Source: Eledone cirrhosa (taxonomy: Eukaryota). From it: 64,000 nucleotides of DNA. Below are positions 1 through 64,000 of the stretch, one piece after another; position 1 is the first letter of the stretch, and the number at the start of each line of letters is the position of its first letter. The stretch covers positions 27,466,001 through 27,530,000 of the forward strand of contig OZ024754.1 of assembly GCA_964016885.1 (NCBI GenBank), read 5' to 3'. The notes below the pieces were generated by a model that did not search any database, was not told the DNA's origin, and saw nothing but the letters and a program-made list of their open reading frames with translations. A program made the translations under genes and the position numbers.

Positions 1-121
1 TAATACTTCTAGGAATCAAGTCGAGCCCTCTGAGCGCTCACCCATTGGTAATACTTTTGATATACCTAATTCTAATAATGTTGTTTCTACTGATCCTATT
101 ATTGGCCCTAATCCTTTTGAT

Positions 122-1075
122 ATGATTCCAGATGGCAGCAGATATACTAGAGGTAGAAACAGAAAGAGACTTAATCGAGTTTCGGCTGATTCTAGTAATG
201 TGGTTTTAACTAATCCTTGTAGTAACCCAAATCTTAATAATGGGATATTAGATAACGGTAGAGTTAGTAAGGATAAAAATAGAAAGAGACTAAATACTTA
301 TTTTAACACGCCATATAATCAGGAAGTATTAACTAACATCCCTAGGTCTTTCTTTTCTATCTTAGAGAAAAACTTCCCTCCTACTAATAAATACCATAGT
401 ATTTTTAATAAAAATGTAATTAAACTTTCATTCTCTACCACCCCTAATATTAGTTCTCATTTAGCTAGCACTAACAATGGGAAAATTAGGGATGGATACT
501 CCTCTCTACGTACTACTAGTCTGAATAGATCCGTAAATGCCTTACCACCAGAGCAGACTTTATCTCATAGTAATCCTACGTGCGATGTATCACTACTTCA
601 GCCGATCAATAACACCCGGAAGTGTAACTGTAGAGTGAGTGCTAACTGCCCTTTAAACGGTAACTGCCTCTCTAAGAACATCGTTTATGCTTGTGTGGTT
701 AAAACTAATTCTTTTAATAGCACATATATAGGCTCTACATCTAATACTTTTAAGACTAGGTTTAATTCTTATATCTCTAATTTTAAGCATGTTAAGTTTA
801 AGAATTCTACTTCTTTAGCACACCATATCTGGGATCTTAAGGGGGCTAATATACCATATAGCCTTAGTTGGCGTATAGTAGCACGCTCTAATAACCTTTC
901 AACACATACTAAATTTTGCAATCTCTGTATCCTTGAGACCCACTCTATAATTTTCTCTAGGGAAACCTTACTTAATAGAAAGTCTGAGATATTCTCTTCT
1001 TGCCCCCACGCCATTTCAAATTCTTACTTTTATTATAAACCTAAAGGTTCTAGTAGTGTAAATTGTATCCATTAG
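122..1075 (+). CDS. PLE linker + GIY-YIG endonuclease (Naiad-like), C-terminal fragment
   Basis: YFNTPY, CNCRxxxxCPLxGxCL, IVY...YIGST, FKTRF, HIWDLK, CNLCILE, LLNRKSE, SCPH motifs. The start ATG is probably not the real start. Confidence 0.85.
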   Translation: MIPDGSRYTRGRNRKRLNRVSADSSNVVLTNPCSNPNLNNGILDNGRVSKDKNRKRLNTYFNTPYNQEVLTNIPRSFFSILEKNFPPTNKYHSIFNKNVIKLSFSTTPNISSHLASTNNGKIRDGYSSLRTTSLNRSVNALPPEQTLSHSNPTCDVSLLQPINNTRKCNCRVSANCPLNGNCLSKNIVYACVVKTNSFNSTYIGSTSNTFKTRFNSYISNFKHVKFKNSTSLAHHIWDLKGANIPYSLSWRIVARSNNLSTHTKFCNLCILETHSIIFSRETLLNRKSEIFSSCPHAISNSYFYYKPKGSSSVNCIH

Positions 1076-2392
1076 CTGCTACATTCCCTTATCTTTTTAG
1101 TTAAGGTTTATTATGTTTACCACCATCATTATTATCATTTTTATCATTGGCTTTTGACAGCTTTTCATTATAGCTTTCATAATCTTTTGGCTACCATACC
1201 ATTTCTATCTTCTTAAATATTATATTTTCACTATTAACACCTTACGAGTTTATATCTGATTATATATTTTATTTTATTTTATATTATTCTATTTTATTTA
1301 ATTTGGATTCTTCTTTGGATAACTACCCCCCCCCCCACACACACACACATGTCACTCGCCCCTTCAAATATACTATAATTATATTCAATTCCCTTTTACG
1401 CTCCTTTCTATTGTATAATACAGTATGTTGATTATGATTTTATGCTCTTTCGTATCCTCCATACATTTCTTTTTTCTGTCCCCATTGGCCTACCATAACT
1501 CTATTTAAAGTCTGTTTATTAGATAACGTTATTCAACTGATAGTTGAATATTTCATTTTTTCCAGATTCATTTTTTTCCAGATATATTTTTATAGTGATA
1601 TCTTTAAATTCGGGGATTTTGATTACTTAAACCATAGCTAATTTTGTATGGACTTATTATGTATTTTAAGTACTTTCAATATTAATTAATTTAATAGGGT
1701 TTTCTTGTCATTTATCCGGGTTTGTTTCCTAAATGTTTTACTTAACTGCATGTGGCACCTAAGTAAATACTTTTGTTTTTGTTTTTCGATTTCCGGTTGA
1801 TTGTATTTATTTATATATACTAACGTGCGTAGTCTGTCTGTCTGGCTCTCATTCACTTATTCACAAATGTCTCTCCATCAACCATGTAATTATGTATATT
1901 ATACTATGTTCAATATTTTATATTGAAATTTTATATCATTCCACTTTTTGTAAACGTACTACTGATCATTATTATTTACCGATTATTAAATGTACCATTA
2001 TGTTATGTTAAATTCTGTAAATCCTGTAATATGTTTATATTTTTATAATTCTTGTAATGTTTGGATAATATTTATTTACACCAACTGTATAGAAATTTGA
2101 CCTCCATCTATTTTCTTGCAATGGTTTTGATATTTTTCCAACATAATTTTTCCAATATAATTTAGTTCTGTACAATATTTTTTCTCACCCGGTCTGTAAC
2201 TCTATATGATTTGTTAAGTTATATGCCATTATATTATAATATTGTGATTTTAGTGTTATTGTAACATTTATATTGTTTGTGCAAATTAACCGGAGATTAT
2301 CTATTATATAATTATATAATATATTATATATTTTATGCTTACTTTTAATCATTTATTCTTCATTTTATACTGTAAATATTATATGTATTATA

Positions 2393-2478
2393 TTTTTATT
2401 TTATTTTCATTTTTATTTTTATTTTTATTTTTATTTTTATTTTTATTTTTATTATTTTTATTTTTATTTTTATTTTTA

Positions 2479-2509
<31 letters not shown>

Positions 2510-2620
2510 TTTATTTTTATTTTTATTTTTATTTTTATTTTTATTTTTATTTTTATTTTTATTTTTATTTTTATTTTTATTTTTATTTTTATTTTTATTT
2601 TTATTTTTATTTTTATTTTT
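2393..2620. repeat. (TTTTTA)n hexamer microsatellite
   Basis: Direct reading. Confidence 0.95.
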
Positions 2621-2817
2621 CTTATTCTTATTTATATTTAAACTCTTAATAAGGGTTAGTTTGTGCTTCTATTGATGGAAATGTGTATTAATATATATGT
2701 ATATATGTGTACATATGTATATATATATGTATATTGGGCCTTTTAACATTATTATTATTATCATTATTAATTATATTATATTATATTATATTATATTATA
2801 TTATATTATATATATAA

Positions 2818-3005
2818 GGGCGGTGGATTGGCAGTATCGGTAGAGGGTCGGACGCCATGCTTTCTAGCATAGTTACGTCCCTTTACGATCTGAGTTCAAA
2901 TCCCGCCGAGGTTGACTTTGCCTTTCATCCTTACGGGGTCGATAAAATAAAGTACCAGTAATGCACTGGGTAATTGCTGGCCTTGTGCCTAAAGTAGAAA
3001 TAATT
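2818..3005 (+). mobile_element. tRNA-derived SINE with Nin-like central domain, full length
   Basis: A-box-like TGGCAGTATCGG, B-box GAGTTCAAATCC, GCCTTTCATCCTTACGGGGTCGATAAA core, AT-rich TSD-like flanks; near-identical copies elsewhere in the window. Confidence 0.85.
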
Positions 3006-3250
3006 ATATTATATATAGTACAATAATTCCCGCTCTATATCACCACCTCTGTTTTAGCTCTAGTTTTTGCATTGGACTATATTTGTAATATGGTTCAAAA
3101 TGTTACTTACTTCCTTAGCAATTTTCACTTGATAATTTTTTACTTAATAATTTTTACCCGATTATTTTCCTATGATTTAATCTATGTACACTCCATATTC
3201 ATCAGAGTTTCGGCTTGTATTGGCTGATAGTGCTTCTTATTGCTTTAATT

Positions 3251-3288
3251 GCCCTGATGAGTCCTTAATAGTACGAAACATTGTTGGC
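3251..3288 (+). ncRNA. Minimal type I hammerhead ribozyme
   Basis: GCC-CTGATGA-GTCC(TTAATA)GTAC-GAAAC-ATT-GTT-GGC, followed by AATAAA; one stem II mismatch. Confidence 0.65.
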
Positions 3289-3435
3289 TAATAAAGACTT
3301 TTGATGTATTGAAGGCTTCTTTGGTTTATTTTCATAATTCTTTGGCTCTGTTTAATTACATTGAGCTATACCTTTACTGTCATTTCTATAATACGAAGAG
3401 GGTATTTAAATCCAACACACTCTAGTATTTCAATT

Positions 3436-3514
<79 letters not shown>

Positions 3515-3520
<6 letters not shown>

Positions 3521-4094
3521 GAATAAACAAGAGAGCCGAACACTAATATAAACATACATGTGTTCGTATCGTAAGGACTAAAATTTGTCGGCTCCATCAT
3601 GTAGAGCTAATTTTTATGGTCCTGTCAGCCAGGCTGCTATTTTTAGCGGCAGGGAATTTCGAGACAATCTGGGTTCCGAATGACACGTGCGATAATTCAT
3701 ATCGTACACAATTCATTCTCTAATATTTTTAGAAGTGAAAGGATCACTAATTTCTCAACAACTACCGAGGAGCAGAGAAACGTGAAAACTTCACTCAATA
3801 AGTCGTTGCGAAACAGTCTCCAACACTGTCTAGTTGTTACCAAGCATTTTTGCCCAATATAGGTCTGTTATTTTCCTTAATTTTTCTTAATTTAATATTT
3901 AAAGTTAAGGATAACAAACTATATTGCTGTAGTTAGTATTGTTTCAGCCTAGCAAATCTGGTCCTTGCGATTCGAACACATGTATGTTTATATTAGTGTT
4001 CATCTCTTTTGTTTATTCAATTATATTGTACGGCTCGGAAAAGCTTTTTTCTTAGAGCTATTTAATTGTAAGGGACTACCCTGAGTTCTTAACT

Positions 4095-4098
<4 letters not shown>
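3515..4098 (+). mobile_element. Non-coding PLE-type insertion with inverted arm and 3' tail, in (TA)n
   Basis: 3515-3578 is the reverse complement of 3961-4025; ~70-nt tail; relative at 10580-10860. Confidence 0.6.
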
Positions 4099-4124
<26 letters not shown>

Positions 4125-4130
<6 letters not shown>

Positions 4131-4435
4131 CTTATTAAAATAATATAAACAACTCACTATCCAGATGGCTTCCAAAAATAATGGTTGCATCTTAAAAGGG
4201 TACGTCAAAGCTCATTTGTAAAACTGTTATATATTGTATTTTGTCTGATGAAGGCATACCATAATTTAATTTGGTATCCCTGAAATATGTATAATGAAAT
4301 AAATATGGTTTTATAAATATAGTTTCCATTTATTAATATCGTATATCTACTCCAAATACTTGTCGAGTGCTTTATATCAGTTATAAAAATATTTACTTGT
4401 TGTATCCCAACAATTTTAAATAGAACTTTTGCATA
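4125..4435 (+). mobile_element. Solo pseudo-LTR/3' end of the 50755-54535 Naiad-like family, with HHR
   Basis: Nearly identical to 54228-54535; flanked by (TA)n. Confidence 0.85.
4238..4300 (+). ncRNA. Type I hammerhead ribozyme
   Basis: ATTTTGT-CTGATGA-AGGCATACCA/TGGTATCCCT-GAAA-TATGTA-TA|ATGAAAT. Confidence 0.75.
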
Positions 4436-4917
<482 letters not shown>

Positions 4918-5307
4918 AGAAGGTGGGAGATAGATCGATAGATTGATGTTTGCATACAGACGTTGATAGCTACAAAAATATGATGCATATTTTCAAGACC
5001 ATTCATATGTGTGACACTTGGCATCTTCGCTATCGATTATCGATTATTCATTAGAAGCAACATTGATGAGTAGATGATGTCTTATTTAATTAGAAGAGTA
5101 GCATTTAAGTTTCGTCTCAATTGAAGATATTGATTGGTTCATCGATCGATCTACTGTTTAGTGTAATTTGATTTCTGGACTTATTTTTCAACAGCTAATA
5201 GTTCAGGAGTAGGGTCAGGATGGCAGATAAATCATACATTCCACTTCGGTGATATATATGCATACGTGTGTGTGTGTGTGTGTGTCTATGTGTTTTTGTG
5301 TGTGTGC

Positions 5308-5356
<49 letters not shown>

Positions 5357-5358
<2 letters not shown>

Positions 5359-5770
5359 TTAAAATAACAGATTAAAGTTTAAGCAAAGAATCGCTGCTTT
5401 CACCCTTAACGGGATCTTCTGAAACTATAAAAGTCAATCTGTGAACGCAGAAGTAAATATTTCAAAAAACGTTGCAACCGAAGGAAGACAGGAAGACGAT
5501 ACTTTGGTTCGTGGAAACGTTCCCTGGCAAAGAACGGAAAAAAACGAAGATAATACGTCGTTATTTGGAGCGGGAAAACAATTACACGCAAAGACAAAAC
5601 CACGTTTATGGTATAAATGAAGTCGTAGACTAATATTCTATTAGGTGGTTCGTGGGGGCGTTCTCTGGAAATGAACGGAAAAAAACGAAGATAATACGTT
5701 CTTATATATCTGATATATATTTGTCCTTATCGATCCCCCTTTGGATTTTAGTCTTCAAATATATTATTAT

Positions 5771-5775
<5 letters not shown>
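5357..5775. mobile_element. PLE-type terminal fragment (family also at 10467-10578, 39144-39364, 50003-50228)
   Basis: Shared ATTAAAATAACAGATTAAAG end and CTTCAAAT..TATTATTACTA tail; between (TA)n tracts. Confidence 0.6.
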
Positions 5776-5830
<55 letters not shown>

Positions 5831-5834
<4 letters not shown>

Positions 5835-6025
5835 TTAATATAGATGAGATTCTACAGGACTAGAACTGTTTCATTCATTAGAAATCATCAGGATTCCTGA
5901 TGATTTCTAATGAATGAAACAGTTCTAGTCCTGTAGAATCTCATCTATATTAAAACTGTTATACTCTGCTATGTATTGAGTACCTTACTTACTGTGGTTA
6001 CCTCCGATTCAACCCGGAATAACGT
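5831..6025 (+). mobile_element. Perfect 63-bp-arm palindrome plus 68-nt tail; PLE pLTR remnant with HHR core
   Basis: Centre at 5894; CTGATGA-TTTC TAAT GAAT-GAAAC AGTT in the right arm; relatives at 9917-9978, 25177-25325, 39391-39515. Confidence 0.75.
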
Positions 6026-6369
6026 ATATATATATATATATATATATATTTATGTAGATAAATCTACCAAAATATACGGTACTGTCCAATCCGTATGAAG
6101 AACTCAATGTAATCCAAATATCATGAAAAGAGATGATGCATTCAAAAATTTTCGATGAAAATCATAGGAAAACAGAGTCAAGATAAATTAATAAAAACAA
6201 TGAAATAAAAATAAGGAAACGATCGTAAAATGATGAATTTTTTAATATAAGGAACTTGTTCTTTATTTTTATTTCATTGTTTTTATTAATTTATATATAT
6301 ATATATGTGTATGTATGTATGTATGTATTTATGTGTATATATGTAAAGAGAGAGATAAATAAATAGGTA

Positions 6370-6371
6370 GG

Positions 6372-6461
<90 letters not shown>
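6370..6461. repeat. (GATA)n microsatellite
   Basis: Direct reading. Confidence 0.95.
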
Positions 6462-7017
6462 TGCCGTGAATAATGAATACGTTTGCTATAGTGTGTTGCA
6501 GAGTAGGAATGAAAATGACTTCGACGAAATCTGAGACACTCATCTTCTCAAGAAAGCCTGCACAGTTGAAGTACACTGAACCAAGTAGATAAGTTAAAGT
6601 ATATCAGGGCCCTTTTCACCAATGCCAGAAGTCATATGTCTTAAATGCAAGAATTGCTGGAGTTTGCGCATTACTGCACCAGCGTCAGCCCTCGGTTGTC
6701 AGACGAAGGGAAGTGGATGTAAAATCCTACCTCGCTACCTTCAATTCCGTATTCGTGCCTTCTCTTACCTTAGATATGTTTATATATTTGTACACGTTGA
6801 TGCAGTCTCTGTTAAACATTCAGTATATAAACAGATGTAACTTTATCATACACTTCGGTTGCTACAGCCACCTCTTACTATATATCTTAATTAATTACCA
6901 GCATGAGCGCTAATTATATGCAAATTAGTATGTCCATTTTAGAATAAAGCTAAGAGCGAATGGGATTATATACTCATCGAATACATATTTCCTTGTGATT
7001 GATTAGATGATATACAC

Positions 7018-7060
7018 TCCTTCTGATGAAGGTCGAATAAGAGACGAAATTCGATTAAAC
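7018..7060 (+). ncRNA. Degenerate hammerhead-like motif
   Basis: CTGATGA-AGGTC..GAC-GAAA-TTCGATT; stem I is weak. Confidence 0.4.
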
Positions 7061-7194
7061 CTGTTTATCGTTGTTTCAATTTACATGGAAATTCGTATTT
7101 TCAGGTATGTTTACATGTCTTCCTATTAGATATGTGTATATATTCATGTACGTTTGTGCAATCTCGCTTACATACGCATATAACTATATATATA

Positions 7195-7353
7195 TAAGAT
7201 CAAAAGATCGTTAAAAGAGTTCCATGTATTTTATTATGCGCATTTCAAAAACAAATATCATGGGGTGATATTTGCGTTCTCATCAGATAAAATAGGGAAA
7301 CATGATATGAAGTTTAAAAAACACTTGCGAGCAGTGAATTGTTAAATCAACAT
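7195..7353 (-). mobile_element. pLTR fragment with HHR (family of 43156-45380 and 59808-59997)
   Basis: Similar to 43157-43323. Confidence 0.8.
7229..7292 (-). ncRNA. Type I hammerhead ribozyme
   Basis: TTTTAT-CTGATGA-GAACGCAAATATCA/TGATATTTGTTTTT-GAAA-TGCGCA-TA|ATAAAA; palindromic stem III. Confidence 0.8.
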
Positions 7354-7772
7354 ATATATATATACAACTAAATGTGCATATGTGTATATGTGCACACACA
7401 GATACACACTCACTTGACAGTTCTGTACAATTTGCAAGTAGGTTTATAGCTAAGCCGCCACATGGGGTCAGTAAAAACTAAACTATGGTTTTAGTGGGGG
7501 TCATTCTGACAGATGCTGTATTTGTCATATATCACTTTATGGTTATCTGCTTATGAACTACAGTCTCTTTTACTCGCTTCTGAAATTCCTGTAAATTATA
7601 TATTCCTGTAGATTATATATATTAAATGTAAATTATATATATTAAATGTCAATTATACATTTAACCACTTTTATACCTAAATGTAGCAGAAACCCCTAAA
7701 TGTAGCAAAAACCCCTAAAAACCCAAGTTAATGTATCTTTCGTATTTGTTTGTTGTTTTTACTACCCATTAC

Positions 7773-7915
7773 CGTTCTGAGTTCAAATCCCGCTGATGTC
7801 AGCTTAGACTTTCATCCTTCTAAAATCGATAAACTAAAATAGTGGGATCATTATAATTAACATTCCCCTTCCCTAATATTCTGGCCTCGAGCCGATGTTA
7901 GATAGAATTATTATT
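7773..7915 (+). mobile_element. Diverged, truncated Nin-type SINE
   Basis: GAGTTCAAATCCCGCTGATGTC..CTTTCATCCTT..TCGATAAA. Confidence 0.65.
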
Positions 7916-8761
7916 TTCGGTGATGTGTTATTTTCTGTTATACCAATATCAATTTCCTATCATATACTTTACTGCTATATTTGATTCTTTAATTGTGTCA
8001 GGTGTCGGATTCATAGGAGGTAAATAGCTTCTGCCGTACAAAGAGGTCTGATTTTAGAACTTAATTTCCCATGTAATTTGCCGAAAAAGTTGTTCCGTTG
8101 ATCAAACAAATAGTCCGGCACATCTGTATAGAAAATAAAAAGAGAAAAGAATTACATATGAAATACGAGTACAATTTTCAATCAACGTCGTGATTAAAAG
8201 CATCAGCGAGGCCACCATTTATATAGACCCAGTAGTGTATACTTTAGTGTATTACAGCTATTACAGCATATATTTTACATTAGGCCATGGCACATATATT
8301 GCCATATAGTCAATTGGTGTATTATGCTAGAAGTTTCTTTGTATCGATAGTAATGGCGACCGTGGGGATGGAATCAGCAAATTAATCAATATCAGACTTC
8401 AGAAGAGCCACAAAGCTCGGATGAAATTAGCATCTGATACTATTAAATTGTTTTTTCATGAGAAAGACGCTAGAAGAGTTGTTATCAAACCATCTTTGCC
8501 CTTTCATCTTCCAGGAAATGCTGGCAGTGAAATAACTCCTGTATCGATCAAACTTATTTTTTCTTCTGATTGTGCATATATTTGCAGACTCAGATTCAGA
8601 AATAAGCATATGAACACAGCCAGACATCAGTACACACAACCAAACATCAATACACACACACACACACACACACTTACACAGGGACATAAAAAAAACACTT
8701 TTTCTATTTATAAGTTTATACGTATATACATGTACATGTACATAATTTGAAACATAATTAG

Positions 8762-8815
<54 letters not shown>

Positions 8816-9298
8816 CACACATTTATATTTGTGCGTGTGTGTGTGCGTGTATGGGGGGGGTGTTTAGATGTACAGACAGAAGGAAGAGGGCTAAATACAT
8901 GTAATGGAAATGTATTTAGTGCCGTCTGTATTCATAGTTTATCACTGTTTCCTACATGAATCGTCAAGTTTGTACATTAAACATATATTATAGACATGTG
9001 TCAGTGTGTTGGTCTTCCGCTGTTTCCGACGATGCTTCATCCAGTTATTTTGTTTAACGAAAAACAAGTAAACTACTCGTGAATTTAACTTATACGTGAA
9101 TGTGTTTCGCAGGGAGATTCGGTGCAACACAATGCGTGACAAGACTGTGTATTTGAATTGCAGGTACAGCTCACCTGTTGCTAGTTAAGTGAACTGGAGC
9201 AACGTAAAATGGAGCGCCATGCACAAGGATAAATCATGCCGGCGGAAATACAACTTACAACCTTACTGTCACAAACGTAAATAAGAAAGCCACATGCC

Positions 9299-9770
<472 letters not shown>

Positions 9771-9783
9771 ATATATATATATA

Positions 9784-9881
<98 letters not shown>

Positions 9882-9977
9882 ATATATATATATATATATA
9901 TATAGATATAGATATTCTCTGCAATGTATTGAGTACCTTACTTACTGTGGTTACCTCCGATTCAACCCGGAATAACG

Positions 9978-10051
<74 letters not shown>

Positions 10052-10169
10052 TATATATATATAAACCTCAATTGAATATATAACTTTATATATATATATA
10101 TATATATATATAAGCAAATTATAAACGTAAACATGTAAGTATGTTTTTGAAACGGTGCGCGAGTTTGAA

Positions 10170-10362
10170 ATTAGAAATTAGAAATTATAAGCTTTCACCG
10201 TATTTTAGACTAAAGAAATGTCTAGCCTGATGAGTGTTGCCGAGCAACATGTACGGCAACACTCATCTTTTTCCATTTCTCCGAGGGTTATAAACCCCAC
10301 TATCAGGCTAGAAATTTCTTTAGTCTAAAATACGGTGAAAGCTTATAATTTCTAATTTCTAA
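10170..10362. mobile_element. Fold-back element with ~62-bp inverted arms and a truncated HHR core
   Basis: 10171-10231 vs 10302-10362; CTGATGA-GTGTTGC CGA GCAACAT-G, broken by a local inversion. Confidence 0.55.
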
Positions 10363-10403
10363 TATATATATATATATATACTGTATATATATATATATAT
10401 ACA

Positions 10404-10474
<71 letters not shown>

Positions 10475-11097
10475 TAACATATTAAAGTTTAAGAATCACT
10501 GCTTTCACCATTAACGGGATCTTCTGAAACTAAAATCAATCTGTGAACGCAGAAGTAAATATTTCCAAAAACGTTGCACATGGTTTCCGAATTTAGTGCG
10601 TCGCGCAGACTCACGTCACTAAAAATAGCAGCAGGGTTTACACGACAATTGAATTAGCTCTACGAATTAACGGAGCCGAATATATCAAAAGCATGTATTG
10701 AGTTAGAAACTCAAAATAGTTTGAACGCATACATGTATATGTCTGTGTTCATTTTACTTTTTGTTCAGTTATACTATACGGCTCGGAAAAACCTTTTTCC
10801 TGGAGCTAATTTTACTTTAATGAGACTATTTTGAGTTTCTAACTCAATACATGCTTTTGATGTATGTATGGATGTATGTATGTATGTATGTATGTATGTA
10901 TGTATGTATGTATGTATGTATGTATATATATATATAGTAATAATAATAAATATTCCAGAAACAACAAAGTCTAAGAGTGAGTTAGTGCGATAATGTTGAC
11001 AACGTTTGTGGAATAAGTCTGATGCTGCTCAACAATAAGACTGGTCAGTCTCGTTGTATATATATATATATATACATATATTATTATTATTATTATT

Positions 11098-11203
11098 AAT
11101 CCCGCCGAGGTTGACTTTGCCTTTCATCCTTACGGGGTCGATAAAATAAAGTACCAGTAATGCACTGGGTAATTGCTGGCCTTGTGCCTAAAGTAGAAAC
11201 AAT
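11098..11203 (+). mobile_element. 5'-truncated Nin-type SINE
   Basis: Matches 2899-3000; ATTATTATTATTAATC on both flanks. Confidence 0.85.
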
Positions 11204-11578
11204 TATTATTATTAATCTACCCTAAGGTTGAGATAACATTCTGGTCGTTTGAACTGCTGCTATTTCTAGTGGCAGGACATTGACCTGTCCGCCCCTGCCT
11301 TCTGTCTTTACACACGGCACTAGACAAAATTGGTTCCTTCCTCATTCACTCTCATCCGGGAACGGTTTTGTATGGCGTCAGTTTGTGATTTGAACTCCGG
11401 AATTTTATATTCTCCGAGCGAGAAGAACCTTCTGACGAGAGTCCCCTTCTCAATGGAAGTCCGCCTGGATTATCCATTTATTTGGGGATTTGAAATCGCA
11501 CGGTAAAGGTACATATAGTAAGTACAGCGAACTTTTTAAAATTTATTTTAAAACTTTTTCTCTATTTGCTAAACCTTG

Positions 11579-11671
<93 letters not shown>

Positions 11672-12508
11672 CGGTACCTAATACCTGTATGTTTGATTGT
11701 TCTGTAGAGAATGTGTATTGTTGAATTCAGTAAAATCAAATATAGCGGTAGAAGTTCGCATCATACGCATGTGAAAAATGTGGCCTACCTTTTTCATGCA
11801 TTTGTATCTATTGACTGGTAGAAAACAACTCGGAGAGCGGTGTTTCACGTAGTTTTAGATTACTGTAAATGAAAGTGTGTGCGAAATGAAAATTTGATGC
11901 CAAAGGATTGTACTTGCAATCAATAGGAGAATTAGATATTAATAAAATGATTCTGTTTGGCATGTTTGATTTAAAGAAATACTCTATATCGTTTGCACGC
12001 TGGCAGCTCCTAGCTACCAATTAATCCATATTTAGTTAGCTTTAGAGCTGACCCATCTAAAATATTGCAGAAATGGTTTGGTTCTGTAGCTCTCTGTGGA
12101 ATTAATCATGTAGGGTCTTATCAAACAATCTCCGACTTAAATACCACTCTCCCTTCAAAGAATGTATATTAATTAGCATTATGCGTTGTATCATGCAATC
12201 ATACTTGTCCGGCATCTCAATGGCGAAATAATACCGTTATGACGCATACAAAAATGTGAACGTAATGAAGAAAGTTTCAGGTATTTAATAGGAAATGTTT
12301 GACATAGTTATTTCTTCATATCAGCAAAATCCTAGGTTTAGTTCCCTGAAATGAAATGTTACGTAGATGAAAATATTTTCTGAGATAATATTATTAACCG
12401 AGATATTTCTAATTTTTCGGTTGTCTTAATGGATATATTTAATACTTTGCTCAAACATTGAAGTATCATGAATAAACACTTTACAACGATACACACACAC
12501 ACACACAC

Positions 12509-12613
<105 letters not shown>

Positions 12614-12764
12614 GAGGAACCTGTACCACACAGGTAAATCTCTAGAATCAGTTTTAAAATAAATCTATTAATCCATACTGTGATTTTCTGATTTTCAATA
12701 CTGATACTCGCGTTCGCCAATGCTAAACAGTAAATATGTAGAGCCTCGTCGAATGTGTGTATAT

Positions 12765-12892
12765 ATATCGAGCTGTCCGCCGGCGAAACAATTGTAACAC
12801 ACAATAAACTGAGTCCAGATGTATCACTGATTTATCGCTTTATATTATATTAAACTCTGCATACCGCCTATGGAAGCATCATAGCTACCATT

Positions 12893-12895
<3 letters not shown>
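12765..12895 (+). mobile_element. 3' end of PLE-type family (also 17780-17982, 28925-29258, 29388-29772)
   Basis: GGCGAAACAATTGTAACACACAATAAA shared; ends at (CA)n. Confidence 0.65.
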
Positions 12896-12962
<67 letters not shown>

Positions 12963-12968
<6 letters not shown>

Positions 12969-14249
12969 AGAGTCAGGACCCCGACGGCTAAGCTCCGGCC
13001 GTTTCGACAGCTTTATCCGAACTTATCAAGGCGTGCAGTCCATATATGGGCGTGTAATGAAAACACAGTAGTAGTAACATATCAAACAATCCTAAAAATT
13101 GTTGTTTTTCTTTTCCATCACGGGGAGTGGTCAAAGATTTTGGGATGTCATATACATAGTTAAATTCCTTCATAGCGATGGGTGGTGGGGTGGGGGTGGT
13201 TGAACTTGCCTGTAGAACAAAGGGGAGGGAGAAAGATGACATTCTGACATGCGGGTGCCAAGTCGGTCATGCGTTAAGAGAGAATACTTTACAGATATCT
13301 CTAAAGGGGGTAAGAACCTATGAGAAACAAGGAATTTGTCTACCCAACTGGGTAGACCACGGCTGTATCTTTTTCCTATTTACAAACTAAGATAGAGGAA
13401 ACCCCAAGCATACTTAGGTAGAAGTGAATATTTTTTTTTTTTCTTCTTTTCTTTTTCCTTCATTAGTTACACACTCTAATTACCCTGAGGTGGATCTTTA
13501 CATATCTACACTATTATATTGTTTCCATTCTTCCTTAGATTAACCCAAATATTTTCACTCCTGTTAAATATACATAGTACCGGCCGAACATACAGTCAGT
13601 GGGTGTTTTTTTTTTTTTGGGAAGATAACATTGATAAATTACTACTTTGCGGTGCTGTTCTAATAACTATATTTTATTAAATAGGAATTTAATTAGTATT
13701 AAAATATATTTGCTTTGCTCTTTAGCCAATGTTAGACCTGGCATACTCATATTCACCCTACAATATTCCTTGTTTCTCATAGGTTCTTACCCCCTTTAGA
13801 GATAACTGTAAAGAATTCTCTCTTAACGCATGACCGACCTGGCACCCACATGTCAGAATGTCATTTTACTCCCCCCCCCCTTTGTTTTACAGGCAAGTTC
13901 AGAACCCTCCACCGGCCCCCGCCGTAATGAATGAATTTAACTATGTATATGACATCCCCAAATCTTTGATCACTCCCCGTGACAGAAAAGAAAAACAATA
14001 ATTTTTAGGATTGTTTGATATGATACTACTGCTATGTTTTCATTACATGCCCATATATGGACTGTGCCACTTGATAAGTTCAGTTAGGTCGCTACCGTCC
14101 TAATAGATTAGTTCGGATCTAGCTGTCGAAACGGCCGGAATTCAACCGTCGGGGCCCTGACTCTTTTCCTATTACCCACTATACTACCCCAAGAATCGAG
14201 GACTCTGGTGCGTTATGGTCCACCTTGTTCCTTACAACACTTTCTTCGT

Positions 14250-14250
<1 letters not shown>
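12963..14250 (+). mobile_element. Non-coding PLE-type insertion: diverged ~370-bp inverted arms, ~430-bp spacer, ~80-nt tail
   Basis: 12965-13335 reverse-complements 13765-14168; degenerate TTGATAA...GAAACGGCCG motif; TA flanks. Confidence 0.7.
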
Positions 14251-14294
<44 letters not shown>

Positions 14295-14328
14295 ATACGT
14301 GTGTGTGTATGTATATGTGTGTGGTTAA

Positions 14329-14757
14329 CACCACAATATAAAGCGCACCTACATCGGCGCAACATCCACGACCTTTAAATCGCGGATTTATAACCACACA
14401 AACTCTTTCAAGGACCGGAGCAAGAGGCACTCTACTAGGTTGGCGGACCTGGTGTGGGTCTTGAAAGACAAAGGCACCCCGTATGCCCTCAACTGGAGTA
14501 TCGTCCGGCACGCGAATGCATATTCGGCTGGAAATAGAAAATGTAGGCTATGCTTATCCGAAGCCATGGAGATAGTCAGACTGAAGGATGATGCGGTCAA
14601 CCTGTAATCGGAAATAATCATGACGTGCAGACACCAGAGAAGGTGCACACTCTCCGCATGGAATCCACCGGGCACCCAAGCTAAAGGCATGCGGCGGAGC
14701 GCACGCCGACCACGGCGGCGAAACGGGTTCGAGGGATCAGACACCATACCCTGTTGA
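14329..14757 (+). pseudogene. Naiad-like PLE GIY-YIG C-terminal fragment (absent from the ORF track)
   Basis: Manual translation: TYIGATSTTFKSRIYNHTNSF..LVWVLKDKGTPYALNWSIV..KCRLCLSE..NL*SEIIMTCRH; TAA at 14605. Confidence 0.85.
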
Positions 14758-15332
14758 CTATATATGCCCCGTGAGGCAAGCCGAAAAAACCCAGAATGCC
14801 TACCCGACTCTGCACGTCCCCCTAGGCAAAAACATCGCCTGGGCCGGGACAGGCTGACCCGGATTCCATTGATACTCAGCCAAGTGCCTTACAACAATAA
14901 GACACTATACCTCAGCCACAGTTATATACTCCAGTATGGCCGGTCCACGCACCACAATGCATGTGTATCTTTTCAGTAGAGAGTGCATACTCTCCACACA
15001 TTCCTATTTGTAACACCTAATGTGTTTTCCGTGTACAGACCCACGTGTGTATCTCATACTTCTCCTGCGTACTATCTCATATACATACACGTTCCTTCTT
15101 TTTTTTATATATATTTTGCACGCATTTTCTATGTACGGTCTGCGCATACTATTTACTGTATTACCATGAACGCACATTGTGTGGCTTTGAGTGAAGATTC
15201 CATACGTGGATTGATCCATGTTCGCAACGTAACAACATCTCTGTAGGCACATATAACAAGGTGCACCCTTTCATGTATAGACCACTGTGTATATTTATGT
15301 GCCGTTATATGTATATTTTTAAAATATATTTA

Positions 15333-16489
<1,157 letters not shown>

Positions 16490-16565
16490 TGTTACCTTTT
16501 TACACCAACGTTTGCAAATTTCTGTCTTATATGTTTATACACTAGATATGGCTTTCTATAATAAT

Positions 16566-16698
16566 TGTTTCTACTTTTGGCACAAGGCCAGCAATTACCC
16601 AGTGTATTACTGGTACTTTATTTTATCGACCCCGTAAGGATGAAAGGCAAAGTTAACCTCGGCGGGGTTTGAACTCAGATCATAAAGGGACGTAACTT
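16566..16698 (-). mobile_element. 5'-truncated Nin-type SINE with 19-bp TSD, inside a PLE 3' UTR
   Basis: TATGGCTTTCTATAATAAT at 16547-16565 and 16699-16717. Confidence 0.9.
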
Positions 16699-17050
16699 TA
16701 TGGCTTTCTATAATAATAGTACTAAACACTGTTTTTCTGGACCCCTTTAGAAATAACCTGCTACTATAATAGCCCTAATAACTTGTCTGTGACATTGTAC
16801 CACTTTGACCCCTTTAACTAAATTTTGTCCGAACAACACCACTAGAAGTATCTACTTCCCAGCCAACCTTAGCACGCCTCATTAAGCTAACTGCTGCAAA
16901 AACATTCTCTCTTCACAATCTCTACTAGTCTGACAGTCTTAAACCCTAAGATCCCTCCACCTTACTCACTTCCCTCTTCCCCTTCTCTTCCTACCTCCTT
17001 CTTTATCTTTTATCTAGTGTATAAAATATTTTCATATCATTCTAATACAA

Positions 17051-17167
17051 AGGTCTGATGACAGGATGTGTTGGCTTACAGTGTACTTTCGGTTTTTGAT
17101 AATATTTGTGTATTATTCAAATAGCGAGGTATAGGTAACTCATACACTATAGAAACAATTGTTACCT
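17051..17167 (+). ncRNA. Type I hammerhead ribozyme with ~90-nt extended stem II
   Basis: AGGT-CTGATGA-[long irregular hairpin]-GAAA-CAATTG-TT|ACCT-AATAAA. Confidence 0.7.
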
Positions 17168-17226
17168 AATAAATTCTATATACCCGCATTTCCATTTCGT
17201 AAATTTTTTCTCCATATATATACATA

Positions 17227-17257
<31 letters not shown>

Positions 17258-17779
17258 TTTTTTTATATATGTATATATTTATAACAAGATGCCTCCTTTC
17301 AAATATAACCCATTGTGTATCTTTATATGACTTACTGTGTATATTCTTTTTGTGTATATATATATTTTATTTTTTATTTTTTTTATGCCTGCGCGGGTGT
17401 GTATATGAATATGCGCATATTTGTAAGAGTGTATATGAACCAGTGTGTGTGTGTGTGTACAAGCACCCGTGTAGGGAAAGGGCTTGTTTGTGTGTATATA
17501 TGTGTGTTTGCGAGCGAGTGTGTATCTGTGTGTGTATATATGTATATGGGTAGGTGTGTGTATAGCGGGCGTCGATGCGTACGACTCTATGTGATTGCGT
17601 GTGTGTGTGTGCGCGCGCGCGCGTGGATGTGTGAACTACCAAACGCAGCAGTAATTCATTGAAGTGTAGCAGACTTGGGGCAGCTAACGCCCTGATCGTC
17701 AGCGGACTGGTACCTGTGGTCAGAATTATGATGACGTAGACAACCAGCAGCCAATCACAGGATGCACGAAGAGGATGAA

Positions 17780-18181
<402 letters not shown>

Positions 18182-18225
18182 TATATATATATATATATAT
18201 GCATATATATATATATATATATATA

Positions 18226-18254
<29 letters not shown>

Positions 18255-18261
<7 letters not shown>

Positions 18262-20287
18262 TATAGAGAAAAATACTGCAGGTAGCACATGGTAACATGT
18301 AATAAAATAAGTCCCTCATCAGTGATTTGCCGAAGATCATAGATATTTCATTGCATTAAAAATCATATATCTCACTTCGGTGCAATAATAACCAAAATAA
18401 GTTATTAGGACAATTAAAACGCGTAAAGCGAGTGAGACAGGAGAACAACAGAAAATATAGCATACCTTAGGGGAGAAACAAGCTTCAAAAATTATTCTGT
18501 TTAGCATAAGCTAGGTGAATATATGAGAGCTTAGAGAATAGTACCAACACGAACGAAAGCTATTGAGCAGAGAGAGAAAAAATAGCGTTCGTGAGTGCAG
18601 GATGAAATGAAGAGAAGAGGGAGAAAAACAGTGAGTGAGTGAAAGTGTGAGGAAGAGTTAACGGACAAGACAGAGGGGGAGAAACAGAGAGAATGGGGGA
18701 ACAGTAAGAGAGAGAGAAAAAAACACAGAATCGCAATGGTAAATATATGTATTAAAATATAGAGAAAAATACTGCAGGTAGCACATGGTAACATGTAATA
18801 AAATAAGTCCCTCATCAGTGATTTGTCGAAGATCATAGATATTTCATTGCATTAAAAATCATATATCTCACTTCGGTGCAATAATAACCAAAATAAGTTA
18901 TTAGGACAATTAAAACGCGTAAAGCGAGTGAGACAGGAGAACAACAGAAAATATAGCATACCTTAGGGGAGAAACAAGCTTCAAAAATTATTCTGTTTAG
19001 CATAAGCTAGGTGAATATATGAGAGCTTAGAGAATAGTACCAACACGAACGAAAGCTATTGAGCAGAGAGAGAAAAAATAGCGTTCGTGAGTGCAGGATG
19101 AAATGAAGAGAAGAGGGAGAAAAACAGTGAGTGAGTGAGTGAAAGTGTGAGGAAGAGTTAACGGACAAGACAGAGGGGGAGAAACAGAGAGAATGGGGGA
19201 ACAGTAAGAGAGAGAGAAAAAAACACAGAATCGCAGTGGTAAATATATGTATTAAAATATAGAGAAAAATACTGCAGGTAGCACATGGTAACATGTAATA
19301 AAATAAGTCCCTCATCAGTGATTTGCCGAAGATCATAGATATTTCATTGCATTAAAAATCATATATCTCACTTCGGTGCAATAATAACCAAAATAAGTTA
19401 TTAGGACAATTAAAACGCGTAAAGCGAGTGAGACAGGAGAACAACAGAAAATATAGCATGCCTTAGGGGAGAAACAAGCTTCAAAAATTATTCTGTTTAG
19501 CATAAGCTAGGTGAATATATGAGAGCTTAGAGAATAGTACCAACACGAACGAAAGCTATTGAGCAGAGAGAAAAAAAATAGCGTTCGTGAGTGCAGGATG
19601 AAATGAAGAGAAGAGGGAGAAAAACAGTGAGTGAGTGAAAGTGTGAGGAAGAGTTAACGGACAAGACAGAGGGGGAGAAACAGAGAGAATGGGGGAACAG
19701 TAAGAGAGAGAGAAAAAAACACAGAATCGCAGTGGTAAATATATGTATTAAAATATAGAGAAAAATACTGCAGGTAGCACATGGTAACATGTAATAAAAT
19801 AAGTCCCTCATCAGTGATTTGCCGAAGATCATAGATATTTCATTGCATTAAAAATCATATATCTCACTTCGGTGCAATAATAACCAAAATAAGTTATTAG
19901 GACAATTAAAACGCGTAAAGCGAGTGAGACAGGAGAACAACAGAAAATATAGCATACCTTAGGGGAGAAACAAGCTTCAAAAATTATTCTGTTTAGCATA
20001 AGCTAGGTGAATATATGAGAGCTTAGAGAATAGTACCAACACGAACGAAAGCTATTGAGCAGAGAGAGAAAAAATAGCGTTCGTGAGTGCAGGATGAAAT
20101 GAAGAGAAGAGGGAGAAAAACAGTGAGTGAGTGAAAGTGTGAGGAAGAGTTAACGGACAAGACAGAGGGGGAGAAACAGAGAGAATGGGGGAACAGTAAG
20201 AGAGAGCGAAAAAAACACAGAATCGCAGTGGTAAATATATGTATTAAAATATAGAGAAAAATACTGCAGGTAGCACATGGTAACATA
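18255..20287 (-). repeat. Tandem array of ~496-bp units (4.1 copies) with HHR-like cores
   Basis: Unit starts at 18255, 18751, 19251, 19747, 20243; near-identical; CTGATGA and GAAA on the minus strand. Confidence 0.9.
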
Positions 20288-20473
20288 TAGTTAAAAGAAT
20301 AGAGGAGTAACACACAAGTTATTATATATTGGTAAACAGAATAGAAAATGCTGACAAATTGTTCACAGTTGAAAAATGGTTTAATTAGGAATAAAAGAGT
20401 ATTTGTGATTGTATGGGTTAGTATTCAGTTGTGGTTTTAAGTTCTTAAGTTTTTACCGGTTGCGCATTTCTAA

Positions 20474-21736
20474 ATGCTTTTCATCTTGGAGAACAATTAC
20501 TTCGTTTTCAATAACAAACCCTACAGGCAGAAATCTGGGACCGCTATGGGAACGAAAACAGCCCCTACTTATGCCATCCTAGTCATGGGATACCTGGAAA
20601 TCACCCTCTACACTAAAGTCCTAAACAAATTTGGAAACACCCTCCACTTACACATTGAAAGGAACTGGAAGCGATATCTAGATGACTGCTTCATCCTTTG
20701 GCACGAAAACATCGAAAAACTTAAAGAATTTCACACCCTTATAAATGGGCTCAACACAAATATTAACTTCACGATGGAATACAGTCATCAACAACTCCCC
20801 TTCCTCGACATCCTCATTAAGATCCATAACAAAAAAATAGAAACAGACATATACTACAAGCCCACAGACTCCAAGCAATATCTCCCCTTCAACTCTTGCC
20901 ACCCTAGACACGTTAAAATTAATATTCCCTACAACTTAGCCAAGAGAATCTGTACTGTAGTCTCCAATAAAAACATCTGCTACTTACGGCTACAAGAACT
21001 AAAGGACACACTCATAGGCAGGGACTACCCTGCATCACTAATTGACAATGGAATCCAACGTGCCCTAAAACTCAGTACCCAGGACCTTAGACACCCTAAA
21101 GTAAATCAACCAAAACTAAAAGCTCTTCCATACATCTCCACACACAACCCCCTCATCAATGAGGCCTTTGACACCATCCTCCAGAACATCCCTGTATTGA
21201 AAAAGGACCATAGAATGAACCAAATTCTACGAACACACGATATCATAAAGAGCAAAAGACAATCCAAGTCAATGAAAAACATCTTAACACATGCCAAAGT
21301 ACTGCCAACCACAACAACGAAACCCACAGTTAAAAAATGCGATAGACCCAACTGTGGCATTTGCATCAACCTAATAGAGTGTTCGGAATTCTATTTCAAA
21401 GATGGACAACGTTTTATAGTAAAACACAATTTCACATGTGCATCGGAAAATCTAATATATGTATTAACTTGTTCAGGTTGTCGAGAACAATACATAGGCC
21501 AGACCAAAAACAGCCTCCGCCAACGCATGACTGTCCATAGATCCCAAATTAAAATACGGGAATACAGGAAAATACCACTGAGTGAACACATTGATACCTG
21601 TGCCGCCCAAAATCATCCCAACTTCAGAATCTTTCCCCTCTACAAATTTAAAGATAATGCCACCCACACCCAGCGCATCAGCAAGGAATCTTACTTCATT
21701 AACAAATACGGACCCCGTCTAAACACTTCTCCCTAA
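20474..21736 (+). CDS. PLE reverse transcriptase (C-terminal half) + GIY-YIG endonuclease, Neptune-like
   Basis: GTAMGT, RYLDD, LPFLD, YYKPT, SCHP, CxxxxCxxC linker (CDRPNCGIC), NLIY..CSGC..YIGQT; open frame, ATG supplied by the inverted pLTR. Confidence 0.92.
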   Translation: MLFILENNYFVFNNKPYRQKSGTAMGTKTAPTYAILVMGYLEITLYTKVLNKFGNTLHLHIERNWKRYLDDCFILWHENIEKLKEFHTLINGLNTNINFTMEYSHQQLPFLDILIKIHNKKIETDIYYKPTDSKQYLPFNSCHPRHVKINIPYNLAKRICTVVSNKNICYLRLQELKDTLIGRDYPASLIDNGIQRALKLSTQDLRHPKVNQPKLKALPYISTHNPLINEAFDTILQNIPVLKKDHRMNQILRTHDIIKSKRQSKSMKNILTHAKVLPTTTTKPTVKKCDRPNCGICINLIECSEFYFKDGQRFIVKHNFTCASENLIYVLTCSGCREQYIGQTKNSLRQRMTVHRSQIKIREYRKIPLSEHIDTCAAQNHPNFRIFPLYKFKDNATHTQRISKESYFINKYGPRLNTSP

Positions 21737-22254
21737 GATGAACCCACAACATACACACGTCAACATACATACCTACATCAGTACACATCTCTACCCACAT
21801 ATAAACACAATGACACACGTAAACACACATGCTCTATGGTGCAATACAAAAAAATATATGTGCATATATATGTATGTATATATGTATATATATATGTAGT
21901 GAATATATGTATGTGTATATATATATAGTGAATATCATTTCACACCTTTTATTGTTAAGATTTTTGATGTTCTATTAAGAGAACCGATTTTACTGAAAAA
22001 ATCGAATAATGTACACCATTTTACCAGGGGGAAAAAAATACTGGTCCACCCACACACACACACACACACACACATATATACACAAACACATACACACGCG
22101 TACATCAACATACAAAGAGACTTATACACACACACACACACACACGCGCGCGCACTTCTCCGTATAAGACAAAAGCTGAAAAATATCTTTTGACATGCTA
22201 AAATACCCCCCATTGCTTTCAGACACATTCTTACTGACCATCGAATTACTCTGC

Positions 22255-22385
<131 letters not shown>

Positions 22386-22456
22386 ATCTTAATAGCCATT
22401 TGACACACATCGCTGCTGGCCATTGTCGCAGCATCGCACACCTTACTACTACTACT

Positions 22457-22503
<47 letters not shown>

Positions 22504-22545
22504 TACACACACACACCTATTTGTTGTGAAAGAGTCATTTCTCAA

Positions 22546-22773
22546 TCTTGGCGCAAAACCAATTTTTTATCCACATGACCTCTACCGACCAATCAAAATT
22601 GTTTTGACCAAGAATTTTTGCTGGAGCCACTTTTTTAACATAAAAACAGTCTTGGCGCAAAATCAACTTTTTACATTCACATGACCTCTACCGACCAATC
22701 AAAATTGTTTTGACCACAAGCATTTTTGCAACACAAAAATAACGCTGGAGCCACTTTTTTAACATAAAAACAG
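22546..22773 (+). repeat. ~105-bp tandem duplication with CCAAT boxes in the PLE 3' region
   Basis: TCTTGGCGCAAAA...GACCAATCA...AACATAAAAACAG twice. Confidence 0.8.
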
Positions 22774-22989
22774 GTAGAATTCCCAAAACTAATCAGATCA
22801 GAGCAAACAGCACGGACACTCTATCTCAAAATTATTTTTGAAAAGCATTTAGAAATGCGCAACCGGTAAAAACTTAAAAACTTAAAACCACAACTGAATA
22901 CTAACCCATACAATCACTAATACTCTTTTATTCCTAATTAAACCATTTTTCAACTGTGAACAATTTGTCAGCATTTTCTATTCCGTTTA

Positions 22990-23043
<54 letters not shown>

Positions 23044-23047
23044 TATA

Positions 23048-23124
<77 letters not shown>

Positions 23125-24798
23125 TATATATATATATGTATATGATTGTAGTCCGTGCTTATACATACTGTATGTTTATGTTTCGTAACCTAGATGTTTG
23201 ATAGAATGGAGTTTATAGGATAAATACCAGAATTCAAAAACAAATTATTGCAATCAATGTGATCAACTAAATCTTTTTACTGCGTTGCTTCAACATGGTC
23301 ACAGTCGAAGGATCGAACTTAATATAAGAGTAAAAGACTATTCGATATTTATTTTTTTCAGTTTTATGTGCGTATTGCTTACCAAATTAGAAAGAAAAGC
23401 CCACAAAAGGAAACTATATATTTAAAGATGCATTAACTTAGATTTTAGTTTTATTGTAGACTCGAATAACGAAAGATTTAACTCCTACGTCTAATATGAA
23501 ACGATACATCATCGCTTGTCACAGCAGTTTATTCCACATTATTCATTGAAAGGTTTTTGACGCCATTTTCATACATATTCATTAAGTATCAAACGTGAAT
23601 CAATTTGAATATATAGAAACAAAGCATTGGTGTAAATCTATGCCGACGTATGCAATCATTGACAGAACAACAATCTTTTCTATATATTTATTTATTTAAT
23701 CAATTTAAGCGTTCGTATAAAGCTGGTAATCCATGGGAGACTGAGAAATATATCCAATACTCATTATATATAGGATGAAACAAAACCAAGTGATATATGT
23801 CTGTATATGTATGTATGTTTATACATTTAGTCAATTCCAAACTCCCGTAAAGCTTCTAAGCAATGGTAGACTCAGAAAGGTATCTAATGCCACTTCGGAA
23901 GCAATAAAAAAAGGGAAAAAGCTATCAAGAAACGAAAGAGATAGAAAAATGAACAGAAAATGGTTTCTGTTGTTAAATCATTTTGTTGAATTCGGAGATC
24001 ATATTTATTGGTAGATCATGGAAACTAATTCCAGCCTTGACAGCCTTTTTAAGTCCAATTGTAAAATGTCCTCTCTCTCACAATGGCAATGTTTCTGTTG
24101 TTAAATACTTTCGTAACCTCTGAAAATTGGAAATCATATTTATGATTGAGAATAAATTGCATTTCCAAACTTGGTAGGCTTTTTAAGCCGTGTGTGTTTT
24201 AAAATATCTTCTCCCGGACTAGTAATATTACCGGATTAAATATTGACATAATGTTTCTGGATAGTCGCCACAAAAACATAAAAGGGATTACATACAAGCT
24301 ATTCGTGCATATATACTTTTAAAGATATGTATGTTCCGTTTGAATCCAACGAATTCTATTTCATGTTGTATTATATGAAACCTACTCAGTTATATGAGAA
24401 TGGATTTTGTGACTCGTTATGAAAATTCATGAAGTATGTGCAGATTGTATTATATGGGGATTAAATCATGTATATAATTTATGAAATATGTGGTGATTAA
24501 GTTGTATGCATATATATGTATGTATATATATATAACCAAAGATTAATATGGTTCGTTGATTACTCAATGAATACAATAGATTAAAAGCACTCAAAAGTAA
24601 AGTTTTCCTGGAGTTTTAAATATTATTCAAAATATTAACAAATGAAAGATATTCACATAATCAAAATATATGCTTTTTTTATATATATTTCAAAGGTACT
24701 GAGTTTTTTTTTCAGTACGTCCTCATCAGATAAAATACATGATTTGATATATGACATACCGCTACGGTCTTGATTATACAATTCCAGTATTGGCAGTC

Positions 24799-24854
<56 letters not shown>

Positions 24855-24978
24855 TTGTGTGTGTGTGTGTGTGTATGTATATATGTACATATATATATAC
24901 ATATATACATACATACACACATATATATATATATACATATATACATAGACACACATATATATATACATATATATATAT

Positions 24979-25029
<51 letters not shown>

Positions 25030-25348
25030 CATTCACACACACACACATATATATATACATATATATGCATACAACTTAATCACCACATACTTCATAAATT
25101 ATATACATGATTTATATACATATATATATATACTCATGTGTGTGTGTATCTGTGTGTGTATCTGTGTGTGCGTGTAGATCCCGAGTTAAATCAGCGGTAA
25201 CCACAATTGATAAGGTACTCAATTAATTAGTAGAGTGTAAACATCATTAGTTAAGCTAGAAATGGAATCTACAAGACTGATGGTTTCATACAAACAGTTC
25301 TAGTGCCGTTGAAGACATTTCTATATTATATAATGATATATATTATAT

Positions 25349-25522
25349 AATTGTTTCTACCTTTTGGCACAAGGCCAGCAATTACCCACTGCATTACTGG
25401 TACTTTATTTTATCGACCCCATAAGGATAAAAGGCAAAGTTAACCTCGACGGGATTTGAACTCAGAATGGCAAGGGCCGTAACTCTATGCGTCAAAGCAT
25501 GGCGTCCGACCCTCTACCGATA
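25349..25522 (-). mobile_element. Nin-type SINE, slightly 5'-truncated
   Basis: Reverse complement of the 2835-3005 family sequence. Confidence 0.85.
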
Positions 25523-25538
25523 CATATGTATGTATATA

Positions 25539-25593
<55 letters not shown>

Positions 25594-26201
25594 GTGTGTG
25601 TGTGTCTGTCTGTGTGTGTGCGCGTGTGTGTGCACATATATAATATATACATACGTATACACATATATACATATAAGTATACGAAATATATGATAACTAT
25701 TAACCAGCTCACTACACACGATGCAGTTCATTTTAGACAGTCTATTTATAACAGTAATGTAGTAGCTAAAATACGTTATGAATCATCTGATATAAAATAT
25801 AACGAACACATGCAATCATTCGTTGTTCATTGTATTAAAAACAGATCACAGGAAAGTTTTATTTTCATTTCATTGCTCTGATGTCAATAGAGAATTTTTT
25901 ATTGATTTTTTTCCTTTCAGAACTTTACACAAGGTTAGATTTAGGAAAACAATATTTTCTAAAATGTCTTTTAAAAGAAAATATCACTATCAATTTCAAC
26001 GTAATATTGACAAATTATTTCTGTTCAAAGATCGGTAAAAGTCATAATTTCTCTATCAATGTTTCTCCCTCGATATCCTACAAGGTAATATTTCCATAAT
26101 TCTGACCATTGGAACCATGACGTAACATCCATCCAATCATTTGCAAAGGACGTGCGGAGATTGCATTATCAAAGAGTGTTTTATATATATATATATATTG
26201 T

Positions 26202-26234
<33 letters not shown>

Positions 26235-26435
26235 TGATCTTCATCCAGTACAGATTTGCAATTGAAGAATGCAATTGAAGTCTTGAAGAAAATTTCACGT
26301 TTCGATGATTTTCAAACGTTAAGTGATGGAGAGATGTGCAGCTATGTGTGTGTGCATGTTTGTATGTGTGTGTGCGTGTGGGTATGTGCGTGTCTGTGTG
26401 CGTCAACATTTATTTCACGAGTATATTGTCCTGTC

Positions 26436-26481
<46 letters not shown>

Positions 26482-26979
26482 ACAGACGCACATTTATTTC
26501 ATAAGCAGATTGCCGTGTTGATCTATTCAAAAGGAATACACTTCGTCGCAAGCGACGGAGGTTCAACAACACACACACACAAACACATTCACATACACAC
26601 ACGCACATACATACACATATCGACACATAAACACACATATACATGCATACACACATACACAAACATACACACATGCATACACGCACACATACACATCTTT
26701 CATAGGAAAATATTTCTATAGTGTTATTCAAATATGGTTTTATACAAGTTTAAGTTTATTCAATCTTAAACTGTAGAAATCATTTTCTCCAGCCATATTC
26801 CTTTCATTGTAATTATACAATTTTCCACTAAATAATGCAATTATAAATAAAGTTACAATAATTATAAAGAATTGAACTCTTAACTACTCTCATTTCATGA
26901 AATAATTACTATATTTCATTCCTATTTTATAACTATTATTTATACATACACACGCAAACATACATGCATATATGTGTGC

Positions 26980-27017
<38 letters not shown>

Positions 27018-28472
27018 GTGTGTGTGTGTAAGTGGGTATGTGTGTGTAAGTGGGTATGTGTGTGTGTGTAAGTGTGTGCGTGTGTGTGTATGTGTGTATG
27101 TGTGTGTATCTACATAGACACATGCATAAATATACATAATACATTATGTATATATATATCAGTATGTAAGTGTTTATATATATATATATATACACACACA
27201 CAATTCTACTGCTTTCTTTTTAATTTACTGTGAAACATTTTAAACGTATTTTGTTATGATCTCTGAATAATTGAAGATATTTTTAGTTGGACCTCCGTAA
27301 TTCTTCATTCATATGGAAATATTTCATGTTTAATGTTTTAAATGTTTCCAGTCTATCCATCACTTTGAATTAGAACATTTTAAATTCCATATTTCATTAT
27401 TGAGTGCCTCTCTATTTGATTGCCTCATTTTAATACATACCTATGAACCTATACTCAGTGACACCTTATTTCTAGCTTCTTGAAAAACTACCCCTTTAGC
27501 GCTGAACTTAGGTGGATAAATAGTTTTGCGAAAACCTATACCTTATAAAAAACGAAGCGTTTTTCATTACATTCGATATTGCAAAATGTTATGATTAAGT
27601 ACACACATACATTTTATGATAAACTAAAACGGTTCTATTAAAAGATTGTTATATACACTTTCTAAATGTATTCTTTTTCTTCTATATTTTCTTGTAGATT
27701 TATATTTTTTTCATCTAAGGTAACATCCATCCCATATGGGTAGTCATATACAAACACCGCCCTAGGGTATATAAAATATGATTGTTATTGACATAAAATT
27801 TTCAATACATAATTTGCAAGTATTGACACAACATACGTTATTTCGATGCTATGAATTCATTTAGGGCAAAACTGATTCCAAGCGAAAAACGTGACTCCAA
27901 TCGATTAAATATACTTAAATATGATATATTGTGATCAAGTGGCAGCAAGGAAAACTTCCACGATGTAGGAGGCTAAAGATCAAATTCATAAAATTATCAA
28001 TATACTGAATGTCAAAGAGAATTCTTTCATTATCAAACCTACGATATTTTGCCCTAGAAGAGTCATATATTCCAGAATTTTTATTCATAATATATTAACA
28101 GCTTCAATTGGGAAAATATTTGCATCGAATAAATGATATGGTTGTTGAACACTATTTATAAAGATGACTTTATACGTTTTACATAATTTTTGTTTTGTTT
28201 GTTTTTTACTGACAGTACAACGAAAGCATAACTGATGACTAACTGCTAAAAAACACATTACATATTAATAATAAATGTTTGTTTGCTTTCTTTTTAAGAT
28301 ATTTGTTTTTGTCTTGGAATGCGTCCATAGATGGGGATTGGACACAATCATTGGAGCGTCGGATTAAATACTTCAGAATTAGTTCCGTCTCTCTGCGTGC
28401 TTGGTTCCATTTCTGCCGAGATGAAATGTGCCTTTCCTTCCGGTTGGTATTGATAAATAACGTCCCAGTCTA

Positions 28473-28562
28473 GGGCAAATGGGTTGGCAGAGTTGTTAGA
28501 GAGTCGGGTGTGATGCATTACATTGTCTAATCAGGGTGTGCGTTCTGAGTTCAAATCCGCTC
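28473..28562 (+). mobile_element. Diverged SINE tRNA head
   Basis: TTGGCAGAGTTGTTAGA...CTGAGTTCAAATCC. Confidence 0.5.
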
Positions 28563-28924
28563 CATTTTGCCAGGGATTACGAACGGTAATTAGCAATGGA
28601 AAATCCAATGGAAACATTACTTCCTTTGTCTGATCGGATGATCAGCTCATTTAGTTTGCCTTCTTACGCATGAACTTAGATACAAGTGTATTACATTAAT
28701 AAGATTCAACTGACAGGTTTATAAGTATAATACGCTAATAAGTTTCAGCTGACAAGATTATAATAAATATATTTATTCTGGAAACAGATTTCTATTATGT
28801 AAATATATATACTGAATACATCCTCTAAAACAAGAGCAAGTTACAAAAAACATGAAAACCGCAGTGAAAAACAACGAACACTGCAAACAAACCCTTCTAT
28901 AAAATCATCACAAAATATATATAT

Positions 28925-29258
28925 ATATAATTAGTGTTAGATGCTTAAAGCGTCCGTATGCGGTAGGTCGTATGAGCACTCAATGCCCTCGTAGAGCAGA
29001 GTATGATATCACAGAGAAAAGAGAATCAGTGTTGCGACGAAAGGAATTTATTGGATATATTACAAATGTTTCTCTGGTGACCAGCTCGAGGCACGATCGA
29101 TATGGTGACCACACCTGACTCTGAAATCAACACGGTCGTCGGATACGTCTCGATTCTACGATTCTCGATTCTCGATTCTCGGTCGCCCGAGAAACATTTG
29201 TAATATGTCCAATAAATTCCTTTCGTCGCAACACTGATTCTCTTTTTTCTGTGATATA
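28925..29258 (-). mobile_element. Fold-back PLE-type element with tail
   Basis: Arms 29003-29083 and 29181-29258; tail on the left; CCGACGA...GAAACATTTGTA on the minus strand. Confidence 0.7.
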
Positions 29259-29264
29259 TATATT

Positions 29265-29941
<677 letters not shown>

Positions 29942-30161
29942 AATTAAGTTAAAAATGTACATCCACATATGTATACTGAAATACTAGTATGCATATGAAT
30001 ACACACACGTGTACATATGTAGATGTACCGAGTTTTCACTGGTCACTTTACTGTGAGTGTCCAGCTATTCTGTATGTAAACACACAGACAAACCGGTTTT
30101 TAGAGTCATACTGGTTTTTGAGGAAACACCTTTCCTCTATTCTCCAGAAAGCCAGACAAGG

Positions 30162-30206
30162 AATATTGGACTAGTTTCGATGTTGTTACATCTCATCAGC
30201 AATATT
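30162..30206 (-). ncRNA. Type I hammerhead ribozyme (also at 30627, 31092, 31557, 32022)
   Basis: Reverse complement of the motif at 32586. Confidence 0.92.
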
Positions 30207-32585
30207 TACCTATCTTCCGGCCTCTCTAGAGAATCGTGAAAGCACATATCGCTATATGCTTTTTCCATGAAAATTAGTAGTGGGCAGACCAATTTGCATA
30301 GAGCGTGAGTACGTACCGGTTCAACGGAGACGATAAAAACAAATAACGAAACGAAATTAAATTTCGTTTCGTTTGTAACTCACTTTTGTATGACTGACGC
30401 TTAAACAATTAAGTTAAAAATGTACATCCACATATGTATACTGAAATACTAGTATGCATATGAATACACACACGTGTACATATGTAGATGTACCGAGTTT
30501 TCACTGGTCACTTTACTGTGAGTGTCCAGCTATTCTGTATGTAAACACACAGACAAACCGGTTTTTAGAGTCATACTGGTTTTTGAGGAAACACCTTTCC
30601 TCTATTCTCCAGAAAGCCAGACAAGGAATATTGGACTAGTTTCGATGTTGTTACATCTCATCAGCAATATTTACCTATCTTCCGGCCTCTCTAGAGAATC
30701 GTGAAAGCACATATCGCTATATGCTTTTTCCATGAAAATTAGTAGTGGGCAGACCAATTTGCATAGAGCGTGAGTACGTACCGGTTCAACGGAGACGATA
30801 AAAACAAATAACGAAACGAAATTAAATTTCGTTTCGTTTGTAACTCACTTTTGTATGACTGACGCTTAAACAATTAAGTTAAAAATGTACATCCACATAT
30901 GTATACTGAAATACTAGTATGCATATGAATACACACACGTGTACATATGTAGATGTACCGAGTTTTCACTGGTCACTTTACTGTGAGTGTCCAGCTATTC
31001 TGTATGTAAACACACAGACAAACCGGTTTTTAGAGTCATACTGGTTTTTGAGGAAACACCTTTCCTCTATTCTCCAGAAAGCCAGACAAGGAATATTGGA
31101 CTAGTTTCGATGTTGTTACATCTCATCAGCAATATTTACCTATCTTCCGGCCTCTCTAGAGAATCGTGAAAGCACATATCGCTATATGCTTTTTCCATGA
31201 AAATTAGTAGTGGGCAGACCAATTTGCATAGAGCGTGAGTACGTACCGGTTCAACGGAGACGATAAAAACAAATAACGAAACGAAATTAAATTTCGTTTC
31301 GTTTGTAACTCACTTTTGTATGACTGACGCTTAAACAATTAAGTTAAAAATGTACATCCACATATGTATACTGAAATACTAGTATGCATATGAATACACA
31401 CACGTGTACATATGTAGATGTACCGAGTTTTCACTGGTCACTTTACTGTGAGTGTCCAGCTATTCTGTATGTAAACACACAGACAAACCGGTTTTTAGAG
31501 TCATACTGGTTTTTGAGGAAACACCTTTCCTCTATTCTCCAGAAAGCCAGACAAGGAATATTGGACTAGTTTCGATGTTGTTACATCTCATCAGCAATAT
31601 TTACCTATCTTCCGGCCTCTCTAGAGAATCGTGAAAGCACATATCGCTATATGCTTTTTCCATGAAAATTAGTAGTGGGCAGACCAATTTGCATAGAGCG
31701 TGAGTACGTACCGGTTCAACGGAGACGATAAAAACAAATAACGAAACGAAATTAAATTTCGTTTCGTTTGTAACTCACTTTTGTATGACTGACGCTTAAA
31801 CAATTAAGTTAAAAATGTACATCCACATATGTATACTGAAATACTAGTATGCATATGAATACACACACGTGTACATATGTAGATGTACCGAGTTTTCACT
31901 GGTCACTTTACTGTGAGTGTCCAGCTATTCTGTATGTAAACACACAGACAAATCGGTTTTTAGAGTCATACTGGTTTTTGAGGAAACACCTTTCCTCTAT
32001 TCTCCAGAAAGCCAGACAAGGAATATTGGACTAGTTTCGATGTTGTTACATCTCATCAGCAATATTTACCTATCTTCCGGCCTCTCTAGAGAATCGTGAA
32101 AGCACATATCGCTATATGCTTTTTCCATGAAAATTAGTAGTGGGCATCGAAACTAGTCCAATATTCCTTGTCTGGCTTTCTGGAGAATAGAGGAAAGGTG
32201 TTTCCTCAAAAACCAGTATGACTCTAAAAACCGGTTTGTCTGTGTGTTTACATACAGAATAGCTGGACACTCACAGTAAAGTGACCAGTGAAAACTCGGT
32301 ACATCTACATATGTACACGTGTGTGTATTCATATGCATACTAGTATTTCAGTATACATATGTGGATGTACATTTTTAACTTAATTGTTTAAGCGTCAGTC
32401 ATACAAAAGTGAGTTACAAACGAAACGAAATTTAATTTCGTTTCGTTATTTGTTTTTATCGTCTCCGTTGAACCGGTACGTACTCACGCTCTATGCAAAT
32501 TGGTCTGCCCACTACTAATTTTCATGGAAAAAGCATATAGCGATATGTGCTTTCACGATTCTCTAGAGAGGCCGGAAGATAGGTA

Positions 32586-32630
32586 AATATTGCTGATGAG
32601 ATGTAACAACATCGAAACTAGTCCAATATT
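32586..32630 (+). ncRNA. Type I hammerhead ribozyme (13 copies every 465 bp up to 38166-38210)
   Basis: AATATTG-CTGATGA-GATGT(AACA)ACATC-GAAA-CTA-GTC|CAATATT; perfect stems I and II; ACTAGT palindrome in stem III. Confidence 0.95.
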
Positions 32631-35600
32631 CCTTGTCTGGCTTTCTGGAGAATAGAGGAAAGGTGTTTCCTCAAAAACCAGTATGACTCTAAAAACCGGT
32701 TTGTCTGTGTGTTTACATACAGAATAGCTGGACACTCACAGTAAAGTGACCAGTGAAAACTCGGTACATCTACATATGTACACGTGTGTGTATTCATATG
32801 CATACTAGTATTTCAGTATACATATGTGGATGTACATTTTTAACTTAATTGTTTAAGCGTCAGTCATACAAAAGTGAGTTACAAACGAAACGAAATTTAA
32901 TTTCGTTTCGTTATTTGTTTTTATCGTCTCCGTTGAACCGGTACGTACTCACGCCCTATGCAAATTGGTCTGCCCACTACTAATTTTCATGGAAAAAGCA
33001 TATAGCGATATGTGCTTTCACGATTCTCTAGAGAGGCCGGAAGATAGGTAAATATTGCTGATGAGATGTAACAACATCGAAACTAGTCCAATATTCCTTG
33101 TCTGGCTTTCTGGAGAATAGAGGAAAGGTGTTTCCTCAAAAACCAGTATGACTCTAAAAACCGGTTTGTCTGTGTGTTTACATACAGAATAGCTGGACAC
33201 TCACAGTAAAGTGACCAGTGAAAACTCGGTACATCTACATATGTACACGTGTGTGTATTCATATGCATACTAGTATTTCAGTATACATATGTGGATGTAC
33301 ATTTTTAACTTAATTGTTTAAGCGTCAGTCATACAAAAGTGAGTTACAAACGAAACGAAATTTAATTTCGTTTCGTTATTTGTTTTTATCGTCTCCGTTG
33401 AACCGGTACGTACTCACGCTCTATGCAAATTGGTCTGCCCACTACTAATTTTCATGGAAAAAGCATATAGCGATTTGTGCTTTCACGATTCTCTAGAGAG
33501 GCCGGAAGATAGGTAAATATTGCTGATGAGATGTAACAACATCGAAACTAGTCCAATATTCCTTGTCTGGCTTTCTGGAGAATAGAGGAAAGGTGTTTCC
33601 TCAAAAACCAGTATGACTCTAAAAACCGGTTTGTCTGTGTGTTTACATACAGAATAGCTGGACACTCACAGTAAAGTGACCAGTGAAAACTCGGTACATC
33701 TACATATGTACACGTGTGTGTATTCATATGCATACTAGTATTTCAGTATACATATGTGGATGTACATTTTTAACTTAATTGTTTAAGCGTCAGTCATACA
33801 AAAGTGAGTTACAAACGAAACGAAATTTAATTTCGTTTCGTTATTTGTTTTTATCGTCTCCGTTGAACCGGTACGTACTCACGCTCTATGCAAATTGGTC
33901 TGCCCACTACTAATTTTCATGGAAAAAGCATATAGCGATATGTGCTTTCACGATTCTCTAGAGAGGCCGGAAGATAGGTAAATATTGCTGATGAGATGTA
34001 ACAACATCGAAACTAGTCCAATATTCCTTGTCTGGCTTTCTGGAGAATAGAGGAAAGGTGTTTCCTCAAAAACCAGTATGACTCTAAAAACCGGTTTGTC
34101 TGTGTGTTTACATACAGAATAGCTGGACACTCACAGTAAAGTGACCAGTGAAAACTCGGTACATCTACATATGTACACGTGTGTGTATTCATATGCATAC
34201 TAGTATTTCAGTATACATATGTGGATGTACATTTTTAACTTAATTGTTTAAGCGTCAGTCATACAAAAGTGAGTTACAAACGAAACGAAATTTAATTTCG
34301 TTTCGTTATTTGTTTTTATCGTCTCCGTTGAACCGGTACGTACTCACGCCCTATGCAAATTGGTCTGCCCACTACTAATTTTCATGGAAAAAGCATATAG
34401 CGATATGTGCTTTCACGATTCTCTAGAGAGGCCGGAAGATAGGTAAATATTGCTGATGAGATGTAACAACATCGAAACTAGTCCAATATTCCTTGTCTGG
34501 CTTTCTGGAGAATAGAGGAAAGGTGTTTCCTCAAAAACCAGTATGACTCTAAAAACCGGTTTGTCTGTGTGTTTACATACAGAATAGCTGGACACTCACA
34601 GTAAAGTGACCAGTGAAAACTCGGTACATCTACATATGTACACGTGTGTGTATTCATATGCATACTAGTATTTCAGTATACATATGTGGATGTACATTTT
34701 TAACTTAATTGTTTAAGCGTCAGTCATACAAAAGTGAGTTACAAACGAAACGAAATTTAATTTCGTTTCGTTATTTGTTTTTATCGTCTCCGTTGAACCG
34801 GTACGTACTCACGCTCTATGCAAATTGGTCTGCCCACTACTAATTTTCATGGAAAAAGCATATAGCGATTTGTGCTTTCACGATTCTCTAGAGAGGCCGG
34901 AAGATAGGTAAATATTGCTGATGAGATGTAACAACATCGAAACTAGTCCAATATTCCTTGTCTGGCTTTCTGGAGAATAGAGGAAAGGTGTTTCCTCAAA
35001 AACCAGTATGACTCTAAAAACCGGTTTGTCTGTGTGTTTACATACAGAATAGCTGGACACTCACAGTAAAGTGACCAGTGAAAACTCGGTACATCTACAT
35101 ATGTACACGTGTGTGTATTCATATGCATACTAGTATTTCAGTATACATATGTGGATGTACATTTTTAACTTAATTGTTTAAGCGTCAGTCATACAAAAGT
35201 GAGTTACAAACGAAACGAAATTTAATTTCGTTTCGTTATTTGTTTTTATCGTCTCCGTTGAACCGGTACGTACTCACGCTCTATGCAAATTGGTCTGCCC
35301 ACTACTAATTTTCATGGAAAAAGCATATAGCGATATGTGCTTTCACGATTCTCTAGAGAGGCCGGAAGATAGGTAAATATTGCTGATGAGATGTAACAAC
35401 ATCGAAACTAGTCCAATATTCCTTGTCTGGCTTTCTGGAGAATAGAGGAAAGGTGTTTCCTCAAAAACCAGTATGACTCTAAAAACCGGTTTGTCTGTGT
35501 GTTTACATACAGAATAGCTGGACACTCACAGTAAAGTGACCAGTGAAAACTCGGTACATCTACATATGTACACGTGTGTGTATTCATATGCATACTAGTA

Positions 35601-38497
35601 TTTCAGTATACATATGTGGATGTACATTTTTAACTTAATTGTTTAAGCGTCAGTCATACAAAAGTGAGTTACAAACGAAACGAAATTTAATTTCGTTTCG
35701 TTATTTGTTTTTATCGTCTCCGTTGAACCGGTACGTACTCACGCTCTATGCAAATTGGTCTGCCCACTACTAATTTTCATGGAAAAAGCATATAGCGATA
35801 TGTGCTTTCACGATTCTCTAGAGAGGCCGGAAGATAGGTAAATATTGCTGATGAGATGTAACAACATCGAAACTAGTCCAATATTCCTTGTCTGGCTTTC
35901 TGGAGAATAGAGGAAAGGTGTTTCCTCAAAAACCAGTATGACTCTAAAAACCGGTTTGTCTGTGTGTTTACATACAGAATAGCTGGACACTCACAGTAAA
36001 GTGACCAGTGAAAACTCGGTACATCTACATATGTACACGTGTGTGTATTCATATGCATACTAGTATTTCAGTATACATATGTGGATGTACATTTTTAACT
36101 TAATTGTTTAAGCGTCAGTCATACAAAAGTGAGTTACAAACGAAACGAAATTTAATTTCGTTTCGTTATTTGTTTTTATCGTCTCCGTTGAACCGGTACG
36201 TACTCACGCTCTATGCAAATTGGTCTGCCCACTACTAATTTTCATGGAAAAAGCATATAGCGATATGTGCTTTCACGATTCTCTAGAGAGGCCGGAAGAT
36301 AGGTAAATATTGCTGATGAGATGTAACAACATCGAAACTAGTCCAATATTCCTTGTCTGGCTTTCTGGAGAATAGAGGAAAGGTGTTTCCTCAAAAACCA
36401 GTATGACTCTAAAAACCGGTTTGTCTGTGTGTTTACATACAGAATAGCTGGACACTCACAGTAAAGTGACCAGTGAAAACTCGGTACATCTACATATGTA
36501 CACGTGTGTGTATTCATATGCATACTAGTATTTCAGTATACATATGTGGATGTACATTTTTAACTTAATTGTTTAAGCGTCAGTCATACAAAAGTGAGTT
36601 ACAAACGAAACGAAATTTAATTTCGTTTCGTTATTTGTTTTTATCGTCTCCGTTGAACCGGTACGTACTCACGCTCTATGCAAATTGGTCTGCCCACTAC
36701 TAATTTTCATGGAAAAAGCATATAGCGATATGTGCTTTCACGATTCTCTAGAGAGGCCGGAAGATAGGTAAATATTGCTGATGAGATGTAACAACATCGA
36801 AACTAGTCCAATATTCCTTGTCTGGCTTTCTGGAGAATAGAGGAAAGGTGTTTCCTCAAAAACCAGTATGACTCTAAAAACCGGTTTGTCTGTGTGTTTA
36901 CATACAGAATAGCTGGACACTCACAGTAAAGTGACCAGTGAAAACTCGGTACATCTACATATGTACACGTGTGTGTATTCATATGCATACTAGTATTTCA
37001 GTATACATATGTGGATGTACATTTTTAACTTAATTGTTTAAGCGTCAGTCATACAAAAGTGAGTTACAAACGAAACGAAATTTAATTTCGTTTCGTTATT
37101 TGTTTTTATCGTCTCCGTTGAACCGGTACGTACTCACGCTCTATGCAAATTGGTCTGCCCACTACTAATTTTCATGGAAAAAGCATATAGCGATATGTGC
37201 TTTCACGATTCTCTAGAGAGGCCGGAAGATAGGTAAATATTGCTGATGAGATGTAACAACATCGAAACTAGTCCAATATTCCTTGTCTGGCTTTCTGGAG
37301 AATAGAGGAAAGGTGTTTCCTCAAAAACCAGTATGACTCTAAAAACCGGTTTGTCTGTGTGTTTACATACAGAATAGCTGGACACTCACAGTAAAGTGAC
37401 CAGTGAAAACTCGGTACATCTACATATGTACACGTGTGTGTATTCATATGCATACTAGTATTTCAGTATACATATGTGGATGTACATTTTTAACTTAATT
37501 GTTTAAGCGTCAGTCATACAAAAGTGAGTTACAAACGAAACGAAATTTAATTTCGTTTCGTTATTTGTTTTTATCGTCTCCGTTGAACCGGTACGTACTC
37601 ACGCTCTATGCAAATTGGTCTGCCCACTACTAATTTTCATGGAAAAAGCATATAGCGATATGTGCTTTCACGATTCTCTAGAGAGGCCGGAAGATAGGTA
37701 AATATTGCTGATGAGATGTAACAACATCGAAACTAGTCCAATATTCCTTGTCTGGCTTTCTGGAGAATAGAGGAAAGGTGTTTCCTCAAAAACCAGTATG
37801 ACTCTAAAAACCGGTTTGTCTGTGTGTTTACATACAGAATAGCTGGACACTCACAGTAAAGTGACCAGTGAAAACTCGGTACATCTACATATGTACACGT
37901 GTGTGTATTCATATGCATACTAGTATTTCAGTATACATATGTGGATGTACATTTTTAACTTAATTGTTTAAGCGTCAGTCATACAAAAGTGAGTTACAAA
38001 CGAAACGAAATTTAATTTCGTTTCGTTATTTGTTTTTATCGTCTCCGTTGAACCGGTACGTACTCACGCTCTATGCAAATTGGTCTGCCCACTACTAATT
38101 TTCATGGAAAAAGCATATAGCGATATGTGCTTTCACGATTCTCTAGAGAGGCCGGAAGATAGGTAAATATTGCTGATGAGATGTAACAACATCGAAACTA
38201 GTCCAATATTCCTTGTCTGGCTTTCTGGAGAATAGAGGAAAGGTGTTTCCTCAAAAACCAGTATGACTCTAAAAACCGGTTTGTCTGTGTGTTTACATAC
38301 AGAATAGCTGGACACTCACAGTAAAGTGACCAGTGAAAACTCGGTACATCTACATATGTACACGTGTGTGTATTCATATGCATACTAGTATTTCAGTATA
38401 CATATGTGGATGTACATTTTTAACTTAATTGTTTAAGCGTCAGTCATACAAAAGTGAGTTACAAACGAAACGAAATTTAATTTCGTTTCGTTATTTG

Positions 38498-38548
<51 letters not shown>

Positions 38549-38974
38549 GTATATAGTGGAGACGCTGACATGTAGAAAATGGTAGCGAACTGAATTAAAT
38601 GCTTTTACTATTAAGCGCTTCTTATATACATTAAAATCCCGCTAACATCAATGCTTCCCTTTGAACACTGAAAGATCAATAAAAGTTCCATCGTATCAAG
38701 AGCATTGAAAGTGTTCTATCTCACAGTATTCTTTCTACGACTGAGGAAAACATTTTCAAAGTAAACCGATTCAATCTCACCTTTCTTGTATCTCCTGTTT
38801 ATATTTGGGAAAACAATAAAATTCCAATATCTATTATCGTCATAATATTTATCATTATCTACAATAATATTATAAAAATCAGTTATAGCGCATAGTTTCA
38901 CGGGAGTGGGGAATTTATAGGGTATGTTTATGGAATATATATATATATATATTCTTGTAGAAGCCCTCTCTATA

Positions 38975-39031
<57 letters not shown>

Positions 39032-39035
39032 ATAA

Positions 39036-39090
<55 letters not shown>

Positions 39091-39094
39091 AATA

Positions 39095-39143
<49 letters not shown>

Positions 39144-39152
<9 letters not shown>

Positions 39153-39359
39153 TAACAGATTAAAGTTTAAGCAAAGAATCGCTGCTTTCACCCTTAACGG
39201 GATCTTCTGTAGATCCCGTTAAGGGTGAAAGCAGCGATTCTTTGCTTAAACTTTAATCTGTTATTTTAATAAATATTTGCTCTACGGTTCTTATATATTT
39301 GATATATATTTATCCTTATCGAGCCCTCTTGGAATTTTAGTCTTCAAATTTATTATTAT

Positions 39360-39364
<5 letters not shown>
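39144..39364 (+). mobile_element. Palindromic pLTR remnant with ~93-nt tail
   Basis: ~60-bp perfect arms 39145-39205 and 39211-39271. Confidence 0.75.
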
Positions 39365-39390
<26 letters not shown>

Positions 39391-39393
<3 letters not shown>

Positions 39394-39515
39394 GACTAGA
39401 ACTGTTTCATTCGAAGGAAACAGTTCTAGTCTTGTAGAAACCATTTAAAAATGTATACTCTTCTATGTATTGAGTACCATACTTACTCTGGTTACTCCCG
39501 ATTATACCCGGGATA
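39391..39515 (+). mobile_element. Short fold-back pLTR remnant (5831 family)
   Basis: AAGACTAGAACTGTTTC / GAAACAGTTCTAGTCTT plus the family tail. Confidence 0.65.
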
Positions 39516-39529
39516 CACATATGTCTCTC

Positions 39530-39610
<81 letters not shown>

Positions 39611-39677
39611 ATATATATGTATACATGTATGTGTGTGTATGTATGTGTGTGTATATATGTACATATTTATATATATG

Positions 39678-39715
<38 letters not shown>

Positions 39716-41039
39716 TGTCTGTGTGTCTGTCTGTGTGTGTGTATATATATTCTATAAAAAACCTAGGGCCTCACCTCTATGGTATCCTCCATTGGAATCT
39801 TGACTGATCACCAATATCCGCCTCTGACATCTGGGATTACGGTGCATGGGTCACCTCTCTTCACGTTTTTTCTGGCTGAAGCCGACTCAATCTATCCTGG
39901 ATGATTATCAACACAAGTGCATGTATGTAATAGACCCACTACCGATCCATACCATTCTCACGGACGTCAATCTACGTAAGTCACATCTATTTCTCTATTC
40001 TGATTATAGGTGATGTCGGTTTACTCTTCTCTCTTTGATTAACCACTAAACATGTTGCAACTAGGAATGTGTCTCAAATCAAATCAAAATCTTAAATGTA
40101 AACAACCAGAATTTGATTCAACGAAACATTATTCAAGATTTTACAATTAACTTGCGACCATAAATCGTATGTTGATTTCAGCAAATAAAACAACTAAACT
40201 AAGATAAAATATGAATATAAATAGGATTGACGTCTGAGCAATCATATGGTTCGTTAATGTTTTGTTATTACACCCAAGGAATTTTAGGAGAGGAAATTAA
40301 ATCACTTCTCAGGCTATTTAAGATCGGGGAAGAAAATGTACAATGTATTCCAAATACACATATACAAACTTATCATTTTATAGATTAAAACCATAAATGA
40401 CAACGTGAAACTCTTAACAATTTGACGATGCTTCGCAATCTCAAGTTCGATTTTAATGCATGGTATCTTGAGTATGTGCCATTTATCATTGCCTCTGTAC
40501 GATCCAAGCCTTGTGAGTAGAAGGTGGTATTCGGACAATGTTGGAAGACATTCAAATGAACTTTACCTGGAATACTTTGCTATAAATTGTCGTGGCAATT
40601 ATATTAAGGGTGTATCTGTGTAATGTTCACACACACATGTAAGAGCATTTCATGATCAGATGGTTTAGTTGGTCGAACTAAATACTCATAATTGCAACGA
40701 AATGTTCATCCCAGAAAATGTTCTAACGATGTATTATTTCACTGTAAATATCATATTTAATGATATTTTGTATCAATACATTTTAATATAGCTTCAAGTA
40801 TTGATTTATGAATTTGCCATAAAGCTAAAGGCATTAACGAAGATATAAAACGAGTGTAATATAAGGGAAATCAATCGTGATTATCACTGAATGCCATTAA
40901 AAAAATCGATTAAATGAACGTAAATGGAAATAATGACAATATCATTTCACAAATACGTTTGGCCCATGGGACTCACCGATTTACCCACTTAACGGCCAAC
41001 ACACGTGTGTGCGTATGTGACCACATATTGCAATGATAA

Positions 41040-41420
41040 TTAAAGCATGTAGTATGAAGTCATGAGTTCAATTCCTAGACGGCCAACTTGTTGTTTGCGG
41101 CGTAAGTATAATGATTTGCACTACGTTGCTCCAGTTTGCTCAGCTGGAAGATAATGAGGTATATCTGTAATTCAAAGATTCAGATTTGTTACATACTATG
41201 GCAAGGAAAATCTCACGTAGAATTAGGTTAATGGTACACGTACAGGTGGAATATTCAGTTTTATAGTGTTTGTAACTCAGATGACCGTCACACACTGTCT
41301 CGTTGAATCCTACTGAGAATTGCATTAAAAGTGAACGTGTTTGAGGCATGCTCGGCTACTGGCACATTAATTGCACGAGCAGTCTGTGTCATTGATCAAT
41401 CAACTGGAACCGAGGGAGAT
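41040..41420 (+). mobile_element. Old tRNA-derived SINE-like sequence
   Basis: B-box-like GAGTTCAATTCC at 41064; the rest is diverged. Confidence 0.35.
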
Positions 41421-41873
41421 ACAAAACATACTGGATAACGATATGTATAAGCTATAGAAATATATTTGACTGTATCGAGTTTCTAAATATTTATTCAGAT
41501 TTCTTTCAGTTCAACGGAAATATATTAAACGTGAGAGAGTATATTTATAGATTTATATTCAATGTCACGTTCATTGAAGTGAAAGAGATTTCTGGATGAG
41601 TCAATTAATATAGCGATTAAAGATCCGTAGTATGGAAATTGCAGATCACTAGAATAATTTTCTGAAGTGTCAATAGCGAATACCTGGTCGATATCTGATT
41701 GTATTTTATCTAAATCCACACATAATCCTCAAGTTTTATAATATACGAAAATGGAGTTGTACATACATACATATAAATGTATCTGTTTGTGTGTGTGTGA
41801 GAGAGAGAGTGAGAGAGAGAGAGGGAGAGAGAGGGGAAATAGAAAGAGAGAGAGAGAGTGAGAGAGAGAGGGG

Positions 41874-41928
<55 letters not shown>

Positions 41929-42181
41929 ACCGCATTGATTAGAATCCTTCACCGTGAAAACGATGGAGTGCAAGTATTTTCAACAAGTTTTCGTATATAG
42001 AAAACGATAATATATAATCGCAATTCACTTCCGACATTGTTGCGTCCTTATATGAAGATAACTACTCACATGGGTATTATTATACCAACACTGGGAATCA
42101 TAGACTTAAGCACCTGTATGAATATCAGTATAAGCTTACATTAATCTGTTTCATTGGATTGGAAAAGGAGTATGTATATAT

Positions 42182-42525
42182 ATGAAAAGGGTCCAGGTCG
42201 ATATCCTTATATATAGAGAGAGAACATTTCCCCATTAAGGCCTTTATTGCTTATGCACAGTTACAACCGTTTCACAGATGGGTGGGTCAGGATCCTTATT
42301 AATGTTATAAACCGACCCTAGCCCCAATCTGCTCATCTGATCTGTTAATCAAGCAAGGCCAACATCTAATCAGATAAAATCCATTTGTGAAACTTCTGTA
42401 ACTGTGCATAATCAATAAATATATTAATGTGAAACCTTGTTTTGTACTTGATACATACATTCTGCCATAGCGTAGAGTACTGATTTTGTTACCTTCCTCC
42501 GTAAACCACGAACCTGCTGAATCAT
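42182..42525. mobile_element. Diverged fold-back PLE-type remnant
   Basis: 42243-42281 inverted against 42380-42420; minus-strand CAGATGA...GAAACGGTTGTA. Confidence 0.5.
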
Positions 42526-43139
42526 AATTTAACCATAGTGACTAGTAACAGCCCCTACGGCCTACTATCCTTCACACACACGCACTTATATGTATACCCA
42601 TACACATACACACACACATCTATATTTATACACGCACACATGTTTATACAACCTACCACCTTTCACACTCTTTGTTTTCCAGCTTCTACGGCCCACTATC
42701 TTTCACACACACTCACATACATACACACATACACATATACACACACAGTTACACACACATATATATTTACACACACATATTTTACGGCTTTCACACGCTA
42801 GCGCACCCTATTGATTTAACCCAATTGGTCAGTAGCTTTTGCCACAGCCTATCACGCGCCCGCGCATTCTTTCCCTCGTTTGAATTTTCCCCATAACGGC
42901 ATTCCTAAGTTTTAACGACAATACAACTTTCTCCGGCTTAGCCTGTTCCCCCCCTTTTGGAACTTTTCCCCCGTTGATGGGCGTGAGCCCGAAATATTGG
43001 GATTAAATCTCCTCTACGGTAACCCTTCTACCTTTGTTTTGTTTTCATTTTCATTTTCACTTTTCTCCTATTTCTCACTCACTTCTTACCTCGAGATTTC
43101 CCATCTGCCTTGTTGTGGCATTCTAAACTACATATTTTA
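42526..43139 (+). mobile_element. Solo pseudo-LTR of the 46118-49848 element, in opposite orientation
   Basis: Near-identical reverse complement of 49249-49848. Confidence 0.9.
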
Positions 43140-43155
43140 TATATATATATATATA

Positions 43156-45597
<2,442 letters not shown>

Positions 45598-45627
45598 TAT
45601 ATATAATTATATATATATATATATATA

Positions 45628-45760
<133 letters not shown>

Positions 45761-45970
45761 CTGCTCTGTATAACAACTGATGTTATTACATTGAGCTATT
45801 TAACTTACTGGTAATAGGATAGTAATTAAAGATTATCTCTCACTATTTAGGGTTTGTGTATATATAATATATTACCATCAAAGGTTTTATTGCATACATA
45901 ACCATAAATAGTACCCTTAATTCTATATATATATATATATATATATAATTATAAATATATATATACATAC

Positions 45971-46027
<57 letters not shown>

Positions 46028-46087
46028 TATATATATATATATATATATAATTATATATATATATATAATTATATATATATATATATA

Positions 46088-46117
<30 letters not shown>

Positions 46118-46125
<8 letters not shown>

Positions 46126-49100
46126 GTAGTTTAGAATGCCACAACAATGCAGATGGGAAATCTCGAGGTAAGAAGTGAGTGAGAAATAGGAGAAAAGTGA
46201 AAATGAAAATGAAAACAAAACAAAGGTAGAAGGGTTACCGTAGAGGAGATTTAATCCCAATATTTCGGGCTCACGCCCATCAACGGGGGAAAAGTTCCAA
46301 AAGGGGGGGGGGGGGAACAGGCTAAGCCGGAGAAAGTTGTATTGTCGTTAAAACTTAGGAATGCCGTTATGGGGAAAATTCAAACGAGGGAAAGAATGCG
46401 CGTGCGCGTGATAGGCTGTGGCAAAAGCTACTGACCAATTGGGTTAAATCAAGAAGCAATGAGTGTGAAAGGTGGTAGGTTGTATAAACATGTGTGCGTG
46501 TATAAATATAGATGTGTGTGTGTATGTGTATGGGTATACATATAAGTGCGTGTGTGTGAAGGATAGTAGGCCGTAGGGGCTGTTACTAGTCACTATGTTT
46601 AAATTAGCCATATCAGCTCATTTCTCTCAGCCCGGTTGTTAACTGGGGGTCTGAGGTTCTTAATAACAAGTGTTTCCTTTATCCTTAAGGATCCGATGCT
46701 GCGTTCAGTCGCTAGGACTGTGACCAAGGGTCTGCCCTGTGGGTTTCCGCATTTAAGGATGTGTTTACGGAAGGAAGATGCGTTGGTGTTGACATGTTCC
46801 TTGATACGAACATGTAGAGGTCGGATGGTGCTACCTATGTAAAACTTGTTACATTTATCGCATTGAATCTTATATACGACATAGGTGCGTAGGCAATCTG
46901 CCCCCCGTATCGGGCAGTTGCTGAGGGAACACGTCCCATCTGACTCGTCGGGTTTGTTGGAGAGGCATCTTCGGAGCGAAGGTCCTGTGTGGGCCAAATG
47001 TATGTCAAGTCCCTCCCTCCGTATGGCCCTGCGGATGGCGTTCGTGGTATATTCACTCAGGTGGGGGATTTTAAAGAAGCACCTGCTTTTATCTAAGTTT
47101 CTAGTGGGTGTCTGTCTATTGGGTCTGGGGTCTCTAATTCCGTTAATCAGTCGCTTGGGATATCCATTAGACTTGAGTAGATTACGGAATTGCGTGGTAT
47201 GGGTTAGACCACCCATCGGGTCGCTGCATCTATTAGTGATCCGTGTAAGTTCATTTAGGACATAGCCTCTCTTAGCGTTGTTGGGGAGGGCTGAGTTGTA
47301 ATGCACAAATAAGTCCTTGCACGCTGCCTTGCGGTAGAAGGTGGTGTTTATGTCTCCTTCTTCCGAGATGTTGATACGGAAGTCGAGGAGGGCGAGTGAC
47401 CCGTCTTCTCCAGGGTGTTCGATGGTGAAATCGACGTGATGGTCAGTGTCGTTGAAGATTTGGTGAATTTCAATTCGCCATCTCCCGGGAAGAAGTGAGT
47501 ATCAGTATGTCATCGACGTATCTGGAGTAGAAGGCGACGGCGTTGGGTTGGCAGGTGTTGAGTGCCTTGCGTTCCAGGTGGTCCATGTATGAGATCGCAA
47601 GTATGCCGGACAGACTAGAGCCCATAGGTAGCCCAGAGATCTGTTTGTACGTGTGGCCGAGGAAATTGAAGAATGCATTATCCACAACGAAGGAGAGGAG
47701 TTGGTGGATGTCCGTGTGTGTGAGTCCGAAGCAGTGTAAGTTAGATGCTCGGACTCGTTCGGTCAACAGGTCGACGGCTGGGGATGCTGGCACGGAGGTA
47801 TAAAGGGCGATCACATCAAGACTGAAGGCATATCCGTTGTCCTTTCTGGTGTTGGGCGCCAGATGGTGTAGTCGCTCCAAGACCTCCTTTGAGCTGCAGA
47901 CGTGGGCTGGTAGTGTGTGTAGAATGGGTTTCAGTAGTGTGGAGAGCAGCCACGATATTTTGTAAAGTGGGCCCTCCACGCTAGAGACAATGGGCCTGAT
48001 TTTCAAATCGGGTCCTTGTTTATGGGTTTTCACCAGGTGGTAGAAGGTGGGTAGTTTGCTGTTTCGAGTCATTATGTTGTTTTTTACCTTCTTTGGCAGT
48101 TTTCGTTGGACACAGATGTTAGTCCATATGGTGTTAAAGCCTTCCTCTATTAGAGTCGAGGAGGTCCCTGTGACTTTCAAGTAGAGGCTGTCGTCATTAA
48201 GATGTTGGAGAGCTAAGTTGTTGTAGGTCTCTCTCGAGATGACACAGAATTCTTTCCCCTTGTCAGAGGGAAGGTAAACAAGGTTCCTGGATCTTAGGTT
48301 GGTGAGAGTATTAAATTGTGCATTGGTGAGGTTGCGTTTATTGTGTGTGTGTGTGTGTTGGGAAAGGATGTTAGAGATAGAATGTTTCAACCTGAGTAGT
48401 TTAGTGTCAAGTTCGTGGTTGGTGGGTGGGGGGTGGAGTGGGTTGTCGAGGTGGTACGTGGGGAGTGTGGGGTGGGTTATGGGGTTGTAATCGATCTCGG
48501 TGTTGTTTTGGATGGCGGTTAGCCATTTCAATTGATATGCTGTCCGACAGAAGTTGGTTTCGATGTCGAGTTTCAGTCTATCATCGAGACGCTGTGTAAT
48601 GATGAACTTGGGTCCGAGGCGCAGGAGTTCGAGTTCGTCGTTGGTGAGGGTACCGGTTAGGTCGGTAACGAGGTGTGAAGCATCGTTGGTAGGTAGATCG
48701 CTGTTGGTGGGTGTAGTGGAGGGTGTTGTATCGCTGTTGCCCCTGGTGTGGTTGTAGTCGGTCCGTCTGTGGGAGCGGATGTTGTCAATGTAGTATTTGT
48801 TTACAGTCCATTCGTATTTCCGTATAAGGCGCTGTTTATCGTATTTGACTCTGGTGTGGTAACACTGATCGATAGCTTCGCGTATTTTCTGGACCTGGTG
48901 GTCAGGGGTGAGGGTTGGAGCTATACGATCTATGTGCTCGGAGAGCGTTTGTATATGGAGTCGCAGTTGATGGTGGTTATGTCGTAGTATTTTCTTGATA
49001 AACGTGCTTTGAATGTGGCGGATGGTGTTTTCGAAGGATGGTAATCGTAAACATTCGGGTAAATGTATATTCCTGATGGTGGTTGGAATGATGTTGTTCT

Positions 49101-49844
49101 TTAGGCAGCGTTTTAAGAAGGTAATTTGGCAACCGATTGGCACGATTCTCTGATAGTCTGAATAGGTCCCTTATGGGTGCAAACAAGTCCTGGCTCAGGT
49201 GTAATGATAAGAGGGTGTTAAAGTTTGCTTGAAGCATTGTGAAATGTGTAAAATATGTAGTTTAGAAAGCCACAACAATGCAGATGGGAAATCTCGAGGT
49301 AAGAAGTGAGTGAGAAATAGGAGAAAAGTGAAAATGAAAATGAAAACAAAACAAAGGTAGAAGGGTTACCGTAGAGGAGATTTAATCCCAATATTTCGGG
49401 CTCACGCCCATCAACGGGGGAAAAGTTCCAAAAGGGGGGGAACAGGCTAAGCCGGAGAAAGTTGTAATGTCGTTAAAACTTAGGAATGCCGTTATGGGGA
49501 AAATTCAAACGAGGGAAAGAATGCGCGGGCGCGTGATAGGCTGTGGCAAAAGCTGCTGACCAATTGGGTTAAATCAATAGGGTGCGCTAGCGTGTGAAAG
49601 CCGTAAAATATGTGTGTGTAAATATATATGTGTGTGTAACTGTGTGTGTATATGTGTATGTGTGTATGTATGTGAGTGTGTGTGTGTGAAAGATAGTGGG
49701 CCGTAGAAGCTGGAAAACAAAGAGTGTGAAAGGTGGTAGGTTGTATAAATATGTGTGCGTGTATAATTATAGATGTGTGTGTGTATGTGTATGGGTATAC
49801 ATATAAGTGCGTGTGTGTGAAGGATAGTAGGCCGTAGGGGCTGT

Positions 49845-49848
<4 letters not shown>
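46118..49848 (-). mobile_element. Near-full-length PLE with direct pseudo-LTRs (Nematis/Poseidon-like)
   Basis: 5' pLTR 49249-49848, 3' pLTR 46118-46598 (internal deletion), single RT-GIY frame, (TA)n on both flanks. Confidence 0.92.
46599..49237 (-). pseudogene. PLE polyprotein (~880 aa), RT + GIY-YIG, frameshifts at ~49138 and ~47471
   Basis: MLQANF..; FLKRC; LGPKF; SDKG; KTHK..IRPIVS; FSLDVIALYT; GLPMGS; RYVDD; LALLD; FYRK..HYNSA; VVYKIQCDKC..YIGST..RIKEH. Confidence 0.92.
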
Positions 49849-49887
<39 letters not shown>

Positions 49888-49916
49888 CTATATATATATA
49901 TATATATATATATAGT

Positions 49917-49988
<72 letters not shown>

Positions 49989-50002
49989 TATAATATATAT
50001 AT

Positions 50003-50228
50003 ATAGTAATAGTAATAAATTGAAGAGTAAAATCCAAAGAGGGCTCGATAAGGATAAATATATATCAATCCACGACGCAAAGTATCGTCTTCCTGTCTTC
50101 CTTCGGTTGCAACTTTTTTCGAAATATTTACTTCTGCGTTCACAGATTGATTTTTTTACTTTCAGGAGATCCCGTTAAGGGGGAAAGCAGCGATTCTTAG
50201 CTTAAACTTTAATCTGTTATCTTAATAT
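50003..50228. mobile_element. PLE-type terminal fragment (5357 family), tail joined to inverted arm
   Basis: Homology to 5357-5505 and 39295-39364. Confidence 0.6.
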
Positions 50229-50233
50229 ATATA

Positions 50234-50336
<103 letters not shown>

Positions 50337-50723
50337 ACGCACGTGTATATATATATATATATACATGCATGTGTGTGTGCGCGAGAGTTTGAGAAAGGAT
50401 GCTGTATAATATCCTTCGATACGGTCCAGATTTGTTATTTAACCTGATTGTATTTTCGTTGTTGTGGTGGCTTCTGTGGCCTTGTTCCCCTTACCACAGT
50501 TTCAATTTGTTACACCATTTAACGTATGTTTATTACTCTAAGATGTAACTTATCGATTTATTGATATCTTCTTATTGTGTGCTTCGTGCGAAGCTTCCGA
50601 ATATTGTTGTTTTTTCGAGGATGATAACCGAGCGCCACAACTTCGATTTTATTCACTTATATATACTCTTTTACTCTTTTACCTGTTCCAGCCGTCAGGC
50701 TGAGGCCATGCTGGGCCGACACC

Positions 50724-50759
<36 letters not shown>

Positions 50760-51087
50760 GATATTAATAAATGGAAACTATATTTATAAAACCATATTTA
50801 TTTCATTATATATATTTCAGGGATACCAAATTAAATTATGGTATGCCTTCATCAGACAAAATACAATATATAACAGTTTTACAAATAAGCTTTGACGTAC
50901 CCTTTTAAAATGCAACCATTATTTTTGGAAGCCATCCGGATAGTGAGTTGTTTATATTATTTTAATAAGTCATAGTGTTAAGGACAATTGGAAAAAGACG
51001 GAGAGAAAGAAAAAGACGCAGAGAGAGAAAGAAAAAAAAACGTGGAGAAATATCGGAGAGAGAGAAATGCATGGAGAAAAAATAAAG

Positions 51088-52629
51088 ATTTATCTTACTT
51101 AAAATTATGGAAAGGGACTAGTGAGGTTATCGATTGGTTTAAAGGAATTAAATATAACTATAATAATAAGTTTATTCAGCTGGATATTGCTAACTACTAT
51201 TCATCTATCACTCCTAATCTACTGAATAAGGCACTAAATTACGCATTTAAACATACAGACCTAACTAGCAATGAAATGCACATTATATTATCGACAAGGA
51301 AAACATTGAGAGAATTTAATAACCAACTCTGGACTAGGGCAGATAGAAATAATAATTTCGACATAACTATGGGATCATCAGACTCAGCTCAGTTAACGGA
51401 CCTTGTGGGCCTATTTATAATTAATTCGCTACATAGAAAAATACCAGGTGTAACCAGAGGCTTATATCGTGATGACACGCTTTTACTTATACAAAATAAT
51501 AGCTGTGAACTAAATAGAAAAAGAAAACAAATTATACAATTTTTTAATTACCTTAATCTAAAAATAGAAATAGAGAATAACCATAAAATAGTCAATTTTC
51601 TTGACGTAACACTAAATCTCAACACATGTCTTCATTATCCATTTCACAAACTAAATGAGAACTTGAATTATGTTAATTTTAACTCTAATCACCCCAGATC
51701 TGTTAAAAATACTATAGTGAACTCTGTTCAAGAAAGAATTTCAAGAATTTCATCTAATAAAAATATATTTGATGAAAAAGCGCAGTATTACAACGAAGCG
51801 TTAGGTAGAGCTGGATATATAAATAAAATTAAATACATTGATAATAATAATAATAATAAGCAAACTAACCAAAATAATAACAATTTTAATTATGGTAACA
51901 ACTTTAATAACTATAATAGAAAACATTACAATAATTCCAAAAGCCGAAAAAGAAATAGAACTAGAAATATATTATGGTTTGCTCCCCCTTTCTCACTAAA
52001 TATTACTAAACTATTCTTTAAAGCTCTTGACAAACGCTTCCCTAGAACACATAAATATTACTCAATTTTTAATAGACACTATAAAATTAACTTACTCGTC
52101 CACCAAAAATTTAGCACAAAATATTAATAGAATTAATAATAGAAATTTAAAACCTAACCAAAATACCAATAATAACCCAAGCAATATTCAATTGAATAAC
52201 TGTAACTGTAGAAATAAATCTAACTGTCCGTTAAATAACAACTGCTTAGCTAAAAATGTAGTGTACAATTGTAATGTTAAAACTAATTTAAATTCATTTA
52301 ACTATGTTGGTTCTACCTCTACAGAATTTAAATTTCGCTTCAATAATCATAATAATTACTTCACAGATCCAAACAAAAAATCTTTAACTTCGCTATCTAG
52401 CCTACTATGGGACCTAAAACGAGATAATGTTAAATATTCGATGACTTGGAATATTATTTCATAAGCTACTCCTTTTAATTCCTCTTCAGAAAATTGTGAT
52501 CTTTGTATTGAAGAAATATTCTTTATATTAAAGTCCAAAAATTCCCTTAATTTAAGGAACAATTTATTCAGTTGCTGCAGACATAGATTGAACTCAACGT
52601 TTAAATATAAATATAAATTTAAAATGTAG
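51088..52629 (+). pseudogene. Naiad-like RT + GIY-YIG, frameshift at ~52075 and TAA at 52462
   Basis: FIQLDIANYY, FDITMGS, GLYRDD, NFLDVT, SNHP, WFAPPFS, CNCR..CPL, YVGST, CDLCIEE, CCRH. Confidence 0.9.
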
Positions 52630-54339
52630 TATAATTAATTAAGTAATTTAGTTAATATATGAAACCTGTCGATAAATCATTAGATTCCTTCACCTTTTTC
52701 TTTTTAAACTTTCTTCCTAAATATAAACATAGATATAATAAACTACTCTAAAATGTCTATACTTCCAATGTCTTAAATAAAATATACGTAAGATAAATGT
52801 CTATACTAAATATAAGGATATCTGTAGAATCCTTGAGTTTTTTTAAATCTTTTAAACTTTTAAATTTTTAAATTTTTTAAACTTTTTTAAATTTTTTAAA
52901 TTTTTAAATTTTTAAATTTTTAAATTATATTGATATAATATTTATTTAACTTTTATTTTTATTTTTATTTTTATTTATTTTTATTAGTTTTGTTTTGATT
53001 CTGATAGCTTCTCATAATTGTCATAAGTCTACCCTTTCAATATCTTGATTGAAATATACGTAGGATAAATTTCTATACTAAATATATGAAACATATTATT
53101 TTAACTTAAGATACTCTATAGTGTTTTAAAGATATTTAATGCTTTGATATTTCTAGAATTCGTTTGTCCTTTTGACTATACTGATATAATTGTATTTCCA
53201 AAATATAATCCTTTGGTATTTTAAATTTATATTGTTATAATTATATTTCCAAAGTATAATCCTTAGTAATATATAGATATTTGATTATCTCTATACAAAT
53301 GTGTATGTGTGTATTAACATGCATATAAAAGTGTTATAGGTTTTTTATGATTGTATATATGTCTGTATGTATACATGAGCGATGCGGGAAGACGCACGCA
53401 AATATTTATTTATACATATATATGTGTATATGTATATATGTATATGTATGTGTGTGGGTAAGAGATATGTTACCTAACCACGCAGTTTTGATTGCAGATA
53501 TGCATAATTTTAACAGAATGTTAAATGCATGAATGGTAATCGTATATATGAGGACATGAATGTTAATCGTATATATTTATGTATATATACTGTGAACTTT
53601 TTATAACACAAGGAATGTATAGCAGTGATTAAGAGAAATCGTCTGCGTTTGGTATGTCTATATTGTTGACTTGAGTAAATATAATTTCTATTTTCAGGAC
53701 GTGCGTATATATATATATATATATATTTGTGTGTCTTTGCCTAAGATACTGATTTCTCTAGCAATGTGTACATTTTGGATGTTTAAACCCAAATTTTGGT
53801 ATATTGATCTCAAGTTTTAAACTAAACATATAGTCATTATTAAACAATGTTTAATTTCTCATATTATATATTTATGTCCCATTCATGAATATTAATATTT
53901 ATATTTTTATTATTCATTTCATATAAATTGTTAACTCAACTTAATATGACATGACGTAAAGTTTTCATTATCTCCCCCTCTCTCTATATAATATTTCTCT
54001 CTCTTGAGTTTTTCTATCTGTCTGATGACTTAATATCTCTCTGTTGCTTTCCTCTGGTTTTCTTATTTCTTCCCTTTTTCTTTTTTCTTTCTTTCCTCCT
54101 GTCTTTATTTATCTCTTTCTTTTTTCTCCATGCATTTCTCTCTCTCCGATATTTCTCCACGTTTTTTTTTCTTTCTCTCCCTCCGTCTTTTTCTTTCTCT
54201 CCGTCTTTTTCCAATTGTCCTTAACACTATGACTTATTAAAATAATATAAACAACTCACTATCCGGATGGCTTCCAAAAATAATGGTTGCATTTTAAAAG
54301 GGTACGTCAAAGCTTATTTGTAAAACTGTTATATATTGT

Positions 54340-54402
54340 ATTTTGTCTGATGAAGGCATACCATAATTTAATTTGGTATCCCTGAAATATGTATAATGAA
54401 AT
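54340..54402 (+). ncRNA. Type I hammerhead ribozyme (mirror copy at 50800-50862, minus)
   Basis: Same motif as 4238-4300; the mirror copy has a fully palindromic ATATATAT stem III. Confidence 0.78.
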
Positions 54403-55222
54403 AAATATGGTTTTATAAATATAGTTTCCATTTATTAATATCGTATATCTACTCCAAATACTTGTCGAGTGCTTTATATCAGTTATAAAAATATTTACTT
54501 GTTGTATCCCAACAATTTTAAATAGAACTTTTGCATATATATATATATATATCTATATCTATATATATATATCGGCGAACACATATGGAAGACACTGCTC
54601 TCTAAACCTACCAGTTGCACTCTTTCTTCTCTAACAATAATATCATTTGCTGATATATGAAACTACATTGCACACAGCTGCACTCCACTAATGTATTAAT
54701 CAATGTATGGCACATGAGAGATGCGCATACATGTGCTAATAACCTTTGGAATATCCACCTTTTCCTTCAGTCTTCACAAATGAAATCTTCATAGACGCCA
54801 ATCTCCCTTTCTTTCCATTTCTACACCGCCTAATTGCACAAACTTGTACTTTAATTCATTGTTATTAACCTCTCTTATTTCGTTTTTGCCCTGTTCTTTT
54901 TCGAGTTTTTCTTATCGTACTAATATATACTTTATAATGCTAGAGCGAAGCTAGATAACAAACACTACTATACAGTAGAGTTTTTTTACAGAAGAAATTC
55001 CATAATCAAACATAATTACCATATATACGTGTAAGTATTTATGGGTGACTATCTCTCTTTATTTCTCTCTCTCTCTATATATATATATATATGTGTGTGT
55101 GCGTGTGTGTGTGAGTGTATGTGTGTGTGTGAGTGTATGTGTTTATTCATATATATCTACATATATATATACATACATATATATATACATATATGAATAT
55201 ATACACATAAATATATACGTAA

Positions 55223-55253
<31 letters not shown>

Positions 55254-55732
55254 GGTATATATAATATATACACGATAACAAAGGTAAAAAATCCCAAACA
55301 TCATGCGAACAACAATTTTCGGCAAAATAATTAGTACTAATAGTATTAGTATTTCTTCTTTAATTTTCTCATTACCGTTAGTTCTTTCTATATTGTATTC
55401 CAATTATTATTATTATCATTATTATTTACTTATAGCAATTTCATTTTATAAATTACTCATAATTTGCGTTATTACAACTGTTGATTCATTATCTTATCGA
55501 CGCCTTATATCGATTTCTGTTCTGTTGAAGCAGCAAATCTTTCAATCAATTCTAAATGAGAAAATGAAGACCTTGTTTATAAATGACTAGATTGATGCAT
55601 GTATATAGGCATATATGTGTATGTATGTATATATATATGAATATATATACATATGTGTATATATATATATACATATATAAATATAAATACATATATCTTT
55701 ATATATATATATATAGAGAGAGAGAGAGATAT

Positions 55733-55995
55733 AATAAATGTAATCTGAGTTTTTCGAATATTAATAATAAGATTCGATTCGTTTGCAATTATGCAAAGAA
55801 GCCTCAATTTTATAGCCATGTCAGTAGAATGGACCCTTCATTCTTGCTCTTGTGTTGGCATGCGAACAGAACTGCAGACACTAATGTTTCTGGCTTGTTT
55901 GTATAGTTGCAGACGAATCGAATGTTATTATTAATATTCGAAAAACTCAGATTACATTTATTGTATTCAGGCATGTAGAGCGAAATTTTCTTTCA
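55733..55995 (+). mobile_element. Fold-back PLE-type remnant (family of 61305-61650)
   Basis: Arms 55733-55790 and 55905-55962; ~33-nt tail. Confidence 0.7.
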
Positions 55996-56010
55996 TATAT
56001 ATATATATAT

Positions 56011-56702
56011 ATTAGAATTGGTGCTCTGAAATAGTGATGTATATATGAATGTATATATAGTGTATTTGGTAATACACTGTATGCTTAATTAAAAGCATTT
56101 TGAAGACCTTACGCTACTGTTTTAAAGTAGTGACTATGTCACTTACTTCTTTTTTCAACAAACAAAGGGAGATAAGCTGACAGATCTCTGTTTCATAATG
56201 TTGGTATACCTCAGTATACCCTTGTCTGTTGAAAATTATGAATGTTGGATTCTTATAGAATTCCAGTAATAATCTGGAACTGATTATACAGAGCGGTTGC
56301 CGGTCCAGCAAAAATTGAAAATTAGAATTGGTGCTCTGAAATAGCGCTGTATATATGAATGTATATATAGTGTATTTGGCAATACACTGTATGCTTAATT
56401 AAAAGTATTTTGAAGATTCTAATTTTCAATTTTTGCTGGACCGGCAACCGCTCTGTATAATCAGTTCCTGATTATTGCTGGAATCCTATAAGAATCGGAC
56501 ATTCATAATTTTCAACAGACAAGGGGAGTGCTAAGCTCTGAGGTATACCAACATTATGAAACAGAGATCTGTCAGCTTATCTCCATTTGTTTGTTGAAAA
56601 AAGAAGTAAGTGTCATAGTCACTACTTTAAAACAATAGCGTAAGGTCTTCAAAATGCTTTTAATTAAGCATACAGTGTATTACCAAATACACTATATATA
56701 CA

Positions 56703-56708
<6 letters not shown>
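56011..56708. mobile_element. 310-bp-unit retrozyme-like element: 1.3 units plus inverted unit, in (TA)n
   Basis: Repeat starts at 56011 and 56321; inversion at ~56416; HHR-like motif at 56532-56579. Confidence 0.7.
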
Positions 56709-56744
<36 letters not shown>

Positions 56745-56751
<7 letters not shown>

Positions 56752-57403
56752 ACTAGAAATTGATTGACATATATATACATCTAACATAAACATATGAAAC
56801 AATCATAGGGAATAATTTGTAAAAGTGTGTAAGCACACATAGCTATGTAGGTAACTAATTAAAGTTTAACTAGAACTTTAAAAATAGATACCTTATAAAT
56901 GGATTAATCTTTCTTGTATATATTATAGAAATATGTATACATTAAAGAAATATATTTAACCATCAATTTTGGATATATATACGGCCCCTTAATTGTTGAG
57001 CTAACTCAGTTGAAAGGACTCGACTGCTATTTCTAGTTGTCGATAACCCTATTCACGCCACTGAGATGAAGCTGGCACAATGTGTGTATTTTTGAAAAGT
57101 GCAACACGTGCTAATAGTCATTCGCAGATTTGAATTTGCTGTGTAAACACAGATAGTTAAGTCTTCTTCCTTGTTGAAAATCCGAATTTGGCTACTGTGG
57201 TTTACCGAACGATTGATGGTTAAATATATTGTGCTTACACACTGTTACAAATTATTCCCTGTGATTGTTACATATGTTTATGTTAGATATATATATATGT
57301 CAATCAATTTCTAGTTGATATAAAATGCTCGGATCTATACATTGGAATTTTGGAGCATATTCTACAGTGGAAATGATGCATGTCTCTCTGACATGACACC
57401 ATT
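56745..57403 (+). mobile_element. Fold-back PLE-type insertion with ~90-bp arms and ~80-nt tail
   Basis: 56745-56837 vs 57230-57322. Confidence 0.6.
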
Positions 57404-57417
57404 AATTTAATTTAATT

Positions 57418-57606
57418 TAGGCGGTGGATTGGCAGTATTGGTAGAGGGTCGGACACCATGCTTTGTAGCATAGAGTTACCTCCCTTTATGATCTGAGTTC
57501 AAATCCCGCCGAGGTTAACTTTACCTTTCATCCTTACGGGGTCGATAAAATAAAGTACCAGTAATGCACTGGGTAATTTATGGCCTTGTGCCAAAAGTAG
57601 AAACAA
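57418..57606 (+). mobile_element. Full-length Nin-type tRNA SINE
   Basis: Highly similar to 2818-3005; ATTAATTTAA flanks. Confidence 0.88.
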
Positions 57607-57628
57607 TTAATTTAACTTAATTTAATTT

Positions 57629-57724
<96 letters not shown>

Positions 57725-57745
57725 GTGTGAGACAGAGAGAGAAAG

Positions 57746-57801
<56 letters not shown>

Positions 57802-58901
57802 AATAACAAATATCACAGGGAGGAATTAGTGTGCACCAGGTTTAGTTAATATATAATTCAAATAGAATGTAGGACAAAACTATTCTATTCATCAGCTACT
57901 CTTGACGGCCGATCTCAGTTTTTTCCTGGTAAAACTAGGATACCTCATTTACTTTCCGTTACTACTTTTGCCATCACGGATGCAAGCACGGCATTTCTGA
58001 ACCGTACAGTTTTCTCTCCATTAGTTAATCTTTTTACTGCAAAATTTCCGTATGTGAATGGCTTTATTTCAAGCACACACACACATGTATGTATAGGATT
58101 AGCAAGAATCATGAAAGAAAAGTAACCAAGAAATTGTTCCTTGAAAGAAATCTGTACACTTCGGAAATATCGTGCTGACAACTGTGTTGACAAAAGAAAT
58201 TTATTTACGAATATATCCTTGATGTATCGGAAACTGTACTCATGGTTAATATATCTATCGTATAGTCTATTATTATCAAAAAGCACCGAAATTATTTACC
58301 TGAAACAAACAGACAGATAAATAAACAGATGGATAAATACATTTACTTGTTTGAGAGTCAATGAAGCAACATACACAGGAATATACACGATGTTAAGATA
58401 GAAAGAAAAGAAACAAACTTGAAAGTTTTGTAATTTCTAGTGCTGAGACAAAAGAACAAATAAAATAAAATAAACAGAAAGAGATTCGGCGGATATATGA
58501 ATGCCGCCATGTTATCGTATACTTGTACAATACAATAGATGAAGAAAAAAAAGACTCGGTTCGCAGATATCTATATCAAATCTCTCCAGAACAGTTGTTT
58601 TCGTTTTTGATGTATTTTGTTTAAACATATGTAAACTCTGTGTCAAGCCTATCGCTATATCAGCCTAGCTACCTCACTGTAATAATATATTAGCGCATAA
58701 AACGTTTATTCTTTTACTGATTTCATGCATCAGATATTTGCCATGCTGGGGCACCACAGTTTGTTCATTTTTATCTAGCCTGTTAATTATCCAGCAATGG
58801 TCTTGGTATTTTCGCTCCGCGATTCGTATTTCCACGCCAGATTTACATTGGAGTATTATGGTGGAGCGAGACGACATTTTGTATGTCAATATAAATTCAT
58901 T

Positions 58902-59807
<906 letters not shown>

Positions 59808-59815
<8 letters not shown>

Positions 59816-59997
59816 AGATCAAAAGATGGTTAAAGGAGTTCAATATATTTTATTATGCGCATAATAAAATATATTGAACTCCTTTAACCATCTTTTGATC
59901 TTATATTATGCATACTCCAGTCCCACAAACTGTAGAGTGCTTCTTATCCGATATCTGCATTGCTTTATTGTACTACAATAAAACTCACCTCCTACAT
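59808..59997 (+). mobile_element. Perfect palindrome centred on the HHR stem III (TGC|GCA) plus 88-nt tail
   Basis: Centre 59858/59859; same family as 43156-45380. Confidence 0.85.
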
Positions 59998-60014
59998 ATA
60001 TATATATATATATA

Positions 60015-60900
60015 CATGGAAAGTTATATTTAAATTGTTGGGTTAACAACGAGTAAATATTTATAACTGATATAAAAGCACTCAACAAGTATTTGGAGTA
60101 TATTTATGATATTAAATAAATGGAAACTATATTTATAAAACCATATTTATTTCGTTATATATATTTCAGGGATATCATATTAACAATATGTTATGCCTTC
60201 TTCAGATAAAATACAATATAAACAGTCTTATAAATAAATAGATACGACATACCTTTCAATCACCTTGCATTTTTGAGGTTGATTTGGCAGTAAAAAATAT
60301 TGTGGACAGTTGTAAAAAGAAAGAGATAAAGAGAGAAAGAAAGAGAAACGAAAAAGAAGAAATGCATGTGACTAAATAGAGAGATATAGAAAGATAGATA
60401 AAGAGAAGAACTTCATGTAAAGAAACAGAGAGAAATATATATAGAGAGGAAAAAAAAAAAGAAAGAGATAGATAGAGATAGATAGAGAAACTAGGAAGTT
60501 GGGTATCGGTTGATACATTTATTTATTTATTTATTTATTTATTTAGCTCTAGTATTAATGTAAAGAGAGATGTATGTAGTTAAGAGAGAAAATAGCCGTT
60601 ATATAGAGAGAAAAAAAAGAGAAAATGAAAAAGAGAAAATGAAACATAGCCAGACATAAACGATGCAGAATTTAAAACCGCTATGTTTTATCCGTAGAAA
60701 ATATTAGTTCGTATAAAACAGGCATTATAATGGAAATACCAGTATTCATGAATGAGACATGTATCTATAATGTGTGAAAAGTAATGATCTTATGTCTAGT
60801 TTTTAAAAATTCATATGTTTATATCATAATTATAAACAAACTCCCAATTCACACGAAAACATTCTCATTGTGCTATAAAAATTCAAGTATACATATATGT
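60015..60900 (-). mobile_element. Diverged 3' UTR/pLTR of the 50755 Naiad-like family, with HHR at 60149-60212
   Basis: CTGAAGA-AGGCATAACATA..TATGATATCCCT-GAAA-TATATA-TA|ACGAAAT; the inner boundary is approximate. Confidence 0.65.
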
Positions 60901-61074
60901 GTGTATATATACACATATATATAGAGTCTATATTAATTTTAACAATACTATTCTTGTCTTTATTCTACATGATTGTCGATCAAGCAGAAATAGAGAACAG
61001 ATTTCAATATATTAATAAAAATAAAAATAAATAAAAATATCAGAGACAAGAAGATATATATATATATATATATA

Positions 61075-61174
61075 CAGGGTGTCCCCCAAAAATGTATACA
61101 TAATTTGATTGCCTGGAAAGGCAATATTTATTGGAATGCTGTTGAAGTGTGTATACCTTTTTCGGGGCACCCTG
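61075..61174. mobile_element. Tc1/mariner-type MITE (100 bp)
   Basis: TIRs CAGGGTGTCCC / GGGGCACCCTG flanked by TA. Confidence 0.8.
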
Positions 61175-61272
61175 TATATATATATAGTGAAAATTGGAAC
61201 GGGAACGAAAACAGAGAAGCAGTACAAACAAAGGTTTATTAGTTTCACATATATATATGAGCGATACATTTT

Positions 61273-61310
<38 letters not shown>

Positions 61311-61478
61311 AAAATTTATCGCACGTATACAGGAAACTGACTGGCCAGTCTGCTGATATGCAAATCTGGCTGATCAGTGGATCTGCTAATATGCAAATCA
61401 GGCCGATCAGTCACTGTGTATTTTTGAAAATACCATATATTTTCACTAGCTCTGACAGTTTGGCAGGTGAACAGTGAG

Positions 61479-61522
61479 CTGTACTGAGGAAGGGTGATAC
61501 TCAGAAACATTAGAGTCTGCAG
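61479..61522 (+). ncRNA. Type I hammerhead ribozyme within the element at 61305-61650
   Basis: CTGTA-CTGAGGA-AGGGT(GAT)ACTCA-GAAAC-ATTAGA-GTC|TGCAG. Confidence 0.7.
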
Positions 61523-61647
61523 TTCGCCTGCCAACATAAGAGCAAGAATGAAGTTTTCATTCTCCTGACATGGCTATAAAATTGAGGCTTGTTTGCAAAA
61601 TTGCAAACGAATCCAATATTATTATTGATATTCGAAAAATTCAGATT

Positions 61648-61694
<47 letters not shown>

Positions 61695-62100
61695 ACCTTA
61701 AAAACGTCATAACGAAAGTCTTTCAAATGTTTTTCATAAACATCCAGTATACAACATATACATATGTGTATAAGTGTATAATGCTATGTTGGAGACCAAT
61801 ACTATTTTGTTTTAAATTAAACCTGGCCGGCTACTGCTCCGTTTGCAAACGAGCTTCATCAGCTTATATACGTAGGACAGAAATCTATAATAATCCAGAT
61901 TATTTTTCTCTCATCGGAAGCTAGGTGGATATGCAGCCTTTGACAAGCACTAAAAATTGAGAAACAACCTTGACGGTTTCATGCCCTGGTTTAGAACATT
62001 CCTAGGTGTCAAATGTTTTTGTAAACATTGTATACAAAACGTACATATATGTGTATAGCGCAATGTTGGAGGAGCATGAATACTAATTTTATGTATATGC

Positions 62101-62187
<87 letters not shown>

Positions 62188-62724
62188 CCTGCATGATTTA
62201 GAGTGTTTATATTTAGATATGAGTGGAGAATTTACAGCAGAGGAATAACGTCAATAGATAGATAATTTCCACTACATCACTTCAACTCTTGCCATGAAAT
62301 CACGCAAAGCTGTTTATTCTATTTATTTAAAAAAAAAATCATATTTTTAAATGTTTCCCAAAACACTTCAAAATCAAAGAGTTAACGATTTATAATCTAT
62401 TAGAAGCTCATTACTGATCAATAACTGAAAATGGAAGGGCCCGTGGGAATAGATTGATAAAATAGTCATGACGTGAGTGTGAAGGTGTCGTGTGGCTCTC
62501 TATCTATTCAAACAAATAAATCAAATAAATTGTTTAACATTTGGTTTTATCACAAATTGATTCTGATGACTAACTATCGCAAGAAGTCGACATGTATAAT
62601 AATATAATATAATATATTTTCTTGAAATACCTTGTCAGAACTGTAATGTGTTTTATTTGGTAAAAGATATCTGACATTTTCTCACGCAATTTCATATGAA
62701 AATATAAGAAAATATATGCTTTCA

Positions 62725-62848
62725 TTGCTTGGTGGTTAGATTGTTCCGACACGATCGCAATGTCGTGAGTTCGCTTCACACTCGCAACAAGTGGCATGTA
62801 GTGTCCTTGAGCAAGATGCTATATTTCATGTTACTCCAGTGGTCTCAT
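62725..62848 (+). mobile_element. Old tRNA-derived SINE with CORE-like motif
   Basis: GGTGGTTAG..GAGTTCGCTTC..GTGTCCTTGAGCAAG. Confidence 0.55.
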
Positions 62849-62932
62849 CACTTATCATCCCTTTCTACTGTGTTAGCGATATCGTAAGCTCTAGTAACAG
62901 GAAAAATTGATATGTTGGTGAGGCTTCTTTAC

Positions 62933-62967
<35 letters not shown>

Positions 62968-63011
62968 GATTTGTATTCCAATGTTACTAAGTAGTTGCAT
63001 TGGATGGAGTC

Positions 63012-64000
63012 AAAATATATCCATAAGGATCTCCCGACTGTCGTCTAATTTGCAGACCTTCAACGAGCATGCTGAATATTATAATGACGCACTTAGAAAA
63101 GCTGGTTACTGCGAGAAAATTGAATATCTAGACGATAACCACATAAGTACTATGATTAAAACACATCTAAGTCGAACTAGTATTGCACCACACACACACA
63201 TCAATAGGCATACTAATAGGTGCAAACCAGCAAATGGAGTCAGACGTAGAGAGTACATATGGTATAACCCCGTGTACAATATTTCTATTAGCACAATTCT
63301 ATACACTAATCAATAAACACTTTACAACTTCACATAAATACTATAAAATCTTTAACTCGCGCACCATTAGACTCTCATACTCCACTGCACCTAACATAGA
63401 GCAACTAATTAAAAAACTCAACTCAGCAATACTAAATAAGTACATCCCTAATGACTCAGCGCACCAGCATAGCAACATACAACGCACTAACACGCAACTA
63501 CAACCCCACCAAACTATCCAGGATTCTACTGCAAAACATAAAAATAATTGTAACTGCACCAAACCAGGTACGTGCCCACTGAATAACCAGTGCCTAGCAC
63601 GCAATATTGTCTACCGATAAATAATAAATTCCGGAACCAACAAATGGTATTACGTCGGATGTACCGCAACTTCTTTCAAAGCTCGCCTATACCAACATCG
63701 ATCTTCGATCAAGCACGAGAAAATGCGCTCCGTAACAACCCTCGCCGATAAAGCCTGGCAGCTCCGGAGGAACAATCAAGCATTCTCCCTTGATTGGCAA
63801 ATTATTGCAGCTGTGCCTGCATGTAAACAAAATCATCGATTCTGCAAATTATGCAATTTGGAGATATACTGCATTTTAACGTCGGTAAACAAACTTTTGA
63901 ACAGCAAAATTGAACGTTCACTATACTGTAACCAACGTTTGAAAACGACTTTTTCTTTTTTTAAATGCATATAATGTTACCTTTTTACACCACCGTTTGC
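63012..64000 (+). pseudogene. Second copy of the 15460 Naiad-like PLE (frameshift, stop), running off the window end
   Basis: Highly similar to 15512-16516; deletion at ~63293; TAA at 63618. Confidence 0.88.

What the first reader, a model, noticed from the sequence alone, without database searches (positions are those of the whole stretch)
59808..59997. Fold-back joint exactly at the ribozyme's palindromic stem III
Seen: the palindrome's axis (59858/59859, ATGC|GCAT) is the self-complementary stem III of the HHR that is intact at 7229, 43195 and 45188. Other joints also fall in or beside HHRs: 5894 (just before CTGATGA), 32145 (stem II), ~39208, ~39413, 20483 and ~55892. Inference: the dimerisation palindrome, or ribozyme-cleaved 5' ends, dictate where two cDNAs are joined. 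This hints that an HHR-linked RNA dimer is the integration substrate.
Basis: partly seen in the sequence, partly recalled or inferred. Interest (0 to 1): 0.7.

Follow-up and report, generated by a model that had tools for sequence, protein, structure and literature searches.

The report
Penelope stump joined at ribozyme palindrome
This palindrome is a tiny back-to-back double copy of the end of a Penelope-like jumping gene whose halves meet at the ribozyme's self-complementary eight bases, a joint that recurs across the genome and was likely made by two DNA copies of one RNA pairing there, while a separate cluster of joints at the predicted cut site likely records the ribozyme cutting in cells.

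Summary
Confirmed: a perfect 102-bp palindrome (59808-59909) centres in ATGCGCAT, stem III of the family's hammerhead. It is a stump-sized head-to-head insertion of a young Penelope-like family in (TA)n; only one arm carries the tail. The joint recurs at 32 places, about 40-fold above random truncation, but this is what 8 nt of microhomology predicts (a non-dimer palindrome, AATATT, is as enriched), and it is minor: 795 exact joints and 40 of 103 arm ends lie at about -115, the likely RNA 5' end; none lay in stem III. The arms behave as two cDNAs of one RNA (1 of 38 pairs mixed long/short against 19 expected; 42 of 42 share alleles), which argues against an RNA dimer as substrate. The real ribozyme signal is next door: 23 of 50 joints near the cut start both arms at +1 (2 expected), likely cDNAs run off a self-cleaved RNA; this window's joint is not one of them. 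The structure is known; earlier notes of this scan reached one-RNA, capped-end and cut-site readings on other DNA of this genome.

The parts
59808..59858 (-). Untailed arm: antisense copy of the element end from +46 (relative to the predicted cut) back to the centre of stem III
   Evidence: 51-bp perfect arm; same +46 end in the left arm of the 43175-45370 insertion and in most fetched copies
59855..59862 (.). ATGCGCAT, 8-nt self-complementary stem III; the microhomology that holds the joint
   Evidence: strongest palindrome between -130 and +46 (predicted DNA duplex -10.4 kcal/mol against -2.9 to -4.4)
59863..59864 (+). Predicted hammerhead cut (after AUA); the core CUGAUGA, stem II and GAAA are missing from this stump, so it cannot fold the ribozyme
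   Evidence: alignment to intact copies; fold of intact copy
59859..59909 (+). Tailed arm, part shared with the other arm
   Evidence: 98.5% match to 45240-45370
59910..59997 (+). [quoted passage not shown]
   Evidence: one tailed and one untailed arm in 35 of 38 pairs
59059..59807 (.). (TA)n microsatellite, left target flank
59998..60016 (.). (TA)n, right target flank; no target-site duplication can be told inside the repeat
45186..45256 (+). Intact hammerhead of the same family (core 45194-45200, stem III 45240-45247, cut 45248/45249)
43193..43263 (-). Intact hammerhead, left arm of the same long insertion
7222..7294 (-). Intact hammerhead of a sister subfamily; stem II kept by other pairs
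43175..45370 (.). Long head-to-head insertion of the same family with a near-symmetric joint at 44241/44242, about 1000 nt upstream of the ribozyme (internal control)

Best explanation
The palindrome is a stump-sized head-to-head insertion of a Penelope-like retrotransposon in (TA)n, likely made when both cut target strands primed reverse transcription of one uncut RNA at two fixed sites and the two cDNA ends then likely annealed through the 8-nt stem III palindrome as ordinary DNA microhomology. Shown: structure, fixed 3' ends (+46 and about +134), recurrence, the distribution of joints, the sorting of arm pairs. Inferred: two RT events on one RNA; run-off at the RNA's 5' end (a likely capped start at -115 in most short copies, the ribozyme cut at +1 in a small class, random breaks otherwise); annealing and trimming of the two cDNA 3' ends. 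Two antisense cDNAs can pair only at inverted microhomology, and ATGCGCAT is the strongest such site in the short repeat, so it is used often without any RNA dimer being needed.
For: Family: at least 9772 marker hits, 3673-nt unit with RT and C-terminal endonuclease motifs. Joint rate per possible joint rises about 2.6-fold per nt of microhomology among 70 clean short joints; the 8-nt class is predicted at 7 (3-15), observed 3. AATATT in stem II is enriched as much. Exact symmetric joints: 795 at CATATG (-115), 32 at stem III, 5 at AATATT. Unbiased sample: 40 of 103 arm ends at -130..-90, 0 at -14..+1. With the partner fixed at -115, the second arm shows no peak in stem III (0.31 ends per nt against 0.79 upstream, 59 of 68 loci used). 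One template: 20 short-short, 17 long-long, 1 mixed of 38 pairs (18.9 mixed expected); alleles shared in 42 of 42 pairs (0.35 expected); 5 of 17 long pairs end within 40 nt of each other (permutation P 0.0006); near-symmetric ends in excess even without the two palindromes (12 against 6.3, P 0.02). Either arm may be the longer one, so neither is a copy of the other. A non-template G precedes -115 in 10 of 16 non-template cases, as cap copying would give. In vitro, a Penelope-like protein extends both target strands from two internal start sites that bound the tail and uses uncut RNA mainly (PMC11167929).
Against: The slope is extrapolated from few events and flattens at 4-6 nt (0.2-0.4 per class); against that plateau stem III is in excess, as is AATATT, while the six asymmetric 6-nt classes have 0 events, so symmetry matters beyond length. 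There is no GC-rich 8-nt palindrome outside the ribozyme as a matched control. Patterns differ in the subfamilies they reach (11 of the 32 stem III joints are in the window's subfamily group), so 795:32:5 is not strictly like for like. Shared alleles could also come from two transcripts of one source locus or from later conversion between arms. The start site at -115 is inferred from DNA only; no TATA box stands 30 nt upstream. The cut-site class shows the ribozyme does mark some joints.
Confidence: 0.7

Rival explanations
1. The folded ribozyme core (stem III paired, in a monomer helped by protein or in a dimer) stalls both reverse transcriptases, perhaps after they cross the cut, so that cDNAs end in stem III and then anneal there.
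For: Stem III (27 loci with the anchors) and the cut (23 loci) are neighbouring classes of similar size; symmetric palindromes are used more than asymmetric microhomologies of 6 nt.
Against: No peak of single arm ends at -8..-1 when the partner ends at -115 or in the unbiased sample; 27 against about 0.7 per symmetric 2-nt class is 1.9-fold per nt, below the measured 2.6.
Confidence: 0.13
2. Two RNAs paired through stem III (a double hammerhead, between molecules or between the two repeats of one transcript) are the integration substrate, each giving one arm.
For: Stem III has only 3 bp and a palindromic 2-nt loop, the form proposed to work as a dimer (PMC4209133); the cut-site class implies that cleavage, hence perhaps dimerisation, occurs; L1 'dual priming' from two RNAs has been proposed (PMC2837659).
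Against: 1 mixed pair of 38, and no pair with one arm at -115 and the other long, excludes pairing of a 5' with a 3' repeat and random pairing of RNAs; arms share alleles; long pairs end at the same internal spot. A switch from one RNA to its dimer partner would keep the direction and give no inversion (inference).
Confidence: 0.07
3. One cDNA or an antisense template folds back on itself at the palindrome and self-primes the second arm.
For: Self-priming on an antisense template was proposed for junction palindromes of rotifer Penelopes (PMC3846280); exact symmetry at this locus fits.
Against: Across the family either arm can reach further upstream and only one carries the tail, so in many pairs neither arm can be copied from the other; a fold-back within ATGCGCAT would leave a 2-nt loop.
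Confidence: 0.07
4. The palindrome is a sequencing or assembly fold-back artefact.
For: Arms are 100% identical; contigs of four public runs do not bridge the joint (inconclusive).
Against: The mirror stops at the family's fixed +46 end and only one arm has the tail; the same joint stands at 32 places with different flanks, in several subfamilies, some with diverged arms.
Confidence: 0.02

Closest known systems
Hydra clade of C-terminal-endonuclease Penelope-like elements (Craig et al. 2021, PMC8557442; section 11 and passages read)
   Same: Single ORF with RT then GIY-YIG-type domain, DKT motif, CxCX5C linker, no CCHH, CxxC and CxH near the end, hammerhead in the repeat, (TA)n targets, inverted 5'-truncated copy and one-sided tail
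   Different: Unit 3.67 kb (paper: generally under 3 kb), RWT in place of RWK, tail about 88 nt (paper: 30-40 bp for Penelope-like elements generally); no tree was built; the passages read do not map joints to the ribozyme
Head-to-head inverted pLTR insertions with junction palindromes in Adineta vaga Penelopes (Arkhipova et al. 2013, PMC3846280; passages read)
   Same: Inverted repeats head to head, palindrome at the inverted junction, optional tail
   Different: That paper explains the palindromes by self-priming on an antisense template; the pairs here favour two cDNAs from one sense RNA
Poseidon element of Anolis in vitro (Frangieh et al. 2024, PMC11167929; parts 1-2 of 4 read)
   Same: Both target strands cut and extended; two internal start sites bound the tail; uncut RNA is the main template; protein predicted to be a dimer
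   Different: They found no RNA-seq reads ending at the ribozyme cut and no need for cleavage; here a small class of genomic joints starts at the predicted cut
Minimal dimeric type I hammerheads of metazoan Penelope-like elements (Cervera and de la Pena 2014, PMC4209133; part 1 of 4 and passages read)
   Same: Type I, long stem II, tiny palindromic stem III; pairs of ribozymes on opposite strands 100-700 bp apart already noted
   Different: No link to integration joints in the passages read; activity of this ribozyme untested
L1 twin priming and proposed dual priming (PMC2837659; passages read)
   Same: Two priming events, inverted pieces joined with or without microhomology
   Different: L1 twin priming gives non-overlapping pieces with an internal deletion; here both arms copy the same stretch

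Membership tests
Endonuclease-bearing Penelope-like elements | RT with C-terminal GIY-YIG endonuclease in one ORF | tested here: inconclusive
   762-aa frame of copy L083 shows RT and GIY-YIG-like motifs by eye but no Pfam hit at E 0.001
Endonuclease-bearing Penelope-like elements | Partial tandem with pLTRs, inverted 5'-truncated copy, tail on one end | tested here: met
   L074 tandem; one tailed and one untailed arm in 35 of 38 pairs
Endonuclease-bearing Penelope-like elements | Hammerhead in the pLTR | tested here: met
Hydra clade | DKT in place of DKG; CxCX5C linker; no CCHH; CxxC and CxH beside the conserved E and N | tested here: met
   read from the L083 translation against section 11 of PMC8557442
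Hydra clade | N-terminal RWK motif | tested here: inconclusive
   L074 reads RWT at that place
Hydra clade | Insertion into (TA)n | tested here: met
Hydra clade | Placement in the RT tree | not tested
   no reference sequences fetched; the clade name was a lead from earlier notes
Type I hammerhead, minimal/dimeric form | Core CUGAUGA, GAAA, UH with stems I and II | tested here: met
   8-bp stem I and long stem II fold (stem II hairpin z -3.4; whole motif z -0.5 and -1.3); no Rfam match for this family among the 150 of 209 rows listed
Type I hammerhead, minimal/dimeric form | Short stem III with palindromic loop | tested here: met
   ATG-CG-CAT, invariant in the commonest variants
Type I hammerhead, minimal/dimeric form | Self-cleavage, dependent on dimerisation | not testable with these tools
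   only indirect: joints cluster at the predicted cut
   1 mixed pair of 38; 42 of 42 allele-concordant; near-symmetric ends

The most novel reading that the evidence does not exclude
The joints of this one family are a fossil map of the RNA's states: capped full-length (-115), self-cleaved (+1) and folded at stem III. The ribozyme, whose 3-bp stem III should need a partner, cuts in the germ line; the cut RNA is still copied twice by a dimeric RT and inserted; and the stem III class marks RT meeting the folded (dimeric) core rather than mere microhomology.
Probability: 0.15. Interest if true: 0.72.

Novelty: new member of a known kind. Interest (0 to 1): 0.45.

Why it matters
How Penelope-like elements build their inverted ends, and whether their ribozymes cut in cells, are open in the papers read (PMC8557442, PMC11167929). 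It also removes the RNA-dimer-as-substrate idea as the main route. Four searches of the held library listed no paper that maps such joints to ribozyme positions; the library lacks most subscription papers and I read no supplements (those of PMC8557442 may already list this family).

Tried and rejected
DNA search of the own genome found nothing because common words are skipped; patterns were used instead. Rfam gave only microRNA-like hits on palindromes and HH9 hits below threshold on the 465-bp array. Pfam did not recognise the family's ORF. No RNA holder was listed, so expression, start site and cleavage could not be read; this is no evidence either way. Logan contigs of four runs did not bridge the joint; palindromes collapse in such contigs, so this is inconclusive. 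Search of earlier findings by sequence was empty. One search drowned in (TA)n hits and was redone. In the first 96 short joints a peak at +1 was only faint and I first read it as absent; the targeted count overturned that. Rejected: joint at a cleaved 5' end for this locus (both arms include the base 5' of the cut); single-cDNA fold-back as the general route; 5'-with-3'-repeat double hammerhead as template; a hammerhead at 20483. Rows dropped: of 96 short loci 70 were clean, 24 had insertions or complex joints, 2 lacked a tail; 85 used for symmetry; 59 of 68 used; 4 arms that ran off the fetched piece; 62 of 162 matches and 329 of 429 were not listed, and of the 100 listed only the first rows on C1-C2 were fetched.

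Full report
Observation. The window holds a perfect palindrome with 51-bp arms and no spacer, axis 59858/59859, between (TA)n tracts. Its centre ATGCGCAT is stem III of a type I hammerhead that is whole at 45186-45256, 43193-43263 and about 7222-7294: 8-bp stem I, CUGAUGA, a long stem II, GAAA, a 3-bp stem III with a CG loop, predicted cut after AUA. In the stump the cut maps to 59863/59864 (position +1 = 59864). The left arm ends at +46, the right arm runs on through an 88-nt tail to about +134. Both arms hold the base 5' of the cut, so this joint was not made from a cleaved 5' end.

The element. A 29-nt marker has 9772 exact hits in the 3.0-Gb genome. A natural tandem copy gives a 3673-nt unit with an ORF; the 762-aa frame of L083 shows RT motifs, DKT, CxCX5C, no CCHH, CxxC and CxH, the marks of the Hydra clade in PMC8557442, though Pfam gave no hit and no tree was made. 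Inverted 5'-truncated copies, one-sided tails, junction palindromes and (TA)n targets are published features.

Where joints fall. From the first 100 marker hits (C1, 0-59 Mb) and their partner arms, 103 arm 5' ends were mapped: 40 at -130..-90 (peak -115/-116; values near -129 are alignment overrun through the joint), 47 beyond -300, 9 at -60..-15, none at -14..+1. Exact symmetric joints genome-wide: 795 at CATATG (-115), 32 at stem III, 5 at AATATT in stem II (the patterns reach different sets of subfamilies). Copies joined to other sequence also end near -115, and a non-template G precedes it in 10 of 16 non-template cases, so it is likely the capped RNA start (inference; no RNA data). The 32 stem III loci span several subfamilies, nearly all show one tailed arm and (TA)n ends, and the 29 whose flanks were compared share only other repeats; two on C9 lie 3 kb apart and may be one event.

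Is stem III special? Of 162 short head-to-head matches 96 loci were parsed. Among 70 clean joints the rate per possible joint rises from 0.003 (no microhomology) to 0.28 (4 nt), about 2.6-fold per nt; the 8-nt stem III class is predicted at 7 (3-15) and has 3. Against uniform breakage it is 41-fold enriched, AATATT 53-fold. Against this: the rate flattens at 4-6 nt and asymmetric 6-nt classes have no events, so symmetric sites are favoured beyond length; near-symmetric ends are in excess generally (19 of 85 against 6.5; 12 against 6.3 without the two palindromes). With one arm fixed at -115 (429 matches; 59 of 68 fetched loci used) the other arm's end shows no peak in stem III. ATGCGCAT is the strongest self-duplex between -130 and +46. 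So the palindrome does attract joints, most simply as microhomology between two antisense cDNAs.

The cut site. A targeted count of all joints with 0-13 nt between the +3 anchors gave 50 loci (counted by eye from the full list): 23 have both arms starting at +1 joined over 2 nt, 16 more lie within 1-2 nt; the neighbouring symmetric 2-nt classes have 0, 3, 1 and 1. The microhomology model expects 2.1 of 50 (P about 1e-18). All 23 were fetched: 22 show tail on one arm, the remaining one has an insertion in the tail, and flanks are unrelated apart from other repeats. With the same anchors stem III has 27 loci: 40 times a background symmetric 2-nt class for 6 more nt, below the measured slope, whereas the cut class has no such excuse.

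One RNA or two. Of 38 pairs resolved in the unbiased set, 20 are short-short, 17 long-long and 1 mixed, against 18.9 mixed if arms were independent; none pairs a -115 end with a long arm. Arms share subfamily alleles in 42 of 42, 37 of 37 and 30 of 30 informative pairs (0.35-0.50 expected); in the other sets 4 discordant single sites were seen. Five of 17 long pairs end within 40 nt of each other (P 0.0006), like the window's own joint at 44241. Either arm can be longer, and only one has the tail, so neither is copied from the other. This fits two RT events on one RNA, as the in vitro behaviour of a Penelope-like protein allows, and not an RNA dimer giving one arm each. Two transcripts of one locus that broke at the same place cannot be formally excluded. 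A dimer may still matter earlier, to let the ribozyme cut (PMC4209133).

They lie in or beside hammerheads in five of six cases for at least one arm, but none in stem III or at a cut. For 5894 and 39208 the ribozyme begins at the family's usual 5' end (for 5894, 30 nt behind TATAAATA), so nearness is geometry. The family at 20483 has no hammerhead core there.

Verdict. Real, recurrent, a new member of a known kind of insertion. The stem III joint is best read as microhomology joining (0.7); the RNA-dimer substrate is unlikely (0.07). The value lies in the census, above all the cut-site class and the one-RNA evidence, both of which earlier notes of this scan reached on other DNA of this genome. 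Interest 0.45.

Noticed in passing
window 29949-38479: 8.5-kb palindrome of near-identical 465-bp units, each with an HH9-like hammerhead (Rfam 38.9 bits, below threshold; stem III ACTAGT); joint at 32145 over 2 nt of microhomology. Retrozyme-like array inserted in the Penelope manner.
   Followed up: partly
window 5831-6014 and 39390-39509; loci L256-L285: Second family (17787 marker hits): hammerhead starts at the likely start site, 30 nt behind TATAAATA; most short head-to-head joints cluster there.
   Followed up: partly
window 39145-39343, 5370-5515, 50024-50214; loci L326-L355: Very abundant family (38854 marker hits) with a variant hammerhead core CAGAAGA in all intact copies seen; several 5' ends at AGTTTCAG preceded by G.
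   Followed up: partly
window 20339-22983; loci L356-L385: Penelope-like family with GIY-YIG ORF but no CUGANGA core near its 3' repeat; recurrent head-to-head joints at AGATCAGAGC (marker distance 208 in several pairs).
   Followed up: partly
L184, L083: Two near-full-length arms stop at about +136 to +140 of the upstream repeat, just where the tail (one RT start site) ends; n = 2 and close to the end of the reference used.
   Followed up: no
one search list; loci L226-L255, L286-L325: Second-arm ends often fall in T runs (-90..-85, -60..-57, -17..-12); a weak excess (21.9 ends on 32 positions against 37.1 on 76).
   Followed up: partly
one search list: No blunt joint of two +1 ends was found; the +1 class is joined over the terminal AT or with one or two extra bases.
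   Followed up: no
window 18276-20295: Four tandem units of about 496 bp on the minus strand, each with CTGATGA but no nearby GAAA stem II.
   Followed up: no
window 46599-49170 (-), 50982-52464 (+), 15755-16489 (+): Further Penelope-like RT/GIY-YIG frames of other families, one nested inside the 42.5-49.8 kb repeat pair.
   Followed up: no
window 29471-29765, 10192-10341, 55987-56759, 3199-3260: More inverted pairs, three of them with CTGANGA cores close to their centre; joints not mapped.
   Followed up: no
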